NCBI RefSeq assembly: GCF_030013595.1
Contig: NZ_CP122768.1
Source of the DNA: Escherichia coli
GTDB lineage: Bacteria > Pseudomonadota > Gammaproteobacteria > Enterobacterales > Enterobacteriaceae
Length of the DNA stretch: 64,000 nt
Strand: one strand, 5' to 3'
Made by a program: the position numbers and the translations under genes. This document shows, one piece after another, positions 1-64,000 of this stretch. A model generated the notes under the pieces. The model searched no databases and was not told where the DNA came from. It saw nothing but the letters and a program-made list of their open reading frames with translations. How positions within the stretch are numbered: the stretch's first letter is position 1; each line of letters opens with the position of its first letter.

Positions 1-114
1 GTCAAACGGGCGATATTACGAACCTGCGCCCGGGCGAAATTATGGTGTCGGCATGAATATTGCGTGGCGATTTGAGTAATTACCTTGATGCCCGGTATTT
101 GCCGGGCATTTACT

Positions 115-780
115 TTAACGATTGTATTGCTGGTATAAAATAGCAATATTTTGTTGCATAATTTCAGCAAGACAATGTCTGCATCCCTCTTTGTCTTTTG
201 CTTTTAACGCGGCGAGTAATAGACGATAGTTTTCTATACGCTCCCGTAATTCCGCTGGATTAATCGCTTCATAGAGATAATGTAAACCAGGTCCCATCCT
301 GACCCACAGTTGCTCAATCATCTCACACAGGATGGGCATATTTGAACGATGATAAATTGCTAAGCGAAATAGCCTGTTCGCATTAATGATTTGTTCCATG
401 TCGCCCTTTTCTTGCGCCTGCTGTAATTTCTCGAGCAATTCCTCGAGTTCCGCCAGGTCTTGCGGGGTGAGGTTTTCAACAGCCAGAGTAACTGCCATTA
501 ATTCCAGCTCGTAGCGGATCCGATTGATTTCGTCTAATTGACGTTTCCCCACTTCCGGAACTGTAAATGCTTGCGCTGGTGCGACAGAAAGCGCATTCAC
601 CGAAACCAGACGTAATAATGCTTCACGCACAGGTGTAATACTCATACCTAATTGCTCCGCCAGATTTTTAGTAATCAGGCGTGCGCCAGGTTTTAGTGCG
701 CCAATACTAAGCTGATGTTTCAGGTCATTCTCAACCTGCAGAGTCAAACTGACATGTTTCATTATTTCCGTTCCAGGCAT
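115..780 (-). CDS. mcbR: GntR/FadR-family transcriptional regulator McbR (YncC)
   Basis: ORF 115..837 matches recalled E. coli McbR over its full length; start trimmed to MPGT...; HTH N-terminus plus FCD-like C-terminus. Confidence 0.85.
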   Translation of the reverse strand: MPGTEIMKHVSLTLQVENDLKHQLSIGALKPGARLITKNLAEQLGMSITPVREALLRLVSVNALSVAPAQAFTVPEVGKRQLDEINRIRYELELMAVTLAVENLTPQDLAELEELLEKLQQAQEKGDMEQIINANRLFRLAIYHRSNMPILCEMIEQLWVRMGPGLHYLYEAINPAELRERIENYRLLLAALKAKDKEGCRHCLAEIMQQNIAILYQQYNR

Positions 781-977
781 TTTAATTCCTTCGCGTGTTT
801 TCTGTCCAACCCTGCCTGCATGGCAGAAGGAGTTCACCTGGGGTATTAAAGTGAATAATCATAAACCACTCACCTTTGTTGTTATTAGCAGCAGAACAAT
901 GACGTGGTTAGTTAATTAAAGCTGAAAATAAGCTTTTTGCCTGGATTTTTATGGCGGCTTACGCCGCCGTCGTATCT

Positions 978-2015
978 TTAATCATCACCCGCCACGCGGA
1001 TCACCACTTTGCCGAAGTTTTTACCCTTCAGCAGGCCGATAAATGTCTGTGGCGCATTCTCTAAACCGTCAGTAATTTCTTCGCGGTAGTGGATTTTATC
1101 CTCTTTCACCCATTGCCCCATCTCCTTCTGAAACTCATGGATGCGGTGACCATAATCCTGAGCGATAATAAATCCTTGCAAGCGAATACGTTTTTTCAGC
1201 ACCGTAGCCATCAGCAGAGGTAAACGATCCGGACCGGGTGGTAGCTCTGTAGCGTTATAGCTGCTCACTAAGCCGCAGACGGGAATGCGCGCAGATGTAT
1301 TAAGTAAAGGTAGCACTGCATCAAATACCTTACCGCCCACGTTTTCATAATAGATATCAACGCCTTTTGGGCACGCTTTCGCCAGTTGTTCGGCAAAATC
1401 ATCCGCATGGTGATCAAGGCATACATCGAAGCCTAAAACCTCGGTAGCATGGCGGCATTTTTCCGCGCCACCGGCTATCCCCACCACCCTGCAACCTTTA
1501 AGTTTGCCGATTTGACCCACCGTCGCCCCCACTGGTCCTGTCGCCGCAGCTACCACCAGCGTTTCGCCCTCTTTGGGCTGACCGATATCCAGCAGCCCCA
1601 TATAAGGGGTAAAGCCTGGCATCCCCAGCACACCCAGCGACCACGATGGATTTTGCGGATGATCGCCAAGTTTCACCAAATCATCACCACTGGATATGTC
1701 ATAGTCCTGCCATCCACTGTAGCCCAGCACCCAGTCGCCAGGCTGGTAATCAGGATGATTCGACTCCACGACACGGCTCACCGTACCGCCGACCATCACG
1801 CCGCCAATATCAACCGGCGGTGAATAAGATGGCTCATCGCTCATACGTCCACGCATATACGGGTCCAGGGACAAATAAACTGTGCGCAGTAACACCTGTC
1901 CTTCACTCGGTGTGGCGACATCATCTTCTTCAAGACGAAAGTTCTCCGGAACCGGCGCGCCATGCGGACGCGAGGCCAGAACCCAACGTCGATTACGCTG
2001 CTTTTGTTGCCCCAT
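978..2015 (-). CDS. curA: NADPH-dependent curcumin reductase (medium-chain dehydrogenase/reductase)
   Basis: ORF 978..2108; matches recalled CurA/YncB starting MGQQKQRNRRW; Rossmann GxGxxG-like motif AAATGPVG. Confidence 0.85.
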   Translation of the reverse strand: MGQQKQRNRRWVLASRPHGAPVPENFRLEEDDVATPSEGQVLLRTVYLSLDPYMRGRMSDEPSYSPPVDIGGVMVGGTVSRVVESNHPDYQPGDWVLGYSGWQDYDISSGDDLVKLGDHPQNPSWSLGVLGMPGFTPYMGLLDIGQPKEGETLVVAAATGPVGATVGQIGKLKGCRVVGIAGGAEKCRHATEVLGFDVCLDHHADDFAEQLAKACPKGVDIYYENVGGKVFDAVLPLLNTSARIPVCGLVSSYNATELPPGPDRLPLLMATVLKKRIRLQGFIIAQDYGHRIHEFQKEMGQWVKEDKIHYREEITDGLENAPQTFIGLLKGKNFGKVVIRVAGDD

Positions 2016-2195
2016 AATGCTCTCCTGTGCTTTTGGCATGAATCCATCAATAGTAGCAGGCTCGCAGGAATGGTTTTGTTTGCAGCCGTCACATCCCCTC
2101 TGCAACACGCAATAATTTCATCGAGGAATCCGTTGCTTCGGGCTGTTTTCGATAGTATTGATAACGTCATCATCATTATTTAATCGAGGCCAAAC

Positions 2196-2711
2196 ATGTC
2201 CATCCGTTTTGCCCGCAAAGCCGACTGTGCTGCCATTGCGGAAATTTATAACCACGCCGTGTTGTATACGGCGGCTATCTGGAATGACCAAACGGTGGAT
2301 GCAGATAACCGCATTGCCTGGTTCGAAGCGCGGACTTTAGCTGGTTATCCGGTGCTGGTGAGTGAACAAGATGGCGTAGTGACGGGATATGCCTCGTTTG
2401 GCGACTGGCGTAGTTTCGATGGTTTTCGCCATACCGTGGAACATTCGGTTTATGTCCATCCCGATCATCAGGGCAAAGGTCTGGGGCGTAAATTGTTAAG
2501 CCGATTGATTGATGAAGCGCGGGATTGCGGGAAGCATGTCATGGTCGCCGGGATCGAATCGCAAAACCAGGCTTCGCTGCATCTCCACCAGTCGCTGGGA
2601 TTTGTCGTCACCGCGCAAATGCCGCAGGTAGGCACTAAATTTGGGCGCTGGCTGGATCTGACATTTATGCAGTTGCAACTCGACGAACGCAGTGAACCGG
2701 ACGCAATCTGA
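2196..2711 (+). CDS. mnaT: GNAT L-amino acid N-acyltransferase MnaT (YncA)
   Basis: 171 aa ORF, GNAT acetyl-CoA binding motif QGKGLGRKLL; conserved position next to curA. Confidence 0.85.
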   Translation: MSIRFARKADCAAIAEIYNHAVLYTAAIWNDQTVDADNRIAWFEARTLAGYPVLVSEQDGVVTGYASFGDWRSFDGFRHTVEHSVYVHPDHQGKGLGRKLLSRLIDEARDCGKHVMVAGIESQNQASLHLHQSLGFVVTAQMPQVGTKFGRWLDLTFMQLQLDERSEPDAI

Positions 2712-3160
2712 TGAATCAGTCGCTTACCCTTGCCTTTTTGATTGCCGCCGGGATTGGTCTGGTAGTCCAAAACACGCTGATGGTGCGCATCACTCAGATC
2801 TCCTCAACCATTCTCATCGCCATGTTGCTGAACTCTTTGGTAGGAATTGTGCTGTTCGTTTCTATTTTATGGTTTAAACAAGGCATGGCGGGGTTTGGCG
2901 AACTGGTGTCCAGCGTGCGCTGGTGGACACTTATACCTGGCTTGCTGGGATCGTTTTTTGTCTTCGCCAGTATCAGCGGATATCAGAATGTGGGAGCGGC
3001 GACAACTATTGCGGTACTGGTCGCCAGCCAGCTGATTGGCGGTCTGGTGCTGGATATCTTCCGCAGCCATGGCGTACCACTACGGGCGTTGATCGGCCCA
3101 ATTTGTGGCGCAATTTTACTTGTGGTTGGTGCCTGGCTGGTGGCCAGGCGCACATTTTAA
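2711..3160 (+). CDS. ydcZ: inner membrane protein YdcZ (DMT-like, multi-TM)
   Basis: 149 aa hydrophobic ORF, start overlaps mnaT stop (ATGA). Confidence 0.8.
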   Translation: MNQSLTLAFLIAAGIGLVVQNTLMVRITQISSTILIAMLLNSLVGIVLFVSILWFKQGMAGFGELVSSVRWWTLIPGLLGSFFVFASISGYQNVGAATTIAVLVASQLIGGLVLDIFRSHGVPLRALIGPICGAILLVVGAWLVARRTF

Positions 3161-3394
3161 TCAGAGGATGGTGCCACCTTTGGTTAACTGTTCGTGGCGC
3201 GCTTCCATATCTTCTTTATGCTTGCGACCGTGATGGGCGATCGCTGTGCGCAGACGCTGCTGCTGGGTGTAGCGATCTTCCCGACTTAACTCCGCGTCAT
3301 CGCTCAGGGCGATTAATAATTCGTTCATATGGGCAATGACGCTCTCTTCAATCGCGGCATCCACGCGCGCGATGACTTCATCCAGATGCGACAT
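3161..3394 (-). CDS. ydcY: small protein YdcY
   Basis: 77 aa ORF in conserved K-12 gene order. Confidence 0.7.
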   Translation of the reverse strand: MSHLDEVIARVDAAIEESVIAHMNELLIALSDDAELSREDRYTQQQRLRTAIAHHGRKHKEDMEARHEQLTKGGTIL

Positions 3395-3479
3395 ACTTTC
3401 TCCTTAGCCACTTGTGAAATTTATCGATTCATCCAAATGATATAAGTCTGCGTGGTGCCGTCAAGCCAGTGAGTAAGAT

Positions 3480-3653
3480 TTAAAACAGTGAAAACAACAG
3501 CGCCACCGGGAAACTCATCGGCCATGTTGCCCCCACCAGAAAGGCGCTTAAGAAACGGATGCGTTTCTTATCGTGAGAAAGAAACCAGGTGATAAGAAAT
3601 GCGATTGCTGCCATAACCGCATAAAAAACAAGCATGTGTTGATAGAGAGACAT
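3480..3653 (-). CDS. ortT: small membrane orphan toxin OrtT (YdcX)
   Basis: ORF 3480..3728; trimmed to MSLYQHMLVFYAV... (57 aa, two TM segments) as in recalled OrtT. Confidence 0.7.
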   Translation of the reverse strand: MSLYQHMLVFYAVMAAIAFLITWFLSHDKKRIRFLSAFLVGATWPMSFPVALLFSLF

Positions 3654-4343
3654 GTACGGGCGTCCAGCCAGATGAATAAAACGCGCGCAAATATGCGTCA
3701 TTTTTTGATGTGCATCAAGTTTTTTCACCAGTTTGAGAAAAAATCATCAACAGCAACTTGCCCTTATCCATCTTCAGAATAAGTATTATTGCGGATTTTC
3801 TTAACCCGTACTATACACATAGGGGCAATGATAAAAGGTGGCAAAAATGAATGTTTCCAGTAGAACCGTAGTACTGATAAATGTCTTTGCTGCTGTTGGT
3901 TTGTTTACTCTTATCTCTATGAGATTTGGCTGGTTTATTTGATGTAGTGATTTTGCACGCAGCACGTACTGTCAGAGAAATCAGTGCTCTGACAGTACGC
4001 AAGATCATCTCATACTCTCCAGGTTTACAACATTATCCTTAATATTTACTTCTTTTTCCTGACATCTACATTGAAATAAGTAGAAAACATCCCCCTCCTG
4101 TCGTCTATACAGACAGCTTACTGATTCAAAGGGAACCTTGTTTTCACATTTTTCTATCATCAATACTTTAGACGCGCGGGAGTCTATAAATGCTTTATAC
4201 TTTCAGGGAATAAAGTAAATATAAAAAGATGGCGTAAAGTATATGCATGGCAGGATGATTGCAACCTCCTTGATGACGCTGTCCCATTGAAATTGCAAAC
4301 CCCGCACTGGTTATCTTGCCCATTTATCATGCAGAACAGATAA

Positions 4344-5153
4344 TTATAGGTCTCTAAATATCTCAGAAAGATTGAATTTTTTATAGTCCATCTCTTGAAT
4401 ATTTCCATTTGATATCAATCGATTCATCTCTTCAACAAAATAATTTATATCATCACATTTGTTATTATCCGGAAGATCTGAGTAATTATAATTCCACCAC
4501 TTTATTCTCAACAATTCATCAATAACATTTGAATCAAATCTAAATCTGATTATTTTTGCTGGAACTCCTGCAACTATGGCATATGGGGGCACATCTTTGG
4601 TAACAACGGAATTGGCAGCAATAACAGCACCATCACCTATTGCGATGCCACCTTTCAGTACAACATCATTTCCTATCCAGACATCATTTCCTATAATCGG
4701 ATTTTCAGGTTTGGTAATGAATGGTTTCAATGTCCAGCTACGTTCAAACTCACTCTTAGCAAACTTATCAAATTCACCGTTATAAGTCATCATGTGAGTA
4801 GTAAAACGATTCAAAGGATGATTTCCACCCATTATTTTTACATTTGATGCAATACTACAAAATCGACCTATATGTATATTCCCTGTAAAATGACAGGTCG
4901 GGAATGAAAAAGCGCCGACACTGGAGAAATTTTTTACAGGCATTGTTGAATATTCTTCAGCAATAACATTATCTTCAATTGTTATCTTGTCACCTTTTGA
5001 GAAAAGAAATAAATTTCTTTCTTTATACGACTTCTTCCCCTTATGATTTAAAAAGATTTTATTATCCATACAAAACTCAAAGTGTTTTTTCGCCCACCTG
5101 AAGGTAAGGGTTTTATTTTTATCTTCCGTGAATTTATACAATTGAACTTTCAT
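4344..5153 (-). CDS. hexapeptide-repeat xenobiotic acetyltransferase, Vat/XAT-like (streptogramin A / chloramphenicol acetyltransferase family)
   Basis: 269 aa; C-terminal left-handed beta-helix repeats IGNDVWIGNDVVLKGGIAIGDGAVIAANSVVTKDVPPYAIVAGVPAKIIRFRF followed by LLRIKWWNYN, closely resembling the Vat family signature; very AT-rich codon usage unlike flanking core genes. Confidence 0.7.
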   Translation of the reverse strand: MKVQLYKFTEDKNKTLTFRWAKKHFEFCMDNKIFLNHKGKKSYKERNLFLFSKGDKITIEDNVIAEEYSTMPVKNFSSVGAFSFPTCHFTGNIHIGRFCSIASNVKIMGGNHPLNRFTTHMMTYNGEFDKFAKSEFERSWTLKPFITKPENPIIGNDVWIGNDVVLKGGIAIGDGAVIAANSVVTKDVPPYAIVAGVPAKIIRFRFDSNVIDELLRIKWWNYNYSDLPDNNKCDDINYFVEEMNRLISNGNIQEMDYKKFNLSEIFRDL

Positions 5154-5375
5154 TGTTAATACTTCTACTTATAAATTATTAGGTTAATAACGATACTCTA
5201 AAGCCTTATGCGAATCAACTATGACAGGATGAAAAATCACCAACATACATTTAGATCATAATAACTGCCTAATTTTTCCGCTAGTTATTAATGTAATCAT
5301 TCTGATACTTAATCACCATTACACTCAGAACCTAAAACGATAGTGGCCGCCCTATAACAGCCACTAACATTTAAC

Positions 5376-6800
5376 TTAATGTTTAACCATGACGTGGCGG
5401 ACGACGGTGTAATCCTCCAGCCCATAAAGTGACATATCCTTGCCGTAACCAGAAAGTTTCTGCCCACCGTGCGGCATTTCACTTACCAGCATGAAATGGG
5501 TATTGACCCAGGTACAACCATATTGTAGCCGTGCGCTGACGCGATGCGCCCTGCCCACATCTTTCGTCCATACCGAAGATGCAAGTCCGTACTGGCTGTC
5601 ATTCGCCCAGTTCACCATCTGTTCTTCGTTGTCGAAGAGCGTAACACTCACTACTGGACCAAATACCTCTTTTTGCACGATGGCATCATCCTGTAATGCG
5701 CCAGCCAGCAGCGTCGGCGCATAGTAATAGCCATTACCCTTGCGCTTTTCACCGCCAGTGATCACTTTGATGTGCCCTGTCGCTTTCGCCTCTTCTACCG
5801 CCTTGCTGACGCGTTCGAGATGCGCCAGCGAACTTAAAGGTCCAAGCTCCGTAGAGTCGTCATCCGGCGCACCCGATTTTAACGTTGCCACTGCAGCACC
5901 AAGTTTTTCCACCAGCGTATCGTAAATGCCTTTTTGCGCATAGATCCGACAAGCCGCTGTACAATCCTGTCCGGCATTGTAATAGCCAAAAGTACGTACA
6001 CCTTCGACCACCGCTTCAATATCCGCATCATCAAAAACTATCACTGGCGCTTTGCCACCAAGTTCCATATGAGTACGCTTTATGGACGGCGCGGTATGGC
6101 TGATGATGTGTTCCCCAGTGGCGATAGAGCCCGTCAGCGACACCATCCGCACTTTGGGATGACCGGTCAGCGGATCGCCCACCGTTTTGCCTCTGCCAAA
6201 CAGTACATTAATCACGCCAGCCGGGAAGATATCTTTCGCCAGCTCTGCCAACTTCAACGCTGTCAGCGGGGTAATTTCTGATGGTTTAAGCACTACGCAG
6301 TTCCCTGCCGCCAGCGCCGGAGCCAGTTTCCACGCAGCCATCATCAGCGGATAATTCCACGGTGCGATAGAAGCCACGACCCCCAACGGATCGCGACGGA
6401 TCATCGAAGTATGACCTTCAAGATATTCACCTGCCGCCAGACCATTCAGGCAGCGAGCTGCTCCGGCGAAAAAGCGAAAGACATCGACAATCGCCGGGAT
6501 TTCATCATTGAACGCACTATGCAGCGGTTTGCCACAGTTACGGGACTCCAGTTCGGCTAAAACCTGACCATTTTCTTCGATAACATCAGCCAGTTTCAGC
6601 AGGCATTCCGCACGCGCTTTCGGCGTGGTTTGCCCCCATTCGGCAAATGCTGCATCTGCCGCGCGAACAGCAGCATCCACCTGTTCTGCGGATGCCTCGG
6701 CAATCTCTAGTAAAACGTCCCCCGTTGCCGGATTATAGACAGGCTGTTTTTCCCCTTCGCCGCTAACCAGTTCTCCGTTAATCAGTAACTTATGTTGCAT
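5376..6800 (-). CDS. patD: gamma-aminobutyraldehyde dehydrogenase PatD (YdcW)
   Basis: 474 aa aldehyde dehydrogenase; N-terminus [27 protein letters not shown] matches recalled PatD. Confidence 0.9.
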
Positions 6801-6821
6801 AGCATATTCCTGTATCAGTGG

Positions 6822-7616
6822 TTATTGACCATTGTCGCCTTCGCGGGTTAGCCACCAGGCCCCCAGGATCGGCAAGGTTGTTACCAACATAACCAGCAGT
6901 GCCACCACGTTAGTTACCGGTACATCACGCGGTCGCCCAAGCTGATTGAGCAACCACAACGGTAACGTTCGTTCATGACCTGCCGTAAAGGTCGTCACGA
7001 TGATTTCATCGAACGACAAGGCAAACGCCAGCATTCCTCCTGCCAGTAACGCCGAACTGAGATTCGGCAACACTACGTAGCGGAAGGTTTGCCAGCCATT
7101 GGCCCCAAGATCCATTGACGCCTCAACCAGACTCCACGAGGTGCGGCGAAAACGGGCGATGACATTGTTAAACACCACAACTACACAAAAAGTCGCATGA
7201 CCGACCACGATGGTGAAAAATCCCGGCTCCAGATTGATGGTTTTAAAGGCGGTTAACAACGCCAGACCAGTGACAATGCCCGGCAGCGCAATGGGCAGCA
7301 GCAGTAACAGCGAAATGGCGTTTTTGCCGAAAAAGTCTCGTCGCCACAGCGCGGCAGCGGCCAGCGTCCCTAACACCAGCGCCATTAATGTCGCCAGCGC
7401 CGCCACTTTAAGTGACAGTGTCACGGCATCAAGAATATCACTACGCTGTGCTGCCACGCTAAACCAGCGCAGCGTCAGGCCCTGCGGTGGAAAACTAAAC
7501 GCCGCACCTTCAGTGTTGAACGCATAGGCGGCGATTATCAGGATGGGAAAATGTAGGAAAACAACGCCGCCCCAGGCCGCCAGTTTGAGGAAAAACGGTG
7601 CGCGTTCAGAGTGCAT
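6822..7616 (-). CDS. ydcV: ABC transporter permease YdcV
   Basis: 264 aa multi-TM permease, conserved operon order ydcSTUV. Confidence 0.85.
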
Positions 7617-8547
7617 CGAACGCTCCCAGACGTTTCACGAACGCCAGGTACAGTGCGATAAGAACAATCGGCACCAGGGTGAATGCCGCCGCCATCGGCA
7701 TATTGCCAATCGCCCCCTGCTGGGAATAAACCATATTGCCGATAAAATATCCTGGCGGGCCAACCAGCTGCGGGACGATAAAATCGCCCAGTGTGAGTGA
7801 GAAGGTAAAGATAGAGCCAGCGGCAATACCAGGGATCGCCAGCGGCAGCACCACATAGCGAAAGGTTTGTCGTGGACGTGCGCCGAGATCAGCTGACGCC
7901 TGCAACAATGACGGCGGCAAACGCTCAAGCGCCGCCTGCACGGGCAGGATCATGAACGGCAGCCAGATATAGAGAAACACCAGAAAGCGCCCCAGCCCGG
8001 AAGTTGACAGCGTATTGCCGCCCACCGCAGGTAATGTAAGGAACGCAGTCAGCAGTGGTTCCAGCCCAAGATGTTGTAAAAACCACTGAGCCACGCCATC
8101 TTTTGCCAGCAATAACGTCCAGGCATAGGCTTTAACAATGTAGCTCGCCCACATCGGCAACATTACCGCAATATAAAAAAACGCTTTCATTTTCCCGCTG
8201 GTATAGCGCGCCATATACCACGCCATTGGAAAAGCCAGAATGGCGCTGGCGATAGTGACTGCCACAGCCATAGTCAGCGTGCGGAGAATGATGTCGTAAT
8301 TCGCCGGATTAAACAGCGCACGGATATTCGCCAGCGTCAGTTCCGGCGTTACCGACATGGTGAAATCGTCAAAGGTATAAAATCCCTGCCATAACAGTGT
8401 CAGCAGCGAGCCGAAATAGACAATGCCAAACCACATTAGCGGGCCAAGCAGCAGTAAAAACAGCCCCAGCCCCGGATTACGCCAGAAGAAACCGGACACC
8501 TTACCCAGACCTGGACGTGAAGGTGATTGCAATACATTCATCGCCAT
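7606..8547 (-). CDS. ydcU: ABC transporter permease YdcU
   Basis: 313 aa multi-TM permease, overlaps ydcV start. Confidence 0.85.
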
Positions 8548-9561
8548 TCACCTCTCCTCAACCAGCGGCACCATCACATCACGCGACCAGGAAACCATCA
8601 CCTGTTGTCCGGGCGTGAGCGTGGCAGGCAGTTCTTCGCCTGTCATATTGGCCTGACTCACAAGCAGTTTTTCACCGCCGTTCAATTTCAGTTCAAAACG
8701 TGTTGCCGCGCCCTGATATTGCACCGCCTGGATCGTGCCATTGGCCTGCAGTTCACCAGGGGTGTTGAGGCGGATATGTTCCGGTCGCAGGGCGAAGCTT
8801 CCCGTCATGCCACAAAGTTTCTCTGCCATCAGTCCATCAAAAACATTCGATGTACCAACGAACCCGGCAACAAACGGCGTGCGCGGGCGCATATAGAGAT
8901 CGCGCGGGGAATCGACCTGCTCAATGCGTCCATTATTGAAAACCGCAACACGATCAGACATCGATAACGCTTCGCCCTGATCGTGGGTAACGAAGATAAA
9001 AGTGATACCGAGAGACTGTTGCAGCTTTTTTAGTTCCAGTTGCATCTGCTCACGCAATTTGAGATCCAGTGCGCCGAGCGGTTCATCCAACAGCAATACG
9101 CGCGGTTCATTCACCAGTGCTCTGGCGATGGCGACTCGCTGGCGCTGACCACCAGAAAGTTGTGACGGTTTGCGTTGCTGAACAAAACCCAGCGCCACTT
9201 TCTCCAGCGCCTCTTGCGCCATCGCATGCCGCTGTTTTTTATTCACGCCTTTGACCATCAGACCATAGGCGACGTTGTCAAGAATCGACATATGCGGAAA
9301 TAGTGCGTAGTCCTGGAAGACAGTATTCACGTCCCGCTCCCACGGTGGCAGATTGCTGGCGGGTTTACCAAAGATAGAGATAGCCCCGCCGGAAAGCTGT
9401 TCGAAGCCAGCAATCAGGCGCAGGCAGGTGGTTTTGCCGGAGCCGGACGGCCCCAGCATAGAGAAGAACTCACCATCTTTTATCGCAATACTGACGCCAT
9501 CTACTGCGCGAACGTCACCGTACAACCGCGAGACGTTGTCAAACTCCACTGCGTACGTCAT
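8548..9561 (-). CDS. ydcT: ABC transporter ATP-binding protein YdcT
   Basis: Walker A GPSGSGKTT, ABC signature LSGGQRQR, Walker B LLLDEP. Confidence 0.9.
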   Translation of the reverse strand: MTYAVEFDNVSRLYGDVRAVDGVSIAIKDGEFFSMLGPSGSGKTTCLRLIAGFEQLSGGAISIFGKPASNLPPWERDVNTVFQDYALFPHMSILDNVAYGLMVKGVNKKQRHAMAQEALEKVALGFVQQRKPSQLSGGQRQRVAIARALVNEPRVLLLDEPLGALDLKLREQMQLELKKLQQSLGITFIFVTHDQGEALSMSDRVAVFNNGRIEQVDSPRDLYMRPRTPFVAGFVGTSNVFDGLMAEKLCGMTGSFALRPEHIRLNTPGELQANGTIQAVQYQGAATRFELKLNGGEKLLVSQANMTGEELPATLTPGQQVMVSWSRDVMVPLVEER

Positions 9562-9578
9562 AAAACACCCCAGCGAAG

Positions 9579-10724
9579 TTAGCGACCGCCCATAATGGCA
9601 ATGTAATCCTGCGTCCAGCGACTGTAGGGAACAAACTTGCCCCCTTCTGCTATAGGCGTTTTCCAGAAGGCGATTTTATCGAAATAGTTAAAACCGTTGG
9701 TTTCACAACCTTTTTCGCCTAATAACGGACTGGCTTTACACCCTTCCGGCACTACCGGTAACGAGCCAAACCAGGCCGCCACATCGCCCTGCACTTTTGG
9801 CGTTAATGACCAGTTCATCCATTTGTAGGCGCAAACCGGATGTTTCGCTTCACTATGTAGCATGGTGGTGTCAGCCCAACCGGTAACGCCCTCTTTCGGG
9901 AATACGGTCGCGACAGGCTGGCCTTCGGCTTTCAGGGCGTTGGCCTGATAGGGCCATGCACTGGAAGCAACCACACCCTCGTTTTTGAAATCGCTCATTT
10001 GCACGGTAGTGTCATGCCAGTAGCGATGGATCAAACTATGTTGATCGCGCAGCACTTTCAGCACCGCCTGGTACTGTTCTTCGGTGAGTTGATACGGATC
10101 GCTGATGCCCAACTGCGGCTGAGTGGCTTTAACGAACAACGCAGCGTCCGCAATGTAGATAGGGCCATCATAAGCCTGGACGCGGCCTTTATTGCTCTTG
10201 CCGTCCGGCAGATTCTGCTCAACAAAAACCACTTGCCAGCTATCCGGCGGCGTCGGGAAGGTTTTAGTGTTGTACATCAGCAGGTTCGGCCCCCATTGGT
10301 AAGGTGTGCCGTAAACTTTGCCGCCAACGTTAAACCAGTCGCCTTTAACCACGCGCGGATCGAGCGCTTTCCAGTTGGGAATCAAGGCAGTATTAATCGG
10401 CTGCACGCGTTTGCCCATAATCAAACGCAGCGAGGCATCGCCAGATGCCGTAACCAGATCGTAACCCCCTTTGGTCATCAGACTGACCATTTCATCGGAA
10501 GTCGCGGCGGTTTTCACATTCACCGCGCAGCCTGTCTCTTTTTCGAATTGCGTTACCCAGTCGTATTGTTTATCAGTTTGTCCGCGTTCGATGTATCCCG
10601 GCCAGGCGATAATATCCAGTCGCCCTTCCGGTTTATCTAAATTGGTAGGCGGTTCGGCGGCGTGAGCGGTCATTATTGTCATGGTGAGCGCACACAGGCT
10701 GCTGCGGGCAAATGTCTTGCTCAT
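9579..10724 (-). CDS. ydcS: periplasmic substrate-binding protein YdcS (polyamine-type SBP)
   Basis: 381 aa with N-terminal signal peptide; operon position. Confidence 0.85.
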   Translation of the reverse strand: MSKTFARSSLCALTMTIMTAHAAEPPTNLDKPEGRLDIIAWPGYIERGQTDKQYDWVTQFEKETGCAVNVKTAATSDEMVSLMTKGGYDLVTASGDASLRLIMGKRVQPINTALIPNWKALDPRVVKGDWFNVGGKVYGTPYQWGPNLLMYNTKTFPTPPDSWQVVFVEQNLPDGKSNKGRVQAYDGPIYIADAALFVKATQPQLGISDPYQLTEEQYQAVLKVLRDQHSLIHRYWHDTTVQMSDFKNEGVVASSAWPYQANALKAEGQPVATVFPKEGVTGWADTTMLHSEAKHPVCAYKWMNWSLTPKVQGDVAAWFGSLPVVPEGCKASPLLGEKGCETNGFNYFDKIAFWKTPIAEGGKFVPYSRWTQDYIAIMGGR

Positions 10725-10968
10725 AAGGTCTTACTCCTGTCGTAATTAATTGTTCAGCCGCCGTGCCGTAAAAATATCTCCTTGTTTAACCATAGACGGC
10801 GGCTTGCAGGCACACCTTCGCCCCTGAGAAAATTTAATCAGGTTGTGAGCTACCGTGCATTATGCCGTCTGTAAGGTTATCTTCTGGAGTATAGACAAGG
10901 AGTTAGGAAATATGACTGCTATTCGAAATTCATATTACTTAACCTGAGAGGAATTAAATTAAACGCTA

Positions 10969-12375
10969 TTACAGCCGTTCTTGAATAAGTTTGCCTAATT
11001 GTTTAACCGCCTGTTCTTCACGTTCTCCCCACTGCCACGCGGTATTAAAACGGAAAAAACGTGACCAGTTTTCACCGGTAGAAAACATTTTACCCGGCGC
11101 AATACTGATATGATGCGCCAGTGCCGCCAGGCTTAATTCGCCCGCATCTAACGGTTCGGGAAGCTCCAGCCAGAGAAAATAACCGCTGTCATTATGATGA
11201 ATTTTCACTTCCGCAGGCAGATAACGCAGCAGTGCTTGCCAGGCACGTTGTTTACGTTCCGCAAGCTGGCGACGCAGGCGACGAAGATGGGCGTCGTATC
11301 GGCGCGTGGAAAGGTAATCCACCAGAGCAAGCTGCATCGGTGAGCTGGTGGAAAGCGTACTCATCAACTGCAAGCGTTGAATTTTACGTGCATGTTTTCC
11401 GGCGGCGACCCAACCAATACGAAAACCAGGCACCAGACATTTCGAAAACGAAGAGCAATGCAAAACACCATCGTGGTGATCCCACGCTTTCGCAGGCAGC
11501 GGTTTTTCCCGTCCAAAATAAAGTTCGCTGTAAACGTCATCTTCAATCAGCGTTACGTTGTACTGATTGAGCAACGCTACCAGCCGCGCTTTTTTCTGCG
11601 GCGTTAAGGTAAATCCGAGTGGATTCTGGCTATTAGTCATCAGCCAGCACGCTTTCACTGGATACTCCTGCAACGCCAGTTCCAGCGCCTTGAGATCAAT
11701 CCCTTCTTTAACGTCCGTCGCCACCGATAACGCCTTCAGCCGTAACCGCTCCAGCGCCTGCAACGCGCCGTAGAAACAAGGATTCTCTACTATCACCCAA
11801 TCGCCCGGTTCAGTGACCGCTTGTAAACTGAGGTTTAATGCCTCTAACGCCCCGGCGGTAATGACAATTTCATCAGGAGAAATAGTGATGCCCTGTAAGG
11901 CATAGCGACGAGCAATAGCCTGACGCAGTTCTGCGTTTCCTGGCGGTAAGTTTTCAATCACGCTCATCGCCGTGGCGGTTTTGCTTACCTGCGCCAGCGA
12001 GCGGTTTAGTTGTTGGAGGGGGAAAAGTCGCGGGTCGGGAAAGGCCGAGGCAAACGGAACTACCGACGGATCGCGACTGGCCTGCAACATATCAAAAATA
12101 TAGGTGTTGATATCGACTGCTTCATCTCGAGTGACAGGAATGACTGGCGCTTTCGGCATTTTTATTGCCTGTGGCGCAACGTAATAACCCGACTGCGGTC
12201 GAGCGATAATATGTCCCTGACTTTCGAGCAACTGATAGGCATGGCTGACAGTCATAAAGCTCATGCCAGAAAGCGCCACCTGGTCACGCAACGAAGGCAA
12301 ACGATCGCCAGGTTGCCAGATACCCGACGCAATCTGCTCGCGTAATTGTTCTGCAAGCTGCTGGTATTTTTTCAT
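10969..12375 (-). CDS. ydcR: MocR/GntR-family regulator with fused aminotransferase domain YdcR
   Basis: 468 aa; N-terminal wHTH plus PLP-aminotransferase-like domain. Confidence 0.85.
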   Translation of the reverse strand: MKKYQQLAEQLREQIASGIWQPGDRLPSLRDQVALSGMSFMTVSHAYQLLESQGHIIARPQSGYYVAPQAIKMPKAPVIPVTRDEAVDINTYIFDMLQASRDPSVVPFASAFPDPRLFPLQQLNRSLAQVSKTATAMSVIENLPPGNAELRQAIARRYALQGITISPDEIVITAGALEALNLSLQAVTEPGDWVIVENPCFYGALQALERLRLKALSVATDVKEGIDLKALELALQEYPVKACWLMTNSQNPLGFTLTPQKKARLVALLNQYNVTLIEDDVYSELYFGREKPLPAKAWDHHDGVLHCSSFSKCLVPGFRIGWVAAGKHARKIQRLQLMSTLSTSSPMQLALVDYLSTRRYDAHLRRLRRQLAERKQRAWQALLRYLPAEVKIHHNDSGYFLWLELPEPLDAGELSLAALAHHISIAPGKMFSTGENWSRFFRFNTAWQWGEREEQAVKQLGKLIQERL

Positions 12376-12453
12376 TATCGAATCGTAATTATGTGCAGAT
12401 GATTCGGCAGTCTATATCAGTTGTTAAAAATGACAACTTTTCGTTAACTGTAA

Positions 12454-12567
<114 letters not shown>

Positions 12568-12609
12568 CCCTAATATAATGCCCCCACAATAACACGAGGG
12601 GGTACAACA

Positions 12610-12996
12610 ATGTTCAATATCATGATTCGTAAATTTGGCGAGATGACTTTCGAGAAAGCTGGTGTTGCTCGTACCGAAGAAGAAGCAATGGCCTTAGTTC
12701 TGGTAGCACTGAGATCATCACCTGAGATTATCGACGCTGAATATGTAGCTGCTGAGGGTGAGATTAAAGAGATTAAAGCGGTGGCTAAGGAATTAGGTGT
12801 TAAAGGTTTCCGTAAGCTGAGATTGAATCGTGAGACTTATGTAATTGGACAGCAAGGACAATACCTAGATGAGAATACCGTGATTGTTCTACTGAATAAG
12901 ATTACCCGCTACGGTTGGAAGATTGAGCAATATAAAACGTGTTTCGAATTATACGAAAAAGGTTTGCTGGATACTCTGACCATCGTTCGCGCTTAA
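12610..12996 (+). CDS. hypothetical protein (prophage attL-proximal)
   Basis: 128 aa ORF with RBS GAGGGGG upstream; no recognisable family. Confidence 0.5.
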   Translation: MFNIMIRKFGEMTFEKAGVARTEEEAMALVLVALRSSPEIIDAEYVAAEGEIKEIKAVAKELGVKGFRKLRLNRETYVIGQQGQYLDENTVIVLLNKITRYGWKIEQYKTCFELYEKGLLDTLTIVRA

Positions 12997-13304
12997 TTAA
13001 TTTCTAATTTGGTGGGTGTAATTCCCACCGCTTTTTAAACTGGAGAATCAAACATGTTAGCTTTTATCTCATTCGTGGGAGGTAGTCTCACAACTATGAT
13101 TAGTCTTTCTTATCTTGTCGTTAGTATGGGGTGAGCAATGAAACAATTTCATGATGGCATTTCATCTAAGACATTCAAGAAAGAATATAGCGGATTGTGT
13201 ATTAACTGGATTGATTTGATTGGTGCGGTTGTGTTTGGTCTGGTAATTAGCATCAATTTTTAACGATATAAATATATCGTAATTCATTCAAAGAGGATTC
13301 AATT

Positions 13305-13646
13305 ATGAAAAAGACTATCTACGCAATTATTGTTTCTGTGTGTGTTGGTGGCATCGGTGGATTTGTTTGTGGGTATGACTATTCCGATACTCAACATCAA
13401 GAGACTATCCGGTCAAATAAGGCCGAGATTAAGGATCTGAATCAGGAGATTAGCCAGTTAGAAAATGCTCTCTCACTCAAAGACAGTGAATATAGCGAGG
13501 TTTATGCAGATAAACAAAAATATTGGAAAGAGAAAGATAATCTCGTTGTTTACGGGATGAAATTGTGTAAGAGCATGAAGGACGAGCGCAGTTGTTTAAT
13601 GGAACTTGCCCTTAAAGGTAACGTGACCATCGACTTCAAAGACTAA
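13305..13646 (+). CDS. membrane-anchored coiled-coil protein (moron-like)
   Basis: 113 aa; N-terminal hydrophobic anchor IYAIIVSVCVGGIGGFVCG then coiled-coil; RBS AAGAGGATTC. Confidence 0.5.
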   Translation: MKKTIYAIIVSVCVGGIGGFVCGYDYSDTQHQETIRSNKAEIKDLNQEISQLENALSLKDSEYSEVYADKQKYWKEKDNLVVYGMKLCKSMKDERSCLMELALKGNVTIDFKD

Positions 13647-13675
13647 TTAATTCAAATAACAAAGAGGATTCTATT

Positions 13676-13921
13676 ATGAAAAAGATTATCGCTGGTATCG
13701 TTCTTGCTCTGGGTTTGGTTGGTGCTGCAAATGCCGAACAATATGTACAGGGTGATAGTGTCAAGCGTGCTGCCGTTGCACCTTCTTTAAATCAACTGTG
13801 TACTGAATTAGCACAGGTTGCCGGAGTTGGTGACGATGACGACTTTATTACTGCGTGTGTGTGGAGTCATATCGAGGATATTAATAAACGTGATGCAAAA
13901 CTAACTGGAAAGAAATATTAA
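13676..13921 (+). CDS. small secreted protein (moron-like)
   Basis: 81 aa; Sec signal peptide MKKIIAGIVLALGLVGAANA with AxA cleavage site; two Cys in mature part; RBS nearly identical to that of the preceding gene. Confidence 0.55.
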   Translation: MKKIIAGIVLALGLVGAANAEQYVQGDSVKRAAVAPSLNQLCTELAQVAGVGDDDDFITACVWSHIEDINKRDAKLTGKKY

Positions 13922-13971
13922 TGACTTACTAACCAATGCCCCTATCGTTATAATACACGGTAGGGGCGTTT

Positions 13972-15666
13972 TTGTTTGGAAATGGTATGAAAACTAAACT
14001 ATATTCGTATATTCGCTTCTCGTCTATGCGTCAGAATGATGGTTCGAGTTATGAACGGCAAATCAGGATGGCGAGAGAGGTTGCGGCAAAGTATGACCTT
14101 GAACTGGTAAATGATTATCAGGATCTGGGTGTATCTGCGTTTAAGGGTGCTAACTCTAAAACAGGGGCGCTATCTCGTTTCCTTGATGCAATTGGTAGAT
14201 CCGTTCCTGTTGGTAGCTGGCTATTCATTGAAAACTTGGACCGCTTATCCCGTGCCGATATTGTCAGTGCGCAGGAGTTATTCCTTTCAATCATCCGTAG
14301 GGGAATAACCATTGTTACTGGCATGGATAACAAGATCTACTCGCTGGATACTGTTACCGCTAATCCGATGGACCTGATGTTCTCCATCCTTCTATTCATC
14401 CGTGGTAATGAGGAAAGTCAGACTAAGCGCAATCGTACTAACTCAAGCGCATTGATTAAGATTAAAGCTCATCAAGAAAATCCCCAGAATCCGGCAGTGG
14501 CAATCGAGGAAGTTGGAAAGAATATGTGGTGGACTGATACCACATCTGGTTATGTGCTTCCTCATCCGGTCTTCTTCCCTATTGTTCAGGAAGTTGTGGA
14601 ATTACGCAGGAATGGACGGTCAACCGCCGAGATACTGGATCACCTTAACGCGACATACACACCACCACCAGCCGCAAGTCACAAGAGGCATTCAAACTGG
14701 TCACGGGCAATGATTGAAAGGTTGTTCCATACCCGCGCTTTGATTGGTATCAAGGAAATCTCTGTAGATGGCGTTAAGTATGAGTTAAAGGATTATTATC
14801 CTCGTGTGCTAGATGACGCTGAGTTTTATCACCTTAAGAAAAGCATTGGTGTTAGAGCATGTAACTATGGAGACAAGGAAGAAGTTAAACCGATCCCCCT
14901 GCTTAGTGGTGTTAATCTGCTGAAATGTGATCATTGCGGTTCCGCTATGGTTAAGGTGAAAGGAACAAACAGACGGCCTAACCAATATCGTTATTCATGC
15001 GATGCAATGCGCTCTAGTCGTATTGAATGTGTGCATACAAACTGGAGTTTTCGCGGCGACCAATTAGAGAAAGCTGTATTGCAATTGCTGGCTGATAAAA
15101 TCTGGATTGCTGAAGATAAGGCTAATCCGGTTCCGGCTTTGAAAGTACAGATTGATGAAATATCACGCAAGATTGATAACCTGATTGCCCTTTCTGCTAT
15201 GACAGGAGCAACGAAGGAGCTAGCCGATCAGATTACTACCCTCAATAGCGAGCGTGAAACACTCTACAATCAGATCAAGATGGCAGAAGAGGAAATGTAT
15301 TCTGTGGACTCTCAAGGCTGGGAGAAGCTCGCAGAATTTGATTTAGAAGATGTTTACAACGAGGATCGCATTAAGGTCCGGTTTAAGATTAAGCAAGCTC
15401 TAAAACGGATCGGGTGTAGCAGGATTGACAAGTACAAAAACTTGTTTGTACTGGAATACATCGATGGCAAGACCCAGAGAGTTGTAATAGAAAATTCAAG
15501 AGGACCGAGGAAAGGCCGGATCTTCGTTGATTTGAAGACTATCAATGATAGGCAGATTCTGGAGAGTAACGGGCTTGTTCTGCATCCATGTTTAGACATG
15601 CTGACAGATAAGAACTGGAAACCAGAAGAGGAAATACCAGGTCCATTACAGGAATTTGGAATTTAA
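13972..15666 (+). CDS. large serine recombinase (putative prophage integrase)
   Basis: 564 aa; resolvase-type catalytic motif YIRFSSMRQ at N-terminus, Cys-rich zinc-ribbon segment CDHCGS...YRYSCDAMRSSRIEC and coiled-coil, typical of large serine integrases. Confidence 0.8.
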   Translation: MFGNGMKTKLYSYIRFSSMRQNDGSSYERQIRMAREVAAKYDLELVNDYQDLGVSAFKGANSKTGALSRFLDAIGRSVPVGSWLFIENLDRLSRADIVSAQELFLSIIRRGITIVTGMDNKIYSLDTVTANPMDLMFSILLFIRGNEESQTKRNRTNSSALIKIKAHQENPQNPAVAIEEVGKNMWWTDTTSGYVLPHPVFFPIVQEVVELRRNGRSTAEILDHLNATYTPPPAASHKRHSNWSRAMIERLFHTRALIGIKEISVDGVKYELKDYYPRVLDDAEFYHLKKSIGVRACNYGDKEEVKPIPLLSGVNLLKCDHCGSAMVKVKGTNRRPNQYRYSCDAMRSSRIECVHTNWSFRGDQLEKAVLQLLADKIWIAEDKANPVPALKVQIDEISRKIDNLIALSAMTGATKELADQITTLNSERETLYNQIKMAEEEMYSVDSQGWEKLAEFDLEDVYNEDRIKVRFKIKQALKRIGCSRIDKYKNLFVLEYIDGKTQRVVIENSRGPRKGRIFVDLKTINDRQILESNGLVLHPCLDMLTDKNWKPEEEIPGPLQEFGI

Positions 15667-15942
15667 GCGGCCTAAATCGACGTATAACGAGCTAAAACAG
15701 TTAAGGGGTACAGATGTACCCCTTTTTAATTTAATTGCGTTAGGCAGCGTAAGCAAGTTTCATAGTAGTTTCCTCTAAAATAATAAGTTCACTACTATTT
15801 ATCAGAGAAAATTGTCTTACTATTGCATTCTCTATCTGGATGTGGGTATAGGCGGGATTGAATACGGCAAAACTGAAACATTCCACTACTGCAATAAATC
15901 ACTAAACAATATAAAGAATATTGCAAGTGTGGAGTGGAACTA

Positions 15943-16254
15943 ATGCAAGATATTAAAATTCATTTTCAAGATTACAGTTTCGTTAAGGTTGATTGCTCTC
16001 CTTCTATCGGAATGGAATTAAGAGATTATTTCTCGTTTGAGGTTGAAGGGGCTAGGTTTAGCCCCCGTTACAAGTATTCTGGCTGGGATGGACGAATAAG
16101 ACTGTTTACGCATGAAAACACCCTACCAATTGGACTATTAAAAACGTTGGGTGTCTTCGTTAAAAATATGGGCTATTCAGTCTGGATTGACCCCAGATTG
16201 CTTGAGAAGGAAGATGTAACCAAAGACGCGATTAATGAATGGATTGATTCCTTA
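15943..16254 (+). pseudogene. UvsW-like SF2 helicase, N-terminal fragment (interrupted by IS1)
   Basis: MQDIKIHFQDYSFVKVDC... runs in frame into the IS1 left end; the frame continues on the other side of IS1. Confidence 0.7.
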
Positions 16255-16309
16255 GGTGATGCTGCCAACTTACTGATTTAGTGTATGATGGTGTTTTTGA
16301 GGTGCTCCA

Positions 16310-16585
16310 GTGGCTTCTGTTTCTATCAGCTGTCCCTCCTGTTCAGCTACTGACGGGGTGGTGCGTAACGGCAAAAGCACCGCCGGACATCAGCGCTATC
16401 TCTGCTCTCACTGCCGTAAAACATGGCAACTACAGTTCACTTACGCCGCCTCTCAGCCCGGTACGCACCAGAAAATCATTGATATGGCCATGAATGGCGT
16501 CGGATGTCGCGCCAGTGCACGCATTATTGGCGTTGGCCTCAACACGATTTTCCGCCACTTAAAAAACTCAGGCCGCAGTCGGTAA
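16310..16585 (+). CDS. insA: IS1 InsA
   Basis: 91 aa [43 protein letters not shown]..., zinc finger plus HTH. Confidence 0.9.
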
Positions 16586-17007
16586 CCTCGCGCATACAAC
16601 CGGGCAGTGATGTGATTGTCTGCGCTGAAATGGACGAACAGTGGGGCTACGTCGGTGCTAAATCACGTCAGCGCTGGCTGTTTTACGCGTATGACAGGAT
16701 GCGGAGGACGGTTGTGGCGCACGTCTTCGGTGAACGCACTCTGGCCACACTGGAGCGTCTTCTGAGCCTGCTGTCGGCCTTTGAGGTCGTGGTATGGATG
16801 ACGGATGGCTGGCCGCTGTATGAATCACGCCTGAAGGGAAAGCTGCACGTTATCAGCAAGCGTTATACTCAGCGCATTGAGCGGCATAACCTGAATCTGA
16901 GACAACATCTGGCAAGGCTGGGACGGAAGTCACTGTCGTTCTCAAAATCGGTGGAGCTGCATGACAAGGTCATCGGGCATTATCTGAACATAAAACACTA
17001 TCAGTAA
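16504..17007 (+). CDS. insB: IS1 InsB reading frame (expressed as InsAB' by -1 frameshift)
   Basis: 167 aa frame overlapping insA 3' end; DDE transposase core. Confidence 0.85.
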
Positions 17008-17022
17008 GTTGGAGTCATTACC

Positions 17023-18210
17023 GATTCCTTAGAAGTGTATTCCGGTAGCAATAAAATCAATCCTTATTGGTATCAAAGGGAGGCAGTCTTTCAGGGTATC
17101 CACAATCGCCGTAGAATGCTGGTTCTTCCTACCAGTGCCGGAAAGTCATTGATTGCTTGTATGCTGTCTCGTTGGTACTTAGAGAACTACACCGGAAAAG
17201 TGTTAATCATTGTTCCGACTACATCGCTAGTGGTTCAAATGAGGGATGATTTCATCGATTATAGGCTATTCCCTTATGAAGCAATTCATACAATGATGAG
17301 TGGTAGCGGGAAACATCCGGGAGACAGGTTAATCACGGTTAGTACCTGGCAATCAGCTTGCAAGATGCCTCCTGAATGGTTCCGACAATATGGAATGTTG
17401 ATAGTTGATGAATCGCATAAGGCTAGTGCCAAAAATATTACCAATATCATCAATGGAATGAATCATTGCCAATTTAAGATCGGCATGACTGGTTCCCCGA
17501 AAGAATCAAAGTGCCATTTAATGCAGTATGTCGGGCTTTTCGGTGATATTTCTAAGATCGTGAGTATTGACCGCCTGATGGAAGAAGGGCAGGTGACAAA
17601 ACTGAAAATTAACTGTCTTTTCCTTCGTTATACAGATGAGGAATGTAGCGCGGTTAAGGGGCGAGAATATGCGGAAGAGATCAAGTATATTACGTCTAAC
17701 CCACGACGAAATAAGTTTGCTTGTAATTTGGCGCTAAAACTAGCTAAGAAGGGCGAAAACGTATTCCTGATGTTCCGCAATACTAAGCACGGAAAACTTA
17801 TGTATGATGCGTTACAGAAGGTACACGACAAGGTTTATTATATTGACGGTGGAGTTAAGACAGAAGAACGTGATGAATTTAAGAAAATGGCGGAGGGTGA
17901 CACCGGGATCATTTGCGTTGCATCCTATGGTGTGTTCTCTACTGGTGTTTCAATTAAGAATTTGCATCATGTTATTTTCGGTCATCCAGTGAAGGAATCA
18001 ACTATCGTTCGTCAGAGTATCGGTCGTGCATTGCGTAAACATGGTTCTAAGGATATTGCAACGGTCTGGGATCTTATAGATCATCTGTGTATATTCGGTC
18101 GTAACGGAAAAGTCAAGCATAAAAATTATGCGGTAAAACATGCACTTGAGAGAATCCGCTATTATCTAACCGACAAGTTCAGCTATGCAACTAAAACAAT
18201 TGCTATATAA
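17023..18210 (+). pseudogene. UvsW-like SF2 helicase, C-terminal fragment
   Basis: Walker A LVLPTSAGKSL, DExH box IVDESHKA, helicase C-terminal motifs VASYGVFSTGVSIKNLHHVIFG and GRALRKHGSKDIATVWDL; in frame with the N-fragment across the IS1 target duplication. Confidence 0.7.
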
Positions 18211-18211
18211 C

Positions 18212-18240
18212 AAAAAAGCGCCCACTAGAGGCGCTTTAAT
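18212..18240. terminator. bidirectional rho-independent terminator between convergent helicase and lysis/structural operons
   Basis: stem AGCGCC/GGCGCT with 7-nt loop, A-run upstream and T-rich tract downstream. Confidence 0.45.
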
Positions 18241-18241
18241 T

Positions 18242-18595
18242 TTATCCATTCCATCGTGATTTTTTCGATCTGGAATCGATATGCGTAAAGGTTTTATATT
18301 TGCCTAAGCCGTATTGAGTAGGATATTTCCCATCAAGATAAGCATGGACAATATCAGGGGAGACACCCTTGATCACAATGTCAGCCGCACGGCCTCGAAC
18401 GTGATAGCTGTTGGTTGCACCGCCTACATTCTTGTTATGAGTCGGGCAACGGTTGCCACTGTTAATAATCACTGGTTTACCGAAGTGCTCTCGTACATCC
18501 TCAAGAATTACCAGTAATTCAGCGTCGATTGTATCATAATCACATTTTCCGCATTTACATTTAAATTCCTTGCGAGAAAAATGCTTACTTAACAT
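18242..18595 (-). CDS. endolysin, peptidase M15 family (L-alanyl-D-glutamate peptidase type)
   Basis: 117 aa; zinc-binding signature SYHVRGRAADI ... FTHID typical of VanY/M15 phage endolysins. Confidence 0.75.
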   Translation of the reverse strand: MLSKHFSRKEFKCKCGKCDYDTIDAELLVILEDVREHFGKPVIINSGNRCPTHNKNVGGATNSYHVRGRAADIVIKGVSPDIVHAYLDGKYPTQYGLGKYKTFTHIDSRSKKSRWNG

Positions 18596-18604
18596 ATTAC
18601 CCCC

Positions 18605-18952
18605 TTAGATCATTTCGAAGATATAACCAATAAAGCGCATACCCTTGATATAATAAGGAGCAGTGCCTACACACACCGCGCGTGCATCGCCCAGACAGTT
18701 AAAGCTATAAGGATTAACTACATCGACTTCTTGCCCTACACGAAAACGATATTTAGGACGTTTAGCCAATGTAGCGACACAAAACACGGTCCCTTTTTCA
18801 TGATCGCGGATACATTCTTTATATTGTTTATGTTTAACTCTCTTCGCCTCAAAATCATGTGTCATGGATTCTGGGCTAATGCCATTGATAAAAATACCGG
18901 AAAGCTGGTCGACCGGATAAGTAGGAAATTCAGTAAAAATATTTTTAGCCAT
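18605..18952 (-). CDS. hypothetical protein (lysis cassette)
   Basis: 115 aa ORF tightly packed between endolysin and next gene. Confidence 0.45.
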   Translation of the reverse strand: MAKNIFTEFPTYPVDQLSGIFINGISPESMTHDFEAKRVKHKQYKECIRDHEKGTVFCVATLAKRPKYRFRVGQEVDVVNPYSFNCLGDARAVCVGTAPYYIKGMRFIGYIFEMI

Positions 18953-18990
18953 GTTATACCCCCATAAGATTCTATGAGGGTATTTATTGA

Positions 18991-19674
18991 TTAAACGTAT
19001 TTCATGCGCGATTTAATGTGCTTATTGATGTTTTCAAGCATCATTGCTTCGTTGCTTTCCCACGATCCTAGCGTCGAATAACGAGTAGAAATTTTATCCG
19101 ACTTAACGGCAACAATTCGCTTACTCTGTTTCTGTATGCGTTTCTCTAAGCGACGTTTTGCCACCGCCGATCCATTCTTAGCGCGTTTGGTTCGGGATTT
19201 CTTAGGCTTGTACTTCTTCATGATAAAAGTCCCTTCCTGGTTCTCTACCTTGATGAAGTTGCCATTTTCGATGTTACGCATCATCTTACCGCCTTTGATG
19301 GCCTTAATGTTCCCGTGGGCGTCTAAGACCTTACCGTTGGCAATTGGCACTAGCTTATTGATTTTGCCACCATCGAAATAGTGTTTCAGATAGTCATCCT
19401 GACTGCCGATCTTCTTGTCCTTATCCCTTGCGCCCTTGATGAAGATTTGGTGTCTCGTCCCTGAACGGTTCTTGTAGTTGGTATTACCTACAGCTTGTTG
19501 AGTCCAGCGAGTAGGTCTATCAACATTCTTGTTAATCTTCTTCTGGAGTGCTCTGGAAGCAAAGATCGCCCCTTCCCCTATCGCCTTTTCGAATGTATCG
19601 GTTGCTTTATCAGACCATTGGCGTAACGCTTTCTTAGTCCTTAGAGCGTTTCGTTTATTGGTACTGGTTGCCAT
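18991..19674 (-). CDS. hypothetical highly basic protein
   Basis: 227 aa, Lys/Arg-rich throughout. Confidence 0.45.
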   Translation of the reverse strand: MATSTNKRNALRTKKALRQWSDKATDTFEKAIGEGAIFASRALQKKINKNVDRPTRWTQQAVGNTNYKNRSGTRHQIFIKGARDKDKKIGSQDDYLKHYFDGGKINKLVPIANGKVLDAHGNIKAIKGGKMMRNIENGNFIKVENQEGTFIMKKYKPKKSRTKRAKNGSAVAKRRLEKRIQKQSKRIVAVKSDKISTRYSTLGSWESNEAMMLENINKHIKSRMKYV

Positions 19675-19675
19675 G

Positions 19676-19846
19676 TTAGCCCCCTAATAACGAAAAGACC
19701 CCCGCCAGTGTCCTTAGCAATTGTTCATCCACGGTCATAGCCGGGAGTTCAAGCCCAAAGGACGTTAGCAGAGGTCTAATTGCTACGTTATAAGTGAGGG
19801 CGACAATCAAGAGATAACCAAAATATTTCTTAAGTTTATTCTTCAT
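19676..19846 (-). CDS. small transmembrane protein (holin/spanin-like candidate)
   Basis: ORF 19676..19918 trimmed to MKNKLKK...; hydrophobic segment YFGYLLIVALTYNVAI; start codon choice uncertain. Confidence 0.35.
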   Translation of the reverse strand: MKNKLKKYFGYLLIVALTYNVAIRPLLTSFGLELPAMTVDEQLLRTLAGVFSLLGG

Positions 19847-19865
19847 ATATTCACCCCTTTTATTA

Positions 19866-20144
19866 TTATTTTTGTCTGAGTAAATCGATAACTTGGTCAA
19901 ATTTAGCGTCCATCGCAACCACTTTCTTTTCTATACCGTGAAGGGTTTGTTCCATGCGATAAACTCTCTCGGCGATCTGGTCGTGGTTATTCTGCATTGT
20001 TTCAAACTTCTGATTAAACAATGCATCATTGGACTCTAATTTCGACAATCTATTTTCTGTGGCTAATTGATTTCGGTGAAGTCTCCATAATCCACCACAA
20101 ATTAAGGCGATAACACCGATACCGCCATATATAATTTCAGTCAT
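19866..20144 (-). CDS. membrane-anchored coiled-coil protein (holin or i-spanin candidate)
   Basis: 92 aa; N-terminal TM IIYGGIGVIALICGGLW followed by coiled-coil. Confidence 0.4.
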   Translation of the reverse strand: MTEIIYGGIGVIALICGGLWRLHRNQLATENRLSKLESNDALFNQKFETMQNNHDQIAERVYRMEQTLHGIEKKVVAMDAKFDQVIDLLRQK

Positions 20145-20249
20145 TACGCCCCCGATATTTTTATATAGTTTAATGGCAAAATTATTTAGATAAAAATAAT
20201 CCCGCCTAACTCAAAAGAATTAAGCGGGATTTATTATTAAAATTAAATT

Positions 20250-23200
20250 TTAAGAAACAGTAATACCGGTAGTTGCTTTTTTAGTTACCATTACCGTTAA
20301 ATCACTGATCCATGTGCTAGGCGTCCAGTTGTTGATTGCGCTTGATTGCACTTCAAAGGTCAAGGTCACAGCACCCTTACCCGCTGGCATATCAATAACA
20401 CCTGAGTAAAGACCAGTATTACCGCCATACGCCCTATTATACAACTCTGACCCATTCTTACGAACAATCAGGCGACAGGTGTCGTAATAGGTATTATTGT
20501 TCGACCCTTCACGCGCTCGCAATCCACCAAAACTAACAGCCGGAATAACGATTTGACGATCGAACTTGTGATCATCTTCAACGCGAACAGTGACCGTACC
20601 TTGTGGATAGCCAGCATAACCATTATCAACGTTAACATCACGATGCGGGAACTTACGTCCAATCACCTTAACGAAATCACCCTTAACCTGAGTAGCTTCA
20701 AGCATACCCTTAATAACACAGCTAGAGTTAATCGTGACGTTGTTCAGAGTACCAGAATCGGCAGTGATATTACCTTTAACGGTTGCATTCATGAACGTAG
20801 CGGACCCGTTCTTGTTGATATGCCATCCGGTAGATCCGTTCCAGTCGGAAGACTGGATATAGTTACCAATTTTAGCGTTATCAATTGCGCCATTTACAAT
20901 CTTGGCGTTGGTGATCGCGCCGTCTTGGATTTTCGCTGAATTGATCGCAGCATTGCCAATTTTAGCCGTGGTGATACTAGCATCAGTAATCTGTGCTGAT
21001 CCGATTGAGGCATTACGAATCATGGCACTGTCGAGATAAACCTTGTTACCTTCGATACCAAACGGGCATACTTCCGATCCGTTCTGTGGAGCTACCGCGA
21101 TTTTATCAGCATTAAAGATGATTCTCGTCGGTTGCGCCGGATCGTTGGTTGCGCTCATGTGAATACCAGCCACGCGACCATCTGCATTAACTGCCAGATT
21201 ATATTTGCTGTTAATGGTTCCTTTCAAAGCATCGATTTTTACATCTGCTTCCTGATTCACGCCAGCAATCTTGCCATCCATTTCTACCCGAACTTGATCA
21301 ATCTTGCTTGCGCTTGCTGCCTCACTGGTAGCAATTGCTTGTTTCAGGGTAGTAGCAGATGCGCTGACTTCGGATTTAATATCGCCTTTCAGTTCAGCTT
21401 TAACCTGATCAATCTTAGTGGAGCTAGCTTGCTCGCTGGTAGCAATCAGACTCTTTAAGGTATTGGCTGAGGCTTGGACCGTCTGCCCTGTTTCGGTAGT
21501 GATTTGCTTATGCATTGCATCAATTTTAGCATCGGCATTAGCGCCAGCTTGAGCAATAGCATCCGCGATAGTTTCATCTAAGCGGTCTTGTAAACCAATC
21601 AGGTCTTCCAGTGCTTCTTTGTCCTGATCGTCCCAGCTAATTGTAGATCTCATTTGCATGAAATAAGGTTCAGACCAAACAGCATCATCCATACCGAAAA
21701 TATCGTAGTGAGCACCACGGATATAATAATCACCGTCAGCAATATCAAAGGAAGTATGGCTAACACTATTCGTGCTTACTGCCCTTGCATCGGAGAAAGT
21801 GTTATCGGTTGCATACTGGATGATTGACCCTGCATAATCATGTTCTACGTCATCTGCCCAGCTAACAAACACACTATTAAAGCCACCACGCGCACTAAAA
21901 CCTTTCATTGGCTTATGTTGTGGGTTGATAGCCACTAAACGCGCTGGGGCGCTCTCTGAGTTGTTATAGCCCTTAGCCGATACTTCTACCGTCAGTTGAC
22001 GCGAAAGGCCGTTAAACTGGTTCATATCAAGCGTATAAGTCCATGATTCAGGATCGCGGGTACGGTACTGAATAGACTTACCAGCCTTGTTAGTCACCTT
22101 GATAATGTATGCTTCAAACAGGTCACTAAACTTGTTAGTTTCACCGTTGATCTCAACATCTAATTGTTGCTGATTTTCCCATTCGATAATCAGATCATTA
22201 CCTTCGAAAGTTCCTGGCGTGCTACCCTGATTTTTGATTCGAATAACCGGAGTCGGCAATTCATAGGTAACAGTCGGATTCTGGTTAATCAGTTCTACCC
22301 ACTCGGAACGAGCAATAATACCGAAAGCACAAACTCGGTAATCATAAGAGCGATCTTTCGCCAGTGCATTGACACTGAAAATTTGCTGTGAAGTCTGTCC
22401 CAGCTTAATCCAGTTAGGCGATCCGCTTACACGGTAATCAATCTGGAAACCATAACGGTTAAAATCTTCCGGTGCATCCCATGTCAAAGTAACGTTTTTA
22501 CCGTAAATCGTCTCACCAGTTGCCTTAATCCTGAAATTAGTAGGCTTCTGTACTGTCATTGAATCCGGTAAACCACTTGGTCTATTGTCTGGAGTTGCCG
22601 CATAGTTCAGGTCAGTATAAACCTGAGAATTATATTCTGTGGCGGTGATAGTCATCATCCCAGCAATACCAGAATCAATCGAGCGATCAATTGCAGTAAT
22701 ACGCCATAAGGAATTATTCAGCTTCAATTCATCATAGGTTACGCTGATAACGTCCCAAACTTCGGCAGTGAATGCGTCAGTAGTCATAAAGCTGATAACC
22801 TGAGTGATACGAGATTTATTTCGCTCAATGCTCGCGAGTTTATCAATCTGATCTTTAGACTTAACAAAACGATATTCAATATCTTTAGCGATAATTCGAC
22901 CATCTTGACGAATAGTAGCATCGTTTTCAGCATCAGCCGGATAACGTAGCATTTGCTCTGAATAGTCAATTGATGGTTCTTGATACATCGCGTTAATGGT
23001 ATTGAAATAACCGTTAGTGCCACCTGTTTTCAGTGATACCTTACCCATCATGATATTGTCTTCATTGAAGGTATGCTTAACAATATCAGGAGCATCCAGT
23101 TTCAGCGTAATACGTCCAAAGGATTCGAACATCACCCCGCCGAAAGTCTGCATAAGATTAGTCAAGTTCTCTTTAAAGCTGGCGTTCGGATCACATGCAC

Positions 23201-24026
23201 CGTTTGAATGTAGATCCATCTGGCGTACTTGTTTACGTACTTTCAGGAATGAATCAACGTTAATGTTTTCAATTGGTACAGATAAGCCATATTTTTCATT
23301 TGTTAGGTAGTGGAAAATCTGGTCCACGCCGTTAGTGCTAGCCTCAATAGCATTAGTTTCAAGGTTACGAATCTTTAAGCCCATAACATCGACTGCTACC
23401 TGGCTATTTGGCTGGAGAATATCAACACCAGCAGCAAGAGATTTGTCATCACGACGTAACACAATACACATGGTTGCAATACCATTGCCTTTGTAGTTGT
23501 CGTTCCAGTCTGATCCTAAATGACGTTTTGCCAGTGACAAAGCGGTGTTAGGATTCTTACCCGTGCGAAACTCAACTTCTAAAACTTTCCGGTATTCTTC
23601 TTTAATGTTGCCTTTGTCCAGTACACCATCACGGATCGTCATGTTCTTACCAACAAGAACATTTTTGTTATCGATAAACAGTGCTTTGTAATGGTCGATT
23701 TCACCCTCGGCAATTGCGAAGATTTGCACTAACTTATTGTTTTCTTGCTTAGAAATTGCTTTGTAAACGCAGATTGCACCCGTGCGGGTAGTACCAAAAA
23801 GAACGGGTAATACTGTCTTCGGATCGTTTGATGTTCCTAGTGTCACCGCATTATCTGGGCTTTGTACTTTCGGTGTTTTTGGTGCGCCTACAGTGGAAGC
23901 GATCAAGGTCATTGCACCAGCAGCCATACCGATAGCGACTGCGGTCATAACCGAAAATGTTGCGGCTGCCGCCATCCCCGCCGAAGCACCAGCAATAACC
24001 GCGCCTACCAATACTTCAAATCCCAT
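20250..24026 (-). CDS. central tail fiber / host-specificity (J-like) protein
   Basis: 1258 aa; hydrophobic N-terminus, large beta-rich body and C-terminal Ser/Thr-rich fiber region; positioned after the distal tail genes. Confidence 0.65.
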   Translation of the reverse strand: MGFEVLVGAVIAGASAGMAAAATFSVMTAVAIGMAAGAMTLIASTVGAPKTPKVQSPDNAVTLGTSNDPKTVLPVLFGTTRTGAICVYKAISKQENNKLVQIFAIAEGEIDHYKALFIDNKNVLVGKNMTIRDGVLDKGNIKEEYRKVLEVEFRTGKNPNTALSLAKRHLGSDWNDNYKGNGIATMCIVLRRDDKSLAAGVDILQPNSQVAVDVMGLKIRNLETNAIEASTNGVDQIFHYLTNEKYGLSVPIENINVDSFLKVRKQVRQMDLHSNGACDPNASFKENLTNLMQTFGGVMFESFGRITLKLDAPDIVKHTFNEDNIMMGKVSLKTGGTNGYFNTINAMYQEPSIDYSEQMLRYPADAENDATIRQDGRIIAKDIEYRFVKSKDQIDKLASIERNKSRITQVISFMTTDAFTAEVWDVISVTYDELKLNNSLWRITAIDRSIDSGIAGMMTITATEYNSQVYTDLNYAATPDNRPSGLPDSMTVQKPTNFRIKATGETIYGKNVTLTWDAPEDFNRYGFQIDYRVSGSPNWIKLGQTSQQIFSVNALAKDRSYDYRVCAFGIIARSEWVELINQNPTVTYELPTPVIRIKNQGSTPGTFEGNDLIIEWENQQQLDVEINGETNKFSDLFEAYIIKVTNKAGKSIQYRTRDPESWTYTLDMNQFNGLSRQLTVEVSAKGYNNSESAPARLVAINPQHKPMKGFSARGGFNSVFVSWADDVEHDYAGSIIQYATDNTFSDARAVSTNSVSHTSFDIADGDYYIRGAHYDIFGMDDAVWSEPYFMQMRSTISWDDQDKEALEDLIGLQDRLDETIADAIAQAGANADAKIDAMHKQITTETGQTVQASANTLKSLIATSEQASSTKIDQVKAELKGDIKSEVSASATTLKQAIATSEAASASKIDQVRVEMDGKIAGVNQEADVKIDALKGTINSKYNLAVNADGRVAGIHMSATNDPAQPTRIIFNADKIAVAPQNGSEVCPFGIEGNKVYLDSAMIRNASIGSAQITDASITTAKIGNAAINSAKIQDGAITNAKIVNGAIDNAKIGNYIQSSDWNGSTGWHINKNGSATFMNATVKGNITADSGTLNNVTINSSCVIKGMLEATQVKGDFVKVIGRKFPHRDVNVDNGYAGYPQGTVTVRVEDDHKFDRQIVIPAVSFGGLRAREGSNNNTYYDTCRLIVRKNGSELYNRAYGGNTGLYSGVIDMPAGKGAVTLTFEVQSSAINNWTPSTWISDLTVMVTKKATTGITVS

Positions 24027-24445
24027 TATTCACCCCCGAATCTATAAACTTGTTCATAGTCAATGTCTGAAACAGGAATGGTCATCCAGATACCATCTTC
24101 TTCAACGAGGCCATAACCGGAATAATGAGGAACTACGGAATAATAATTACGGTTTCCTAATTTGTGGGCTGTGACCAGTAAGTCGCCGTCCTGTAAATCA
24201 TCAGTGACTAATTTGAAATGTTTCTTAATTGGTTGAAGGATATTTGAATACCCGCTTAATTCTTTGCAGATTTTCAAACCTTCTTCTTTAGTTGAATATT
24301 TTTTATAAAGAGAATTATATAGGTCAGTACCAGCGAGAATATCGATGATCTTACATGCAATTAGATTGCAATCATTCTCACCCTGAACGAACTCCTGACC
24401 TATTAAAGAATTGATGTAATCGGTGATAAGCCTAGTTTTTAGCAT
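24026..24445 (-). CDS. tail assembly protein (I/K-like candidate)
   Basis: ORF 24026..24601 trimmed to the internal ATG with GGAGG RBS (MLKTRL...) to remove overlap with the upstream gene. Confidence 0.4.
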   Translation of the reverse strand: MLKTRLITDYINSLIGQEFVQGENDCNLIACKIIDILAGTDLYNSLYKKYSTKEEGLKICKELSGYSNILQPIKKHFKLVTDDLQDGDLLVTAHKLGNRNYYSVVPHYSGYGLVEEDGIWMTIPVSDIDYEQVYRFGGE

Positions 24446-24491
24446 GTTGAATACCTCCATGCTGTTATTTACTAGGCTTAGGGAGAAGGGA

Positions 24492-25145
24492 TTATTTCTT
24501 CGATGAATGCCACTTGCTTTCGCTATTCCACTTCCCGGCTCGGGAGAAGAATAGATCGTTCTCGTTTCCGGCATAGGAACGGTGGATACCATCGGAGGCA
24601 TGACTACGAGCGTTTTTATCTAGAACTTCCCAGATACTATTAAGCTGAAATTCTGATTCGTTTTTACACTCATCATCTTCATGTTCGATGTTAATCCCGA
24701 TGGAATCGACTACCCCACGGAAAACAGGGTAAGTAGTTTCAACCTTGCCCGTGTTGGGGTTAAGGAAAACCATCTCGATTTTCACATCAGATTTATCGAA
24801 TTGCTTGTTTCGAATTAGGGTAATGTATTCTTCGCGAACGTTAGAAACGGTTACGTTAATCCCGTTGTTGTTGATCTCCTTCTCTTCGGTATTCGATGAG
24901 ATTTGAAGAAAATCACCCGTTGCGAGATACGTAAATCCGTTATAGTCCAAATCGAAATACCCATCTGTAAGCCGTAGAACGTCCCCTGACGCTGTTATCA
25001 CTTCGATAATGTGAAACATCGATCCAGTGGAAAAAAGCTGCGGTAGCGTCAATCTAGACACGTTCTGACCTGTCTGGTCGTTGTAGACCTCGATGAAGTC
25101 CAGATTAGTGCATAGTTTGCTGAATGATTCTTGAATAGTTGCCAT
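24492..25145 (-). CDS. minor tail protein
   Basis: 217 aa, start abuts stop of the upstream gene, tail module context. Confidence 0.45.
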   Translation of the reverse strand: MATIQESFSKLCTNLDFIEVYNDQTGQNVSRLTLPQLFSTGSMFHIIEVITASGDVLRLTDGYFDLDYNGFTYLATGDFLQISSNTEEKEINNNGINVTVSNVREEYITLIRNKQFDKSDVKIEMVFLNPNTGKVETTYPVFRGVVDSIGINIEHEDDECKNESEFQLNSIWEVLDKNARSHASDGIHRSYAGNENDLFFSRAGKWNSESKWHSSKK

Positions 25146-25720
25146 TATACATTCTCCACTAATTCAAATTTCATCTTGCCAATCTGGGCGATCTTCCAAT
25201 CGATATTTTCAGTTTTGAGAACAAATTCACCTTCTACGTTTTGATACTTGATCACCTCACCCGCCAGGACGTTTTGACGCAAGTTAGGGAAGAGTTTCAT
25301 TTCACCACCTGATTTCACGTCTTCGGTGATCGTGTAGATTTTCTTGTGGTTCTCAAACTGGATGATAGTTCCTGCTTTCAGTGTTCCGGTGAAGTTGGAG
25401 AGTCTCACCTTACGCCCACCGCGAGCAGTACCAGCAGCAGCCGTTACCATCTGGCGTACATCACCTGTATATTTTGAAAAGTAAGACAGTGGCACATTGA
25501 AAGGACGACCAAAAAGGTGACGTGCTACAAATTCTTTTACTTCGTTAATATCCTGAGCCATGTAATTCGCGGTAAATTCTGCTTCGTAAAAATGGATGCC
25601 AGTAAAGCGACGCTGGAACTTACCAGAAATAGATTGCGCCTTAAAGAAAGGCTGTTTTGATTTAAGAGTAAAATCTGTGATTTTAATATTCTTGGATTTG
25701 AACATAGAAAAGCCCCCCAT
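25145..25720 (-). CDS. distal tail protein candidate
   Basis: 191 aa immediately downstream of the tape measure gene. Confidence 0.45.
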   Translation of the reverse strand: MGGFSMFKSKNIKITDFTLKSKQPFFKAQSISGKFQRRFTGIHFYEAEFTANYMAQDINEVKEFVARHLFGRPFNVPLSYFSKYTGDVRQMVTAAAGTARGGRKVRLSNFTGTLKAGTIIQFENHKKIYTITEDVKSGGEMKLFPNLRQNVLAGEVIKYQNVEGEFVLKTENIDWKIAQIGKMKFELVENV

Positions 25721-25756
25721 AGTTTTATGATTATTTATGACTATGGGGGCTTTTAA

Positions 25757-28111
25757 TTACATCTTACGGCGTTGTGCGTCTTCTACCGCCTGAGCAACTA
25801 ACTTAGCGTGACGTTTGATAGCATCCATGACCATCTTGTCTGAGCTATTAACGTTGCCGTTAATGTTCAAAGGCGCATTAACTTCAATCGGTTGAGAGTT
25901 GCCACCGCCTGATTTTTGAGCAGCAAGGAAGTCTTTCAAATCACCGTTAGTACGCTGATCAACTACTCGTTCACCCTTATCAAGCAACCATGTACCCTCA
26001 CGAGGGATGTTATCAATACCATCATGAGCCATACCGCTAACGTTAGTAGACTTGATGTTGGCGATGCTCCCCATGTTCTGAGAAACAGCCAATGCAGCAG
26101 CCGCGATTTTTTGACCTGTGGTTACGTTGGTCGGATCGTTCCATGCATCGGTAGCAGCCGTCCACATGTTCACCGTCGCTTGTCCAATAGAGAATGCTTT
26201 ATGAGCAGTGAAAGCCATCTGCATAGCTTTAGTGTTTTCCTGCCCGAAGAGAGTCATTGCAGCAGCAAAACCGCCATACATATCATCAGCTATTGACTGA
26301 CGAGCATCAGCATATTTCTTCTCAATTGCAGCCATTCGTTTTTGATGGTTTTCATTGAGTTTTTCTAATTCTTCCATCCGTTTAGCCGGATCGGTGATCC
26401 CATCAATCTTGATTTTACCGGTCTTATAATCTTGTTCCGCTTCCGATTTCTCTTTATCGATTGCATTAAATTTAGCAAACGGATCATTTGGATCTTGATA
26501 GTCTAAGCTATTGGTCAACTGATTGGTTTTAAAACCATCCATTCCATGCAAAGAATCTTCAATCTGTGAATAACTTTGCTCGGTATCATTCACACGACGC
26601 ATATATTCTTCGTAGGAGATAGCTTTACCATCAAGTAACCGTTTATGGCTTTCTAACTCGTTGTCCCTGATTTGTTGCAAAACTGTTAAGGCATTCAAAG
26701 CATCAACCGGATCAGCACCCAGCATCATTTTATAGATGTTTTCTGCGTTCTGGTCTAACAGTTGCTGACGTTTAGCGGCTGCGTCTTGCTGTGAGATTAA
26801 GCCCAGATCTAAAGCAGTGTCCAAATCTTTCAAGCTGGCTTCTAACTGCTTGTTTTGAGAAGCAATAGACGCGGCTGTCTGTCCTTGCAATTTAACATCA
26901 AGAGCATTCAGTCGCTTGATTGCATCCTCGCGTGCTTTCTGTGCTTTTTCTGCGGCTTCCTTAGCCTTTTTAGCTGCCTCTTCCGCTTTCTTCTTGGCTT
27001 CTTCTTGTTCTTTTTTTGTTGGACCAGTGACGCCTCCACCTTGACCCGTTGGGGTAAATCCAGTATCCGATTTATTTCCAGTGATAGTAATTACCGGATC
27101 GCCGTTTTTATCACGGGTAACTCCTTCACTATCCACCCAACGATCAGGATAATTTGGTTTATTGTTGAAGCTGGCTTGTCCACCTGCTAGACCAGTAGAA
27201 CTATAACCATGCTTGTTAATAAAACCACCGTTAGCCATAGCCATATTCTGGCGAGCTTTTTCAAACCTTTCATTAAACGTCTTTAATGCGTTGAATAAAG
27301 CGGTCTTTTCCCAATCTTTATCAAACCAGTTGTATAACTTGTTCATCCCTTCAACAACTGGATTTAGCGCATTTGCTGCCATACCCTTTAAGTTATCGGT
27401 AAGGGTATCCATATTTTTAGAGAATTTATTATATTCTTCGGCTGTATCATTGGTGATTTTAACAGTTTGCTGATTAATGGCGTTTACAGCTTCCTGATAA
27501 GATCCGTATTTCTGCAATTCATCAGCCATATGACTTGAATCACTGGCTAACGATTCCATCATAAACTTAACATCAGCGATAGACGCACCAGCCTTGCGCA
27601 TATCATAGAAGACCTTGATTGCCGCTTTCATCCCGCCTTGTGGATCGTTCATAAACTCGGCATAATCTTTAATCTTCAAACCTACACTTTCTAGGTCGTC
27701 TTCAATACCGCCACCGTTACGCCATGCATCAGCCAGTTTATCTAAGGTGTCTTTGTTAATATCACCAAATTTCTCAACGGTTAAGCCAGTGCCAGAGAAT
27801 TGCTTCTCTAATTTCTGGAGTGTTTCGACGGTTAAACCAGTTGCTTTTGAAACTTCGCTGTATTCCTTTACATAATCACCGATGGCATTTGCAGCAGAGA
27901 CAGCACCAGCAGCCAGACCAACAAAACCACCAGCAGCCAAAGCAAGCGATCCACCAGTTCCGCGAAGGGTTCCACTTAAACTAGATAAACCACCAGACAA
28001 ATCAAGATTCATTGCCCTTTCTGAAAGGTTATCAAGCATGTCAATCGCTTGGTTGGTACTTCTCCTTAGACCGTCGTTATTCCCTTCTATTGTTACTATA
28101 TGTCTTGTCAT
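25757..28111 (-). CDS. tail tape measure protein
   Basis: 784 aa, long alpha-helical/coiled-coil regions, Gly-rich segments, lysine/glutamate-rich stretch; canonical position after the chaperone pair. Confidence 0.75.
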   Translation of the reverse strand: MTRHIVTIEGNNDGLRRSTNQAIDMLDNLSERAMNLDLSGGLSSLSGTLRGTGGSLALAAGGFVGLAAGAVSAANAIGDYVKEYSEVSKATGLTVETLQKLEKQFSGTGLTVEKFGDINKDTLDKLADAWRNGGGIEDDLESVGLKIKDYAEFMNDPQGGMKAAIKVFYDMRKAGASIADVKFMMESLASDSSHMADELQKYGSYQEAVNAINQQTVKITNDTAEEYNKFSKNMDTLTDNLKGMAANALNPVVEGMNKLYNWFDKDWEKTALFNALKTFNERFEKARQNMAMANGGFINKHGYSSTGLAGGQASFNNKPNYPDRWVDSEGVTRDKNGDPVITITGNKSDTGFTPTGQGGGVTGPTKKEQEEAKKKAEEAAKKAKEAAEKAQKAREDAIKRLNALDVKLQGQTAASIASQNKQLEASLKDLDTALDLGLISQQDAAAKRQQLLDQNAENIYKMMLGADPVDALNALTVLQQIRDNELESHKRLLDGKAISYEEYMRRVNDTEQSYSQIEDSLHGMDGFKTNQLTNSLDYQDPNDPFAKFNAIDKEKSEAEQDYKTGKIKIDGITDPAKRMEELEKLNENHQKRMAAIEKKYADARQSIADDMYGGFAAAMTLFGQENTKAMQMAFTAHKAFSIGQATVNMWTAATDAWNDPTNVTTGQKIAAAALAVSQNMGSIANIKSTNVSGMAHDGIDNIPREGTWLLDKGERVVDQRTNGDLKDFLAAQKSGGGNSQPIEVNAPLNINGNVNSSDKMVMDAIKRHAKLVAQAVEDAQRRKM

Positions 28112-28114
28112 AAA

Positions 28115-28465
28115 TTACCCCGTTTGTGCGCTTCTGAGTTTCTCAAGCAAAGATGGATCGAACATGTTCAGCATTGCCGCTTTACGTTCTTCTTCTTTCT
28201 TGCGTGCAATTTCTTCCAGTTCTTCTTTAGTTTTAAAGAGTTTTTCTTCTCTAATTAATTGGAATTGGCTAGGCTTGAGTTTGCGTGCAGTTTCGCGAGT
28301 CATTCCTTGTGACGTCATATACATGGAATATTGCAACATCGCATTCTGCATATCATGAAACGCGGGGCTTTGTGGTTCTAAGTAGGTGTCGAAAATGTAT
28401 AATTTCCAAAACAGAGTGATTGGCATATTATCCATTTCATCTTTACTAAGCCCCGATCGCATCAT
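28115..28465 (-). CDS. tail assembly chaperone, T-like ORF (probably expressed as frameshift fusion)
   Basis: 116 aa frame immediately upstream of the tape measure gene; its frame is open back to the stop of the preceding ORF. Confidence 0.5.
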   Translation of the reverse strand: MMRSGLSKDEMDNMPITLFWKLYIFDTYLEPQSPAFHDMQNAMLQYSMYMTSQGMTRETARKLKPSQFQLIREEKLFKTKEELEEIARKKEEERKAAMLNMFDPSLLEKLRSAQTG

Positions 28466-28494
28466 TTGCCGGAAATAGAAATTCAGAAGCGGGT

Positions 28495-28803
28495 TTACTT
28501 TACCTCGTTTTCAATTACTGCCGGATCTTGCATCAATGACGCTTGAGCAACCAAACCGATTAATTCACTACGGACGTTAGTATACAGTGCCTTAACTTGT
28601 TCCATAGATTCAAATACTGGTTTACCGTCTTCATCTTCAATACAACGAAGAATAGAACGTTCATCACGGTCTTCTTTATCAGTATTGAAAACATGTTCGT
28701 TAAATTCTTTTACTGACATAGGGCGAGCATAGAACGTGAATCCGCCGATGGTCAGAGATTCACGTTTCGGAGAAAGAGCTTTCAGCATTTCATTAATATT
28801 CAT
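28495..28803 (-). CDS. tail assembly chaperone, G-like ORF
   Basis: 102 aa; ends ...EVK with codons GTA AAG TAA where the -1 frame is open. Confidence 0.5.
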   Translation of the reverse strand: MNINEMLKALSPKRESLTIGGFTFYARPMSVKEFNEHVFNTDKEDRDERSILRCIEDEDGKPVFESMEQVKALYTNVRSELIGLVAQASLMQDPAVIENEVK

Positions 28804-28845
28804 TCTTGTTTCCTCTTAAGTTAATTCGATATGTTTATTTAGAAT

Positions 28846-29352
28846 TTAAGAGATTTTCAAAGTCTGCTTAGTGCCAGTCTTCTTAATGTTGGTAAGGAAA
28901 GCAGCCGGAGGATTGCTTAACCAGTAATAATGAAAACCACTTTGCATACTGTTATAAGGAACAGTGACAGCAGCACCACCCAAATTAACGGTTATATTCC
29001 CCGCTCTACCGTTCTGGAGATATACAGCCATAGTAGGAGTACCACCATTGAATTGACCAACGATAACGCCAATCAGACGCCCTACGCCCACGTTTTCGGG
29101 GTTCTCCATAGATCCTTTACCGCGCATGTCAGTTACTGGATAGTTTGAAGCAGTTACACCCCAGTTATTACCCAATGAAGTAGACCACGCAGCAGTAGCT
29201 ACAACCGTATCCATACCACGACCACACATCGCGCTCATATTACCAGGTACACCAACTTTTAACGCTTGCATAGCCTCACGCATCCATCTCTTGCCAGTTA
29301 CAGAAACAGCCGATGATCCGACCCAGCCGGGCTTATTAACGACATTTGCCAT
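28846..29352 (-). CDS. hypothetical tail protein
   Basis: 168 aa, RBS GGAG before the ATG, tail module context. Confidence 0.45.
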   Translation of the reverse strand: MANVVNKPGWVGSSAVSVTGKRWMREAMQALKVGVPGNMSAMCGRGMDTVVATAAWSTSLGNNWGVTASNYPVTDMRGKGSMENPENVGVGRLIGVIVGQFNGGTPTMAVYLQNGRAGNITVNLGGAAVTVPYNSMQSGFHYYWLSNPPAAFLTNIKKTGTKQTLKIS

Positions 29353-29365
29353 TTTTATTACTCCA

Positions 29366-29397
29366 ATAAAAAAGCCCCACCATTAAGGCAGGGCTTA
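29366..29397 (-). terminator. rho-independent terminator (copy 1 of a triplicated element)
   Basis: minus strand AAGCCCTGCC-TTAAT-GGTGGGGCTT followed by TTTTTT. Confidence 0.5.
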
Positions 29398-29403
29398 TAA
29401 TTA

Positions 29404-29526
29404 ATCTTTAGCCTTGCGGCTTCGTTTAGCTGTGGCTTTCGCCGTAACAACCTCTAATTCTGGAATCACCACCGCTTCATGTTCCGGCTGTGGTTCCGGT
29501 TCTATTAAAGGAAGTTCTTCGTTAGT
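29404..29526 (-). other. in-frame post-TGA extension ORF (41 codons) downstream of putative major tail gene
   Basis: translation continues in frame after the TGA stop: TNEELPLIEPEPQPEHEAVVIPELEVVTAKATAKRSRKAKD, ending TAA just before the terminator. Confidence 0.3.
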
Positions 29527-30003
29527 TCATCCGGCAGTATTGAAGATTTCCTGTTTCAGCGGTTTGCCGTCCACTGCAAAGGTAAACTCTTTAGTTACCA
29601 CTTCTTCATCGCCACCGTTCATAGCAACTTTAGAAATAAAGCCGTTGAAAGCGGTGCGAATACCAGTCTGTTTTCCGGCGTCAACATAATACTCTATTTT
29701 GATTTGTACTCTTGTGCCGTCTTCGGCAGCTTTGATCAATTTTTCGTGGACACTATCCCCGGGGATGTAATTCACCGTAAGAGTCAGATCAGGAACATTC
29801 AGTTTACCTACTAGTTTACGGTTATACTGAGAAGAGAAGGATTTAACTTCTACAGTACCGCGCTCGATACCAGTTTCAGGAAAACCAGCACACTCTTTAA
29901 TTTCTTCATAGCCCTCATGGTTGAGAGTGGTGTTAGTGGTATCGGCGTGATAGAACAGACTTACCAGACCACCAGTAAAAATATCTTTAAATTGCTGAGA
30001 CAT
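29527..30003 (-). CDS. putative major tail (tube) protein
   Basis: 158 aa, followed by a strong terminator as expected for an abundant structural protein; assignment by size and context only. Confidence 0.45.
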   Translation of the reverse strand: MSQQFKDIFTGGLVSLFYHADTTNTTLNHEGYEEIKECAGFPETGIERGTVEVKSFSSQYNRKLVGKLNVPDLTLTVNYIPGDSVHEKLIKAAEDGTRVQIKIEYYVDAGKQTGIRTAFNGFISKVAMNGGDEEVVTKEFTFAVDGKPLKQEIFNTAG

Positions 30004-30058
30004 AGAATTACCCCTTAATTAAATTGTTATTACGGGGGAACTAGTCCCCCGACTTTTA

Positions 30059-33000
30059 TTATTTAGTTGCTTTGAGTTCGGCAATTTCTTTCTGTAATGC
30101 TTCGATCTGGGCTTTATATTTGGCGTCCATTTCCTGAATAGCTTTAATAATCAAGGCATTAACAGCGGAGTTAGAAATAGTCTTAATTGCTTCTGGATTT
30201 TCTGGATCTTCGGTGGATTGAATACCTACTGCTTCCGGCAACACTTCTTCCAGATCCTGAGCAATAATACCTACTTCGCGTTTAATCACTGTGTCATCAG
30301 AAAGAGATTTAACTTTATCGTAGGTGTAGACTTTCAGGGAGTTTACTTTCTCTAATGCGCCGTCCTGTAATTCTTCCTTGTTGATTTTAAGGCGAGCATC
30401 AGAACGAATGTACACATCGTTAAAGCTACCGTTTCTGGATGCGCTTAAATCACCAGCCGCGTTAAAGTCAAACGTTGCATCGTGTACGTGCATACGCACC
30501 ATAGCATTTCCGATAGTACCGCTAGGAACATGTACACCCATTGCTGCGATATGATATTTACCTTGATGGGTTGCTTTCCATACGTTATGAGCGGAATCGG
30601 TTGATTGTTGACAGTCGACCTGAATACCAGAAGCACGATCACGCCAGCTAGTCCAACTACCACCAGCAACGCTACCACGAATAAGACCATTACCGCCACC
30701 GGATACAGTGCCCGTTTCAAGGTGAATCATCTTACCGCCGAATTTCCAGACTTCGGTTTGTTTCTCACCACGGAAGCGAATAACACCAGCGTCATCGCAA
30801 TACATCAAGCCCAACTCTAAACCGTTTGGATCTCTAAACCAGATGTGCTTATTGCCAGCGCGTTTAAACGTAATATCAGCACCAGTTGTTGTGATATTGC
30901 TAGCAACGTTTAGACTACCCGCCATAGAGAACAGAATAGGTCCAGTGCCACCCTGAGTACGTTCAGTATACCAGTGATAACTTGTAGCATCCTTACATTC
31001 AAAAACCTGTTTGCGTTGCTCGTTACCCCATGTATGGAGACTAAATTGCGAAGAAGAACCACGGTTAGCATCAAATGCAATTTCACCAGATTCTACACGT
31101 ACAAAGCCTCTAAAACGTGTTGTTATGTTACCAGTACCCATAGCACGTTCAGTGATAAAATGTGCGCCCTGACTGTCTTCAATCTGTAGGATGTTATCGC
31201 GACCGTTATTGCTATCGCCCCAATGGTTAAACCGGAAGTAATCGCGGGAATTTAATCGCCCAGCGTCGAAAGTCAAATGCCCTTTCTTAATGTAAACGTC
31301 ATTACTAAAGCGAGCGGCTTTGCTTGCACGTTCTAAGACTAATGCACCTTCGTTACCATCACCACCCAAAGTAACATTACCGCTACCAAGATGGTAAATG
31401 AACGGACGATAGCCGTTCCAACTACCAAGTTTATCATTTTCGGCAGTAGACAGAAGATATACGTTTTGACCATCATTACGCCAGAATGCACCATAATTAC
31501 CGTAGATCATGCGGTAAGCGTCGCTATTCATTGAGATGAATTGAGCGTTAGTATAAACTCGTTTTGTGTTACCGGTTGCAAGTTCGATCTGTCCGTCTAT
31601 GTGGTGACGAATAGAAGTACCACCTACATCACTATACCATTCAAAAACGTTAGTATCAGCATTACCATAACCGATCCACCCTTGACGGGTAATAGATCCA
31701 GTCCGATTATCTTGAAACGTAATATGGTTGGATTGACCAGCAGGACGCCGCAAGGTAATAACATTACTACCGCCACCCAACATCATTCGACCAGAAAGAA
31801 TATTACCTTTATGAGTCCCAGCAATAGAGCTACTAGATTCAACGGTTAGAATCTCCTGAGCATCTGTACTACCCGTGGCGAGTCGATAAGTAGAACCCTG
31901 AACCGTCTCATGCCAGATCATTTCATTATAGTTACTGCGGAATTTACGAATATATTTCCGACCAGTACCCCTATCATTACTCAAGTGAACAATATCATAA
32001 CTATTTTGTGTGTTATCGTCAAAACTCAACACACCTCGTTTGTTTTCGGTGTTGAAAAGAGTAATGATGCGCCCATCAATAACACCAACAGAAGGTTTAA
32101 TTAACGTGGCTTCCGGTGTATCGTGAACAGTCAGATTAACATAAACACTTTTACCAAATTCAACAATAACGTTATCAGTGTAACGCTGATATTTCACATA
32201 AATGTCATAGTTATCACCGGATGTATTGACGGCAAATACATCAAAATCTTTGACGGTATTTCGACGATATGCAACTACGTTAAGTCCTTTAGGTCTATCG
32301 TTACCACTACGGAGAAGAATTTCTACTACATCAACTTGGTCATATGCCGTAACGTTGTAACCATTACCACCATGAATACGGAAAAACACACTACGCCCGT
32401 TTTGTGGAATTGTTGCGGTTGCCAATTTGAAATATGCAGATACGTTTTCGCTAGAATTGGGAACAGACATAACGACGTTTTTAACAAACATCTTATCAAC
32501 TTCGGCTTTGGTGTATGCACCAATCTCGCCAGGAGTCGGCTTATCACCTTCGTGATACATCTTATAGCTAAAGTTCTTCTGTCCTTCTCTATCAAAACCA
32601 TAGGTTTCAACACGAGATCCACCAGACGCATAACGGAAAGTAAATCCGCGACCGTGAGCTTTACCGGCAGAGTGAGGAACGTTAAGAGTTAGATCCATGA
32701 GTCCATCTTGACCATTGGTACGGAAAGCACCAAAGTAGTTAAGATCTCTCGCTGTCTGGTCTTCCAAATAGTTAGCTGTTTTGGTTAACAGATACCCGCC
32801 ATGCTTAGTGTTGGTATTCTTCTTGATGTAAAGAGCATCGTTACTACCTTCAATACCATCAATTCGACGGTTAGCGGCTGCGATCGCTGAATCAGTATCA
32901 GTTTTGTTTTTGTCAACCTTTGCGTTAATAGCGGTATGGTTGCTATTCACCGTCCCTGTAAGGTTACTGATTTTAGTATCAACATCTTTCTTGTTGTCGG

Positions 33001-33520
33001 AAACGACCTTTTCAATCGCTGTTTTGTTAGCTGCAACCGTGCTAGTTAAGCTAGAAATTTTGTTATCTGCATCGGTTTTATTTGCAGTAACAGTTTTAGT
33101 CAAGTTGCTAACGTTGGTGTTAGTGGTATTAACTTTGTTGTTAATCGCGGTGTTATTGTCATTAACCGTCGTGGTTAAAGCTGCGATTTTATTGTCCGCA
33201 TCTCGTTTATTATTTGCTACAGTAGTTTCTATAGCTGATTTGTTAGATGCAACTGTCCCCGTAAGGTTATTGATCTTAGTATCAGCATCGGTTTTATTTG
33301 CCGCGATAGTCGCATCAGTAGTTTTCTTGTTATTGTCTACTTTTGTGTTTAAAGCATTATGACTTTCAGGAGAAACACTTACTTGAACTACTGCGTTATT
33401 TTTATCTTTGGTATAAATTACATGGTCTGCCATCTGAATAGCGATTTCACCGACCTGTAATTGTTCCGGCGTTGGCTTTTTACCAGCCGTCTGTGTGCGT
33501 TTAAATTGGATCGACTGCAT
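30059..33520 (-). CDS. side tail fiber with tandem repeats and C-terminal intramolecular chaperone (S74-like) domain
   Basis: 1153 aa; conserved fiber N-terminus (KPTPEQLQVGEIAI...YTKD), about five 28-29 aa repeats (ANKTDADTKINNLTGTV...), C-terminal DVYIRSDARLK ... GIIAQDLEEVLPEAV chaperone signature. Confidence 0.75.
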   Translation of the reverse strand: MQSIQFKRTQTAGKKPTPEQLQVGEIAIQMADHVIYTKDKNNAVVQVSVSPESHNALNTKVDNNKKTTDATIAANKTDADTKINNLTGTVASNKSAIETTVANNKRDADNKIAALTTTVNDNNTAINNKVNTTNTNVSNLTKTVTANKTDADNKISSLTSTVAANKTAIEKVVSDNKKDVDTKISNLTGTVNSNHTAINAKVDKNKTDTDSAIAAANRRIDGIEGSNDALYIKKNTNTKHGGYLLTKTANYLEDQTARDLNYFGAFRTNGQDGLMDLTLNVPHSAGKAHGRGFTFRYASGGSRVETYGFDREGQKNFSYKMYHEGDKPTPGEIGAYTKAEVDKMFVKNVVMSVPNSSENVSAYFKLATATIPQNGRSVFFRIHGGNGYNVTAYDQVDVVEILLRSGNDRPKGLNVVAYRRNTVKDFDVFAVNTSGDNYDIYVKYQRYTDNVIVEFGKSVYVNLTVHDTPEATLIKPSVGVIDGRIITLFNTENKRGVLSFDDNTQNSYDIVHLSNDRGTGRKYIRKFRSNYNEMIWHETVQGSTYRLATGSTDAQEILTVESSSSIAGTHKGNILSGRMMLGGGSNVITLRRPAGQSNHITFQDNRTGSITRQGWIGYGNADTNVFEWYSDVGGTSIRHHIDGQIELATGNTKRVYTNAQFISMNSDAYRMIYGNYGAFWRNDGQNVYLLSTAENDKLGSWNGYRPFIYHLGSGNVTLGGDGNEGALVLERASKAARFSNDVYIKKGHLTFDAGRLNSRDYFRFNHWGDSNNGRDNILQIEDSQGAHFITERAMGTGNITTRFRGFVRVESGEIAFDANRGSSSQFSLHTWGNEQRKQVFECKDATSYHWYTERTQGGTGPILFSMAGSLNVASNITTTGADITFKRAGNKHIWFRDPNGLELGLMYCDDAGVIRFRGEKQTEVWKFGGKMIHLETGTVSGGGNGLIRGSVAGGSWTSWRDRASGIQVDCQQSTDSAHNVWKATHQGKYHIAAMGVHVPSGTIGNAMVRMHVHDATFDFNAAGDLSASRNGSFNDVYIRSDARLKINKEELQDGALEKVNSLKVYTYDKVKSLSDDTVIKREVGIIAQDLEEVLPEAVGIQSTEDPENPEAIKTISNSAVNALIIKAIQEMDAKYKAQIEALQKEIAELKATK

Positions 33521-33597
33521 CGAATCACCTCACTATAAAACAGGAATAAGGGAGGCGTTAACCTCCCAACGTTCATGTTTTATTTAGGTACGCAATC

Positions 33598-34431
33598 TTA
33601 ATACTCACCGAAATCGATCCGGTCCGTCTTAGCCACTGCGCCAATTTCGGCTGGCGTAGGCTTCTCGTTTGTTGTATAGACTTTAATCCATTCCGATTTT
33701 CCGTTGTCCTGAATATTTCGTACCCGCAAACGTGGAGCACCGGAAGTATTACACGTTAATTGCCATGCGCCATGCTCATTAGCTTGAAGATGAATTAACG
33801 ATGTATCAGCACCATAAGGGTTAGTGCTAGCCGTTCCTTTGTAGGTTACAAAGCGGTTTCCTGTCAGAGATTCACTATCAATAGGTCCGGTGAATGGGCT
33901 AACGCCTGAGCCTACGCCAAAATCCCCTTGTCGGATGAGTTTTCCCTCGGTCGCTATACCCCTTGCTAGAATCCCGCCATCTGGTTCAAGTTTAAATTCC
34001 AGTGTTACAGCTTTGTTATCACTACCACGGGTTTTATGTGATGTGACGTAAGCATCGAATATACAAAAGTACCCTGTGTTAGCAGCACTATAGCCAGAGT
34101 TCACAACATAGAACATACGGAAGCGTAAAGGTGTTTTATCCTCTACCGCTTTCATCAACATTGCTTGATGTTCGTCATCCAGAACACGGTTTAACGTGAG
34201 TGTCGTCGGTTCCAGTCTACGATAACCAGCAAGTTTCCCCGTAGCGTCCTGATCGTACTCTTCCAGAGTTTCAATCTCTGTGGATTCTGTTAGCGTAGGG
34301 AATGCTGCGACGTTCTCAATAGAACTAAAGCTAGGATCGAAAAAGTCGACCTGATTGTCTAGCTGGTTAGAGATCGACACTTCAACATGCGATCCCGTAA
34401 AAATATCTAAGTTATCTTGTGTAATATTCAT
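33598..34431 (-). CDS. hypothetical structural protein
   Basis: 277 aa; C-terminal EKPTPAEIGAV motif echoes the fiber N-terminus. Confidence 0.4.
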   Translation of the reverse strand: MNITQDNLDIFTGSHVEVSISNQLDNQVDFFDPSFSSIENVAAFPTLTESTEIETLEEYDQDATGKLAGYRRLEPTTLTLNRVLDDEHQAMLMKAVEDKTPLRFRMFYVVNSGYSAANTGYFCIFDAYVTSHKTRGSDNKAVTLEFKLEPDGGILARGIATEGKLIRQGDFGVGSGVSPFTGPIDSESLTGNRFVTYKGTASTNPYGADTSLIHLQANEHGAWQLTCNTSGAPRLRVRNIQDNGKSEWIKVYTTNEKPTPAEIGAVAKTDRIDFGEY

Positions 34432-34440
34432 TATTACCCC

Positions 34441-34911
34441 TTAAAAACGCGCTAGATAAGAAAATTTAAGGCTAAGTGTCCCAACGATACCCCCATCACT
34501 AGAATCATCGTCATAATCGGTATTAGAAGCTACTGGAGTGATATCTGAAATTGAGAAGCCCAAATCTTTAAAACGTGGGTTATCCGGCTGAATCTGGATT
34601 ATCTGGCAAATACCCTCATGAATTTTGGTTTCATGAATCTGAGAATACAATTGCATTTCGATAACGCATTCAGCTTGCATTGCATTACCGCCACGGACCC
34701 TATTGTAAGTCTCATTCATTCCGGTGATCCAACAAACCACGTCATCACTAAAGCCTTGCTGAGTTTGTTCTACGTTTAAAGCCAGACCTAAATCTTGTTC
34801 GATAATATCCTGCAAGGCGCGTTTGATTTTCAGTCTAGGCATATTATTAACGGTAGCGAGCATGTGTACCCCCTGCCAGAGTGATAAAGCAATCAGTTGT
34901 ATTGTCACCAT
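34441..34911 (-). CDS. head-tail joining protein candidate
   Basis: 156 aa ORF in head-to-tail junction region; true start may be the internal Met. Confidence 0.35.
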   Translation of the reverse strand: MVTIQLIALSLWQGVHMLATVNNMPRLKIKRALQDIIEQDLGLALNVEQTQQGFSDDVVCWITGMNETYNRVRGGNAMQAECVIEMQLYSQIHETKIHEGICQIIQIQPDNPRFKDLGFSISDITPVASNTDYDDDSSDGGIVGTLSLKFSYLARF

Positions 34912-35137
34912 TGCGCTTAACGTATTGAACTTTGAAACGCTGATTTTCTACAGTGACAATATCACCCTGCTTTAAGTCTCCCTCACGACAAAATAGAAAT
35001 TCTGTCTCTGTCATTACCCCTGATTCGTCGGTAGTAGTAATTTCATGATAAGCACGAATTGATTTACCACCTTCCACCGAAAATACAGGAGCACTTCGGA
35101 ACATTCTTGATAATTGTGATTCTGATAATTTGAACAT
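34847..35137 (-). CDS. head-tail connector/completion protein candidate
   Basis: 96 aa with RBS GGGGG before the ATG, directly downstream of the capsid terminator. Confidence 0.4.
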   Translation of the reverse strand: MFKLSESQLSRMFRSAPVFSVEGGKSIRAYHEITTTDESGVMTETEFLFCREGDLKQGDIVTVENQRFKVQYVKRNGDNTTDCFITLAGGTHARYR

Positions 35138-35167
35138 AGTTACCCCCTTTATGGAGTATTTACATAC

Positions 35168-35196
35168 AAAAAAGCCCCACCGTTAGGCAGGGCTAA
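35168..35196 (-). terminator. rho-independent terminator (copy 2)
   Basis: minus strand AGCCCTGCC-TAAC-GGTGGGGCT followed by TTTTTT. Confidence 0.5.
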
Positions 35197-35202
35197 TTAT
35201 TA

Positions 35203-35286
35203 TTTTGCTTTCGGTGGACGTCCCACCTTTTTAGCTGTGGCTTTCGCCGTAACTACCGGAATTTCTTCCGGCAATTCTTCGTTATT
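35203..35286 (-). other. in-frame post-TGA extension ORF (28 codons) downstream of capsid gene
   Basis: NNEELPEEIPVVTAKATAKKVGRPPKAK after the TGA; shares NEELP and VVTAKATAK with the extension at 29404..29526. Confidence 0.3.
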
Positions 35287-37293
35287 TCACTCTTCGCCAA
35301 TTTTCAGAACTTTCAGAGCTTCCGGCTGTGCTACAACGTAGTCCAAATCTACAAAGATACGAGGCACTACCGCACCACGGTCACGGTATGTAGTTAGATC
35401 CATATCCAGTTCCAGACCGCCCCACTCACCGATGGTAATACCGGAGAAGTCACCCAGAACGATGTGGTCTGCCGGAATAACGCCAGAAGTAACTACTTCG
35501 TAACCAGCCAGTTTGCCGTTTTCGATGATATAACCGGAAACGCCGTTATCTTTCAGGGTAGATTCCAGTTCGGCAGCAGTTGCACCGCTCATTGCAAACT
35601 TGATCGCCTGAGCAGGAACGCCAGCGTCGGTCAGTGCTGCAATTTCTTTCAGGAAGTCTTTATAAGAGAAAGCAGCTTTCTTGGTAACGCGGCTAGCGTC
35701 TACCAGTTGCTTAACCAGACCAGCCGGACCACGAGCATTTTCTTTATCAGACAGAATCAGTTGTTCCAGTTTGATACGAACAGCTTTGTTAATGTGATCA
35801 GTGATCAGGGTAGCGATGCCCGGAACGGTTTTCAGCGACTGACGGCTGATCGGGTTGCCACCAGCAAAAGTTTTCGGAGACAGTTTCACGTTCGCAAATT
35901 CAGCTTTGCTTTCCGGTGCAGCACCGTTTTCATCAACGAAGCCGAAAGCGTCAACGCTGGAAGCGGTCATTTTTGGAATAGCGGTCGGGGAGTTCAAGCC
36001 ACTGTAAACAGTCACACCCAGACGACCCAGACACGAAGCAGGAAGCAGCATTTCGATGTAGGATTCAGTCATCAGTTTTTCGTCAGTGATAGCGGTCAGG
36101 TCGGCTTTGGTGTTACCAGCAGAAGCAGCACGCAGAGCAGCAGCCGGAACGAATACAGAGCCACCACGAGCAGCACGACCACGCTGCATAGTTGCAGTAG
36201 CAGCCATTGCGGAATATTCAGCTTCGTTAGCGCCGAGCACGTCGCCATCTACCAGGGAGCGGATTACGTTATTAAGATCGAAAGTTTTTTCCATGATTTG
36301 TTCCTTATTAATTTGTTCGTTATTACGTTGAGCATTGGTAATGTTATTTAGTGCCTTAGTGCGGAATGCTTCCGGCGTCATGTCTTTAATTGCCAATGCG
36401 CGTGCTAATTCAGAGTCATCAATATTTAGTTCGCGTGCAATTTCGCGAATTTCTAATTCGTCTTCTTCGGAACGTTCAGCCACTTCCTCGGTTTTTTCTT
36501 CTTCAACCGGAGCGGCTTCACGTTCTTCTTTTACTTCTTCTGTTTCCCGAACAGTTGAACTATCATCATCAACACTTTCAGGATGTTCAGCGTCTTTTCC
36601 GTCTTCGAGATTTTCATCTTCTTTATTCTCTTCAACTTGGCGCTCTTGAGTTTCTTCAACTTCCGGTTCTTTATTTTCTTCTACCGGAGTTTCTTCAACC
36701 TGAGCGGCTTCTTGTTCTTCTTTGATTTCTTCGATTTGTTCTTTAGTCATATCGCGTTTAGCCCCCAAATTAACTGTGATAGTATTTAGAGAGCGATTTA
36801 AACCGACCGTATCGTCTGCGGGCACCGACACCCATGAAATCTCGTGAGGAATCCATTTAGAAACAATGAGTTGCGATTTAGCGTAGTCGATGTGATATTC
36901 TTTAATGTCATAACCGACAGAAATTTTTTCCATCGTACCTTCAATGACTTTATTGCGAATATCATTAGCCAAAGTGCCATGCTTAGAGAATCTAACGGTC
37001 GCACGGCCTACGTTATCCGCATCGATTCGAGCGTTACAAACGACACCAATGTGATTATCGAAATTGTGATTGAACAGCAACGGAGCGTTATTATTCAGAC
37101 GAGACAGATCAACCGCTTCCGGTGTATGTACCAGAATTTCATCTAATACCACCATTTCTTGATTTTGCTCATCCCAAAATTGGCGCTGATAAGGCTGTGT
37201 ACTTGAGAAAGCAATTTCAAATTCGTATTGATCGTTATGCCCTTCATTAATAACTCCACCGTAACCGTTAAGATCGCGGCGAAATTTAAGCAT
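35287..37293 (-). CDS. prohead protease - scaffold - major capsid protein fusion
   Basis: 668 aa; N-terminal protease-like domain, central Glu-rich acidic linker (scaffold/delta-like), C-terminal HK97-like capsid region; directly downstream of portal. Confidence 0.65.
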   Translation of the reverse strand: MLKFRRDLNGYGGVINEGHNDQYEFEIAFSSTQPYQRQFWDEQNQEMVVLDEILVHTPEAVDLSRLNNNAPLLFNHNFDNHIGVVCNARIDADNVGRATVRFSKHGTLANDIRNKVIEGTMEKISVGYDIKEYHIDYAKSQLIVSKWIPHEISWVSVPADDTVGLNRSLNTITVNLGAKRDMTKEQIEEIKEEQEAAQVEETPVEENKEPEVEETQERQVEENKEDENLEDGKDAEHPESVDDDSSTVRETEEVKEEREAAPVEEEKTEEVAERSEEDELEIREIARELNIDDSELARALAIKDMTPEAFRTKALNNITNAQRNNEQINKEQIMEKTFDLNNVIRSLVDGDVLGANEAEYSAMAATATMQRGRAARGGSVFVPAAALRAASAGNTKADLTAITDEKLMTESYIEMLLPASCLGRLGVTVYSGLNSPTAIPKMTASSVDAFGFVDENGAAPESKAEFANVKLSPKTFAGGNPISRQSLKTVPGIATLITDHINKAVRIKLEQLILSDKENARGPAGLVKQLVDASRVTKKAAFSYKDFLKEIAALTDAGVPAQAIKFAMSGATAAELESTLKDNGVSGYIIENGKLAGYEVVTSGVIPADHIVLGDFSGITIGEWGGLELDMDLTTYRDRGAVVPRIFVDLDYVVAQPEALKVLKIGEE

Positions 37294-37338
37294 TTAATCA
37301 CCTTTAATTAATTGGGGGCATTGCGCCCCCGTTGGTTA

Positions 37339-38850
37339 TTAGGGATCGGCTGGGGAATTTTTTTCTTCACCCTCGCCATCAACGATAATATTTAGTGCGC
37401 TCTTTTCGGCTTGAATCTCTGAGAATACTTTTTCAGGATCATCACCACGTTCAAGAATAACGGCAGTACGTGATTTAAGTCCTTTATCAATTAAAGCAAT
37501 CTCGGCGCTTACGTCTTTAAATGGATCGACGGATTCAAAACGAGGACGAATAATAGTAGTGTTGTCGATAATATGCGGAATTGCAGTAATACGAATCGGA
37601 ACAATACCACGCGCGGAATAATGGCGTAGATATGCTTCGAAAATTGGCAATACCACTGTTTCAATCAATTTGTTTTGCAGTGCTTTAACTCGTGTGCGCT
37701 GGGTTAATTCACCGAAACGTGCGGCTGAGTAGTTGATCTGGCTAGTATCACCAGTCAAGCCCTGTTTAAACACGCCTAAGCCCATTGATACGCTAGTAAA
37801 CATCGCATCATTGAAGCTGTTAAAGTCATCACCGCTTTGCGTCGCCTGGATGCTCTTGATCGTTGCCCCTTCCGGCAATTCCTGAATAGTACCCGGTGCA
37901 AAATCCTGTACTACTTCCGGCGCTTGATATTGTTCATCCTCTTCACCAGTATCAAAATCGTCACCAGAATCTTTCGGACGTTCGATAAAGCCCATAGAAC
38001 TAGCCGCAATACGTTTCTGGACGATCGCAGTTTCGCGGAATGCGTCTTGATGTGCGATATCCTTAATCACTGGCAGGAAATCAGTCACACCACGCAGGGA
38101 TTCAGACGCAAGTGGTTGATAATAATGGAATACTTGCGAAGCATCGACGCGATAGTTATCACCTGTGTAAGTCTGAGTCAGTAGGTTGATTTTACGAAAC
38201 CAATATGCAACAGGGCGCATTGTTTCTACGTCATACTCGATCCCCTGATAGATAGCACGTTCTTTGCTTATTTCACGGTTTAGCGACCAGTCGCACTTAT
38301 CAGCAGACAGGATGGAAACATTTAACTCATTGTTTTCTTTGGTTAAAACGATGAAGCACTCACCACCCATAACGCGCTCACGTTCAGCCATTACCAGCAG
38401 TTCACGGAAGTTAAAGCGACCGTTACGAGAGAAGCGTTTAGCGTTCTGCGCCCACTTCCAGAAAGCATTCTCGATCTGCTTATTCAGTGCGCTATCAAGT
38501 TTGCCATTTGATTTAACGATTGACGGCTTCGGATCTAGGCCAGTACCTACCACCATATCGGTGATGTATTGCGTGTAGCGACTGCCAACGGAAGTGTTTA
38601 AGGCCAGAGTACGACCCTGATCATAAAGGCGCTCACCGTTCGATTTGAGAGCCTTATTGAAGGTTCCTGTAATGGTGTCTTGTTGAAGTGATCCATCAAT
38701 ACGATCACCAACCAGTCCTAAACTACGAGTCGCCAGAGATTTCTGGTATCTTTCTATAGATTTGTCGATGAAAATTTTTGGTTGTTGCTGGCGGTGATTA
38801 GTTTTAACTGGAGTTTCTACCGCCTTTTTGCGTCGAAAAAGATTAAACAT
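37339..38850 (-). CDS. portal protein
   Basis: 503 aa, size and position between terminase and capsid. Confidence 0.65.
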   Translation of the reverse strand: MFNLFRRKKAVETPVKTNHRQQQPKIFIDKSIERYQKSLATRSLGLVGDRIDGSLQQDTITGTFNKALKSNGERLYDQGRTLALNTSVGSRYTQYITDMVVGTGLDPKPSIVKSNGKLDSALNKQIENAFWKWAQNAKRFSRNGRFNFRELLVMAERERVMGGECFIVLTKENNELNVSILSADKCDWSLNREISKERAIYQGIEYDVETMRPVAYWFRKINLLTQTYTGDNYRVDASQVFHYYQPLASESLRGVTDFLPVIKDIAHQDAFRETAIVQKRIAASSMGFIERPKDSGDDFDTGEEDEQYQAPEVVQDFAPGTIQELPEGATIKSIQATQSGDDFNSFNDAMFTSVSMGLGVFKQGLTGDTSQINYSAARFGELTQRTRVKALQNKLIETVVLPIFEAYLRHYSARGIVPIRITAIPHIIDNTTIIRPRFESVDPFKDVSAEIALIDKGLKSRTAVILERGDDPEKVFSEIQAEKSALNIIVDGEGEEKNSPADP

Positions 38851-38860
38851 GATTTACCCC

Positions 38861-39355
38861 TTATCGCGTAAGACGTAATTTGATATTTTTAATCGGACTA
38901 ATTCCCTGTTTACGTCGTTCGGCTTGAATTAATTTAGATAACTGACGTTCATAATCAGTCTTCAATTGCTGGAGAACACCCAATGACTCATAGGCGAAAG
39001 TATTCCCTTTCACGGTCATTTGAGATAATGCGGCTTCGTCCCCAGATAGCCTGGCGAAAATAACTTGCTCGATTACAGAAATCGTTTCGCGCAGATGTTC
39101 TTTTTTGGATTGTTTGGCGAATACTGGCAAAACAGTTAATTCCTGCATTGATACCAGTTCTTCATCAAGAGTAATAACAATGGTCATCTTCCCTTCTGGA
39201 AAGTCTAACGTTTTAATCTCGTGATTTTCCGGTGCATCATCGACCTGATAGACAATGCCTTTGCTATTACCTACCTGAATTGTTACACCCTCTTCATTCG
39301 CAAGCGTGACTTTTTCGCCTTTACGAATTACTAAGGGAATTAGTTCTAAACTCAT
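38861..39355 (-). CDS. hypothetical protein between terminase and portal
   Basis: 164 aa ORF. Confidence 0.45.
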   Translation of the reverse strand: MSLELIPLVIRKGEKVTLANEEGVTIQVGNSKGIVYQVDDAPENHEIKTLDFPEGKMTIVITLDEELVSMQELTVLPVFAKQSKKEHLRETISVIEQVIFARLSGDEAALSQMTVKGNTFAYESLGVLQQLKTDYERQLSKLIQAERRKQGISPIKNIKLRLTR

Positions 39356-39427
39356 AATTACCCCTTATTTAATTGTTATTGGATTAACAATATTTAGGAG
39401 TAAGCCGCCCCGAAGGACGGCGAGTTA

Positions 39428-41332
39428 TTAGAACGATGTTACCCAGCTACGGCCTCTATTTGGGCGTCTGACGATGTTTTGACGTTGTGGTCGTGTGATT
39501 GGCTTAGTTTCTTCGATTTGCTCGTCAGATTGCGATTTAGGAGCTTCTACAGGTTCTTCTGGTTCACGGTTCAAACTATCTTTGATGGCTTCGAGTTTTT
39601 CCCATGACATTTTATTGAGTACATGACGAGAAGCAGCATAGGAATAAGCCAGGCAGTCCAACGCTTCGTTTCGTGTTTGTCCAACTTTTACCCAACGTGT
39701 GGTATTACCCTGCCGTTTCAACTGTTCAGAAAGCAATTGCTCGCAATAGTCATCAGGAACGTCACCAATCTGGAAGACAGTGTGAGGATCGCCATCTCTC
39801 AAGTTCCGGTTAATCATTTCACGGATCATCGTTTTAAGGTTGTTTACGCCCAGAATTTTAAGGGTAAAACCACCCGTTCTTGTGTCTTTTACCGGAAGGA
39901 TTGGTGCATCAACATTGCTTGCGCCTTTAATGGCGGTTAGATTTTGCCACCGACTACAGAATCGATAGATCACGTTTGTAGCTCGTCCGTTCGATGAGTC
40001 CACGAAAGCAGATAACATCGGGATTCGTTCACCGGATCGGGTATAGAATTTAGCTTTCAGGAAGTTGTAAAGCTGGTTATATGCTGGTGATTCGTGGCGT
40101 TCGCAGTTCACATCATAGAATGATCGGTGATCAACTACGCATAGCCCTTTACGAGAAATACCCAGCAAGGTAGATTCCAGACGGTCTTTTTGCTGGTCAA
40201 CTCCACCTACCAGAGCCAGTACATCATCAGGAATATTGTCTAGGCTAATATCAGTTTTCAGCGTTTCTAATTCGTCGGCTGTGCGGTCTTCGTTAAGATC
40301 ATCGAAGGTTTCACCGAGGACTGTATTGTAGAACGTTGCCAGGGACATATTCGCGTAGCTATCAGCAAAGTCCACCACACACGCACGGATAGAACTAAAC
40401 GGAGACATAAGGCGGTTAGCATGAAAACCGATTACTTCCGCGTTTGGTTCGGTGGCGACCCATTCTCCCTGTCCAACAGCACGTAGGCGATCACCCTCGG
40501 TCCAATCGGTTTCACATTCAGGGCAACGGTAAACGGCTGTATCTGGGTTGGGTAATGATTTACCGTTAATCGTATGCCAATCGAAATGTACGTTACTCCA
40601 TTCCATTACGTGCTTGTGTCCGCAATGCTGGCAAACGACATGATATTTTCTCTTATCCGAGAGTTCCCATTGTTGGTTAATCGCCCCATCACGAGCGGTT
40701 GGAGTGGAAGCAATTACGATCCTTGCATCTTCCCCGAAAGTGGTTGCGCGTTGTTCCGCTAGTTGGATCGGGTTCCCTTCGTCTGACTCATCAGCCGCAT
40801 CAACTTCATCAAGAATAATCAAAGGGAGTGTTTTACCGCGAAGATGTGACGGACTATTCAACGACATGAAATACATAAACGATCCGTTACGAAGCTGAAT
40901 AATCGATGAGTTGTTAACGGCATTGCGATCTGATTTGTCGGTGATCATCGCCTTTAATTCTGGTGTTGCCTCTAATACTGGCTTCACCTTACCAGCGATC
41001 CAAGAATTTAGTTCTCTAACGTTACTTTGCAACACCCCAATATTAGTAGGGTTACTCGCGATCCGATGGAAGATAATTCCGTTAAGAATCATGGTCTTAC
41101 CCAACTGTGCCGAACATTTAAACACAATTTTTCTACGGTCTTCGGTGATCGCGTCCATCATTCCACGTTGGAAGGGATGCAATTTAATTAGCGATCCGGC
41201 TTTAACACCATCGGTTGCAACTACATTAGCCTCTACCCATTCGCTAGGTTTCATCGTTTTAGGTGGGCGAATTGCCGCAGAGATATTTTTAAGAATCTTT
41301 TTTAATTTTGCCTTGTTCGAAATCAGTTTCAT
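39428..41332 (-). CDS. terminase large subunit (GpA-like)
   Basis: 634 aa; Walker A-like FKCSAQLGKTMILNG, acidic DE-rich nuclease region at C-terminus. Confidence 0.8.
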   Translation of the reverse strand: MKLISNKAKLKKILKNISAAIRPPKTMKPSEWVEANVVATDGVKAGSLIKLHPFQRGMMDAITEDRRKIVFKCSAQLGKTMILNGIIFHRIASNPTNIGVLQSNVRELNSWIAGKVKPVLEATPELKAMITDKSDRNAVNNSSIIQLRNGSFMYFMSLNSPSHLRGKTLPLIILDEVDAADESDEGNPIQLAEQRATTFGEDARIVIASTPTARDGAINQQWELSDKRKYHVVCQHCGHKHVMEWSNVHFDWHTINGKSLPNPDTAVYRCPECETDWTEGDRLRAVGQGEWVATEPNAEVIGFHANRLMSPFSSIRACVVDFADSYANMSLATFYNTVLGETFDDLNEDRTADELETLKTDISLDNIPDDVLALVGGVDQQKDRLESTLLGISRKGLCVVDHRSFYDVNCERHESPAYNQLYNFLKAKFYTRSGERIPMLSAFVDSSNGRATNVIYRFCSRWQNLTAIKGASNVDAPILPVKDTRTGGFTLKILGVNNLKTMIREMINRNLRDGDPHTVFQIGDVPDDYCEQLLSEQLKRQGNTTRWVKVGQTRNEALDCLAYSYAASRHVLNKMSWEKLEAIKDSLNREPEEPVEAPKSQSDEQIEETKPITRPQRQNIVRRPNRGRSWVTSF

Positions 41333-41498
41333 GTAATTACCCTCATTACGAAATATGAAGGTATTTATTAAATTGTTGATATTTTGATAAATATGGGTAT
41401 TAAGGCAGAGTTCTTTATGTCGGTTGACGATGGAGAACTTTTTCCGATAAAATGTAAGTCCTCTAAATAAAGGTGAACATTCACTTTAATTTGGAGAA

Positions 41499-41732
41499 AT
41501 GACTATGACTACTAAAGCTACTCGCGGTCGCCCTGCCCGTTATACTCGTGAACAGATGGCTGATATTGCCTACGCTTACTATACAGCGGATCGCGGGAAG
41601 GAAGCGAAAGAACAGATTCTTAGTGAACATGGGATTTCAGTAGCCCAATTCTATAAGAATATGAAGAAGTTAGACATTAAATTCTATGTTCAGATCGATG
41701 ACGGTCAGATCGTAGAAGCAACAGGTTTTTGA
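41499..41732 (+). CDS. small DNA-binding protein (paralog of 45446..45628)
   Basis: 77 aa; RGRPARYTRE ... pattern shared with MARPVKFTRE... of the paralog; own terminator downstream. Confidence 0.5.
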   Translation: MTMTTKATRGRPARYTREQMADIAYAYYTADRGKEAKEQILSEHGISVAQFYKNMKKLDIKFYVQIDDGQIVEATGF

Positions 41733-41740
41733 TTCTCTTT

Positions 41741-41765
41741 GCCACTCTTCGGAGTGGCTTTTTTG
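41741..41765 (+). terminator. rho-independent terminator
   Basis: GCCACTC-TTCG-GAGTGGC followed by TTTTTTG. Confidence 0.6.
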
Positions 41766-41844
41766 TATCTAAGTTATTGATTTTCTCGAACTTCACAATT
41801 TGTGGGAGTCGGGAAACATCCACAATTTGTGGGAGTTGGATAGT

Positions 41845-41872
41845 AAAAAGCCCCACCATTACGGCAGGGCTT
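41845..41872 (-). terminator. rho-independent terminator (copy 3)
   Basis: same AGCCCTGCC...GGTGGGGCT-TTTT element as at 29366 and 35168. Confidence 0.45.
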
Positions 41873-41876
41873 CTAA

Positions 41877-42428
41877 TCAGATTCCGAAGATGTCACATAG
41901 GTCGGCTGTGTGGCGTTCTTGTTTTGAATAGTAAATCCGTTCAGCTTCATATAACGTGATAGAATCATCATTAACGACGGTTTCAAACTCCCCTTCTATT
42001 ACCCTTTCTGTGTGCGCTTTACTGCGTAATTCGGCCTCTTCCATGCGATATAAGCCAATACAGATACTACCATATACACCATATTTTTTCTCGTCGAGAT
42101 GGCGACGACCTTTGCGTTGTTCGAACGGAAGATCGTAAGCGGTTATCTTTTTGCGGCGAACTCGATCATATCCACTCTCTTTGGCATCAATCATCATACT
42201 AATCAACATCCCACATTTAACAAGGGATTCAAGGCACTGACGAATAGAATTAGTTCTTGATTGTTTTAATTCTGGGTTAGGATCGTAATATGGATTATCT
42301 ATCCATGATTCATGAATAAGGAAATGTACGTCATCAGCCGTTAAAGGCCAACCACCAACACTTTCAACATCGGTCTTAGTACAATCAAACAGATCCAGAA
42401 TGAATTTCTTTTTGTGCGTCATTTTCAT
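41877..42428 (-). CDS. hypothetical protein
   Basis: 183 aa ORF. Confidence 0.45.
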   Translation of the reverse strand: MKMTHKKKFILDLFDCTKTDVESVGGWPLTADDVHFLIHESWIDNPYYDPNPELKQSRTNSIRQCLESLVKCGMLISMMIDAKESGYDRVRRKKITAYDLPFEQRKGRRHLDEKKYGVYGSICIGLYRMEEAELRSKAHTERVIEGEFETVVNDDSITLYEAERIYYSKQERHTADLCDIFGI

Positions 42429-42523
42429 AATGTTCTATCCTCAAAATACTTAAAAAGTACCATGCCGATTTTCGCGGCATGGTCAAAAAATCACCATACA
42501 CCCAATGGGCGTTTGGTTAAAAA

Positions 42524-43363
42524 TTAGATACCAAAGACAGCAAGTGATCCGGCGTTCTTACGAATCAATGCGGCGGTATTATTAACGATTGCACGAGCAT
42601 TGTTAGGCTGCGGTAATTTCAAAGTTGCTATCGTCTCTTCCTCAATCAAGCCCAATTCAACCAGCACTGGTAAACAGTCAGTTGTGAACTCAAGCTGACC
42701 ATGTGCTGATTGTCGGGCATACATGTAAGCAGGAGGAAGAACATCATAGCCACAAGGCTTACCAGAAGCATCCAGACGGCGCTCAATGTGTTTAGCCTCA
42801 CACAATCCCTTAAGAATACGTTGTACCTTCGTAGAGCCTCGTTTTTCGCCCAATAAGCGGGTTAAGCTGTGCCCGTCAATGGCACGGCGAACATGAAGAT
42901 CAATTAATTGTTCTTTTTCTTCCGCTAAAGTCAGAGCCTTACGAATCCAATCAACTTCGGTCATCTTGCTTGCGTCTGGGAAAGCGTTATTCTTTAATTC
43001 TTCATTTTCTTTCTTCAAACGCTGCCATTCATCAACCAGCATTGCGGTATAAACCGGATCGGTCTGTGCGATAACAATGTAGCTATCACGTTCAGTCAGA
43101 AGATAAACTTCAATTGGTTTGCCTTTACGGCCTAAACGGTCAGTTTTTGACCAAAACGCCACTGGCGGTTTGGTTACAATTTGAGCTTCAACCAGACGAT
43201 CAACCGTTCTCATAATATCGGTGTGACGGTTTTCACGCCCCATTAGTTCAGCAATACGCCAGGTAGAAATTGATAATTCTTTCTCTACAGAGTCATTTGC
43301 AGCAGTCAGGTCAACAGAAGAAGCAGTTTTAACAGCAGTATTCATAGTAGTAACAGTATTCAT
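42524..43363 (-). CDS. Rha-family phage regulatory protein (antirepressor-like)
   Basis: 279 aa; N-terminal segment STWRIAELMGRENRHTDIMRTVDRL fits the Rha domain pattern (recalled signature, unverified). Confidence 0.45.
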   Translation of the reverse strand: MNTVTTMNTAVKTASSVDLTAANDSVEKELSISTWRIAELMGRENRHTDIMRTVDRLVEAQIVTKPPVAFWSKTDRLGRKGKPIEVYLLTERDSYIVIAQTDPVYTAMLVDEWQRLKKENEELKNNAFPDASKMTEVDWIRKALTLAEEKEQLIDLHVRRAIDGHSLTRLLGEKRGSTKVQRILKGLCEAKHIERRLDASGKPCGYDVLPPAYMYARQSAHGQLEFTTDCLPVLVELGLIEEETIATLKLPQPNNARAIVNNTAALIRKNAGSLAVFGI

Positions 43364-43451
43364 AGTAGTAATTCCCCTTTCGGTTTAGTGATATTGATCC
43401 TCCTAGTTCCGGCATCACCACCGGAACATTTTTATTTATGATAGAAATTTA

Positions 43452-43784
43452 TTACCAATCGATTTCTACTTGGTCTTCTTCATAATAAGGAATCGCATAT
43501 TCATAACGCCAATTTTCGATGATTTCACGTTCTTCATTAGTAAGAAGGTGATTGTTAACTGGAGTCGCATTGTGATTACCAGCTTCGAATTGCTCGCGAA
43601 CTTCCAGCATTGCATGAATACCAGTTAAGGACATCAGATCAAACGGAACATGCATACTACGGGAGATTGTTTCACGGGATACGCCCCAATCATTTTCTAC
43701 ATGGCTAGGGGTTACAGAAACGGTTTTGCCGGAGATTTTAACAGTCCAGTCATACAGGGATTTAGTGATGGTAAATTCTTTCAT
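43452..43784 (-). CDS. hypothetical protein
   Basis: 110 aa ORF. Confidence 0.45.
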   Translation of the reverse strand: MKEFTITKSLYDWTVKISGKTVSVTPSHVENDWGVSRETISRSMHVPFDLMSLTGIHAMLEVREQFEAGNHNATPVNNHLLTNEEREIIENWRYEYAIPYYEEDQVEIDW

Positions 43785-43905
43785 GTTACATCCTCTTTAC
43801 AAATCTAGGTCAAATAGGTTCAAAGTTGTCAAGTGCGATAATCATAAAAAAGTTTGAAGATATTGTCAAATACCACTTGACAAGACACCAAAGGGTTGAC
43901 CTAAC

Positions 43906-44094
43906 TTACAGCATATCTAAGCCTTCATCGTAACCGTAGAAGCCATTCTGAGAAGAGAAGCAGATTGGTGCGTAGTCGTCGTCATCTTCGTCTTGTTCAT
44001 CTTGTTCTGGGGCTTCCTGAGCGGTTTCTTTGCCGTAGTTAAACATGGCTTCATCCAGTTCATAGTGGAAATCCTCTAAAAGAAAGTGAATCAA
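43906..44094 (-). CDS. small acidic protein
   Basis: 62 aa with EQDEQDEDDDD tract; first gene after the control region on the minus strand. Confidence 0.35.
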   Translation of the reverse strand: MIHFLLEDFHYELDEAMFNYGKETAQEAPEQDEQDEDDDDYAPICFSSQNGFYGYDEGLDML

Positions 44095-44743
44095 TCTAAT
44101 ATTATTTATAAAGAGAAAATTCTTGTTATTATGAAAGGAGTGATCTGGTAGAGTCCAAAACTGGTCTGTACTTGAAAGGTGATTGGATTCAGTCGGGCAA
44201 AGCCCTCCTTCATGTTTTGATTAAATCATCATCAAAACGAAGAAGTATCTTTAGAATATAAGATCTTTCTTTTGGAGAAATAATAATCAGGAAGCAATTT
44301 GGCAACCGAAGGTTGCAATCCCGAAGGGATAACCAATACCTTTCTAGAAAGTGATTGTTACTCACTTCGTTCGTTTACTAGAATCAGTTATCATCTGGTA
44401 TTAAATCCCTTTCTAAGAAAATCCTTTCAAAAGTGATTCTCGATGCCACGCAGTGGCGTCGCAGACGTTTGGGAGTGAGCGAAGCGAGCGAGCAAACTAG
44501 TTAATTCCTTCTAAGACCATCTAGTATCATCTAGTTTAAATTAGTTGTTACTAGAAGCAATTGGTTGGCGCTTCGCGCAGTCGGGCTAAAGCCCTCCTAA
44601 TTATCTTTTTGGTTATTTGTTGTTTTTAGTTTTACACATGAGCGTAGCGAATGTGTTATATAATATCTATGCACGCCCAATCCCCCGCTTTTTCCCCTCA
44701 CTAAGTTAATGTTTTATAAAGAGTTTTTCTCACCAATCCTTTT

Positions 44744-44931
44744 CGGGGGCAAATTTCAGGGGCAAAAATTAGATTTTCAGGGGCAAAAATAGTGGGTTTC
44801 AGGGGCAAAAATGAGGGGCAAAATCACTGTTTCCCAGAATTTCAGGGGCAAAAATAGTGGGTTTCAGGGGCAAAAATGGGATGTGGAATCTAGGGGATTT
44901 TGGTTCAGGGGCAAAATTCAGGGGCAATTTT
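44744..44931. repeat. iteron-like direct-repeat array, about 9 copies of TTCAGGGGCAAAAAT at mostly 21-22 bp spacing
   Basis: copies at 44757, 44777, 44799, 44842, 44864, 44905, 44918 plus degenerate copies at 44745 and 44813; two 22-bp units AGTGGGTTTCAGGGGCAAAAAT are identical. Confidence 0.65.
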
Positions 44932-44968
44932 CATAGTGTAGGGCTAGTGTAGGTTTGAAAATCCTTTG

Positions 44969-44997
44969 TTGACACTGTGTAGGATCGGTGGTATACT
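44969..44997 (+). promoter_or_regulatory. consensus sigma70 promoter (TTGACA-17 bp-TATACT)
   Basis: perfect -35 hexamer, 17-bp spacer, near-consensus -10; points toward the plus-strand right-arm genes. Confidence 0.5.
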
Positions 44998-45445
44998 TGA
45001 AAATTCGAGATAAATATGTTATAATATTTGTATTGAAAGTGAAAATTTACCGATTTTCCTTCCTATTGTTATCACCGTGTTAAATTGTTATATGTCTGTG
45101 AAGATTTGGATCTGAGAGAAAATCTTGTAACAAATCTTTACAATTCATAGCTCAATTAATGCTCACCGCTTTAGCAAAAAGTGCTATGCCTTTTTCTAAA
45201 TTGATTGAATATACATCAATTTGGTTAAATCGTGTTCTTCGCTTTAGCAATTCGTGCTGTGGTTTAACACATTTAACACGTCTGATAACATCTGAATAAC
45301 ATTTTAACATATCTCTGTTATAAATACATATATAAGAGATAAATGTGAGGGGTTGAAAAATAAAATACAATCCCATATAAATAATAGTGAGCGGTTAACG
45401 CTCTTTTTTAAGAAATCATTAATCCACATTGTAGGAGGATTCGAG

Positions 45446-45628
45446 ATGGCACGACCTGTTAAGTTCACTCGCGAAATCATCTTAGAAATGGCTAAACGCT
45501 ACTTTGAGTTAACGCCGGGTGTGAGAATTGAAGAGTGGTTTAAAAATGAGGGCATCGATAAATCAACCTTTCATAAACTGCTAAAACGATATGACATTAA
45601 AGTGAAGATTGAAGCTACCGTTTGGTAA
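45446..45628 (+). CDS. small DNA-binding protein (paralog of 41499..41732)
   Basis: ORF 45353..45628 trimmed to the ATG with TAGGAGG RBS (MARPVKFTREIIL...); 60 aa. Confidence 0.5.
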   Translation: MARPVKFTREIILEMAKRYFELTPGVRIEEWFKNEGIDKSTFHKLLKRYDIKVKIEATVW

Positions 45629-45742
45629 TCAACTTTGACTGAGAATTATATGATGGCTTTAAAAAAGAAAAAGCCTCCTTTGCTGCAACAAGGGAGGCTT
45701 GAAATGAACAATTAAAACTAACTTTCCATAGGAGTATTTATA

Positions 45743-46684
45743 ATGTTATTTTCCGCTAACTTTTTCACTAACGAAGTAACCAACGCTAAAGCAGTTATCA
45801 AATTTGGCACCGAAGCAAACAAGAAGATTCAGCCGAAAGTTGTTGCTCATGTTTCCTTTGCGCAGCAGAAATCCGCTTTCGCTGGCTTTAAAGCACATCG
45901 TGAAGCACTGATCGCGGCTGGCTTTGGTGTTGACGGTAAACTGCCTAACGGCATTCGTAAAGCAATCGACCGCGTTAAACCAGTTAAAGACGTTGCAGTA
46001 GACCACATCGTTACTTTTACCGTTAAGAACTCTTCTGAACTGTTCCACCTGGTTATTGCTGGTGATACTGCTATCGTTTCCGCTCCTAACATGGATTTTC
46101 AGGATACCGCTGATTGCCAGATCACCTTCGGTCGTCGTAAAGAAGTTACCGGAAAAGCTAAACTGAACTTCACTAAATCCGGCAATCCTTACTTTGCTGT
46201 ATTCTTTAACAGCCACGCTACCGAAAAAGAAGTTGTAGAACTGGTTGCTTATGAAGGTGAAGAGAAAGAACGTATTGAATCTTGCGAAGCATTTCTGGAA
46301 CTGGAAGCACAGGTGAATGCTGTTTCTCCGGTTGTTGAAGATCGCTTTGCTGCACTGGAAGCACAGATCGCAGAACTGAAAGCTGCACTGGAAGAAAAAG
46401 ACCAGATTATCGAAGCACAGAAAGCTGAGATTGAAGAACTGAAAGCTAAAGAAGTTGCTCCGGTGGCAGTAGTTGAAAACGCGGCTGATGAGGCCGCAAA
46501 TGATGAAGTAGAAGTGAAAATCGATGTGATGCGTGATCCGATGGCTGCACTGCAATTACTTCGTTCTTTTAAGGGCAAATCTCATTTTTCTAGTGATGTA
46601 GAAGATGAGGAAGAAGAACAGAAACGCAATGCTGCAATGCTTCATGATGAAATGTACGGTACTAACTTTTCTTACTGCCAATAA
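45743..46684 (+). CDS. hypothetical protein with central coiled-coil and acidic C-terminus (moron-like)
   Basis: 313 aa; AGGAG RBS; codon usage (CTG, CGT, GGT, AAA, GAA, AAC, TTC) resembles highly expressed E. coli genes and differs from the rest of the prophage. Confidence 0.6.
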   Translation: MLFSANFFTNEVTNAKAVIKFGTEANKKIQPKVVAHVSFAQQKSAFAGFKAHREALIAAGFGVDGKLPNGIRKAIDRVKPVKDVAVDHIVTFTVKNSSELFHLVIAGDTAIVSAPNMDFQDTADCQITFGRRKEVTGKAKLNFTKSGNPYFAVFFNSHATEKEVVELVAYEGEEKERIESCEAFLELEAQVNAVSPVVEDRFAALEAQIAELKAALEEKDQIIEAQKAEIEELKAKEVAPVAVVENAADEAANDEVEVKIDVMRDPMAALQLLRSFKGKSHFSSDVEDEEEEQKRNAAMLHDEMYGTNFSYCQ

Positions 46685-46712
46685 AAAAAGGGACTCCGAA
46701 GAGTCCCTAGTA
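46684..46712 (-). terminator. rho-independent terminator (reads as terminator on minus strand)
   Basis: GGGACTC-CGAA-GAGTCCC with A-run on the plus strand (T-run on minus). Confidence 0.5.
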
Positions 46713-46968
46713 AGTTTAGGTTAGGTTTGCACAACAAAGATGAGGTTATAATGAATATAATGCTACATTATTCTTTAAAGCCAGAAAAATAACCGCCCCC
46801 TTCGGGGCGGGAGGATTAATACTCAATCTATACTTGTTATGTTTTTATGTTGTATAGTCACTGACTATGAAAACACTGTACTGAATGTGTTTTATGGCTT
46901 TTAATCGGGAACTCTCTTTCGAAAATTCCCTGTTAAAACCACATAAGGAGAAAAGGCAGATTACAATA

Positions 46969-47253
46969 TTATTTAGTCTGTTTGAAAACGAACGTTAAAA
47001 ATTCGATTAAGCAATATACCCAAAGTACGGTCAGCATCAAATGCATAGCAATAGTTGGATGGAAGTTAAAAAGTGTCATACTAACTAGGCCAACAATATA
47101 AGAAATTCCTTCGACAATTAACGCAAGGCTAGCAAATGCAACAAACGCACCTAAGAATAATTCGCCTCGTTCTTTCGGTTCGGTTCCGAGTTTATAAGCA
47201 GAGATAGCAGCCAGAATAGTAATGATGACAGCATAGGTAATAAAAGTAGCCAT
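46969..47253 (-). CDS. small inner-membrane protein (2-3 TM)
   Basis: 94 aa, almost entirely hydrophobic. Confidence 0.5.
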   Translation of the reverse strand: MATFITYAVIITILAAISAYKLGTEPKERGELFLGAFVAFASLALIVEGISYIVGLVSMTLFNFHPTIAMHLMLTVLWVYCLIEFLTFVFKQTK

Positions 47254-47345
47254 AGTTTTATATCCTCTTAAAAGTTAAGCGGGGGATGTTCTCCCCCGTA
47301 GACGTTGACCATCAACATCTTTCATACATTTATTTATAACGCGTT

Positions 47346-47903
47346 TTAAGACACATCAAATTCATCGTCTTCTTCTGGTTCTTGTTCTTCCGGTTCATCC
47401 ATTAATGGTAATTCTTCTTCCTCGTCTTCTCCCAAATCTGCATTTTCGAACAAGTCCCCTACTTCATTTAAACGACGCTCGATGATCTCCCTTAGCTTAT
47501 TCTTTAATGTTTTCTGGTCATTGGCAGATTCGAGAATTTCTAGGGCATCGATCGTACAAATCTGCAAAATAGTCTGCTTCACTTTCCCGCAATATTCCGC
47601 TAGTTGCTGTTCTACATAACCGACAGGAATCAGGAGGTTCATTTTTTCCTGATTCTCTCGTTCGGCTGCATCTGCCATTGCTCTTTCTCTGCGGAGACGT
47701 TCTTGATCAATCGCTTCTTTGATTGAAGTTTGTTTAAGTGGGTTAATTACGTTCTTTAGCACCCAATCGCAACCTTCCTTTGCCGGAACACGCCTCTTAT
47801 TGGTATTGTAAGGTAGTCCCCTTTCTAACCATCGCTTACCGCCACCATTCAATGTATAGCCATATAAACGGGAAATTTCTGTAAGGGTTAATTCTTCTTT
47901 CAT
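47346..47903 (-). CDS. wHTH DNA-binding protein, Nu1-like (terminase small subunit candidate or regulator)
   Basis: 185 aa; N-terminal LTEISRLYGYTLNGGGKRWLERGLPY resembles the recalled lambda Nu1 LADIFGASIRTIQNWQEQGMP...GGGKG region; acidic C-terminal tail. Confidence 0.4.
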   Translation of the reverse strand: MKEELTLTEISRLYGYTLNGGGKRWLERGLPYNTNKRRVPAKEGCDWVLKNVINPLKQTSIKEAIDQERLRRERAMADAAERENQEKMNLLIPVGYVEQQLAEYCGKVKQTILQICTIDALEILESANDQKTLKNKLREIIERRLNEVGDLFENADLGEDEEEELPLMDEPEEQEPEEDDEFDVS

Positions 47904-48394
47904 TGGTTATCCTCCATTAAATTTGCGTAATTTTATTTATTGGTTTTACGCAAAATCTAAGCGCCTAAATCGCATTCTAACGAAGGGAAAGATCCAGTAA
48001 TGGTAAGGGCTAGGAAGTGGGTTAATAGTCGCGTAGCGACCGCGCTAGGACTGCACTGATCACGTTTTAAAATCTCACACGCACATCAAAAACCGGGGTG
48101 CCGAAAACTCGCTTTATCTGACCCCGATCCAGAACCTAAATCATTTGTCAAGTCTTTCCGATTCAGTAAAGGGGAACATGCATCTAAGCTAGAGAAGCTC
48201 ATAAAGACTAAGTATGAATGCGGTGTTGTTAGTCGGGATGATATGCGAGACGGTTACACTGAAACGCTACCATTTGAAGCATTGCCGGAGATCATCACTA
48301 TCACCAACAAAATGATAAGCGAAAGCATCCTCGTAAGTAATTGATTCCTAAGCCCTGTCCTTGTGATGGGGCTTTTTTATTGGAAAAATTTTAG

Positions 48395-48745
48395 TTATTG
48401 GGGTTTACAACATTTAGGTTTGCCAATTCGTCTGGCTAACTCTTGCTGAGTGATTTCTGACTGTAAAAAAGCATTTAACAGCAATACCTTAGAGGCGACA
48501 CTCAAAGGCACTTCAATAAAGTGATCGTGACTATTTAATGGCGAAGGTAACGGGATAAGCTCGTTATCTTCAAAATAAAAATCAAATGCGGTCAGTAAAG
48601 CATCTTTTGCCGCTTCCATCGCTTCAGCAACTGTTTCGCCCTGGGTCAACGCTTCAGGGATATCCACAAAAGAAACCATATAACCGCCTTCCGGCGCGGG
48701 TGTAAGAGTGACGGGATAACGCATAATTTCGACTGTCTCTCGCAT
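48395..48745 (-). pseudogene. hicB: hicB 5' part (truncated antitoxin, toxin-binding domain retained, DNA-binding domain replaced by 5 phage-derived codons)
   Basis: matches recalled HicB up to ...ARRIGKPK then diverges to CCKPQ* at the attR core. Confidence 0.8.
48413..48421. repeat. attR core (TTTAGGTTT)
   Basis: identical to 12559..12567. Confidence 0.5.
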
Positions 48746-48768
48746 GTCATTAACCTTTTTAATTGGCG

Positions 48769-48945
48769 ATTAACTCAAACCGAGTTGCTTCAGGATTGCT
48801 TTACGCAATGGTTCTTTAATCTCATCGCAGGGGTGACGCGGCATGACACTGCGCCTCCCGTGAAACCTGAGTTTTAAATGGTTGCTGCCATTCGCTACAT
48901 CGACGCCCTGAGATTCGAGCCAACGTCTGAACTCGCTTTGTTTCA
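48769..48945 (-). CDS. hicA: HicA mRNA interferase toxin
   Basis: 58 aa from GTG start: VKQSEFRRWLESQGVDVANGSNHLKLRFHGRRSVMPRHPCDEIKEPLRKAILKQLGLS; below the ORF-track size cut-off. Confidence 0.8.
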
Positions 48946-49167
48946 CATCGCCTCCCTGCCGCTGAGTATATCAACAAAGTAAACATTAGTGTTTACCTCC
49001 GTGTGTAATTTGCTCGAAAATAGCACTAAATCGCCGCAACGGCAGAATGCAATGCAAAATCAGGAAGGAAGATTCCAGAATTTCTTTGCGCTAATTTGCA
49101 AAACTGAATAATAACCTCAAGAAACTATCGGCATCATAGCGGCAAAAGGTGAGAAAAAGGTGGCGGG

Positions 49168-49398
49168 ATGTTTACGAAGGCGTTATCGGTTGTCTTATTA
49201 ACGTGTGCGCTGTTCTCAGGACAACTCATGGCAGGGCACAAAGGACATGAATTTATGTGGGTAAAGAATGTGGATCATCAGCTACGTCATGAAGCGGACA
49301 GCGATGAATTGCGTGCCGTGGCGGAAGAGTCGGCGGAAGGTTTGCGCGAGCATTTTTACTGGCAAAAATCGCGCAAACCAGAAGCGGGACAACGTTGA
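49168..49398 (+). CDS. yncJ: small secreted protein YncJ
   Basis: 76 aa with signal peptide; matches recalled YncJ. Confidence 0.8.
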   Translation: MFTKALSVVLLTCALFSGQLMAGHKGHEFMWVKNVDHQLRHEADSDELRAVAEESAEGLREHFYWQKSRKPEAGQR

Positions 49399-49489
49399 GT
49401 CATTTATTGCCGGATGCGGCGTGACGCCTTACCCGGCCAACAATATCATGCAGATTCAATAAGTTGTGAGTAACCAGAAAACTGGCGTT

Positions 49490-51493
49490 TTACCCTTTTC
49501 GCTTCGGCAATGTTTTCAGCAGCTCATCCGGACTTACGGAGGCGACAACACTTCCCGGTAACGGCATTTTCAGAATGTGATTTTTAATTTTGCCGATGAC
49601 GTGCATCTCGCATGGGCGGCAATCAAACTTTAGCGTTAATACTTCATCGCCGTTAACCAGTTGCATTGGCGTCGCCTTCCAGCTTTTGATATTGCCTTTC
49701 GCCTGTTTCGGGCACAGATTGAAGGCAAAGCGCAGACAATGCTTAGTGATCATCACCGGGACTTCGCCCTTCTCTTCATGTGCCTCATACGCCGCGTCAA
49801 TCAGCTGCACACCGTAGCGATGATAAAATTCACGCGCTTTCTGGTTGTATACGTTCGCGAGGAAACTCAGATGCGTTTGCGGATAAACCGGCGCAGGATC
49901 AGCAACCGGTTTACGGCTGCCCCGCTGGTAACCGGCAAGACGTGCAGCATCCAGCATGTCGGCGGCTTCACGGCGGAACTGGTTTAACAGACTGTTTGGT
50001 ACAAACAGCGCACCCGGCAAATTAATTTGCACATCGCGGGCGTAATAGATGGTTTGCCCCAGTTTTGCCAGACCATCCTTTAGATTGTTCATTGCTTTTT
50101 CGGCGTTATTGGCTTCGTCGAACTGCCCGTCCAGCGTATGCATGATGCTGACACCCTCTTCACTGGTGAGGGTCAGAATCAGTTGTTCCTGCCAGCCGCC
50201 CAGTTCAATGTCTACCGCCACCCGACGTTCGCTGGATGTTTTGGTCAGTGCCTGCTGCCAGTTATGATCAAGATTACGGTTTAGTGGGTGATGCGGGCGA
50301 ATTTTGTGCAACTCTGCTGGCATTTCATTGGGCCAGACGCGGTACTGATTTTCTCCGGTTTTCTCGACCGTATTGGCACGAAAGCCGACGACTTCACGTT
50401 TAATCATCACGTTCAGGCCATCGCCATTTGCCAGTGGTTCGGAAACGGCAACATCGAGATGATCTTTCGCCACTTTCAATACTTCACCCACCGGCAGGCC
50501 GATAAATTTCGGCGAATCGAACGCGCCAATATCGCCTTTACGGGCATTCACAAAATAATCTGTGCTACCACGGTGGAAAGTCTTTTCCGTCGATGGAACA
50601 AAGAAATGTTCAGTACGACCTGATGAAGCACGCGTCAGATCGACACGTTCTTCAATAATGGCATCCAGCATCTGGCGATAATGGGCGGTGATATTCTTCA
50701 CGTAGCTCATATCTTTGTAACGCCCTTCAATCTTGAAGGAGCGTACGCCAGCATCAATCAGCGCGCCGAGGTTGGCAGTCTGATCGTTATCTTTCATCGA
50801 CAGCAGATGTTTTTCATAGGAAACCACCCGCCCCTGATCGTCTTTCAATGTGTATGGCAAACGGCACGCCTGCGAGCAATCGCCACGGTTGGCGCTACGC
50901 CCTGTTTGCGCATGAGAAATGTAGCACTGACCCGAATAGGCCACGCACAGTGCGCCATGAATAAAGAATTCAATGGTCGCGTCCGTGGCCTGGTGAATCG
51001 CGCGGATCTGCTCAAGATTCAGTTCTCGCGCCAGCACAATCTGCGTGAAGCCAACATCAGAGAGGAACTTCGCTTTTTCTACTGTACGAATGTCGCACTG
51101 CGTACTGGCGTGCAGTTCAATCGGCGGAATATCAAGTTCCAGAATCCCCATATCCTGAACAATCAGCGCATCGACGCCGGTCTGGTAGAGGTCAGTAATC
51201 AGCCGTTGCGCGGGTTCCAGCTCATCATCATGCAAAATTGTGTTAAGCGTGACGAAAATTTTTGCACCATAACGATGGGCAAACGGCACCAGCTCGGCAA
51301 TATCTTTCAGGCTATTACTGGCATTATGACGGGCACCAAAACCAGGGCCGCCGATATAAACAGCATCGGCACCGTGCAAAATAGCTTCGCGGGCAATGGC
51401 GGCATCGCGTGCCGGACTTAACAGTTCAAGACGATGAGAAGATACAGTCACTTTCTTATCCAGTAGCTGAAAAATGGCGGCTATTTTAGCCAC
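49490..51493 (-). CDS. rlhA: U32-family peptidase-like protein YdcP / RlhA (23S rRNA hydroxycytidine synthesis)
   Basis: 667 aa ORF; U32 family features with Cys-rich C-terminal region; conserved neighbourhood; start codon uncertain. Confidence 0.75.
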   Translation of the reverse strand: MAKIAAIFQLLDKKVTVSSHRLELLSPARDAAIAREAILHGADAVYIGGPGFGARHNASNSLKDIAELVPFAHRYGAKIFVTLNTILHDDELEPAQRLITDLYQTGVDALIVQDMGILELDIPPIELHASTQCDIRTVEKAKFLSDVGFTQIVLARELNLEQIRAIHQATDATIEFFIHGALCVAYSGQCYISHAQTGRSANRGDCSQACRLPYTLKDDQGRVVSYEKHLLSMKDNDQTANLGALIDAGVRSFKIEGRYKDMSYVKNITAHYRQMLDAIIEERVDLTRASSGRTEHFFVPSTEKTFHRGSTDYFVNARKGDIGAFDSPKFIGLPVGEVLKVAKDHLDVAVSEPLANGDGLNVMIKREVVGFRANTVEKTGENQYRVWPNEMPAELHKIRPHHPLNRNLDHNWQQALTKTSSERRVAVDIELGGWQEQLILTLTSEEGVSIMHTLDGQFDEANNAEKAMNNLKDGLAKLGQTIYYARDVQINLPGALFVPNSLLNQFRREAADMLDAARLAGYQRGSRKPVADPAPVYPQTHLSFLANVYNQKAREFYHRYGVQLIDAAYEAHEEKGEVPVMITKHCLRFAFNLCPKQAKGNIKSWKATPMQLVNGDEVLTLKFDCRPCEMHVIGKIKNHILKMPLPGSVVASVSPDELLKTLPKRKG

Positions 51494-51523
51494 AAGCGCG
51501 ACGTTGCGAAATAGTTTTCCCGC

Positions 51524-52060
51524 TTAACTGCGCGGGTAATGGATGAGGGAATGAAAATGTACGGTTTGCTCCCCTCCATTACGATAGACATGCGTGACGT
51601 CTGCAGCAAATCGAGCGCCTTCCCCACAATTAAGGCTCTGCCATTCACCATCAACGCACAGATCAAGTTGTCCATCAATGACGACGACATGTTCGATTAC
51701 CCCCTTCTCATGGGGCGTCGATTCGCTTATTGCACCGGGTGCCATCTGAATCGAGAAGTGTTCAAAGCAGAGTTGTGGATCATAAGGAAACAGCGAAGTG
51801 ATCACCATCGCCTGCCGTTGTGGATCATAAACTGAAGGCGTAGCGGACTGCGGCGGAGAAATAAATGTTGAAAATGGCACGTTCAACCCGGTGGCAATTT
51901 TCCATAATGTCGCGACCGTCGGGCTGGATTCATTACGCTCAATCTGCCCTAACATCGCTTTAGAAACGCCCGTCGCTTCTGCCAGTCGCGAAAGACTCCA
52001 GCCGCGCTGCTGACGTAGTTGTTTAAGTGTGGTGGATAAAAAGCGAGCGAGATTTTCCAT
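51524..52060 (-). CDS. sutR: XRE-HTH plus cupin regulator SutR (YdcN)
   Basis: 178 aa; N-terminal HTH LRQQRGWSLSRLAEATGVSKAMLGQIERNES then cupin domain. Confidence 0.8.
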   Translation of the reverse strand: MENLARFLSTTLKQLRQQRGWSLSRLAEATGVSKAMLGQIERNESSPTVATLWKIATGLNVPFSTFISPPQSATPSVYDPQRQAMVITSLFPYDPQLCFEHFSIQMAPGAISESTPHEKGVIEHVVVIDGQLDLCVDGEWQSLNCGEGARFAADVTHVYRNGGEQTVHFHSLIHYPRS

Positions 52061-52151
52061 GCGACTCCTCCGGCAAAACGGAAGTTTATCACTTGTGCGT
52101 TATAACGGACAAATGCTACGGTACCTGTACGTTATAACGCACGAGGTGACT

Positions 52152-53324
52152 ATGCGTCTGTTTTCTATTCCTCCACCCACGCTACTGGCGGGGTTTCTGG
52201 CGGTATTAATTGGCTACGCCAGTTCAGCGGCAATAATCTGGCAAGCAGCGATTGTCGCCGGAGCCACCACTGCACAAATCTCTGGCTGGATGACGGCGCT
52301 GGGGCTGGCAATGGGCGTCAGTACGCTGACTCTGACATTATGGTATCGCGTACCTGTTCTCACCGCATGGTCAACGCCTGGCGCGGCTTTGTTGGTCACC
52401 GGATTACAGGGACTAACACTTAACGAAGCCATCGGCGTTTTTATTGTCACCAACGCGTTAATAGTCCTCTGCGGCATAACGGGACTCTTTGCTCGTCTGA
52501 TGCGCATTATTCCGCACTCGCTTGCGGCGGCAATGCTTGCCGGGATTTTATTACGCTTTGGTTTACAGGCGTTTGCCAGTCTGGATGGTCAATCTACGTT
52601 GTGTGGAAGTATGTTGCTGGTATGGCTGGCAACCAAGGCCGTTGCGCCGCGCTATGCGGTAATTGCCGCGATGATTATTGGGGTCGTGATCGTTATCGCG
52701 CAAGGTGACGTTGTCACAACTGATGTTGTCTTTAAACCCGTTCTCCCCACTTATATTAGCCCTGATTTTTCGTTTGCTCACAGCCTGAGCGTTGCACTCC
52801 CCCTTTTTCTGGTGACGATGGCATCGCAAAACGCACCGGGTATCGCAGCAATGAAAGCCGCCGGATATTCAGCTCCTGTTTCGCCATTAATTGTATTTAC
52901 TGGATTGCTGGCACTGGTTTTTTCCCCTTTCGGCGTTTATTCCGTCGGTATTGCGGCAATCACCGCGGCTATTTGCCAAAGCCCGGAAGCGCATCCGGAT
53001 AAAGATCAACGTTGGCTGGCAGCTGCCGTTGCCGGCATTTTCTATTTGCTCGCAGGTTTGTTTGGTAGTGCCATTACCGGGATGATGGCTGCCCTGCCCG
53101 TAAGTTGGATCCAGATGCTGGCAGGTCTGGCGCTGTTAAGTACCATTGGCGGCAGTTTGTATCAGGCGCTGCATAATGAGCGTGAGCGAGACGCGGCGGT
53201 GGTGGCATTTCTGGTAACGGCAAGTGGATTGACGCTGGTCGGGATTGGTTCTGCGTTCTGGGGATTAATTGCCGGAGGCGTTTGTTACGTGGTGTTGAAT
53301 TTAATCGCTCACAGAAACCGATAA
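52152..53324 (+). CDS. ydcO: BenE-family benzoate transporter-like membrane protein YdcO
   Basis: ORF 52029..53324 trimmed to MRLFSIPPPTLLAG...; multi-TM. Confidence 0.8.
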   Translation: MRLFSIPPPTLLAGFLAVLIGYASSAAIIWQAAIVAGATTAQISGWMTALGLAMGVSTLTLTLWYRVPVLTAWSTPGAALLVTGLQGLTLNEAIGVFIVTNALIVLCGITGLFARLMRIIPHSLAAAMLAGILLRFGLQAFASLDGQSTLCGSMLLVWLATKAVAPRYAVIAAMIIGVVIVIAQGDVVTTDVVFKPVLPTYISPDFSFAHSLSVALPLFLVTMASQNAPGIAAMKAAGYSAPVSPLIVFTGLLALVFSPFGVYSVGIAAITAAICQSPEAHPDKDQRWLAAAVAGIFYLLAGLFGSAITGMMAALPVSWIQMLAGLALLSTIGGSLYQALHNERERDAAVVAFLVTASGLTLVGIGSAFWGLIAGGVCYVVLNLIAHRNR

Positions 53325-53358
53325 TAAAAAGCGCCATCTTACGATGGCGCGGCTGGAA

Positions 53359-54027
53359 TTACTTTTTGTTAACGTCAAACATAGTGGCATCGGTCGCCAT
53401 GTCATCAATAACTTGTTTAATATTTTCGAAAGCCATTGGCGTACTTTCGTTATTCAGGTCTTTACCTTCGCCCTGACGAACGACTTTGATAACCGGTTTA
53501 TTAGTCGCTGCATCAATCAGCTCACCTTCAAAATAGAGGCGAGTATCCATGGTACGGTGGCCCGTCGCCATTTGCGTCCCCGCGACCACTAATGCGACAG
53601 GAACCACTTCATAGAATTGCAGCCCTTCTTTGCTGGTATCAACACCGGTAATGGCCCCACGGAAAATCAGACTACGCGGCCCAGCGGTGGTAACCAGTGG
53701 TTTACGCTGCGCTATCGCTTCTTTCATTTCGGTGTTGGTATAGTTCAAAATTTTATCCAGAACTTTCTGCCCTACCTGGGTTGAAGGTTTCGGTACCGGA
53801 TAATAAGTGATTGGGTTCCAGACGATGCTGTCATATTTGCTTTGATCAAAACTCGGGTCTACCCAACGTAAAACAGGTTTACCTGTTGCTGAGGTTGTTT
53901 CTTTTAAATCAGAGTAATTGTTTAAAAAACCAGAATATTTATCTGGCTGGGTGATTTTAGAGGCACAACCAGACAGAGCCAACAAGCCGCATAAAGCTGC
54001 AACTTTCGCAAATGATGTGGTACGCAT
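53359..54027 (-). CDS. ydcL: lipoprotein YdcL
   Basis: 222 aa with lipobox LALSGC. Confidence 0.8.
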   Translation of the reverse strand: MRTTSFAKVAALCGLLALSGCASKITQPDKYSGFLNNYSDLKETTSATGKPVLRWVDPSFDQSKYDSIVWNPITYYPVPKPSTQVGQKVLDKILNYTNTEMKEAIAQRKPLVTTAGPRSLIFRGAITGVDTSKEGLQFYEVVPVALVVAGTQMATGHRTMDTRLYFEGELIDAATNKPVIKVVRQGEGKDLNNESTPMAFENIKQVIDDMATDATMFDVNKK

Positions 54028-54329
54028 GAATAGTTTCCTGAGATGATTATATTACTTTCTAAGTTATAGCAAAAAGCGCCGCTTCGTGTTGTGGCAAAAA
54101 AAGTGTTGGTGAAAATAAATTTTTTAGCCCCTTTTCAGACGACATAGTCAATGCCGAAAAAGGGGCTAAGTCAATCATCAGTAGTTAAATTTCAGTAAGT
54201 TAAGCGGCTAAAAAACTTCGACTACTGTGATTAATTTCACATCCCTTCGATAAAAAATATGCTTACCGAAAAGAAGAACAGTAAACCATCTCAGCGTGGG
54301 GAATTTTCACGCGCTTTGTTCTTACCGGA

Positions 54330-54923
54330 TCATTTTTTACGTGCCAGCATCGTGGCGAAACGCAGTTTAATACGATTACCGTTGGCGTCGGTACGGTGCA
54401 GCTCGCCGACGTCTTCATTGTATTTCACCCTCTCCCAGCCTTCGTAATATCGACGTAATTCTCCCTCTTTGAATGCAAACGGGAAGCCGACGGTACATGG
54501 ATAATCAGCGGTATCCATCGCCGCCACAATCAGGTTGTAACCGCCAGGTTTAGTGCAACGTTGCATATTGGCAATCAGCCCTGGGATGGTTTTAGCCTCA
54601 AGGAACATCAGCACCACAGTCGAAATAATAAAATCGTACTGTCCATCAAATGTGAGGTTATTCAGATCAACGACCCGGGTGTGTAAATTATCCAGATTTT
54701 CAATGGACTTAATGCGCTCGACGTTGGCGATACTCATGGCATTTTTATCCCATGCGTCAACATCATAACCATTGGCTGCCAGGTAAAGACTGTTACGACC
54801 ATTGCCACAGCCCAGATCCAGCGTTTTGCCCGGTTTAACCACTTTCACCGCTTCCAGCACTTCAGAGTGTGTGCGGGTTAATTCATATTTATCAGTAAAA
54901 TAGTTTTCATCACGAATGATCAT
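54330..54923 (-). CDS. tehB: tellurite methyltransferase TehB (SAM-dependent)
   Basis: 197 aa; SAM-binding motif [15 protein letters not shown]. Confidence 0.85.
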
Positions 54924-55912
54924 TCTTTGTCCTCTGCTTTCATTAAAACGGCGCGCTCGGTTCTGACTAACAATTTTCCCTGCATCAGAAGCGCAAAAGT
55001 ACGGATGAGCAGTATTGCAATAATAAAATTGGTAAAGATAAACAGCGGCACCGCCAGCGTATGAAAAAATCCATTATCGCTGCCACTCCCCATATGCAAA
55101 CCGGTGGTTGCCAGTGCAGATACGCCGAACGAGAAACTCCAGAATGAAGCATTAAATGGCTGGGAGAGATACCATGGCATCAGACGTAGCATAAACAGCA
55201 GTTGCAGCAGCCCATAACCGAAAAGCATTTTCGCCAGCGTGTCACCCTCGCCGCCGTTGACGCTTAGCCAGGCACTACAGGCCACCAGCGCAGGAGCGAG
55301 CTGAATGCCGAGTGATGTCCGCAGTGCCGTGGGTAATTCTCCCGAACTGCGCAGACGCTGCAAGATCACCGGTTCAAGGCTTAGCCATGAGAAAACGCCT
55401 GCGCCTAAAAACACCAGACCGGCGTCGGTGTAGCCCAACGCACCACAGGCCATTGCGCTGATAAAGTTGTTGGCAACTGTCGGCAGATACAGTCCAGGCG
55501 TGGTAGCTTCTTCAGGGTGAGATCCGCGCCATAATCCCGCAGTTTGCCATGCGGCATAAGCCAGTTGCACCACGACACCAAAACTGAACAGGCACACCGC
55601 CAGTGGGCGAAACCACGGAACAAAACCAATCGCCACCAGCATCGTCGTTGCCGGAAACAAACTCACAAAACTGCTCAGCACTGGATGGCGCACTTCCGCC
55701 AGCACGCTATGCGGAAAGCGTATGAGTCGGGTAATAAATGCGCTAGTTAATAATCCCCAGATGATCATCGCCAGAATCACCAGCCCATCCCCTAACCAGT
55801 GGCTGACCTGCCAAACCTGGCTGGCATAGCGCCAGGCAAATCCCATCCCTATCGTCCCCAACACAATACCAAAGTAGCCTGCCGGCAAATTGAGCACTTT
55901 ATCGCTCTGCAT
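54920..55912 (-). CDS. tehA: tellurite resistance / dicarboxylate-type transporter TehA
   Basis: ORF 54920..56020 trimmed to [15 protein letters not shown]... (330 aa, 10 TM); overlaps tehB start. Confidence 0.85.
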
Positions 55913-56035
55913 CTTCTTACTCATTTTGTTTAATTTATAAAGTATATTTGAAATGCATTTTATGGAATTTTCTCGAGCATAGCCAGAGCCGCAGAATTTG
56001 CTACGGTTATAGTAAGTCACCTGTGGGAAAACGCT

Positions 56036-57016
56036 ATGCGCAAATATCGTCTAAGTGAAGAACAGCGAGCCTTTAGTTATCAGGAAGATGGCACTAAAAA
56101 AAGTGTGTTATTACGGCAGATTATCGCCATTAGCGATTTTAACGATGTGATAGCAGGAACCGCTGGCGGCTGGATCGATCGCGAAACGGTGTTAGCACAG
56201 GAAGGAAATTGCTGGATTTACGACCAGAATGCTATTGCGTTCGGCGGAGCGGTGATTTCCGGTAATACGCGTATCACCGGCACCAGCGTGCTGTGGGGAG
56301 AGGTTTACGCAACGGATAACGTCTGGATCGATAATAGTGAAATCAGCCAGGGTGCATATATAAGTGACAGCGTCACCATTCATGACTCATTAGTTTACGG
56401 GCAATGTAGAATATTTGGTCACGCCTTAATTGATCAACATTCTATGATCGTCGCCGCACAAGGCTTAACGCCCGACCATCAACTCCTGCTCCAAATTTAT
56501 GATCGCGCAAGGGTTAGCGCCTCGCGTATTGTCCACCAGGCACAAATTTATGGCGATGCCGTCGTCCGGTATGCTTTTATTGAACATCGCGCCGAAGTTT
56601 TTGATTTTGCCAGCGTTGAAGGTAATGAAGAGAACAACGTCTGGCTATGCGATTGCGCTAAAGTCTACGGTCACGCGCAGGTGAAAGCTGGCATAGAAGA
56701 AGATGCCATTCCGACGATTCATTACAGTTCGCAGGTGGCGGAATATGCCATTGTGGAAGGTAATTGTGTGTTAAAACATCATGTCTTGATTGGCGGAAAT
56801 GCCGTGGTATGTGGCGGACCGATTCTGCTCGACGAGCACGTTGTCATACAAGGTGAGAGCCGTATTACAGGTGCGGTGATAATTGAAAACCATGTGGAGT
56901 TAACCGACCACGCCGTCGTTGAAGCCTTTGATGGCGACACGGTTCATGTCCGTGGTCCAAAAGTCATTAACGGCGAGGAACGCATTACTCGAACGCCACT
57001 GGCAGGGTTATTGTGA
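56036..57016 (+). CDS. ydcK: hexapeptide-repeat protein YdcK
   Basis: 326 aa with repeated beta-helix turns. Confidence 0.8.
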
Positions 57017-57547
57017 ATCGATAATAAGCGCGTATAAGTTCACATCATCATAGGCATCATTCAGGAACTCAGCCTGTTTCAGGCAACCTTCAAGGATAAA
57101 ACCATTGCGCAAAGCGACCTGGTTGCTTTGCGCATTGTCCACCCGACATTTGATCACGAAGCGTCTAAGTTCACCAGACTGAGCGTAATGATGAATCAAT
57201 GCCTGCAGCGCCTGAGAAATGATCCCCTGCCCCTGATGAGATTCGTCCAGCCAGTAGCCGATTTCAGCGGTTTTATTCAGTGGTTCAATACGATTAAACG
57301 AGATAACGCCGATAAGTTCATCTTCTTTGAAAATCATGAACATTTTGGCATAGCCGCGTTGATGCAACATCACATTACCCTGCACCGTTTTTCGCGTGTC
57401 CTCTTCACTCTGAACAAACTGCGGCCAGTTTAGCGACTGCTGTAACCAGGTTTTATTTTTACAGATTAACTGATAAAGAGGTATGACATGACTTTCTGCA
57501 ACAGCATGTAATTCAAGTGATTCACTTACTTTTATCGTTTCAGTCAT
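57008..57547 (-). CDS. rimL: ribosomal-protein-serine acetyltransferase RimL
   Basis: ORF 57008..57562 trimmed to [13 protein letters not shown]...; GNAT fold. Confidence 0.85.
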
Positions 57548-57609
57548 CTTATCTCCAGTCAATCCATGCAGTTGTTAAAAAAGCCGCCTGGCTGGCGGCT
57601 TAGGAAAGT

Positions 57610-57834
57610 TTACACCTCTTTGACGCTCTCCTGCTGCAGGATTTTGAGCATCTCATCTTTTAACTGTAACTTTTGTTTTTTCATGCGGACCACTTCCGCA
57701 TTGTACCCTCGACCGTCGGAACCTTCCTTTCTGGCAATTTCATGATCAAGTTTATTGTGTTTATCGAACAAGGACATAAAGCGAGGATTTTCGTTTTTCA
57801 GACGGGATATTAAATCTCGGTATTCTGGAAACAT
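57610..57834 (-). CDS. ydcH: DUF465-type small protein YdcH
   Basis: ORF 57610..57840 trimmed to MFPEYRDLISRLKNENPRF...; 74 aa. Confidence 0.75.
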   Translation of the reverse strand: MFPEYRDLISRLKNENPRFMSLFDKHNKLDHEIARKEGSDGRGYNAEVVRMKKQKLQLKDEMLKILQQESVKEV

Positions 57835-57973
57835 ACGCACTCCCTGTTAGTGGCTGACAAGGTGTATCTGAAATACACACTATCAGATTACTCATTTAAC
57901 TTAGGGAAAAATGCGAGCGGGATCGTGTTTAACCAGACGGCACCTCCCGAAGAAGGTGCCGAAGAAAAAACGA

Positions 57974-59629
57974 TTAACTCATCACGCGGTCGTCAACATA
58001 CTGACGTTTATCCGGCGCTGGCGGGAAATACTGATACAGCCATGTTTCACTGATAGCGTCGCCCTGACAACGCAGATACATCCGCATATCGACCGGATCA
58101 GTGGAGTCCGAAGTCGGATACCAGTCAAACTGAATACGATAACCATCAATGGGTTCAATATAGAGAATTTCGATTTGCTTCGCTTCCCCACTGGAAAGCG
58201 TAATCACCGGCTCAATGCCTTTTGGTGCGGCAGCTTTCAGATCACCACCAACGAAATCGACGGCAAAACGACGCGCCCATTTTTCGGGATAGTGTTCACC
58301 TGGCGCCCAACCTTCCGGGAAACCGCCCATGCCGGTACGCGTCGCCATAACGCGCGCTAATGGGCAATGAACAGGCGGTTGCGCACTCCAGTACAGACGA
58401 TACTGGAATGCAAACTCATCACCCGCTTTTACAGCTTTTTCTGGCTGCCAGAAGCAGACAATGTTATCCAGCGTTTCACCCGTAGTTGGGATTTCCATCA
58501 GGCCGATGGTGCCCTTACCCCACTTGTTACGCGGTTCCACCCACAGACTTGGGCGTTTGTTATACCAGCCCATAATGTCCTGATAATGAGAGAAATCACG
58601 ATCCAGTTGCAATAAACCAAACCCTTTCGGGTTGTTGTCGGTGTAAGCATTGAACTGCAATTTTTGCGGATTGCTCAGCGGACGGCAAATCCACTCGCCG
58701 TTGCCCCGCCACATGGACAGACGATCAGAGTCATGGATTTGCGGATGAATGGTGTCGCACATCCGACGTTCATTAGTACCGCAGCTGAACATGCTGGTCA
58801 TCGGCGCAATGCCCAGCTGTTTAATGTCTTTGCGCGCATACAGGTGATTTTCCACATCCATAATCACCTGACTTTTCTCACAATGGATAGTGAACTTATA
58901 GGCACCAGTAATGCTGGTGCTATCGAGCAACGCATAAACGGTAAAGGTGGTTGCCCCCGGTTTTACCGTATCAAACCAGAAGGCGGTAAAGTCGGGGAAC
59001 TCTTCTTTACTGTCGGTGTAAGTGTCGATCGCCAGGCCGCGAGCCGATAGACCGTATTGATATGTGTCGTCAACGGCGCGGAAATAACTCGCACCGAGGA
59101 ATGATACTACATCACGGCGCGCCAGTTCGGGGGCTTTAAACACGCGAAAACCGGCAAAACCGAGATCGCTTTGCCCTTCTAATTGTTTGGTATCAACACC
59201 CGCATCGTTGTATTTGAACAACTCCGGGCGAAAGTGAATTTCACGCGCCAGATGTGTTGCGGGATCAACAGAAAACATACGAACGCGGCGACGGAAACCC
59301 ATTCCCATATGGAAGAACTGAGCGTCCAGTTGACGGTTCTCAACGTTATGCCAGAGCGATTTTTCGGCGTCGTATTGAATACTGTTATAAGCCTGCGGCG
59401 TCATTGTCGCCAGAGTGTCAGGTAACGGACGCGGCGCACCACGCCACGCGGTTTGCGCTAAGTCGTGCGCCATTGACTGTAGAATGGAGAAGTCAAAACG
59501 CTGGGTTTGCCCGTCGGCAATATCAGAATCTGCCGCGAATGCCGCCTGAGAAAAAAGAGAAGCAATGCCGCTGGTACCGCACACGGCGGCCATAGCCATT
59601 GAACCTTTAATAAATCGTCTACGATCCAT
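57974..59629 (-). CDS. opgD: periplasmic glucan biosynthesis protein OpgD (MdoD)
   Basis: 551 aa with Tat signal [32 protein letters not shown]. Confidence 0.85.
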
Positions 59630-59853
59630 ACCTGAAAGTGAGTCCTTCTGGTGTTGTGAATGGTCCCGCGCTGGTCGTTTTCAGCGGCAAGAAAGTGCTT
59701 ATTTATGACCGCTCACTCTAGACAATATTTATTAATAATCCAATTGTTGAACTCAGAGAATATGCATTAATCGGCAATTTTTTTATGTCGATGGGATGAG
59801 CCTGATTCGTTTGTAAAATCAGGCAAATTTTTGCAAAGGCGGATGGTCAGAAT

Positions 59854-61197
59854 TTAAAGCAAACCACAGCGACGTTTACTGCGATCTTCCGCTTCCTGAT
59901 AAAGCTGGAACTCATCCAAAACCGGGCAGCCCAACGCCTGCTCAAATGTTTCGCGACTGGCATTACCGTGACTGCGTGCCTGCGTTTCATTACCCAGATT
60001 TGACTGGAAGATCCCCGCCGCGCTAACGGGCAAGAAATCTTCATAGGTAATGGGTTGCGCCACTACCCAACCACGTTCAATTAAGGGCTGTGGATCGTCT
60101 CCGGGATGAATCGCCTGACGATGCGCCTCACCCGAAGGCGTCAGACGGTACCGGAACCATGCCAGCCCTTGCTGACGCATTAAAAACTCACTGTCAGGAA
60201 AAGCGCGGAAGGTTTCCTGTAAATGCATTTGGTGAGTGAGATTATCCTGCCCGGTTCCAGCGTTCCGCAGTAGATCATCATACAGTTGTCGTCCTTTCGG
60301 CGTTAATGCCACGCCACGCTGCTCTATTTCACCAAAGCGCGCGGTATGCGTGCCCTGTTTCTGCCCTGCAAACAACACCGTCTCTTCCAGTGCTTTAAAG
60401 CTGGTCTGGCGTAGTAAAATAGGTACCTCGCGGCGCGGCGGCCCTTCGATCAGAATTTTGGGTTCAATCCCGCATTCAGGCATCATCGACTGCACCCGGT
60501 CAATATCCAGCGTGCGTGGCGTCAGGTGGTTGATATGGCATCCAGGAAAACAGACCACATCAGCAATCAGCCGATGTTCGTTATGCAAGGCGCGATAGGT
60601 TACTTCATCCACCGTTGCTGACTGGTGCCAGCGAAACGTTTCCAGGGCTTCCTGCACAAACTCCTGTGCCTGTGTTTCGTTAAAACCGCCCCGCTGCTCA
60701 TATTCCTCTAACAGTTGTCGACAACGTGGGGTGAAGATATCGCGCTGACGCAGAATCTCCGCTGCTTTCTGGCGCAAAAATTCGTTCTCGATAAGCTCAA
60801 GGCGGAGTAATGAGGTAAAAATGCGGAAGGGATTACGCGCCAGAGAAGCATCATCAATGGGCCGAAATGCTGTGGAATGTACCGGCACTCCCGCCTGCGA
60901 GAGATCGTAATAGCTCACCGGGTACATCCCCATAATGGCAAACATCCGCCGAAGAGTAGCAAGCTCTTGTGCAGTCCCAACGCGAATCGCCCCATGACGT
61001 TCAACATTCAGTCGCGCCAGCTCGTCTGCATTTACCATTTTTTCGTGCAGTTGAGGATTGTTTTCCAGCACAGCCAGATTCACATCAGCTACCAGTTCCA
61101 GCAGCGTGCCGTACTGCGGAACTTCTTGCTGGTACATGGCTGACATTGCCTGCGAAAACTGTTCCCGAATCTCATCCGCCGTGATGCTGTTCGCCAT
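59854..61197 (-). CDS. ydcJ: DUF1338-family protein YdcJ
   Basis: 447 aa, conserved neighbourhood. Confidence 0.75.
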   Translation of the reverse strand: MANSITADEIREQFSQAMSAMYQQEVPQYGTLLELVADVNLAVLENNPQLHEKMVNADELARLNVERHGAIRVGTAQELATLRRMFAIMGMYPVSYYDLSQAGVPVHSTAFRPIDDASLARNPFRIFTSLLRLELIENEFLRQKAAEILRQRDIFTPRCRQLLEEYEQRGGFNETQAQEFVQEALETFRWHQSATVDEVTYRALHNEHRLIADVVCFPGCHINHLTPRTLDIDRVQSMMPECGIEPKILIEGPPRREVPILLRQTSFKALEETVLFAGQKQGTHTARFGEIEQRGVALTPKGRQLYDDLLRNAGTGQDNLTHQMHLQETFRAFPDSEFLMRQQGLAWFRYRLTPSGEAHRQAIHPGDDPQPLIERGWVVAQPITYEDFLPVSAAGIFQSNLGNETQARSHGNASRETFEQALGCPVLDEFQLYQEAEDRSKRRCGLL

Positions 61198-61413
61198 AAT
61201 GTCTGCCTCCAGTGGTCAGTAATCTGGAGTGTAGGTAACCGCATTCACTCTGGCGGGAAGAATTTGCAAACTGTGATCTCGCCGCGAAAACATTAATATT
61301 ATCCATTTTGATGTAATACAATTGCTTTAATTGTTAATAATATTTTGCAATCAAGTTATCATAATCAAACAACTTCACTTGTCAGCGACACCGCTTCGTT
61401 TTTAACATCGCTT

Positions 61414-62337
61414 ATGGAAAAAAATAGTCTGTTTAGTCAGCGCATCCGTTTGCGCCACCTTCATACATTCGTAGCTGTCGCACAACAAGGAACTTTGGGG
61501 CGCGCGGCTGAAACCCTTAATTTGAGTCAACCTGCGCTCTCTAAGACATTGAATGAACTGGAGCAACTGACGGGCGCTCGCTTGTTTGAGCGTGGTCGTC
61601 AGGGGGCGCAACTTACCTTACCCGGCGAACAATTTTTAACGCATGCAGTCAGAGTTCTTGACGCCATCAACACTGCCGGACAGTCGCTTCATCGTAAAGA
61701 AGGTCTTAATAATGATGTCGTCAGGGTTGGTGCACTACCTACTGCGGCACTGGGGATATTACCTTCGGTTATAGGTCAGTTTCATCAGCAACAAAAAGAG
61801 ACGACCTTGCAAGTTGCGACAATGAGTAACCCTATGATTCTGGCGGGTTTGAAAACCGGGGAAATCGATATCGGCATTGGTCGGATGTCAGATCCTGAAC
61901 TGATGACCGGGCTTAATTACGAACTGCTGTTTCTTGAATCGCTGAAGCTGGTTGTCCGCCCTAATCATCCGCTACTTCAGGAGAACGTAACGCTAAGCCG
62001 GGTGCTGGAATGGCCGGTCGTTGTATCACCAGAAGGCACTGCGCCACGCCAGCATTCAGATGCATTAGTGCAGAGCCAGGGATGTAAAATTCCTTCGGGT
62101 TGTATCGAAACGCTGTCTGCTTCGCTATCTCGTCAACTTACGGTTGAATACGATTACGTGTGGTTTGTCCCTTCTGGCGCTGTAAAAGACGACCTGCGTC
62201 AAGCCACGCTGGTGGCCCTGCCTGTTCCTGGACATGGTGCAGGCGAACCGATTGGAATACTGACCCGCGTAGATGCAACGTTCTCTTCTGGTTGCCAGTT
62301 GATGATTAACGCTATTCGAAAATCAATGCCGTTCTGA
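61414..62337 (+). CDS. ydcI: LysR-family transcriptional regulator YdcI
   Basis: ORF 61345..62337 trimmed to MEKNSLFSQRIRLRHLHTFVAVAQQG... (307 aa); LysR HTH. Confidence 0.8.
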   Translation: MEKNSLFSQRIRLRHLHTFVAVAQQGTLGRAAETLNLSQPALSKTLNELEQLTGARLFERGRQGAQLTLPGEQFLTHAVRVLDAINTAGQSLHRKEGLNNDVVRVGALPTAALGILPSVIGQFHQQQKETTLQVATMSNPMILAGLKTGEIDIGIGRMSDPELMTGLNYELLFLESLKLVVRPNHPLLQENVTLSRVLEWPVVVSPEGTAPRQHSDALVQSQGCKIPSGCIETLSASLSRQLTVEYDYVWFVPSGAVKDDLRQATLVALPVPGHGAGEPIGILTRVDATFSSGCQLMINAIRKSMPF

Positions 62338-62374
62338 AAGGTGAAGGGATCTGTCGATCCCTCCTTTAACATTT

Positions 62375-64000
62375 TCACACCGTAGCGAAACTAACTGGTT
62401 TACCAACTCCGCGAGGTTCTGCCGACACAGAATGTTTGTTCAGACGGAATACGTCCACCGCCTCAGTTAATCGTGCAGCCTGTTCTTCAAGGGACACCGC
62501 CGCCGCTGAGGCCTCTTCTACCAGAGAAGCATTCTGTTGCGTCACCTTATCCATTTCAGAAATCGCCTGGCTAACCTGAGTTATGCCTCTACTTTGTTCA
62601 TCCGAGGCGGCGGCGATTTCCTGCATGATATGTGTGACACTCGCGACGGCATCAACAATAGTGCTCATGGTTTTCCCTGCCGTTGCCACCTCATCCGACC
62701 CCAGGTCAATTAACCTGACTGATTCACTGATCAAGCCTTCAATCTCTTTCGCCGCCTGAGCGCTGCGGCTTGCGAGTGTCCGTACTTCGCTGGCGACAAC
62801 GGCAAATCCACGCCCTTGCTCACCCGCTCGCGCGGCTTCAACGGCAGCATTCAGTGCCAGAATATTCGTCTGGAAAGCAATACTGTTGATGACGGCGGTG
62901 ATCTCAGAAATTTTCTTCGAACTCGTGGAGATAGCGCCCATCGTTTTTACTACACCGGAAACCGTCTGCCCGCCATCGCTGGCTTTAATAGAAGCCTCTT
63001 GCGCCAGTTTGCTGGCATGATGCGCGTTATCCGCATTCTGTTTCACCGTCGCAGTAAGTTGCTCCATGCTGGCGGCAGTTTGTTCGATAGCCGCCGCTTG
63101 TTCTTCGGTGCGAGATGACAGGTCCGCATTGCCAGCTGAAATTTCGCTGGTGCCACGATAAATCTCTTCCGCACCCTGTCGAACAGTCCCTACTGTCATC
63201 CCCAGTGAATGCTGCATTTGCTGTAAATGACGACTTAAGCGACCGATTTCATTACGACCCGCCGGTTCATCATTCATCGTCAGATCGCCACTGGCGATTT
63301 TTTCAATCCGTTGTGCGGCATGTTGCAGTGGACGAATGACGATCCGACGTAGCACTATAAATGTTATCAGCGTCATGACCAGGGCAAGCACAAACGCGCC
63401 AATCATGAACATCCCACCCAGGCGGGTGCGCTGATGGGCCAGTTCCGCCAGTTGGTTGGCTCTGGCGCTACGTATCTTAACGGCTTTGCTCAAAATATCG
63501 GTATAAGCATTATCCAGCGGTCGGATCTGCTCACTTTCATGATTGATAATCGCTTCAAACATGCCATTTTTGGCATATTTCAACATCGGTTGCATACCCG
63601 TGATATAAGCCTGGAAGCGTTGATTTAATTCAGTGTCGAGGGCTTCATCAGCAGGTGTTTTCACCGACCGATTCTGATAAGCACGATAACCTTGCTGCGA
63701 CTGTTTAATCTCCGATTCGGCTTGCGCAATATTTCGCTTCATTGCTTCCAATTCCGCAATACGACTCGCAGCACCGGCCTGAATCATATTGATCCGGGCT
63801 GAACGCAAAAAATCTGAACTGTTCGCTAACCCGGTCCGAATCTCAATCTCCGCAGTAACATCCCGCTGATCGCGATCGGCCTGCCAAAGGAAATAGCCGG
63901 CCAGGGCTGAACTTAATGCGAATAGAACTAAGATACCGCCAAGAATGCAGGCAAATAACGGAACCAGCCTGATGTGATGCAAAAAACCTAATCGCTGTGA
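62375..64000 (-). CDS. trg: methyl-accepting chemotaxis protein III (ribose/galactose sensor) Trg, 5' end beyond window
   Basis: two TM segments, HAMP and highly conserved MCP signalling domain; frame remains open at the window edge (N-terminal residues missing). Confidence 0.85.

Follow-up and report, generated by a model that had tools for sequence, protein, structure and literature searches.

A repeat array matched by type to a neighbouring ORFan in the early control region of an uncharacterised Escherichia coli phage: a candidate replication origin

We studied a 64,000-nt stretch of E. coli chromosome (in the following, the window), which harbours a prophage of about 35.5 kb at the insertion site hicB. 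The prophage belongs to an uncharacterised phage lineage whose large serine recombinase directs integration to either hicB or ycdX; a literature search on this prophage returned nothing. Within the whole phage, neither a replication gene nor a CI-type repressor gene is recognisable. The phage encodes neither a helicase nor a loader, primase or polymerase, and the helicase that is seen in the window is also missing from the complete relative in EC416. The region investigated here (44095-45445) is the early control region of this temperate phage.

Neither in the window nor in any of the relatives examined does this region code for protein. An earlier note on the same DNA had described it as a 1.3 kb ORF-free stretch, and indeed no plus-strand ORF of 60 aa or more is found within 44095-45445; most of the relatives' records listed have no PGAP CDS there either. 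The note had also dismissed the minus-strand ORF at 45152-45376 (74 aa). We agree that it is non-coding because indels of 1-2 nt shift its frame in relatives that are 93-100% identical. All features named in the note were found again, no more than a few bases away from where it had placed them, while some of their properties have to be corrected below. A tRNA scan of the region gave no hit, and blastn against isolated phages yielded only chance AT-rich matches to T4-like phages.

The region is bordered on its left by a 62-aa gene remnant (43906-44094, minus strand), which carries an internal deletion in the window. In relatives, the full version of this bordering gene is conserved and encodes about 150 aa, including an acidic tail. 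On the right, the first gene of the rightward operon encodes a basic, helix-turn-helix-like protein of 60 aa (45446-45628, plus strand; weak Pfam match to HTH_Tnp_1, E = 0.004). It is followed by the gene of a 313-aa ORFan (45743-46684, plus strand) and further downstream by that of a Nu1-like protein, i.e., a relative of the lambda terminase small subunit (47346-47903; PHROG 57, E = 3e-11).

With regard to transcription, a leftward near-consensus promoter (TTGACA-17-TATGAT; 43869-43841, minus strand) forms part of an element at 43826-43883. It is flanked by the perfect 10-nt inverted repeats TTGTCAAGTG and CACTTGACAA, which look like operators. In relatives, related TTGACAnnTGTCAA palindromes overlap the rightward promoter at its -35 box. 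Back-to-back weak promoter-like sites (44101-44132; minus-strand site 44129-44101, plus-strand site 44105-44132) lie within a block conserved in all relatives (TATTATTTATAA). Rightward, two sigma-70 promoters are arranged in tandem on the plus strand, namely TTGACA-17-TATACT (44969-44997) and TTGAAA-17-TATAAT (44997-45025). Each has a TG extension and matches the consensus in 11/12 positions; thus, the first one, which the earlier note had called perfect, falls one position short.

The promoters are followed by the stretch of highest A+T content (84%; 45000-45050) and by a structured plus-strand leader of about 400 nt (45004-45412), whose RNA fold reaches z = -6.84. Its stems are invariant in 15 relatives, and one-sided changes preserve G-U pairs on the plus strand. 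The leader includes two TAGCA-N5-TGCTA elements that had been noted as palindromes; the one at 45172-45186 is perfect, the one at 45245-45259 is not (TAGCA-N5-TGCTG). An intrinsic terminator (45389-45410, plus strand) ends 35 nt upstream of the start codon of the 60-aa gene and is conserved in the other leader type, where it shows a compensating change. The tandem strong promoters (44969-45025) would drive the 60-aa and 313-aa genes, and the long leader with its terminator would gate their expression, i.e., transcription would have to traverse the leader.

The left part of the region is a hairpin module (44190-44598). Both of its ends are copies of CAGTCGGGC..GCCCTCCT, in line with the hairpin motif CAGTCGGGC(T)AAAGCCCTCCT for which two copies had been reported (found here at 44190-44209 and 44578-44598). 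We distinguish eight hairpins, i.e., h1 (44195-44205), h2 (44302-44316), h3 (44318-44330), h4 (44445-44457), h5 (44458-44466), h6 (44479-44485), h7 (44568-44578) and h8 (44583-44594), among which conserved AAAGTGAT and AATCC(C)TTTC boxes are scattered. The stems vary across relatives yet pair every time, i.e., their changes are compensatory. For instance, h4 occurs as GCCAC-GCA-GTGGC, CGCC-GTA-GGCG, GTCCC-GTA-GGGAC, CCGCG-CTCG-CGCGG and GCGCCC-CGCA-GGGCGC. A long-range pairing of 44473-44486 with 44569-44582 was considered and rejected in favour of local hairpins; loop changes in the second hairpin (TTC to TAC or TAAA) are uncompensated in the first. A scan with the h1 pattern brought up seven previously unseen contigs, and the hits in L040 and L057 are chance matches in GC-rich DNA.

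The mini-hairpin motif N-C-GNA-G-N' is found eight times in 44100-44700 (six on the plus strand, two on the minus strand), whereas the window averages 0.76 per 600 nt; this is the maximum within the 64 kb. All relatives keep the motif class while loops and stems vary. According to a review (PMC13037366), DNA mini-hairpins of this kind are extraordinarily stable and are frequent at the replication initiation sites of the phages G4, St-1 and alpha3, and the ssiA site of RSF1010 contains the heptamer CCGAAGG. Exactly this heptamer occurs twice in our region. When hairpins were folded singly with nearest-neighbour DNA parameters, the energies were mostly unremarkable and not significant. The case for the hairpins is built on the comparison of relatives and on motif enrichment. 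By enrichment and conservation, the module resembles ssi sites, i.e., stable GNA-closed hairpins with strand specificity next to an unwinding region. For the PriA-site hexamer AAGCGG, nothing was found in the literature.

Between the hairpins and the array lies a T-rich spacer (44599-44742, plus strand, left of the array). The earlier note's AT-rich tract corresponds to its part at 44600-44740, which is T-rich but only moderately so in terms of A+T (66-70%). The spacer contains three ~13-mers rich in T (44600-44637), one site that fits the DnaA-box consensus (TTTTACACA; 44630-44638), a GCGTAGC mini-hairpin (44642-44648) and one inverted degenerate array box (44689-44700). In L001 and L004, the latter box reads as a perfect GAGGGGCAAAAA; L024 has it as well. 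Searches for the IHF consensus and for oriC-type 13-mers gave no convincing matches.

The array itself consists of nine direct TCAGGGGCAAAA boxes on the plus strand (44743-44929), each with at most two mismatches. They start at 44743, 44756, 44777, 44799, 44812, 44842, 44864, 44905 and 44918. Nine copies had already been counted in the earlier note, and this number stands; the uniform spacing of 21-22 bp, i.e., a periodicity of two helical turns, is not real, since the distances are irregular (13, 21, 22, 13, 30, 22, 41 and 13 bp). In the whole window, TCAGGGGCAAAA has 19 matches (6.2 expected), a value reached by no shuffle, and the prophage has no other good copy outside these 187 bp. The locus thus holds a set of direct repeats (at least three) in a single orientation that is unique in the replicon, and relatives carry 6-14 boxes. 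The boxes are direct rather than palindromic, and their conserved core spans about 12 bp, compared to the 17-22 bp and regular spacing of classical iterons.

Among relatives, the syntenic position always carries an array, of the same or of another type, with motifs that include GTGTAGG, GGAATCTTGGGGATTT, ACGGGGA and CCTTGTACATC. We refer to arrays of GGGGCAA as type 1 (the window), of GTGTAGG as type 2 and of GGAATCTTGGGGATTT as type 3; further types are found in L048 and L052. In nearly all array types, G-runs are confined to the plus strand. Type-2 relatives space their boxes by 11 bp. The type-1 array of the window has a type-3 box embedded (GTGGAATCTAGGGGATTT; 44883-44900) and is followed on the plus strand by two type-2 boxes TAGTGTAGG (44934, 44945) and one GTGTAGG inside the promoter spacer (44977-44983). 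These three type-2 boxes (44934-44983) are missing in some type-1 relatives and therefore are not needed by the type-1 protein.

In the 313-aa ORFan, about residues 1-160 form a basic N-terminal domain (pI 9.8), residues 182-237 a coiled coil, and the tail is acidic and disordered. The N-terminal domains are basic in all types (pI about 9.8), while the remainder of each protein is acidic. The domain is predicted to be beta-rich and barrel-like rather than a winged helix. Comparisons with Pfam, PHROG, NCBIfam, PADLOC and PDB sequences as well as tblastn against phages and plasmids gave no informative match. A search of 5.8 billion proteins returned only near-identical E. coli copies, and one of 1.84 billion representatives only 11 clusters. 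In these searches no homologue of known function was found, and the protein matches none of the known initiator families (Rep_3, lambda O, DnaA-like and others).

The type of its N-terminal 165 aa equals the array type in 37/37 loci (21 of type 1, 15 of type 2 and one of type 3), where the 37 include many close relatives, such that independent comparisons are far fewer, and where the type-3 assignment is ambiguous because L022, L048 and L052 carry a second array-region protein family and at least two array types. Within a type, N-domains are 98-100% identical, with the exception of L024 (54%), while full-length proteins of the 313-aa family are 23-30% identical between types. L024 keeps seven AGGGGCAAAAAT boxes amid diverged spacers; the core AGGGGCAAAAA is retained there, while the spacers can no longer be aligned. 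A chimera that joins a type-1 N-domain to a type-3-like C-terminus goes with a type-1 array; therefore, the N-domain is the part that matters.

DNA and genes recombine freely between and around the array and the 313-aa gene. The leader module (two types), the 60-aa gene (at least three alleles), the 150-aa gene, Rha, a small leftward gene and the TerS-like gene all assort independently of array type. Accordingly, we rejected as array binders the ~150-aa acidic-tail protein, whose alleles do not track array type, as well as the 60-aa HTH-like protein, Rha, the product of the small leftward gene and the TerS-like protein, for which the same holds. Since the array type switches exactly with the N-domain of the 313-aa protein amid this free recombination, the binding partner is likely encoded nearby, with the 313-aa protein as the likely one on grounds of co-variation. 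The earlier note had seen no recognisable binding protein in the neighbourhood. The 313-aa gene provides a candidate which is invisible by homology and becomes apparent from the repeat-type match of the 37 loci.

The co-variation could also point to packaging, i.e., the array might be the recognition site (cosB or pac) of the terminase small subunit. The phage has a large terminase subunit of lambda gpA type, such that a cos site with repeated small-subunit sites is expected somewhere, and between lambda and phage 21 the N-domain of Nu1 likewise co-varies with the repeats of cosB. However, the Nu1-like protein encoded at 47346-47903 is distinct from the 313-aa one, and array type is not reflected in its N-terminal region (70-98% identical across array types). 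Furthermore, lambda-type cosB consists of repeats bound by the small subunit next to cosN and the terminase genes, whereas this array is more than 2.4 kb away from either terminase gene and sits within the early region. A search for virion-length contigs to place cos returned chromosomal contigs only. We thus consider a packaging function highly improbable.

A further reading shifts the activity to RNA. Here, the hairpin module would be a structured non-coding RNA, the G-rich one-strand arrays would favour an RNA-DNA hybrid that persists, similar to ColE1 or the lactococcal phage c2, and the 313-aa protein would recognise RNA or the displaced G-rich single strand instead of duplex DNA. In accordance with this, 44160-44610 folds better than shuffles on both strands (z = -4.1 and -4.5), the plus-strand RNA of the leader that follows the promoters is strongly structured, nearly all array types have the G-runs on the plus strand only, and the N-domain is predicted to be beta-rich and barrel-like instead of a winged helix. 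On the other hand, Rfam 15 gave no match at gathering score in the entire window (and only chance-level matches at E up to 10), no convincing promoter leads into the hairpin module (the best candidate reaches 9/12), and among the variants listed no G-T pair is seen in the hairpin stems. The conserved feature is the C-GNA-G closure, which is specific to DNA and occurs on both strands. Action mainly via RNA or R-loops therefore appears quite unlikely.

The early note had left a replication origin, an immunity switch and non-coding RNA as options. They are borne out in part: a structured leader RNA exists, and the architecture fits an origin best, since it combines a unique array in one orientation with a spacer rich in T, mini-hairpins of ssi type and a neighbouring protein that matches the array by type. 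We propose that the array is the core of the phage's vegetative replication origin, of iteron type and with a new initiator, and assign this reading a probability of about 50%. Because the phage has no recognisable replication gene while an ORFan of its early operon has its own array, the 313-aa protein is the obvious initiator candidate; that is, a putative cognate initiator gene lies next to repeats of matching specificity.

In the proposed mechanism, the basic N-terminal domain of the 313-aa protein would bind the nine same-orientation boxes, and its coiled coil would join the bound copies into one complex. The resulting strain would open the adjacent T-rich spacer. Once the DNA is single-stranded, the C-GNA-G mini-hairpins of both strands could extrude and serve as entry or priming signals for the host's PriA primosome or DnaG primase.

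Some observations count against an origin. The boxes are spaced irregularly and do not reach the length of classical iterons. The spacer is only moderately AT-rich, and its single DnaA-box match (44630) is found among relatives only in type-1 phages. Likewise, the second protein family and the multiple array types in L022, L048 and L052 would be unusual for an origin.

Alternatively, the array might be a regulatory operator array of immunity type. The 313-aa protein would then be a transcription regulator that coats the repeats and, via its coiled coil, represses or activates the divergent early promoters, and the types would be immunity or cross-regulation groups. The position of the array between divergent early promoters suits this model (in the window, it ends 40 bp before the -35 box), as do the existence of at least five array types, a diversification typical of immunity modules, and the lack of a canonical repressor anywhere in the phage (no HTH/S24 repressor is recognisable). 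Foreign-type boxes next to or within the type-1 promoter, e.g., GTGTAGG in its spacer, could permit cross-talk, for instance in UTME-9, which harbours co-resident relatives of types 1 and 2. Yet, the distance between array and promoter is not fixed but differs between the two leader types (about 40 bp versus about 190 bp). The -35 boxes already overlap with operator-like palindromes that are separate from the array, and the array boxes differ from CI/Cro-type immunity operators, which are promoter-overlapping palindromes bound by an HTH repressor, often an S24-linked one. In addition, the gene is driven by near-consensus promoters, as is expected for an early lytic gene and not for a maintenance repressor. 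Finally, strain BS74R-D holds two different prophages of the family (at hicB and ycdX) that share the same array and whose 60-aa and 313-aa proteins are identical. This is awkward for an immunity determinant, though gene conversion could explain it, and neutral for an origin. Overall, we regard the regulatory reading as unlikely.

The earlier note had also considered a partition site, which is ill-suited to an integrating phage. In this case, the array would be a centromere-like or DNA-organising site for a segregation or anchoring protein without NTPase, comparable to R1 parC/ParR or pSK1 Par. As in such systems, short direct-repeat arrays are found here upstream of the operon that encodes their candidate binder, and pSK1 Par has a DNA-binding domain, a coiled coil and a disordered tail, the build proposed for the 313-aa protein. 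Type-2 relatives with their 11-bp spacing also resemble the 10-11-bp-phased direct repeats of R1 parC and pSK1 par. These systems, however, serve plasmids, and partition centromeres in general belong to extrachromosomal replicons, usually with an NTPase. Here, the phage is inserted at hicB or ycdX by a serine recombinase, each of the 75 places located in complete E. coli genomes is chromosomal, a tblastn search of 72,556 plasmids found no relative, and no ParA, ParM or TubZ partner is encoded. A centromere role is thus very unlikely.

Returning to the origin reading, one of the closest known systems is lambda ori with its O protein, together with lambdoid variants. Both phages encode a protein of about 300 aa in the early right operon whose type-specific N-terminal domain matches the repeats of its own origin, the repeats adjoin an AT-rich stretch, and host replication proteins do the rest (in our case, if the array is an origin). 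In contrast, lambda has four palindromic 19-bp iterons inside the O gene, while here nine direct boxes of about 12 bp are located about 800 bp upstream of the gene. Furthermore, a P-like helicase loader is absent, and the 313-aa protein shows no sequence or fold similarity to O.

The layout of RSF1010 (IncQ) oriV, i.e., hairpins on both strands, an AT-rich segment and iterons, is mirrored: hairpin initiation signals on opposite strands are followed by an AT/T-rich spacer and direct repeats, and the mini-hairpin heptamer CCGAAGG is the same as in ssiA. RSF1010, however, has 3.5 regular 20-bp iterons and its own RepC initiator, RepA helicase and RepB' primase, none of which is encoded by the phage. 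Iteron plasmids (P1 oriR/RepA, F/RepE, pSC101, R6K/pi) share the cluster of same-orientation repeats with an adjacent gene for the cognate protein, one inverted repeat copy and, in type-1 phages, a possible DnaA box at the T-rich stretch. They differ in that the phage protein is not of Rep_3/winged-helix type, the boxes are irregularly spaced, and an integrating phage takes the place of a plasmid, with no relative found among plasmids. In lactococcal and streptococcal phages, non-coding origins (c2 ori; per31/per50; Sfi21 ori) are gene-free over more than 0.5 kb, contain direct and inverted repeats and are partly transcribed. They resemble our region as gene-free, repeat-packed DNA between early transcription units but belong to other hosts, have no sequence relation and no described type-matched binder.

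A more far-reaching and tentative interpretation is that the 313-aa family may be a previously unknown class of sequence-specific origin-binding proteins whose specificity is swapped as a cassette together with the array. A temperate phage of 36 kb would then replicate with this single phage protein plus mini-hairpins that recruit the host primosome, without a helicase, loader or primase of its own, and foreign-type boxes at the early promoter might allow relatives within one host to sense each other or to interfere. If the origin hypothesis is confirmed, it would add a new fold of origin-binding protein as well as a natural example of recruitment of the host primosome via GNA mini-hairpins in a double-stranded DNA phage, and compact orthogonal origin/initiator pairs would become available for engineering. 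In any case, the comparison assigns the cis element to one particular unknown protein, whose specificity types, at least two in number, can be cleanly separated. An anonymous gap of 1.3 kb thereby becomes a hypothesis open to direct testing.

The prophage family is common. Types 1 and 2 combined are present in about 1% of complete E. coli genomes, and a public assembly index lists the 313-aa protein in 2,262 of its blocks.

All features that the earlier note had listed for this part of the prophage are present in the window. The region 44095-45445 holds no conserved ORF; a 74-aa minus-strand ORF is not conserved, as indels of 1-2 nt disrupt its frame in relatives that are nearly identical. Nine copies of TCAGGGGCAAAA, each on the + strand, form an array at 44743-44929, and no further good copy was found in the rest of the prophage. 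The array does not follow the 21-22 bp periodicity described before, i.e., its spacing is irregular (13, 21, 22, 13, 30, 22, 41 and 13 bp). The promoter at 44969-44997 carries a TG extension and matches at 11/12 positions, so that it is not the perfect one reported; a second promoter of equal quality follows directly (44997-45025). Both TAGCA-N5-TGCTA palindromes exist, the first perfect and the second imperfect, and the motif CAGTCGGGC(T)AAAGCCCTCCT occurs twice (44190 and 44578).

Related DNA was identified in 57/5,426 complete E. coli genomes, chromosomal in every case, and additional copies were taken from IMG/VR and other assemblies. The non-coding stretch measures 1.2-1.5 kb in every relative (about 1.0 kb in the relative's locus L024 when its 66-aa ORF call is counted). 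It is bordered by a gene for a ~150-aa protein with an acidic tail (- strand) on one side and by the 60-aa gene (+ strand; 45446-45628 in the window) on the other. The window's copy of the 150-aa gene (43906-44094) is internally deleted, with about 90 internal or N-terminal residues lost; the conserved protein (20106-20573 in relative L001) ends its acidic C-terminal tail with ...DDDDYAPICFSSQNGFYGYDEGLDML. Mosaic in structure, the region combines a hairpin module, an array-bearing spacer and a leader module, and these three recombine independently of one another. The array is found at the same site in all relatives and varies in motif: TTCAGGGGCAAAA (type 1), TAGTGTAGG(G/T)T (type 2; 6-9 copies, in part with 11-bp spacing) and GTGGAATCTTGGGGATTT (type 3; 5 copies, ~22 bp apart). 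Further types are ACGGGGA (~14 copies) plus TGTAGGTATATTGGT in locus L048, and CCTTGTACATC (~10 copies) and CTAATACCGGGGGATTT (7 copies) in locus L052. Type 2 reads TAGGGTTAGTGTAGGGTTAG in relative L003 (4506-4536), which resembles a telomere repeat.

We compared each neighbouring protein between array types. Here, we find the 313-aa protein encoded at 45743-46684 (+) to be the sole neighbour that tracks the array type, with full-length identities of 93-99% within but 23-30% between types. Rejected as binders were the 150-aa protein, the product of the small leftward gene, Rha, the 60-aa protein and the TerS-like protein, none of which follows the array. Across 37 tabulated loci, the type of the protein's N-domain agrees with that of the array in every case: type-1 N-domains (21 loci) go with 6-14 GGGGCAA boxes, type-2 N-domains (15 loci) with 6-9 GTGTAGG and zero GGGGCAA boxes, and the type-3 N-domain (1 locus) with type-3 boxes. 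The 60-aa gene, which lies between array and 313-aa gene, has at least three alleles with which array types 1 and 2 are each paired, and two leader types likewise combine with both array types. Since these intervening elements assort freely, linkage alone is insufficient to account for the pairing. A natural chimera that joins a type-1 N-terminal domain to a type-3-like C-terminus has a type-1 array, i.e., its array follows its N-domain, which places the putative specificity within the first ~165 residues. Even a distant relative with just 54% N-domain identity retains seven AGGGGCAAAAAT boxes within spacers that are otherwise unalignable. Type matching thus names a candidate partner where the earlier note had seen no recognisable binder nearby.

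The N-domains of all types are basic (pI ~9.8), while the rest of each homologue is acidic with a long predicted coiled coil. The family is tiny (11 clusters among 1.84 billion representatives), and searches against Pfam, PHROG, NCBIfam, PADLOC and the PDB, and against isolated phages and plasmids, gave no informative match for the 313-aa protein. An AlphaFold2 model of modest confidence shows a beta-rich N-domain, for which structural matches are generic barrels only. Some relatives additionally encode a second protein family, similarly built but unrelated and with a PTLRLVA end, or its 80-aa coiled-coil remnant. Boxes of the GGGGATTT type are present at all three loci with this second family, so that type 3 is assigned to the first family with some uncertainty. 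The second-family proteins or their 77-80-aa coiled-coil versions lie downstream of the 313-aa homologue (L003 6520-6762, L024 6930-7163, L048 6367-7368, L052 8364 onward, L022 5730-6590). All terminate in (P/L)TLR(I/L/V)VA, and several 313-aa homologues terminate in ...AA; such ends look like ssrA-like ClpXP degradation tags, with which the proteins would be unstable.

Eight small G+C-rich hairpins lie within 44190-44600. Their stems vary among relatives with pairing kept, e.g., GCCAC/GTGGC, CGCC/GGCG, GTCCC/GGGAC, CCGCG/CGCGG and GCGCCC/GGGCGC at one position and GGGC/GCCC, CGGC/GCCG and GGCC/GGCC at another; no G-T pairs were seen among these variants. The recurring element is a GNA triloop with C-G closure. 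That is, N-C-GNA-G-N' occurs eight times in 44100-44700 (6/8 on +, 2/8 on -), compared to a mean of 0.76 per 600 nt; eight is the maximum of the whole 64 kb, and relatives retain the motif class despite changed loop base and stems. DNA mini-hairpins such as GCGNAGC and CCGAAGG are extraordinarily stable and frequent at phage replication initiation sites, and RSF1010 ssiA contains CCGAAGG (2026 review, PMC13037366); CCGAAGG is found twice in the module region. By standard nearest-neighbour folding, most of the hairpins do not stand out individually, and both strands of the module are more stably folded than shuffled sequences, by similar margins, such that the argument rests on comparison and enrichment. 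Taken alone, these may also be compatible with an RNA role of the module.

The most economical reading is that the region is a candidate replication origin, to which we assign a probability of roughly 0.5. An early type-specific protein would bind the unique one-orientation array; a T-rich spacer adjoins it, and ssi-type hairpins on both strands lie beyond. In type-1 phages, the spacer contains one box in inverted orientation and a match to the DnaA box. RSF1010 oriV has this order of elements, and specificity would work as it does for lambda O and ori-lambda. No replication gene or CI-type repressor is recognisable across the whole phage, which is otherwise without recognisable means to start replication. 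Several points speak against an origin: the boxes are short, with irregular spacing, A+T enrichment of the spacer is no more than moderate, the protein fold is not a recognised one, and some relatives have two proteins and several arrays. In several array types, G-runs are confined to one strand (GGGG every 8-17 nt at L048 4215-4300), so that G-quadruplex or R-loop formation is conceivable; a mechanism centred on RNA or R-loops nevertheless appears improbable to us. That the array serves as a centromere-like site is more doubtful still, and a packaging site is the least likely of all. The origin, immunity switch or non-coding RNA proposed earlier is supported in part, and sharpened since a putative binding partner can be named: judged from sequence, array and 313-aa protein are a putative iteron/initiator-like pair based on an unfamiliar protein family. 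The system is of interest for its frequency in E. coli and its clean modularity, and because it can be tested immediately.

A regulatory or immunity-type array is unlikely, albeit the foremost alternative to an origin. Strain BS74R-D carries two different prophages of the family (L071, L072) at two attachment sites, hicB and ycdX; the two agree fully in their 60-aa and 313-aa proteins and in their arrays, but differ in their Rha, 150-aa and terminase alleles. This mildly disfavours an immunity role, and the combination of identical and differing genes suggests gene conversion between the co-resident prophages. UTME-9 carries type-1 and type-2 prophages together. The window's type-1 phage also holds one type-3 box (44883-44900) and three type-2 boxes (44934-44983) beside and inside the early promoter, which could allow action by the proteins of co-resident relatives. 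As classical operators, the TTGACAnnTGTCAA-type palindromes are more plausible than the array; they overlap the -35 box in the leftward promoter (43826-43883) and, in relatives, that of the rightward promoter.

A + strand leader of ~400 nt extends from the tandem promoters up to an intrinsic terminator (45389-45410), and its fold is far more stable than that of shuffled sequences (z = -6.84). Its stems are invariant in 15 relatives, where one-sided changes preserve G-U pairs on the + strand, and the terminator is kept in the other leader type with a compensating change. It looks like an attenuating leader of the 60-aa and 313-aa genes. The alternative leader contains the perfect palindrome TCAAAAATTTTGA twice (L003 4637-4669 and 4785-4817; also L021, L022, L048 and L052), which looks like an operator site and is missing from the window's leader type. 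The 313-aa and 94-aa genes are convergent, and the G+C-rich hairpins GGGACTC-CGAA-GAGTCCC and CCGCCCC-TTCG-GGGCGGG in the gap that separates them (46686-46812) are probably the terminators of both operons.

With regard to the setting, the window is E. coli chromosome; rlhA, sutR, ydcO and ydcL at 49.5-53.5 kb are matched in 5,416/5,426 complete genomes. A block of ~42% G+C (roughly 12.9-48.4 kb) is a prophage in hicB, both halves of which are annotated as truncated in relatives. It encodes a large serine recombinase (13972-15666), lysis, tail and head proteins and a lambda gpA-type large terminase on the - strand, a Rha/Ant-like protein, and a small-terminase-like protein (47346-47903; PHROG 57 match), whose N-terminus presumably resembles Nu1, the lambda small subunit. 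The two terminase genes are non-adjacent, with the whole early region (~6 kb) between 39428-41332 (large) and the small one. The capsid protein reaches at best 43% identity (Escherichia phage DCP80) and ~30% to phiHAP-1 and VP882; by sequence comparison, the lineage is distant from isolated phages. An SF2 helicase gene (15934-18210), weakly similar to defence-system helicases (PbeA, Hachiman HamB), is interrupted by an IS200-family transposase gene (16504-17007). Since it is missing altogether from the prophage of strain EC416, a relative that is complete in other respects, the helicase is probably prophage cargo, inactivated by now. ARAGORN reports a 91-nt tRNA-Gln(TTG) at 34586-34676 (+) within the minus-strand structural gene block, which is doubtful given its unusual length. 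The family integrates at two sites, i.e., hicB and ycdX (next to ghrA).

Follow-up and report, generated by a model that had tools for sequence, protein, structure and literature searches.

The slot gene and its codon usage

Within the 64,000-nucleotide stretch of Escherichia coli DNA analysed here (the window), an open reading frame of 313 amino acids with an ATG start occupies positions 45743..46684 of the plus strand, and its product (WP_000898985.1) is annotated "hypothetical protein". It lies in a prophage of an uncultured lineage of temperate siphophages that integrate via a serine recombinase. Prophages of this lineage are present in 61 of 5426 complete E. coli genomes (~1%), and their capsid protein is at most 43% identical to that of any of ~50,000 phage genomes. 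We refer to this position in the prophage as the slot, and to the gene found there, in the window and in related prophages, as the slot gene. That the reading frame is real, as a brief earlier note on this DNA had assumed, is established: the N-terminus of the protein, MLFSANFF, is kept in homologues of as little as 34% identity, and a dN/dS of ~0.06 indicates strong purifying selection.

The earlier note had also described codon usage typical of highly expressed genes, standing out from an AT-rich prophage. With w-values after Sharp and Li (1987), under which the ranks are firmer than the absolute values, the codon adaptation index (CAI) of the slot gene is 0.644, the highest of the 57 genes in the window, followed by a 62-aa open reading frame (ORF) at 0.51 and the capsid gene at 0.487. 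Its codon bias lies 10.4 standard deviations above the expectation obtained when the same protein is re-coded with the pooled codon usage of the prophage, so this part of the description holds. The contrast with an AT-rich background does not, as the GC content of the gene (43.4%) matches that of the prophage (~42%); what makes the gene distinctive is its choice of synonymous codons, not its base composition. Across the lineage, slot genes have a CAI of 0.55-0.72 and always rank first among the phage genes scored; in L024, a type B prophage that was scored in full, the slot gene reaches 0.71, the tail tube 0.56 and the capsid 0.475. Together with the purifying selection, this very strong codon adaptation fits the earlier suggestion of an abundant, possibly early, protein. 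Adaptation this high is unexpected for a replication initiator or a site-specific regulator, and in that respect speaks against an initiator.

Protein architecture and homology searches

The slot proteins fall into four N-domain types, A to D, of which the window carries type A. Its N-terminal domain (aa 1-165; 45743..46237, plus strand), which we propose to be a sequence-specific DNA-binding domain, is basic (pI 9.6, net charge +7), and its predicted fold is rich in beta strands and has two helices, the modelled order being strand-strand-strand-helix-strand-strand; the rest of the protein has a pI of 4.3 and a net charge of -23. Structure prediction places a coiled-coil helix at aa 182-236 (46286..46450, plus strand), a region for which Pfam gave generic coiled-coil matches only. 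It is followed by an acidic linker, modelled with low confidence, and by the C1 tail motif ...AMLHDEMYGTNFSYCQ (46451..46681, plus strand), a tail common to the type B proteins (...ALHDAIYDTNYSAYAYAA) and one of three C-tail types, C1 to C3. The earlier outline of an N-terminal globular domain, a long coiled coil and an acidic region is therefore sound, but the acidic stretch is internal (residues ~161-292) rather than at the C-terminal end, the extreme C-terminus being ...MLHDEMYGTNFSYCQ. The same division is found in all four types, whose N-domains are basic (pI 8.8-9.8) while the remainder of each protein is acidic. In sister alleles, with the endings ...YAYAA, ...RKAA and ...DFAA, the tail closes with an ssrA-like ...AA, which hints at turnover of the ClpXP type; the window allele does not have this ending and finishes in ...SYCQ.

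No family could be assigned to the protein by eye, and none emerged from homology or fold searches either. The window protein had no significant match in PHROGs, NCBIfam, PADLOC, Pfam or PDB sequences, and thus no significant homology in PHROGs, NCBIfam, Pfam or PDB to a standard phage replication or structural protein; such homology was what the earlier note had named as speaking against its interpretation. Significant matches were equally missing for the homologue P0124 in Pfam, for type B in PHROGs and for types B-D in NCBIfam and PADLOC. A tblastn search of 50,697 phage genomes with the window protein returned no match, and when 1.84 billion representatives were searched exhaustively with phmmer, P0124 and P0128 were the only real distant homologues to emerge, a further match to a 2097-aa repeat protein being judged spurious. 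Profile and word-index searches recovered near-identical E. coli alleles only, so no deep alignment of the protein could be built. Fold models were of low confidence (pLDDT 58 and 49), and fold searches with them gave no informative match.

Of the more specific relationships considered, homology to any Rep, lambda O (Phage_rep_O) or winged-helix family was found neither by sequence nor by fold, and there was none to p6, HU, H-NS or ParB. Likewise, none of the SSB, gp2.5, gp32, RecT, Erf and scaffold families showed significant homology, and an OB-fold DNA-binding core was not recognisable by profile or fold. What similarities there were concerned the coiled coil and were weak: scaffold-type segments in PHROG 530 (E 0.009) and Pfam Phage_scaffold (E 1.1), and LmuB in PADLOC (E 0.004), a database in which types B-D and their second genes had no match at E <= 0.01. 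Nothing relevant turned up in the literature under the protein accession or the integration site.

Expression signals around the slot gene

Two near-consensus sigma-70 promoters, each matching the consensus at 11 of 12 positions and each with an extended TG, are predicted in tandem on the plus strand at 44969-44997 (TTGACA-17-TATACT) and 44997-45025 (TTGAAA-17-TATAAT), pointing at the slot gene, and a promoter with 12/12 or 11/12 consensus positions occupies the equivalent place in the relatives L003, L024 and L027. The gene does lie downstream of consensus promoters, as had been noted, but ~720-770 nt away from them, with a hairpin and a 60-aa ORF in between. The untranslated leader (45026..45388, plus strand) holds two copies of CTTTAGCAAWWMGTGCT (45169-45185 and 45242-45258), a motif with one or two leader copies in 21 of the 24 loci fetched. 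Antitermination of the rrn or lambda boxA type was considered for the leader and rejected, as the strict boxA pattern is missing and only the lineage-specific motif is kept. A small terminator- or attenuator-like hairpin (GAGCG-GTTAA-CGCTC, then TTTTTT; 45389..45409, plus strand) directly precedes the 60-aa ORF and is kept, with altered stem and loop bases, in L002, L003, L024 and L027. The ORF (MARPVKFTRE...; 45446..45628, plus strand) is basic, is always found ahead of the slot gene, has a CAI of 0.31 and matched no family.

The 5' untranslated region of the slot gene contains a hairpin with a 12-bp stem (GCCTCCTTTG-CTGCAA-CAAGGGAGGC; 45673..45698, plus strand), preceded by an A-run that is a T-run on the minus strand; this hairpin is kept in type A and B phages and also in the distant relatives L002 and L003. 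The Shine-Dalgarno sequence AGGAG (45730..45734, plus strand) lies 8 nt ahead of the ATG, within GGAGTATTTATA, which is invariant in 8 related loci, in agreement with the strong ribosome-binding site reported earlier. Two further hairpins, one immediately after the stop codon (46689..46708, minus strand) and one GC-rich (CCGCCCC-GAAG-GGGGCGG; 46793..46810, minus strand), the latter part of a downstream block (46680-46977) whose conservation among all slot types is 88-95%, had been read as terminators of the slot gene. Since their T-runs, like that of the hairpin at 45673-45698, are on the minus strand, all three are oriented as canonical terminators for the leftward, convergent TerS-like unit, and on the plus-strand mRNA they would form 5' and 3' stem-loops only. 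An Rfam scan of 43800-48400 gave no match, and a single large structured RNA at 44180-44625 was rejected because RNAalifold, although it found small conserved hairpins, returned an unfavourable covariation term.

A repeat array that co-varies with the N-terminal domain

Approximately 0.9 kb upstream of the slot gene lies an array of nine same-strand direct repeats, (TTC)AGGGGCAA(AA), the type A "iterons" (44742..44931, plus strand), with start-to-start distances of 13, 21, 22, 13, 30, 22, 41 and 13 bp. The core AGGGGCAAA occurs seven times in the window, in every case within the array, as against 0.5 occurrences expected. Between the array and the promoters are two AGTGTAGG motifs (44935..44953, plus strand), and this same motif makes up the entire array of type B prophages. 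Each N-domain type has its own array, with AGGGGCAAA in type A, AGTGTAGG in type B, CGGGGA in type C (17 copies) and GGAATCTTGG in type D. Arrays of all types consist of 5-17 same-strand repeats phased at ~11 or 22 bp; spacings of ~11, 13, 21-23, 33, 41 and 55 bp are seen over the types, the B, C and D arrays including 11- and 22-bp phasing, and the repeats are confined to the array, with none elsewhere in the phage.

The pairing of N-domain and array was concordant in 29 of 29 loci (20 A, 5 B, 3 C and 1 D), a co-variation that is established for these loci but that comprises only four types, or three independent switches. BLASTP and hhalign detected no homology between the A and B N-domains, and in a MAFFT alignment of the four types the identity to A was 16-20%, C and D each reaching no more than 20%. 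The ~0.85 kb block between array and gene, which contains AT-rich DNA, the consensus promoter, the leader, the 60-aa ORF and the ribosome-binding site, is 82-88% identical over types A, B, C and D. The array and the slot gene are two separate variable cassettes, and recombination in the conserved block could split one from the other, yet no discordant pair was seen among the 29 loci checked.

Other candidate partners of the array were examined and set aside. The 60-aa ORF, a 150-aa protein, the TerS-like protein and a 145-aa protein at the left end do not co-vary with the arrays; as the 60-aa ORF is conserved over all slot types, it is not their specificity partner. The gene of the 150-aa protein is truncated in the window prophage. 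The SF2 helicase of the window is an accessory gene, disrupted by IS1 and absent from two other complete prophages (L024 and L032). For the slot protein itself, a role as TerS with a pac or cosB site was rejected because the phage has a separate Nu1-like TerS (47346-47903; PHROG 57, E 3e-11), whose sequence is 92% identical in A and B phages and so shows no co-variation with the arrays; centromere binding in the manner of ParB or ParR was rejected because neither the slot unit nor the rest of the core phage contains an ATPase or actin-like gene.

In different relatives the array lies 40 to ~230 bp upstream of the promoter, without overlapping it, and is followed by AT-rich DNA. The divergent relative L003 alone has perfect DnaA boxes, three of them between the 60-aa ORF and the slot gene; none was found in the window or in the other E. 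coli loci scanned (L001 and L024).

Conservation of the slot and natural variants

In every lineage prophage examined, the slot holds a gene of the same architecture (basic beta-rich N-domain, coiled coil, acidic linker, short C-tail) between constant flanks consisting of the 60-aa ORF, the ribosome-binding site and the downstream hairpins. This constancy indicates a fixed core gene, not an optional add-on, and, together with the phage-like GC content, contradicts the view that the gene is moron-like. The N- and C-modules of the proteins are fast-diversifying and shuffled, and the prophage ends close by carry variable cargo genes. Of the transcription units, only the slot unit diverges from the leftward run of minus-strand genes extending from 44.1 to 18.2 kb. 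No replication gene is recognisable in the core phage and no CI-like repressor anywhere in the phage. One genome carries both an A and a B prophage, and one carries two type A copies. Intact prophages are present in, for example, strains 23CRST001 and ETEC4085.

In decayed prophages the slot gene has been destroyed or deleted by IS3 rather than selectively kept. In strain 14EC029, which is viable, an IS3 deletion has removed the arrays, the promoter, the 60-aa ORF and the 5' third of the slot gene, while all remaining prophage genes, including the lysis genes, are intact at the level of annotation. That this lysogen tolerates the loss of the locus argues against a maintenance repressor, and the deletion fits a function in the lytic cycle. 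A metagenomic chimera (P0131, locus L019) has an ORF6N domain, which is predicted to bind DNA, in place of the N-domain and retains the slot, the coiled coil and a C2 tail; the CAI of its N-terminal part is low (0.26), and, being known from a single contig, it may be an accident.

Candidate functions of the slot protein

The switching of the N-domain type together with the repeat array points to an abundant DNA-binding protein, and we consider it probable that the slot protein binds its array. The explanation that we prefer, tentatively, is that the protein is an abundant, type-specific, iteron-binding early protein whose role would probably be origin recognition; taken by itself, a function in origin recognition or replication is possible, though a little short of an even chance. 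From these sequence comparisons we infer DNA binding, early expression and a role in replication as follows. The slot protein would be the most abundantly made product of this temperate siphophage lineage. Its basic, beta-rich N-domain would recognise the type-specific, helically phased direct repeats; the coiled coil would dimerise or oligomerise the protein, permitting cooperative loading along one face of the DNA; and the acidic linker and short C-terminal motif would contact or regulate a partner. Array and protein would then constitute an iteron-type origin/initiator pair that recruits host replication proteins, the phage core having no recognisable replication gene of its own. The DnaA boxes of L003, the ORF6N domain of the chimera and the tolerated deletion in 14EC029 favour this explanation; the low-confidence fold models, the lack of homology to initiator families, the lack of DnaA boxes in the other E. 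coli loci scanned and the missing ...AA end of the window allele count against it, as does a co-variation built on only four types.

Ten sites per genome need no more protein than the capsid does, which leaves spreading, stoichiometric consumption or rapid degradation of the protein as the ways to account for its abundance. Spreading is at the heart of a second reading, which overlaps with origin recognition rather than opposing it: a nucleoprotein that coats the genome or organises the origin, like p6 of phi29, would nucleate at the array and spread or oligomerise over the phage DNA. Such coating would organise replication and transcription or shield the DNA, and would account for a top rank in abundance among the phage products, as suggested by a CAI that no other phage gene scored attains in L024 or in the window; the combination of basic domain, coiled coil and acidic tail and the helical phasing of the array would suit it as well. 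However, no repeats lie in the phage outside the array, the protein is not homologous to p6, HU, H-NS or ParB, and spreading would be pure conjecture; we regard this reading as unlikely. Also rather unlikely, though somewhat less so, is a broader possibility, that of a new class of phage protein made above the level of the capsid, in which interchangeable beta-rich DNA-binding domains, mutually dissimilar in sequence as far as can be detected, precede a coiled coil and a tail that is acidic and degron-like. A Rep-like specificity subunit and a p6-like bulk nucleoprotein would then be combined in one protein that defines replicon types in a widespread phage lineage. An ssDNA-binding or annealing protein (like gp32, gp2.5 or Red-beta), or an assembly protein (scaffold or head decoration), made in capsid-like amounts, would account for codon adaptation above that of the capsid gene and, through the basic globular domain and acidic C-terminal half, for the charge layout, which is the part of the earlier ssDNA-binding idea that stands. 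The modelled strand order is compatible with an OB-like start, and assembly would accord with the weak scaffold-type coiled-coil similarities. Set against this, neither homology nor a confident OB-fold was found, the gene is not part of the late operon but is encoded on the other strand, behind sigma-70 consensus promoters, and the capsid gene already has its own protease and scaffold-like segment. Moreover, co-variation with a specific array is predicted by neither role and would not be expected of a non-specific ssDNA binder; we consider both highly improbable.

The layout of the locus could also be that of an immunity region, in which the slot protein would be the repressor or master regulator, the arrays its operators, the N-domain types heteroimmune groups and the rightward unit a lysogeny unit facing a long leftward lytic operon. 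Type-specific pairs of protein and site in otherwise similar phages are a hallmark of such regions, the slot unit alone diverges from the leftward run, A and B prophages coexist in one genome, no CI-like repressor can be recognised in the phage, and continuous expression in the lysogen could select for codon adaptation. Yet 14EC029 is viable after losing the arrays, promoter, 60-aa ORF and 5' third of the gene with its other genes annotated as intact, the arrays lie clear of the promoter, one genome holds two type A copies, and repressors are normally not the most codon-adapted genes of a phage, all of which makes a repressor very unlikely. The earlier note had suggested defence or superinfection exclusion expressed from the lysogen, to which an early anti-defence or host-takeover protein may be added, for example an acidic coiled-coil DNA mimic like Ocr. 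A stand-alone unit with strong sigma-70 promoters and flanking hairpins would be in keeping with this, as would very high codon adaptation (T7 gene 0.3 is strongly expressed), rapid diversification and shuffling of N- and C-modules, which are frequent in arms races, and the variable cargo genes nearby at the prophage ends. But no type had a significant PADLOC match, the window protein giving only the weak one to LmuB; the slot is universal in the lineage, not sporadic; and decaying prophages have the gene deleted or truncated by IS3, not retained. Nor would joint switching of the N-domain and a repeat array carried by the phage itself be predicted from an arms race. These findings do not support the earlier interpretation on this point, and we hold defence or anti-defence to be decidedly unlikely. 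As a whole, what that note had observed was partly confirmed and what it had concluded was partly supported.

Comparison with known systems

The putative iteron-type pair most resembles the iteron initiators (P1 RepA, F RepE, R6K pi, RK2 TrfA and lambda O) in the size of the protein (~250-330 aa), in the four to nine or more same-orientation repeats phased at ~22 bp just upstream of the promoter of its own gene, and in an N-terminal specificity domain that switches together with the iterons while the C-terminal part handles partners. Iterons lie upstream of the binding protein's own promoter in the P1, F, pSC101 and R6K replicons. Several of these initiators are regulated by ClpXP or ClpAP, and the rest of the replisome comes from the host; lambda O and its iterons follow the logic proposed here for the slot pair, and the layout matches that of plasmid basic replicons. 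In contrast to them, the slot protein resembles winged-helix Rep or Phage_rep_O proteins neither in sequence nor, as far as can be detected, in fold. A predicted beta-rich N-domain leads into a long coiled coil and an acidic linker, the repeat cores are short (7-10 bp), codon adaptation far exceeds what an initiator would lead one to expect, and DnaA boxes occur in one relative only.

The phi29 protein p6 is very abundant, has an acidic tail and nucleates near replication origins. With p6, SPO1 TF1 and T5 D5, the slot protein would share its standing as the predicted most abundant non-structural product, an acidic C-terminal region, and nucleation sites beside a putative origin and early promoters. 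However, p6 has 104 aa and recognises the bendability of DNA, not a sequence repeat, and is not homologous to the slot protein, for which spreading is hypothetical. Lambdoid CI and the Mu repressor c, which has multi-site operators and a tail sensitive to ClpXP, are comparable in having type-specific N-domains matched to arrays of sites, a central coiled coil or leucine zipper, a regulatory C-tail and a location where two transcription units diverge; they differ in that deletion of the slot locus is tolerated in a lysogen otherwise intact by annotation, that the arrays are clear of the promoter, and that the slot protein has no HTH or S24 domain and shows extreme codon adaptation.

Interchangeable N-terminal (predicted DNA-binding) domains combined with variable C-terminal modules are also known from the ORF6N, KilA-N, Bro-N and Ant regulators, but types A-D have no similarity to those domains. 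T7 gp2.5 and T4 gp32 resemble the slot protein in high expression, a length of ~230-300 aa, a basic DNA-binding body and an acidic C-tail for partner contacts, whereas the slot protein shows no homology to them and no confident OB-fold, contains a coiled coil and co-varies with a dsDNA repeat array.

In this prophage, codon adaptation singled out a functionally central gene that had no assigned function. The lineage has no cultured relative, and no core replication or immunity gene can be named in it; the slot protein and its matched array provide a first experimental handle, with predictions of the DNA that is bound, four specificity types and natural domain-swap controls. If the protein and array are indeed an initiator and its origin, they would introduce a new family of iteron binders, one without a winged helix, as well as a compact replicon usable as a tool. 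If the abundance of the protein reflects spreading or rapid turnover, this would represent a novel strategy by which a temperate phage organises or times its replication.

Codon adaptation and architecture of the slot gene

The slot gene (45743..46684, plus strand) comprises 313 codons from an ATG start, with AGGAG as ribosome binding site 8 nt upstream, and its product, WP_000898985.1, is annotated as a hypothetical protein. A pooled pN/pS of 0.06 over 14 distinct alleles indicates that it is functional and under purifying selection. Using the Sharp and Li weights for E. coli, with which ranks are firmer here than absolute values, we obtained a CAI of 0.644, the highest of the 57 window genes (major capsid gene, 0.487; typical prophage genes, 0.25–0.40) and 10.4 sd above the same protein re-coded with pooled prophage codon usage. 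As the GC content of the gene (43.4%) is that of the prophage, the signal lies in synonymous codon choice rather than in composition. The earlier note, which had remarked on codon usage typical of highly expressed E. coli genes, thus understated the effect.

The CAI is also high for the other kinds of slot protein (type B, 0.71; C, 0.55–0.56; D, 0.59) and for a divergent type A protein in the related prophage locus L003 (0.72), and in every type the slot gene ranks first among the phage genes scored. In L024, a type B prophage and the only one scored in full, it (0.711) precedes the known abundant virion proteins, tail tube (0.557) and capsid (0.475). Judged by codon adaptation, the slot gene would be the most highly expressed gene of the phage, which favors the suggestion that it encodes an abundant early protein.

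A three-part layout, first recognized by eye, was borne out: residues 1–165 are basic (pI 9.6, net charge +7) and predicted to be beta-rich, a helix at 182–236 has the heptad character of a coiled coil, and the remainder is acidic (pI 4.3, net charge −23). No family could be assigned by eye, nor could one be assigned from databases: sequence searches of PHROGs, NCBIfam, PADLOC, Pfam and PDB returned only coiled-coil noise, and tblastn against 50,697 phage genomes gave no match. An exhaustive phmmer search (1.84 billion cluster representatives) retrieved only two genuine distant homologues, P0124 (50% identity) and P0128 (34%, from an AT-rich contig). AlphaFold models were weak (pLDDT 58 for the window protein and 49 for its type B counterpart).

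A core position with interchangeable domains

Every relative carries a gene of the same architecture, flanked by a 60-aa ORF, an intergenic hairpin, a ribosome binding site (GGAGTATTTATA..ATG) and a downstream hairpin block; the slot gene is therefore a core gene and not, as had been proposed, a moron. The true moron-like positions of the lineage are the two prophage ends, where variable cargo includes an LprI-family lysozyme inhibitor, a GIY-YIG nuclease and small secreted or lipoprotein-like ORFs (L020:6233-7297, L021:6220-6999, L024:7360-7779, window 13305-13921).

Four N-domain types occupy the slot. Type A (N-terminus MLFSANFF...), that of the window, was found in 36 of 5426 complete E. 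coli genomes at 90–99.7% DNA identity, type B (MKNSKRITFN...) in 18 complete genomes, type C (MKQNNFSITV...) in six and type D (MKNVKIWFYD...) in one. Neither BLASTP nor hhalign detected homology between the A and B N-domains, and in a MAFFT alignment of all four types identity to A was only 16–20%. All four are nevertheless basic (pI 8.8–9.8), and all remainders are acidic. The C-tails C1 (LHDxxYxTN[FY]S), C2 (WNKYLxKKNG..RKAA) and C3 (..LLDFAA) shuffle independently of the N-domains, the combinations seen being A-C1, A-C2, B-C1, C-C3 and D-C2. One genome contains type A and type B prophages, and another contains two of type A (NZ_CP157110.1, UTME-9; NZ_CP063332.1, BS74R-D). On the metagenome contig L019, the same slot encodes protein P0131, in which an ORF6N domain (CAI 0.26) is joined to a type-A-like coiled coil and C2 tail (CAI 0.57); this chimera, from a single 1.5-kb contig, is apparently a recent domain replacement.

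Three C-tail variants end in ssrA-like ...AA (C1 of type B, YAYAA; C2, RKAA/RRAA/LKAA; C3, DFAA), as in the sister slot genes L020:3346-4347, L027:1456-2469, L028:2610-3572 and L003:10001-10918. An optional downstream second gene of 77–333 aa (L020:4363-4605, L027:2497-3498, L028:3599-4459), absent from the window, always ends in ...PTLR[IL]VA. Together these ends suggest ClpXP-type turnover of slot-operon products, although the window allele ends in ...FSYCQ and lacks the ssrA-like ...AA.

The prophage and its lineage

The prophage (about 35 kb, window ~12570-48390) is inserted in hicB; relatives are integrated in hicB, ycdX or a cytosine permease gene. Besides a large serine recombinase (13972-15666), it contains a long leftward block, from about 44.1 kb to 18.2 kb on the minus strand, encoding a small acidic-tailed protein, a Rha/Ant-like protein, a gpA-type TerL, portal, a protease-capsid fusion, tail genes and endolysin. 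The Nu1-like TerS gene (47346-47903), convergent with the slot gene, lies at the extreme right end, 6 kb from the large terminase gene (39428-41332), and belongs to a leftward unit of its own, whose end is at the hairpins that follow the slot gene; the TerS acidic tail ends ...EEDDEFDVS. From the prophages examined (window, L001, L024, L032), the lineage consists of uncultured siphophages of E. coli, Shigella and Salmonella: megablast of 13 kb against 50,697 phage genomes gave no match, and the best capsid identity was 43% (Escherichia phage DCP80).

An SF2/DEAD-box helicase gene (15934-18210) is split by IS1 (insA/insB-like ORFs, 16310-17007) and absent from the other complete lineage members, which marks it as cargo and leaves the core phage without a recognizable replication gene. 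The helicase shows modest PADLOC similarity to PbeA, type IV restriction and Hachiman-type helicases and may be a disrupted defence gene. Nor was a CI-like repressor recognizable in the core phage. In relatives, the first gene of the leftward operon encodes 150–158 aa with an acidic/aromatic tail (...DDDDYAPICFSSQNGFYGYDEGLDML; CAI about 0.47–0.51); in the window (43906-44094) it is truncated or frameshifted to 48–62 codons, which, with the IS1 insertion, suggests that this prophage is decaying.

Transcription signals

The consensus promoter region of the earlier note consists of tandem near-consensus promoters (44969-45025, plus strand; 11/12 each, with TG), but they lie 720–770 nt upstream of the slot gene, with a small conserved hairpin with a T-run (45389-45409) and the 60-aa ORF (45446-45628, plus strand) in between. 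The supposed terminators of the gene, two downstream hairpins (46689-46708, 46793-46810), have their T-runs on the minus strand, as does a 5'-UTR hairpin (45673-45698). In this orientation all three would terminate leftward transcripts of the convergent TerS-like unit; on plus-strand mRNA they would form flanking stem-loops.

The leader also has two copies (45169-45185, 45242-45258) of the motif CTTTAGCAAWWMGTGCT, in which GCTTTA precedes a small AGCA-loop-TGCT hairpin. Of 24 related loci, 21 have one or two copies of this motif in their leaders, even when these otherwise differ; it loosely resembles a boxA/boxB nut site, with the strict boxA pattern absent. The leftward operon is separated from the repeat array by a conserved non-coding segment of ~450 nt (44180-44625; equivalents in L001, L003, L020 and L023), full of small GC-rich hairpins, several with compensatory changes (e.g., GCCAC/GTGGC versus GTCCC/GGGAC). 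It includes the unit CAGTCGGGC-loop-GCCCTCC twice and several CCTTTCTAGAA-like motifs containing CTAG; RNAalifold covariation was weak. Candidate explanations are hairpins associated with an origin, operators or an ncRNA.

Repeat arrays match the N-domain type

The slot gene is preceded, at a distance of about 0.8–1.2 kb, by an array of short direct repeats that share one strand: nine (TTC)AGGGGCAA in type A (window 44742-44931), six to nine AGTGTAGG in B phages, seventeen NCGGGGA in C phages and five TGGAATCTTGG in the D phage. All seven window copies of AGGGGCAAA fall inside the array (0.5 expected). Array motif and N-domain type agreed in 29 of 29 loci checked, including L003, whose protein is just 50% identical, and L018, in which a C2 tail is joined to an N-domain of type A. 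Spacings from start to start cluster at 11, 13, 21–23, 33, 41 and 55 bp, placing the sites on one helix face.

Array and slot gene vary as two distinct cassettes, separated by ~0.85 kb (an AT-rich stretch, the consensus promoter, the leader, the 60-aa ORF and the ribosome binding site) in which A, B, C and D phages are 82–88% identical; the outer flanks on both sides are conserved as well. Most simply interpreted, the N-domain is the array's sequence-specific partner.

Other candidate partners, namely the 60-aa ORF, the 150-aa first leftward, TerS-like and left-end 145-aa proteins, did not co-vary with the arrays; each is >85–94% identical between some A and B phages.

Possible functions of the slot protein

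Functional statements about the slot protein are drawn throughout from comparative genomics. The slot locus is laid out like an iteron-type basic replicon, with repeats in one orientation and at ~22-bp phasing followed by a promoter and the gene of the proposed binding protein; a change of N-terminal specificity goes with a change of repeats, and the C-terminal module varies on its own. The same logic applies to lambda O and its iterons. A replication role is further favored by the lack of any other replication gene in the phage core and by three perfect DnaA boxes (TTATCCACA) just upstream of the L003 slot gene, within a ~200-nt insertion (L003:9692-9859) after the 60-aa ORF; scans of the window and of two other E. 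coli loci, L001 and L024, found none. The misfit is the abundance predicted from codon adaptation, as initiators are required in much smaller numbers than capsid proteins. Weighing this support against the misfit, we consider that the slot protein probably binds the array, and more tentatively, at somewhat below even chances, that it acts in origin recognition or replication. The predicted abundance might be reconciled with such a role if the protein spread from the array or coated DNA in bulk from there, as phi29 p6 does, if it were consumed stoichiometrically at each origin or if it turned over rapidly.

A genome-coating, p6-like protein would itself explain the abundance and overlaps with the origin reading, yet on its own we regard it as unlikely. 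An immunity repressor or master regulator would accommodate the type-specific protein/array pairs, the position in a divergent unit and the A+B double lysogen, but is quite improbable given that the arrays do not overlap the promoter, that one genome harbors A+A prophages and that a natural IS3-associated deletion in E. coli 14EC029 (L032, NZ_CP024141.1, 34803-37096) removes the arrays, promoter, 60-aa ORF and first third of the slot gene. The remaining prophage genes there, lysis genes included, are annotated intact, a pattern that speaks against a maintenance repressor and, being consistent with a function in the lytic cycle, adds to the support for a replication role. IS3-associated deletions recur at the slot locus (also L026 and L030), and larger prophage parts are deleted in L73 and EC42405.

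The lysogen-expressed defence or exclusion function suggested in the earlier note, here widened to anti-defence, would suit a strong stand-alone unit with shuffled modules; however, there was no significant PADLOC match, the gene is universal in the lineage and is lost rather than retained in decayed prophages, and the co-varying array would be left without explanation, so that we rate it as rather improbable. Of that note, the observations largely hold and the moron/defence interpretation is unsupported. Least probable is an SSB, annealing, scaffold or decoration protein: abundance and charge layout would fit, but homology is lacking, the gene sits behind sigma-70 promoters outside the late operon, the capsid gene has its own protease and scaffold-like segment, and the co-variation with the array counts against it.

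Matched protein/repeat-array pairs are already known in kind. By its sequence, the slot protein lies outside every described family, and what appears new here is the combination of interchangeable, predicted beta-rich N-domains, a coiled-coil and acidic-tail build, and extreme codon adaptation.

Follow-up and report, generated by a model that had tools for sequence, protein, structure and literature searches.

A divergent Nu1-family protein as the probable small terminase subunit of a lambda-like Escherichia coli prophage, encoded 6 kb away from terL

The question raised by the right-hand part of a prophage within a 64,000-nucleotide stretch of Escherichia coli DNA (hereafter the window) is which gene encodes the small subunit of its terminase (TerS). 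The genes for TerS and for the large subunit (TerL) are generally carried as a cassette, as is the case in most phages (PMC3185647). A preliminary description of this locus drew attention to a 185-aa protein (47346-47903, minus strand) with an N-terminal segment resembling lambda Nu1, the gene for which is set well apart from terL, and offered three explanations: an unusual uncoupling of the terminase subunits, a regulatory protein, or a two-gene module with an adjacent 94-aa membrane protein; in a 183-aa ORF upstream of terL it recognised no HTH. On the basis of the sequence comparisons presented here, the 185-aa protein is proposed, with a probability of about 0.78, to be the TerS of a lambda-like, cos-type siphophage and to belong, as a divergent member, to the Nu1 family; its gene is referred to below as terS.

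The prophage was found to be ~35.8 kb in size and to be inserted in hicB in the E. coli chromosome. Copies of its 9-bp attachment core, TTTAGGTTT, are located at 12559-12567 (left) and 48413-48421 (right), and joining the flanks across these cores restores the complete hicB ORF. To the right of the prophage lie hicA and then a U32 peptidase gene. The left side carries, on the plus strand, a large serine recombinase gene (13972-15666) and a gene for a UvsW-like helicase which is interrupted by IS1. The late block is encoded on the minus strand and consists of an M15 endolysin (18242-18595), siphovirus tail genes, a 668-aa protease/capsid fusion, the portal, a 164-aa gene and terL. The portal protein (37339-38850, minus strand) is of the lambda B type, being annotated as 'phage portal protein' in the E. 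coli relative L001, with orthologs matching PF05136. The 164-aa protein (38861-39355, minus strand) occupies the position of lambda W between terL and the portal gene, is conserved in L001, L003 and L002, and matches a head-tail joining family (PHROG 5774, 2.6e-09). The terL gene itself (39428-41332, minus strand), the presumed partner of terS, encodes a gpA-type large subunit (PF05876, 1.4e-61; PF20454, 5.4e-46; PHROG 15, 1.9e-142).

Rightward of terL are found a 77-aa HTH gene on the plus strand, the 183-aa ORF on the minus strand, a Rha/Ant-like gene and small ORFs, followed toward attR by a 1.2-kb non-coding region with iterons and by the genes for a 91-aa HTH protein and a 313-aa protein, both on the plus strand. 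The last genes before attR are those of the 185-aa and 94-aa proteins, both on the minus strand, beyond which lies ~0.5 kb of non-coding DNA. As judged from the TTTAGGTTT cores, terS starts ~510 bp inside attR, in agreement with its original placement at the right end. Among 5,426 complete genomes of E. coli, 62 carry the region; in the best 15 matching RefSeq E. coli records, the 185-aa and 94-aa genes are both labelled 'hypothetical protein', and the phage collection yielded neither a DNA nor a protein match to the terS region.

The terS gene is read from an ATG at 47903 to 47346 with GGAGGA 6 nt upstream, and the 94-aa ORF from 47253 to 46969 with AGAGGA 8 nt upstream; both genes of the preliminary description (47346-47903 and 46969-47253) were recovered at the same coordinates with good Shine-Dalgarno sequences. 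The terS product has an N-terminal winged HTH (wHTH), long central helices and an acidic C-terminal tail ending in EFDVS. PHROG 57 ('terminase small subunit') was found to match it over residues 25-169 (2.7e-11). The sequence itself has no Pfam match at E<=1 (HTH_17 included) and no NCBIfam match; Phage_Nu1 is among the Pfam families without a match at this level, which places the protein below the gathering threshold, and direct BLASTP against lambda Nu1 gave a marginal E-value of 0.014. A profile was constructed from 17 close homologs only (A1; 51-90% identity to the query), and hhalign of A1 against the single lambda Nu1 sequence gave a probability of 93.3% (E 2.6e-7), with residues 4-91 aligned to Nu1 2-108. 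This alignment takes in the winged HTH and the conserved helix which follows it and, together with the PHROG 57 match, indicates that the N-terminal likeness to lambda Nu1 noted in the preliminary description is real.

Ten of the 17 close homologs were found to match PF07471 (Phage_Nu1) weakly. A search of 1.8 billion representative proteins with A1 returned 245 at E<=1e-3, most of them 155-195 aa in length and aligned end to end. Sixty full-length members of this wider family were examined further, of which 30 match PF07471 (best 6.4e-20) and seven match DUF1441. A second profile built from these 60 (A2) matched the structures of the Nu1 DNA-binding domain (6hn7_B, 3.9e-15; 1j9i_A, 1.2e-13), matches which are partly circular because A2 contains true Nu1 proteins; the independent test of the suggested Nu1 kinship is the hhalign comparison made with A1. 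Since the sequence itself is without a Pfam match while about half of its relatives match PF07471, at E-values from sub-threshold to strong, the 185-aa protein appears to lie at a divergent position within the Nu1 family and is reached transitively through these relatives. Both the 185-aa and the 94-aa gene show conservation at the protein level. TerS is conserved across genera, with 55% identity to the 185-aa protein in Proteus, 37% in L007 and 36% in L009, and some database entries for homologs already carry the name 'terminase small subunit'.

In an AF2 monomer model of the 185-aa protein (pLDDT 71), a small domain of helix and strand at the N-terminus is followed by four long helices, and the acidic tail is disordered. 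A Foldseek search of this model against the PDB returned nothing significant, and in BFVD the top matches were unnamed, proteins named TerS appearing only at E 0.2-0.35. A further point against the assignment is an unusual NGGGKRW insertion in the recognition helix.

Genomic context is the strongest argument for the proposed TerS identity. Distant homologs of the 185-aa protein in four prophages with serine recombinases (L009, L068, L069, and L070; profile E-values of 1e-20 to 1e-28) overlap the start of a gpA-type terL by 29-101 nt, and terL is followed there by a ~155-aa gene, the portal and an S78-capsid fusion, which corresponds to the lambda order Nu1-A-W-B. In the window, 6,014 bp lie between the stop of terS and the start of terL. 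This gap holds the plus-strand genes at 41499-41732, 45353-45628, and 45743-46684 and the 1.2-kb non-coding iteron region, which confirms that a control region and plus-strand genes separate the two. Taken together, the Nu1 homology and the canonical overlap with terL in the four loci lend support to the first of the original options, namely that the subunits are unusually uncoupled in this phage.

The same arrangement was observed in L001 (E. coli), L003 (Proteus), L007, L071 and 25 prophages of isolate or metagenome origin in IMG/VR. In these the homolog sits near the prophage edge, with terL 5.3-8.5 kb downstream on the strand of the homolog. In total, the uncoupled order was seen in ~30 prophage relatives from E. 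coli, Salmonella and Proteus. All of the related loci examined keep terS and nearly all keep terL, with terS and a gpA-type terL co-occurring in every locus long enough to show both (31 loci carry both). Because a gap of this order and a shared strand recur in L001, L003, L007, L071 and the 25 IMG/VR prophages, the uncoupled layout is a stable, inherited feature of the clade rather than a local accident or an assembly artefact. Literature searches for uncoupled terS and terL genes returned nothing specific.

A terminator scan identified a GC hairpin between terS and the 94-aa gene (47280-47298, minus strand), which may act as a weak terminator or attenuator, and two further hairpins (46810-46793 and 46708-46689; 46689-46810 overall, minus strand). 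The latter two are good terminators which end the terS/94-aa transcription unit ahead of the convergent 313-aa gene. As this unit is closed by two terminators, terS and terL are predicted to be in separate transcripts and not to be co-transcribed.

Of the alternative explanations, the one considered first is that the 185-aa protein is a Nu1/MerR/Xis-like wHTH regulator, for example a directionality factor for the serine integrase or a transcription factor acting by attP, and that it does not serve, or does not only serve, in packaging. This is regarded as improbable. It would be in keeping with the separate transcription unit ~0.5 kb from attR, with the 9-bp perfect inverted repeat just upstream of the gene, with the position of the sequence below the Pfam threshold for Nu1, and with matches to HTH_17 (excisionase-type) in five of the 17 close homologs at E>=0.0056 and in two of the 60 wider family members at 5e-6. 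However, similarity within the family spans the full length to approximately residue 170, well beyond the HTH, homologs in four loci take the canonical place of terS and overlap terL, a gpA-type terL accompanies the gene in every case, and family scans of the prophage yield no other TerS candidate. Excisionase/MerR-type wHTH proteins (PF12728 HTH_17) do share a similar small wHTH fold class and a location by the attachment site. They are usually single-domain proteins of 60-80 aa, whereas the 185-aa protein adds a ~120-residue TerS-homologous region; with no HTH_17 match and with the C-terminal two-thirds of its 185 aa homologous to TerS, it does not have the features of an excisionase. No positive evidence was obtained for a role as regulator or excision factor.

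A second alternative is that the 185-aa and 94-aa proteins form an obligate two-gene module, for instance one for membrane-anchored exclusion or for the timing of lysis. The 94-aa protein (46969-47253, minus strand) is a small membrane protein with three TM segments predicted by hydropathy (residues 1-23, 29-63, and 67-91), and scans of Pfam, PHROG, NCBIfam and PADLOC placed it in no family. In favour of a module, the neighbouring genes share a strand with 92 nt between them and may be transcribed together through the weak intervening hairpin, and in nearly all relatives terS has a small membrane protein of some kind downstream. Nevertheless, the 94-aa gene directly follows terS in just 11 of the 25 IMG/VR relatives, and its 8 clusters are all from E. 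coli where the source names an organism. Elsewhere the slot is filled by unrelated proteins, either a small TM pair (56-59 aa and 57 aa) or, in Proteus, a 74-aa two-TM protein, and in the canonical relatives it is terL and not a membrane protein that follows terS. Holin-like small TM ORFs (19676-20144) are, moreover, already present near the M15 endolysin. An obligate module was thus not supported and is considered very unlikely. What is conserved is the slot downstream of terS and not the 94-aa gene, and the 94-aa protein is read here as exchangeable accessory cargo at the prophage end, outside the terminase. A function of the exclusion type for the membrane proteins of this slot is a guess. 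The 94-aa protein was separately considered as a holin and rejected, being encoded 28 kb from the M15 endolysin, matching no holin PHROG or Pfam family, and with other small TM ORFs adjoining the endolysin; the charged part of its C-terminus consists only of KQTK.

Approximately 250 bp directly upstream of terS (47904-48157, minus strand) is conserved in all E. coli relatives which include it (82-97% identity), and the ~180 bp beyond (48158-48332) is variable. The conserved block includes a perfect 9-bp inverted repeat, TTTGCGTAA-N15-TTACGCAAA (47922-47954, minus strand), which may be a TerS site or an operator. Further upstream, an element of ~80 nt linked to terS was identified at 48059-48137 (minus strand), ~155-235 nt upstream of the gene. 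In order, it comprises AGGTWCT, ~25 nt, GTTTYSG with a GC-rich core of ~10 nt (48093-48104), a T-rich stretch and TGTGA. The element was aligned across seven lineages (alignment A4) whose TerS proteins are only 36-55% identical. A sequence model trained on four distant loci and not on the window (R1) gave a single match in the 64-kb window, at 48059-48137 (E 1.2e-7), and also matched upstream of terS in L071 (3.1e-8), which was not used in training. The distance from AGGTWCT to the start codon of terS is 230-238 nt in six lineages and 102 nt in the canonical locus L009, which also carries the R1 element; no copy was detectable in the canonical relatives L068, L069, and L070.

This element is tentatively proposed, at somewhat less than even odds, to be the cos site or a terminase recognition site of the phage. 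Its GC-rich core lies ~190-200 nt upstream of the terS start, which is comparable to lambda, where cosN is 190 nt upstream of nu1. R1 gave no match in lambda (L004), and no similarity of the element to lambda cos was found. Lambda Nu1 binds repeated sites, the cosB R elements, beside the nicking site; the candidates for such sites here are this element and the inverted repeat at 47922-47954. Scans of viral and metagenome sequences yielded no virion-derived contigs ending at the proposed cos, the copies recovered being either integrated or arbitrarily broken. As an alternative, the element may be a conserved late promoter or regulatory site. A terminator was also considered and rejected, as the lineages share no consistent inverted repeat or hairpin.

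The variation between relatives in TerL may give a hint of where the two subunits meet. In lambda, the C-terminus of Nu1 binds the N-terminus of gpA and the C-terminus of gpA binds the portal. The N-terminus of the window TerL is basic (MKLISNKAKLKKILKN). Two TerL alleles are found among the relatives, ~98% and ~59% identical to that of the window, and they combine freely with TerS alleles of 83-99% identity. Residues 1-14 of TerL (MKLISNKAKLKKIL) are invariant across both alleles, with K or R at position 15, and over its last ~60 residues the window TerL hardly differs from that of L001. The acidic tail of TerS (...EEDDEFDVS) is likewise invariant despite the exchange of TerL alleles. This pattern of an invariant TerS tail and an invariant TerL N-terminus would fit the lambda Nu1-gpA rule. 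In an AF2 model of TerS fused to TerL residues 1-300 through a (GGGGS)6 linker, run with paired rows, the acidic tail stayed disordered (pLDDT ~32).

In the proposed mechanism, the N-terminal wHTH of TerS would bind phage DNA near 48059-48137, the central helices would oligomerise, and the acidic tail would recruit TerL through its basic N-terminus, after which TerL would nick cos and then translocate the DNA. The cos-terS cassette would adjoin attP and so come to lie at the prophage end after integration, with a replication/early-control block of iterons, the 313-aa protein, the HTH paralogs, the Rha/Ant-like protein and accessory genes between terS and terL. A more speculative extension is that cos-terS is an autonomous recognition module beside attP and that TerS doubles as a directionality or architectural factor for the integrase, thereby coupling excision to packaging. 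We consider this a long shot; if true, the shuffling of TerS and TerL alleles around 14 constant TerL residues would represent modular exchange of a recognition cassette.

The remaining explanation, that the true small subunit is encoded by the 183-aa ORF (41877-42428, minus strand) or by another neighbour of terL, with the 185-aa gene as an inactive relic, is effectively refuted, for although the ORF shares the strand of terL, lies upstream of it and is of TerS-like size, it is an ORFan (only 2 clusters in 5.8 billion proteins) with its own terminator (41872-41845), none of the related loci examined has it, the 31 with both terS and terL among them, its hhalign probability against the Nu1-family profile is 0.2%, and the conservation of TerS across genera speaks against a relic. 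The outcome named in advance as overturning the assignment, namely a 183-aa ORF that proved to be the small subunit and a 185-aa protein unrelated to packaging, did not materialize. The 183-aa ORF gave no PDB match and belongs to no Pfam, PHROG, NCBIfam or PADLOC family; it is an accessory gene.

Other proteins were also considered as TerS and rejected. The 164-aa protein is assigned to head-tail joining by PHROG 5774. The 77-aa HTH protein (41499-41732, plus strand), which is encoded divergently from terL and has a weak HTH_7 match, is conserved in L001, L003 and all of the IMG/VR relatives and is a paralog of the 91-aa ORF at 45353-45628. It matched no PHROG family and no terminase family, and as an HTH paralog unrelated to Nu1 it is probably a regulator. 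Relatives carry a further HTH paralog of 200 aa between terL and the 77-aa gene, which has been lost from the window, and this protein has no relation to the Nu1-family profile. The window copy of the prophage carries a deletion beside terL in addition to the IS1 in its helicase gene; an example of an intact relative is the prophage of E. coli Z0117EC0005 (NZ_CP098223). Ten ORFs of unknown function in the structural region were scanned and matched tail families or none, with no terminase family among them. The family scans run on the prophage thus returned the 185-aa protein as the sole TerS candidate.

The iterons in the region between terS and terL were examined as possible TerS or pac sites. 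The cluster (44742-44940, plus strand) consists of ~8-10 copies of TTCAGGGGCAAAA, with 8 matches compared with 1.5 expected, and is origin-like. The 313-aa protein (45743-46684, plus strand), for which Pfam, PHROG and NCBIfam scans gave no informative family match, co-varies with the iterons and is a candidate origin-binding or initiator protein. Repeats of CAGGGGCAA are present in the window and in all 14 relatives with a homolog of the 313-aa protein, whatever their TerS allele, and relatives without the protein have AAACCTACACTA repeats instead, again whatever their TerS allele. In Proteus, the same place is taken by ~20 CATCCCTAG repeats at an 11-bp phase. The iterons were rejected as TerS or pac sites since their presence follows the 313-aa protein and is independent of the TerS allele; they are part of an origin-like module rather than of packaging and would be bound by the 313-aa protein rather than by TerS.

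When compared with lambda gpNu1 (PF07471; PDB 1J9I), the 185-aa protein is similar in size (185 vs. 181 aa) and shares the N-terminal wHTH, aligned to Nu1 2-68, the conserved 'ERxRxxRAxADAxE' helix and the long central helices. The setting is shared as well, with a gpA-type TerL as partner and, after its gene, a W-like gene and then a portal of the lambda type. In contrast to lambda, terS lies 6 kb from terL in a separately terminated unit with a replication/early-control region between, and its product has a long acidic C-terminal tail ending in EFDVS. The protein departs from the Nu1 type in two respects, the Pfam threshold and adjacency to terL. The canonical relatives L009, L068, L069, and L070 share the homologous TerS and the module of terL, ~155-aa gene, portal and S78-capsid fusion, and differ in that terS overlaps terL in one operon; in L009 the C-terminus of TerS is, in addition, basic rather than acidic.

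Phage P2 offers a precedent for split terminase genes. P2 is a cos phage in which gpM (TerS) and gpP (TerL) are encoded by genes that are non-adjacent and not co-transcribed, and its gpM is not known to belong to the Nu1 family. The M and P genes belong to one late morphogenetic cluster, in which they lie a few kb apart in divergent operons, whereas early and replication functions lie between the two genes here. The locus represents an ordinary function in an uncommon but conserved gene order and not a new kind of system, and the current understanding of packaging is not overturned. It may serve as a natural example of a lambda-type terminase with its subunit genes in different units and a replication/early region between them, in which the candidate cos site would lie at the very edge of the prophage once integrated. 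Comparison of the canonical, overlapping relatives with the uncoupled ones could show how subunit stoichiometry and timing persist without translational coupling. About 1% of the complete genomes of E. coli carry a prophage of this group, which is found in Salmonella and Proteus as well, and completeness tools which expect terS beside terL may score the group as being without a small terminase. Models of defence systems (PADLOC) returned nothing relevant. The nearest TerL in the phage collection was that of record DCP80 (44% identity). This record looks chimeric, as it carries a T4-like Straboviridae classification and yet has a lambda-type terminase and portal.

Sequence comparison of the gpA-type large terminase subunit of the window prophage (TerL; terL at 39428-41332, minus strand) with that of the E. 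coli relative L001 (12377-14284) indicates that TerL is a mosaic. The N-terminal residues of the two proteins are identical and the C-terminal ~60 residues nearly so, with ~59% identity between these regions. The two TerL alleles were found to assort independently of the alleles of the small terminase subunit (TerS) and of the portal protein. Among the E. coli relatives, including those with the 59% TerL allele, the final 72 nt ahead of terL are 93–100% conserved. All 25+ relatives possess an extra ~550–650 bp between terL and the gene of a 77-aa HTH protein (41499-41732, plus strand), the corresponding window site being at ~41395-41403. This extra DNA codes for a protein of ~200 aa in which the domain shared by the 77-aa protein and its 91-aa paralog (45353-45628, plus strand) is present twice, and the gene for it has been deleted from the window at this site.

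The stretch from the terminator of a 183-aa ORFan (41877-42428, minus strand) to where the 77-aa gene ends contains a pair of 19-bp direct repeats, CACAATTTGTGGGAGTYGG, at 41794-41839, and there is a near-palindrome within each copy. An exact search found these repeats to be absent from the nine loci L001-L009.

An iteron cluster with ~8–10 copies of TTCAGGGGCAAAA (44742-44940) is located near the gene of a 313-aa coiled-coil protein (45743-46684, plus strand), and across relatives the iterons co-vary perfectly with this adjacent protein. In other relatives AAACCTACACTA repeats take the place of the TTCAGGGGCAAAA iterons, while the Proteus relative has ~20 CATCCCTAG repeats in an 11-bp phase instead. 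The iterons and the 313-aa protein probably constitute an origin and initiator module of an undescribed family.

The 9-bp core TTTAGGTTT is found at both prophage ends (12559-12567 and 48413-48421) within hicB, and joining the flanks across these cores regains an intact HicB. The truncated hicB beside an intact hicA toxin gene is the outcome of prophage integration; related prophages are inserted in either hicB or ycdX. The window copy of the prophage may be defective, as its UvsW-like helicase gene (15934-18210) is cut by IS1 (insA/insB, 16310-17007) into segments at 15934-16281 and 17035-18210.

In locus L005, whose TerS is 46% identical, the conserved non-coding element (10609-10682), a candidate cos site, lies ~40 nt downstream of terS rather than upstream. 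No terL was found within ~5 kb downstream of terS, a stretch which extends into a host gene and up to the end of the contig. L005 would thereby represent a third way in which these same parts are arranged.

The closest TerL in the phage collection (44%) is that of Escherichia phage DCP80 (PQ671644.1), a 141-kb record classified as T4-like Straboviridae, which opens with a lambda-type block of terL, a ~160-aa ORF, portal and capsid genes (1-15611). This record looks chimeric. A TerS homolog (profile E 2.5e-38) in locus L067 (3549-4067) occurs without any terL, beside Hcp and a Tlde1-domain gene, and its surroundings have the appearance of a T6SS islet or a prophage in decay. ARAGORN also called a 91-nt tRNA-Gln (34586-34676, plus strand) inside a minus-strand structural ORF of the window (34441-34911), which is probably a false positive.

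Follow-up and report, generated by a model that had tools for sequence, protein, structure and literature searches.

A serine-integrase prophage splits the antitoxin gene hicB beside an intact hicA in Escherichia coli

In Bacillus subtilis, the SPbeta prophage interrupts spsM and the skin element interrupts sigK, and the large serine recombinases (LSRs) SprA and SpoIVCA excise these elements and rebuild the interrupted gene. LSR elements in comK, spsM, and sigK behave as switches. The SPbeta integrase has been the subject of structural work (PMC11722253). The Listeria phages A118 and phi10403S likewise rely on a serine integrase, have their attB in the coding region of comK, which can be restored by precise excision, and have attP and attB sites with little relationship outside a short core, in which the 2-bp crossover is asymmetric (PMC3556126). 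The Escherichia coli prophage described here shares these features: it is an LSR element that interrupts a chromosomal gene, the antitoxin gene hicB, which would be rebuilt by excision. It differs from A118 and phi10403S in its Gram-negative host, its antitoxin target, and its intact neighbour, which is the toxin gene; its att sites are deduced from sequence, and its integrase is at most 31% identical to the integrases of deposited phages. Excision of SPbeta and skin is developmentally programmed, whereas there is no such sign for the hicB prophage.

On the toxin-antitoxin side, a K-12 strain lacking hicB (Delta-ydcQ) is viable, has lowered envelope-stress responses, and suppresses rpoE lethality (PMC2215328, PMC11481867). 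A lysogen with the truncated gene (hicB') would resemble it in having lost the repressor function of HicB while keeping hicA. Unlike the deletion, hicB' retains the HicA-binding domain and is probably over-expressed from a derepressed P2 promoter, so that a milder phenotype, or none, may result; the lesion is also natural, reversible, and widespread. The antitoxins of class 1 and 2 hicAB modules, which consist of little more than a partial RNase H fold (60-90 aa) without a repressor domain, are similar to the truncated protein HicB' (bioRxiv 10.1101/2023.12.08.570793). In contrast to them, HicB' arose secondarily by phage insertion and carries half a helix-turn-helix (HTH) domain and a 5-residue foreign tail.

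The host gene downstream of hicB is ydcR, which is presumably the lysN of some annotation pipelines. Chromosomal mcr-1 in E. coli has been described in a 'phage-like region inserted between lysN and hicB' of ~25.7 kb (PMC7700713), and a literature search for prophages sited in hicB, ydcR, or ycdX found no other report. Compared by description only, the mcr-1 insert apparently has the same chromosomal location as the hicB prophage, and the site is reported to be where chromosomal mcr-1 most often resides. The insert is treated there as an incomplete phage between two genes; the split of hicB, the serine integrase, and the att sites are not described, and the integrase and split gene went unrecognised (PMC7700713). 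The prophage studied here differs in having no mcr-1-sized cargo, and its cargo slot is a helicase gene broken by IS1.

We analysed a stretch of 64,000 nucleotides from E. coli contig NZ_CP122768.1 (the window; Table 1). An initial annotation, made from the letters alone, had proposed that a prophage splits hicB, that the 3' piece of the gene lies ~36 kb away, and that five foreign codons (CCKPQ) precede the new stop, all of which was borne out. The 35,854-bp prophage cuts hicB at codon 102 of 138. In the hicB' ORF, whose K-12 start ATG is at 48722-48724, HicB residues 1-104 run into CCKPQ and a stop, and the stranded 3' end reads (KPK)QEITRLFNLHHATKIDAVQLAAKALGKELSLVMV-stop; PGAP labels the latter piece 'hicB, incomplete, missing N-terminus' in other lysogens. 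The same 9 bp, TTTAGGTTT, form a direct repeat with one copy at each junction. Removal of the prophage in silico joins the two halves into a single ORF of 145/138 aa, and the rejoined HicB is 100% identical to the HicB of PDB 6HPB/6HPC (138/138 residues). Nor does hicB naturally end at this point, as 5281 of 5426 complete E. coli genomes hold in one piece the 300-nt empty site created in silico (99.7% over 300/300 at best), and the alignments of uninterrupted genomes begin exactly at 48413. A misassembly, or a hicB that ends here in this lineage, is practically out of the question and was rejected: no supporting point was found, and both versions are contradicted by the exact repair, the contiguous empty site, the recurrence of the same junctions in 34 independently finished genomes, the PGAP calls of both halves as partial hicB, and the GC step at both prophage borders. 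Phage insertion into hicB is therefore a correct observation and no chance pattern; it recurs in many strains, yet it is an ordinary kind of event.

Table 1. Features of the hicB locus and its prophage, with positions in the window.
Feature	Position	Strand	Details
ydcR, host gene downstream of hicB	10969..12375	-	GntR/aminotransferase-type regulator; intact, 468-aa ORF; annotated at the same position in related genomes
hicB 3' remnant	12454..12570	-	codons 102-138 and stop; no usable start codon; assigned by translation
attL core	12559..12567		TTTAGGTTT, 9-bp identity; inferred crossover TT at 12566-12567
Prophage	12568..48421		35,854 bp; ~42% GC versus ~50% in the flanks; tailed
Large serine recombinase (integrase)	13972..15666	+	564 aa from TTG; RefSeq-style ATG start at 13987
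IS1	16255..17022	+	768 bp; PHROG transposase match; terminal repeats located
Intrinsic terminator, phage right end	48350..48384	+	faces outward to hicB'
Truncated hicB' ORF	48395..48745	-	109 aa counted from the K-12 start (48724), or 116 aa from an upstream ATG
attR core	48413..48421		TTTAGGTTT, 9-bp identity; inferred crossover TT at 48420-48421, equal to AA of hicB codon K102
hicA, intact toxin gene	48770..48946	-	58 aa, GTG start; 100% identical to 6HPB_A
hicAB control region, between hicA and yncJ	48947..49167	-	P1 (CRP-S/Sxy), P2, and hicO assigned here from the literature (PMC11594946)

As read from its genes, the inserted element is a temperate, tailed E. coli phage whose group is uncharacterised. 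It encodes an integrase, an endolysin, tail, tail fibre, capsid, and portal proteins, the large and small terminase, and a Rha/Ant-like regulator. The sole integrase found in the prophage is the LSR, which has Pfam matches to Resolvase (2.7e-14), Recombinase (3.7e-07), and Zn_ribbon_recom (9.9e-09) and matches the PHROG 95 integrase (1.4e-58). Its resolvase-type catalytic domain (PF00239, residues 11-158), serine nucleophile included, comes with the motif YIRFSSMRQ near the N-terminus, and its C-terminal extension comprises PF07508 (residues 203-291) and PF13408 (residues 315-373); a coiled-coil-like stretch at residues 407-457 is a weak match only (E 0.17). The cargo gene adjoining the integrase, which has a PHROG helicase match, is broken by IS1 into two parts (15934-16281 and 17035-18210). 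At the other end, the outward-facing terminator belongs to a phage right end of ~80 bp that is conserved in all lysogens. A search for close deposited phages returned none, the sole nucleotide matches being gp37 tail fibres of RB49-like phages, and the closest deposited-phage proteins are at most 31% (integrase) and 43% (capsid protein) identical. With no close relative at the nucleotide or protein level, we rejected naming the phage. Exact and degenerate attP patterns, which would mark a free or circular form, had no match in IMG/VR or JGI metagenomes. The 28 IMG/VR loci with the integrase are predicted prophages cut off at gene borders; the hicB 3' flank is included in three of them. Given the lack of a free attP in these two collections and the IS1 in the cargo gene, present-day activity and excision of the prophage are putative. 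An Rfam search of the whole window yielded no family.

Comparison among lysogens narrows the crossover to two bases. In three attR variants, which have GGCAA followed by ACCTAAATG, CCCGAATG, or CCCTAAATG, and in two attL variants, the boundary of host and phage sequence lies at one and the same dinucleotide; in attL, host sequence lies to the left of TT and the variable phage sequence [G/C]CCTAATAT to its right. Identity shared between the att sites extends over 9 bp here and over only 5 bp (GGCAA) in the DEC5A-type variant. We thus deduce that strand exchange would occur at TT/AA, the dinucleotide that opens codon K102 (GGC-AAA). Since the crossover would fall on the AA of GGC-AAA, K102-P103-K104 of HicB' are also predicted to be phage-specified; these residues are identical to the host here and read N-P-N or N-P-K in other lysogens. 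The stop of hicB' does not shift in codon position among the three attP variants. The deduced attP is …GGGGTTTACAACATTTAGGT-TT-CCCTAATATAATGCCCCC… and the deduced attB is …TAATCTCCTGTTTAGGT-TT-GCCAATTCGTCTGGC…, a pair that fits the LSR pattern in which the sites have little in common besides a non-palindromic 2-bp crossover. In the reconstructed attP, the best axis of imperfect symmetry is centred on the inferred TT and is weak (12 of 25 positions pair).

The junction found here is present in 34 of 5426 complete E. coli genomes (~0.6%), from varied hosts and serotypes, and the exact HicB' proteins are encoded on ~1,500 public contigs, part of which bear the Shigella label; the very HicB' of this window accounts for hundreds of public contigs. 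A different gene, ycdX, is split by sister phages whose integrase DNA is 93-94% identical. The initial annotation had the phage targeting a toxin-antitoxin locus, which holds as a statement of location (34 genomes, three attP variants), while a role for the toxin-antitoxin nature of the site is unsupported: the integrase is an LSR with sequence specificity, and because the sister lineage splits ycdX, nothing suggests that this function matters. The choice of hicB is best explained by sequence specificity of the integrase for a conserved, dispensable site. We regard it as very improbable that the site was chosen for its function, whether because the phage disarms or rewires HicAB as a proposed anti-phage system, uses it as a reversible 'active lysogeny' switch that brings back full hicB in certain conditions, or penalises its own loss via HicA. 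A function-selected site would fit the exact restoration of hicB expected upon excision, the conservation of the junction across many lineages, the precedent of switch-like LSR elements in comK, spsM, and sigK, and the phage-defence role proposed for HicA domains (bioRxiv 10.1101/2023.12.08.570793). Against this, the sister lineage has near-identical phage ends and yet splits the unrelated ycdX, eight of the 34 lysogens occupy hosts that already had a dead hicA, which means that no live toxin is needed, the prophage has no HicA or HicB homologue, and neither attP nor an excised form was found in IMG/VR or JGI metagenomes. Active lysogeny describes a prophage within a gene whose ORF is restored by precise excision and is controlled by conditional, non-lytic rounds of excision and re-integration, and excision in silico does give wild-type HicB here; we have not filed the prophage as a regulatory switch of this type.

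The toxin gene next to the insertion is untouched. hicA is intact, as the initial annotation stated, although its coordinates there (48769-48945) were one base off the correct 48770-48946. The encoded protein is 100% identical to K-12 HicA (PDB 6HPB chain A), His23 included, and fits the HicAB toxin type, a small mRNA interferase of dsRBD fold with a catalytic histidine. Toxin precedes antitoxin in the operon, with hicA at 48946-48770 and hicB' starting from 48745/48724 on the same strand. In E. coli, hicAB is transcribed from P1, which depends on Sxy/CRP, and from P2/hicO, which is repressed by HicB and yields antitoxin only (PMC11594946). A sigma-70 scan and an inverted-repeat search of 48900-49170 returned nothing usable for the positions of P1, P2, and hicO. 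Beyond the new stop, the search for a terminator of the hicAB transcript turned up no more than a hairpin that lacks a U-tract (-10.4 kcal/mol, z -0.97), formed by the phage right-end terminator when read in the hicAB sense and no better than shuffled sequence. A replacement antitoxin or second toxin supplied by the phage was considered and rejected, as phmmer searches with HicA and HicB, run on every six-frame ORF of the window, matched host pieces alone.

What HicB' has kept can be read from its domains. The N-terminal HicB domain (PF15919, residues 3-67) is intact, which bears out the proposal that the toxin-binding portion is retained, and residues 1-104 are identical to 6HPB_B. The accompanying claim of a lost C-terminal DNA-binding part needs qualification: the cut at codon K102 falls inside the HTH_3 match (residues 88-134), and the first part of the DNA-binding domain is therefore retained while the recognition helix and the dimerising beta-strand are gone, so this is not a clean domain loss. 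A complete C-terminal HTH/dimerisation domain is absent from HicB' and is whole only after excision in silico. The crossover codon probably lies in the turn of the HTH motif, which we take to be the position between its two helices from the usual layout of the HTH_3 family. The remaining half-HTH could misfold or cause HicB' to be rapidly degraded.

Published work bears on whether such a fragment would function. E. coli HicB dimerises via the beta-strand after the HTH, its N-terminal domain neutralises HicA, and the N-terminal domain of Yersinia pestis HicB3 by itself forms a complex with its toxin (PMC11594946). [quoted passage not shown] Possible neutralisation of HicA by HicB' and probably altered autoregulation, as the initial annotation proposed, are consistent with this literature and with the population data.

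With some reserve, we favour a reading in which an LSR phage resides in hicB at a site chosen by sequence, HicB' still masks HicA, and autoregulation is lost. The LSR would recombine attP of the phage with attB in hicB at TT/AA, leaving the lysogen with an unchanged hicA and a hicB' that encodes the whole HicA-binding domain, the start of the HTH, and a short phage-specified tail. Judging from the E. coli HicAB studies, HicB' would use helix alpha-1 of its partial RNase H fold to bind and mask HicA and, as published work on dimerisation suggests, would be unable to dimerise or to bind hicO. Without dimerisation and hicO binding, the antitoxin-only P2 would be derepressed and HicB' over-supplied, while hicA would be transcribed only from the Sxy/CRP-dependent P1. 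Masking, excess HicB', and P1-only hicA would together leave the lysogen buffered and viable, with autoregulation lost. Conservative excision by the LSR with a putative directionality factor would rebuild hicB exactly.

Survival of a lysogen with intact hicA is no proof of neutralisation, because complete deletion of hicB is viable in K-12 (PMC2215328, PMC11481867). It is possible, if rather doubtful, that HicB' is non-functional, either because it is unstable or because as a monomer it cannot hold on to HicA, and that the lysogen is like a hicB null, with HicA partly free at the low P1 level and tolerated rather than neutralised. Mild mRNA-interferase activity, weaker envelope-stress responses, and a sigma-E that is no longer essential would then be expected. 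The K-12 deletion speaks for such a state, being viable and suppressing Delta-rpoE lethality, which was subsequently put down to activation of the toxin (PMC2215328, PMC11481867), as do the incomplete HTH and the removal of the dimerisation strand by the cut (PMC11594946) and the dispensability of hicA in the species, where it is a pseudogene in 15% of genomes. However, the HicA-binding surface lies entirely in residues 1-101, HicBs without a DNA-binding domain are common and seemingly functional (bioRxiv 10.1101/2023.12.08.570793), and the isolated N-terminal domain of Y. pestis HicB3 complexes its toxin (PMC11594946).

A null-like lysogen is also at odds with the state of hicA in the population, where pseudogenes are not enriched among lysogens. 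An allele of hicA frameshifted by a 22-bp deletion occurs in eight of the 34 lysogens and in 811 of all 5426 genomes (15%; odds ratio 1.7, Fisher p = 0.22). With the deletion this frequent in all genomes, there is no sign of compensatory toxin loss, which we rejected as an explanation. Each of the seven lysogens read, out of the 26 listed with hicA, carries the gene as a full-length CDS and not as a pseudogene.

The split gene is a natural, widespread, and reversible hicB allele in which the repressor/dimerisation half of the antitoxin is removed and the toxin untouched. A comparison of lysogens with cured strains would be a wild-strain test of whether the N-terminal domain of HicB is sufficient, and could show the contribution of P2 autoregulation and any role of HicA in physiology or against phages. 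We consider it improbable that integration creates a new regulatory state that is itself exploited, with a monomeric, non-DNA-binding antitoxin made constitutively from P2, the toxin under Sxy/CRP, and the conserved end of HicB' selected rather than a by-product; were this so, the state might serve a change in competence or stress response, HicA-based exclusion of other phages, or an excision switch. The integrase is of interest in its own right as an apparently active serine integrase in a Gram-negative host with a deduced attP, attB, and crossover, and together with its close relative that targets ycdX it forms a pair usable for studying or engineering integrase specificity.

Six of the seven lysogens read encode HicA WP_000813794.1, and CE0007a encodes the variant WP_000813797.1. 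A phage-free allele, the hicB::ydcR deletion HicB(1-101)+KLIQERL, also occurs beside a called 58-aa hicA.

The chromosome in the window is of E. coli type, with hicB divided by foreign DNA. Excising 12568-48421 (35,854 bp) in silico fuses the two halves into a single ORF whose product is 100% identical, over 138/138 residues, to HicB in the K-12 HicAB structures (PDB 6HPB/6HPC), and a 9-bp repeat, TTTAGGTTT, is present at both 12559-12567 and 48413-48421. This confirms the proposal in the initial annotation that a prophage splits hicB and strands its 3′ part far away. The gene does not naturally end at this point in the lineage: the 300-nt empty site reconstructed in silico is found in one piece in 5281 of 5426 complete E. 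coli genomes (top match 99.7%), and the alignment of uninterrupted genomes starts at exactly 48413. hicA had likewise rightly been called intact, with coordinates off by one base, and its product is 100% identical to the K-12 toxin (6HPB chain A), His23 included. ORF reading found no in-frame start worth considering for the stranded 3′ piece, and RefSeq annotates each hicB half as a partial pseudogene.

Features of the hicB locus and of the inserted prophage
Feature	Coordinates	Strand	Remarks
ydcR	10969-12375	minus	
hicB tail, stranded 3′ piece	12454-12570	minus	encodes (KPK)QEITRLFNLHHATKIDAVQLAAKALGKELSLVMV-stop
foreign DNA between hicB′ and hicB tail			~36 kb
endolysin	18242-18595		
major capsid protein	35287-37293		668 aa
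portal	37339-38850		
large terminase	39428-41332		
Rha/Ant-like regulator	42524-43363		
small terminase	47346-47903		
head-tail joining			one ORF matches such a family
tail tube, tail tip, 1153-aa tail fibre			ORFs syntenic with RefSeq-annotated genes of the related lysogen UTME-9
intrinsic terminator, outward-facing	48350-48384	plus	in conserved right end
shortened hicB (hicB′)	48395-48745	minus	HicB 1-104 + CCKPQ + stop
hicA	48770-48946	minus	58 aa
yncJ	49168-49398	plus	
rlhA/ydcP	49490-51493	minus	

The insert has a GC content of ~42% (~50% in the flanks), and its terminase, portal, capsid, tail, and endolysin ORFs identify it as a tailed prophage. Its integrase (gene at 13972-15666) is a large serine recombinase with the N-terminal motif YIRFSSMRQ, catalytic, recombinase, and zinc-ribbon domains (Pfam Resolvase 2.7e-14, Recombinase 3.7e-07, Zn_ribbon_recom 9.9e-09), and a match to PHROG 95 "integrase" (1.4e-58); with short att sites and a 2-bp crossover, the element is a serine-integrase prophage at the sequence level. 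We located the crossover computationally, from variant phage ends in other lysogens (E. coli genomes with a related prophage at the hicB junction). Read in the hicB sense, with the junction marked by an arrow, the right junction attR is GGCAA↓ACCTAAATGTTGTAAACCCCAATAA in the window type, GGCAA↓CCCGAATGTAGTCAACCCAAAATAA in the O55:H7 DEC5A type, and GGCAA↓CCCTAAATG… in the PRO_A type, giving the truncated antitoxin HicB′ the tails GKPKCCKPQ, GNPNVVNPK, and GNPKCCKPQ, respectively; the left junction attL is …ATATTAGG[G/C]AA↓ACCTAAACAGGAG. Because the AA of GGC-AAA are the only bases that fit all att variants, we place the strand exchange there, at plus-strand TT 12566-12567 and 48420-48421. In the reconstructed phage site (attP), the best axis of imperfect symmetry coincides with the same TT, with only 12 of 25 positions pairing. 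Serine integrases, e.g., that of A118 in comK, use a non-palindromic 2-bp crossover within otherwise poorly related att sites (PMC3556126). With the crossover at this AA, HicB′ is host-specified for residues 1-101 only, and the three subsequent codons, in this phage, happen to recreate K-P-K. The five foreign codons initially described, CCKPQ, are indeed followed by a stop, but the preceding K-P-K is phage-specified as well.

Pfam assigns HicB a HicB-type N-terminal domain (3-67) and an HTH_3 domain (88-134); codon 102 lies 14 residues into the latter and, by the usual family layout, presumably in the turn that joins the two helices of the HTH motif. After the cut, ITQQELARRIG remains, the recognition helix and all beyond it are gone, and the toxin-binding domain is wholly kept. 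The C-terminal DNA-binding part is thus lost in effect, as first suggested, but it is bisected rather than removed, and the locus, a bona fide K-12-type module, now lacks a complete HTH domain. The beta-strand that dimerises E. coli HicB also falls in the removed part (PMC11594946).

Helix alpha-1 of the HicB RNase H-like fold masks HicA, and HicBs of 60-90 aa without a DNA-binding domain are common natural antitoxins (bioRxiv 10.1101/2023.12.08.570793); the N-terminal domain of Y. pestis HicB3 complexes by itself with its toxin (PMC11594946). On these published grounds, HicB′ should still neutralise HicA. HicB repression is limited to P2 (operator hicO), which yields antitoxin alone, and P1, an Sxy/CRP-S promoter, drives hicA (PMC11594946). 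The insertion, by a serine integrase at a defined dinucleotide, has left the toxin gene intact, and we propose that HicB′, expected to be monomeric and without a recognition helix, would leave P2 permanently on, which would over-supply HicB′ and buffer the cell. Such derepression would agree with the altered autoregulation initially suggested and would give it a direction. The full chain, from insertion through HicA neutralisation and P2 derepression to a buffered cell, appears to us probable, if not strongly so. Lysogen survival by itself is no proof of neutralisation, because K-12 Delta-ydcQ (ydcQ is hicB) is viable, with lower envelope-stress responses and suppression of rpoE lethality via toxin activation (PMC2215328, PMC11481867). 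That mutant would fit an unstable or ineffective HicB′, the lysogen being a tolerated hicB null; this main alternative sits less easily with natural antitoxins devoid of a DNA-binding domain, and we regard it as rather unlikely. The truncation, which in our preferred reading leaves HicA neutralised, also has a phage-free counterpart: HicB(1-101)+KLIQERL adjoins a called 58-aa hicA on 11 contigs, which shows tolerance of the same truncation point in a second setting. As a separation-of-function allele of HicB found in nature, HicB′ has modest interest.

On the KLIQERL contigs (L049-L051), hicB runs at GGCAA↓AC into the final seven ydcR codons, and ydcR, the hicB 3′ end, and any prophage are deleted. 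The ydcR site (window 10969-11000), CAATTAGGCAA↓ACTTATT, resembles attL, ATATTAGG[G/C]AA↓ACCTAAA, and by this likeness the hicB::ydcR join may be an aberrant integrase-mediated excision, not a random deletion.

Among 5426 finished E. coli genomes, a set without the window's own genome and with a best junction identity of 99.5%, attR occurs in 34 and attL, at a coverage of at least 80%, in 30. The lysogens include O55:H7, O6:H16, and several ETEC strains, and their sources include humans, pigs, cattle, poultry, and river water. Their integrase DNA is either ~98% or 91-92% identical to that of the window; these two classes and the three attP variants point to repeated integrations. Exact HicB′ is found in a larger protein collection on 889 contigs (GNPNVVNPK), 592 plus 23 (GKPKCCKPQ), and 22 (GNPKCCKPQ), some of the records being labelled Shigella sonnei.

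hicA is a full-length, non-pseudogene CDS in 7/7 hicA-annotated lysogens read (WP_000813794.1 in six, the variant WP_000813797.1 in CE0007a), and 6 of 8 further contigs also have a called hicA of 58 aa. In eight of the 34 lysogens, hicA carries a 22-bp deletion between TGCG repeats (window 48790-48830 versus loci L002-L004 from other genomes). We rejected hicA loss as compensation for lysogeny: the deleted, frameshifted pseudogene is present in 811/5426 finished E. coli genomes (15%), and its frequency in lysogens (8/34) compares with 803/5315 (odds ratio 1.7, p = 0.22). The deletion is a lineage allele that occurs independently of the prophage, not a response to lysogeny.

That the phage targets a toxin-antitoxin locus holds for location; for function, a sister lineage in ycdX and the dead-hicA lysogens argue against it. 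The integrase is 90-95% identical in 33 of the 56 genomes holding it, and the one locus of this class that was read, in E. coli PigCaeca_2 (NZ_CP038857.1 2836057-2859897; L012, L053), has a sister prophage (integrase DNA 93-94% identical) in the zinc phosphatase gene ycdX, again splitting the ORF. The phage ends are almost the same as at hicB, and the left half-site of the empty host site (attB) resembles that of hicB (TCATATTTGGGATT versus TCCTGTTTAGGTTT), with core identity GGGNTTCC/TTCC. Eight lysogens sit in hosts whose hicA was already dead, and no HicA or HicB homologue is encoded in the prophage. hicB, present in ~98.6% of genomes and dispensable, simply offers a sequence-specific integrase a good place to land, and the evidence is against selection for toxin-antitoxin function. 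UTME-9 carries one copy at hicB and a second elsewhere.

The event is of the same kind as A118/phi10403S in Listeria comK and SPbeta and skin in Bacillus, large serine recombinase elements inside genes that precise excision could restore; we do not file the prophage as a regulatory-switch type. It supplies a Gram-negative serine-integrase/att pair, again of modest interest. The literature searched does not describe hicB as an attB for a serine integrase. One paper reports, as the most frequent chromosomal setting of mcr-1 in E. coli, a ~25.7-kb "incomplete phage-like region" with a truncated Tn6330 "between lysN and hicB" (PMC7700713). We take lysN to be another name given to ydcR in annotation; by its described location, the mcr-1 site looks like the hicB integration site and almost certainly is, and the latter has therefore been seen before but not understood.

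None of the deposited phages is close: at the protein level the integrase reaches at best 31% identity and the capsid protein 43%. The phage group is uncharacterised, with 28 trimmed prophage predictions in IMG/VR, and no attP was found in IMG/VR or JGI metagenomes. The sole nucleotide similarity to deposited phages is a tail-fibre segment of ~2.7 kb (30128-32794, in the minus-strand ORF 30059-33520), 80-83% identical to gp37, the distal long tail fibre, of RB49/Phi1-like lytic phages of the T4 type, a likeness which suggests that a temperate phage and virulent myoviruses have exchanged a receptor-binding module. Directly after the integrase, IS1 (768 bp, 16255-17022) breaks a helicase gene (15934-18210) that matches PHROG DNA helicase families and, weakly, PADLOC PbeA and type IV restriction-helicase; the cargo in this slot is variable, and UTME-9 has unrelated genes there. 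At 44742-44940, ~9-10 copies of TTCAGGGGCAAAA(T) with 11/22-nt phasing sit in a ~1.2-kb AT-rich region without a convincing ORF (ORF-poor stretch 44100-45350), and the equivalent position in UTME-9 is a 1.5-kb gap without annotation; the repeats could form an array of iterons, operators, or packaging sites. ARAGORN called a 91-nt tRNA-Gln (34586-34676, plus) within a minus-strand structural ORF; Rfam shows no tRNA there, and it is probably a false positive.

The last ~80 bp before attR are kept in all lysogens, and the neighbouring gene varies. The terminator in this conserved end would, as predicted from its sequence, keep phage transcripts from entering hicB′ and hicA in antisense; read in the hicAB direction it is only a hairpin and has no U-tract, so transcripts from hicAB may continue into the phage. 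Just inside, 48213-48332 matches one finished genome only, PRO_A-1412, where it is a GIY-YIG nuclease gene's 3′ end; in the window this stretch has short ORFs only and may hold a remnant of right-end cargo that varies between lysogens.
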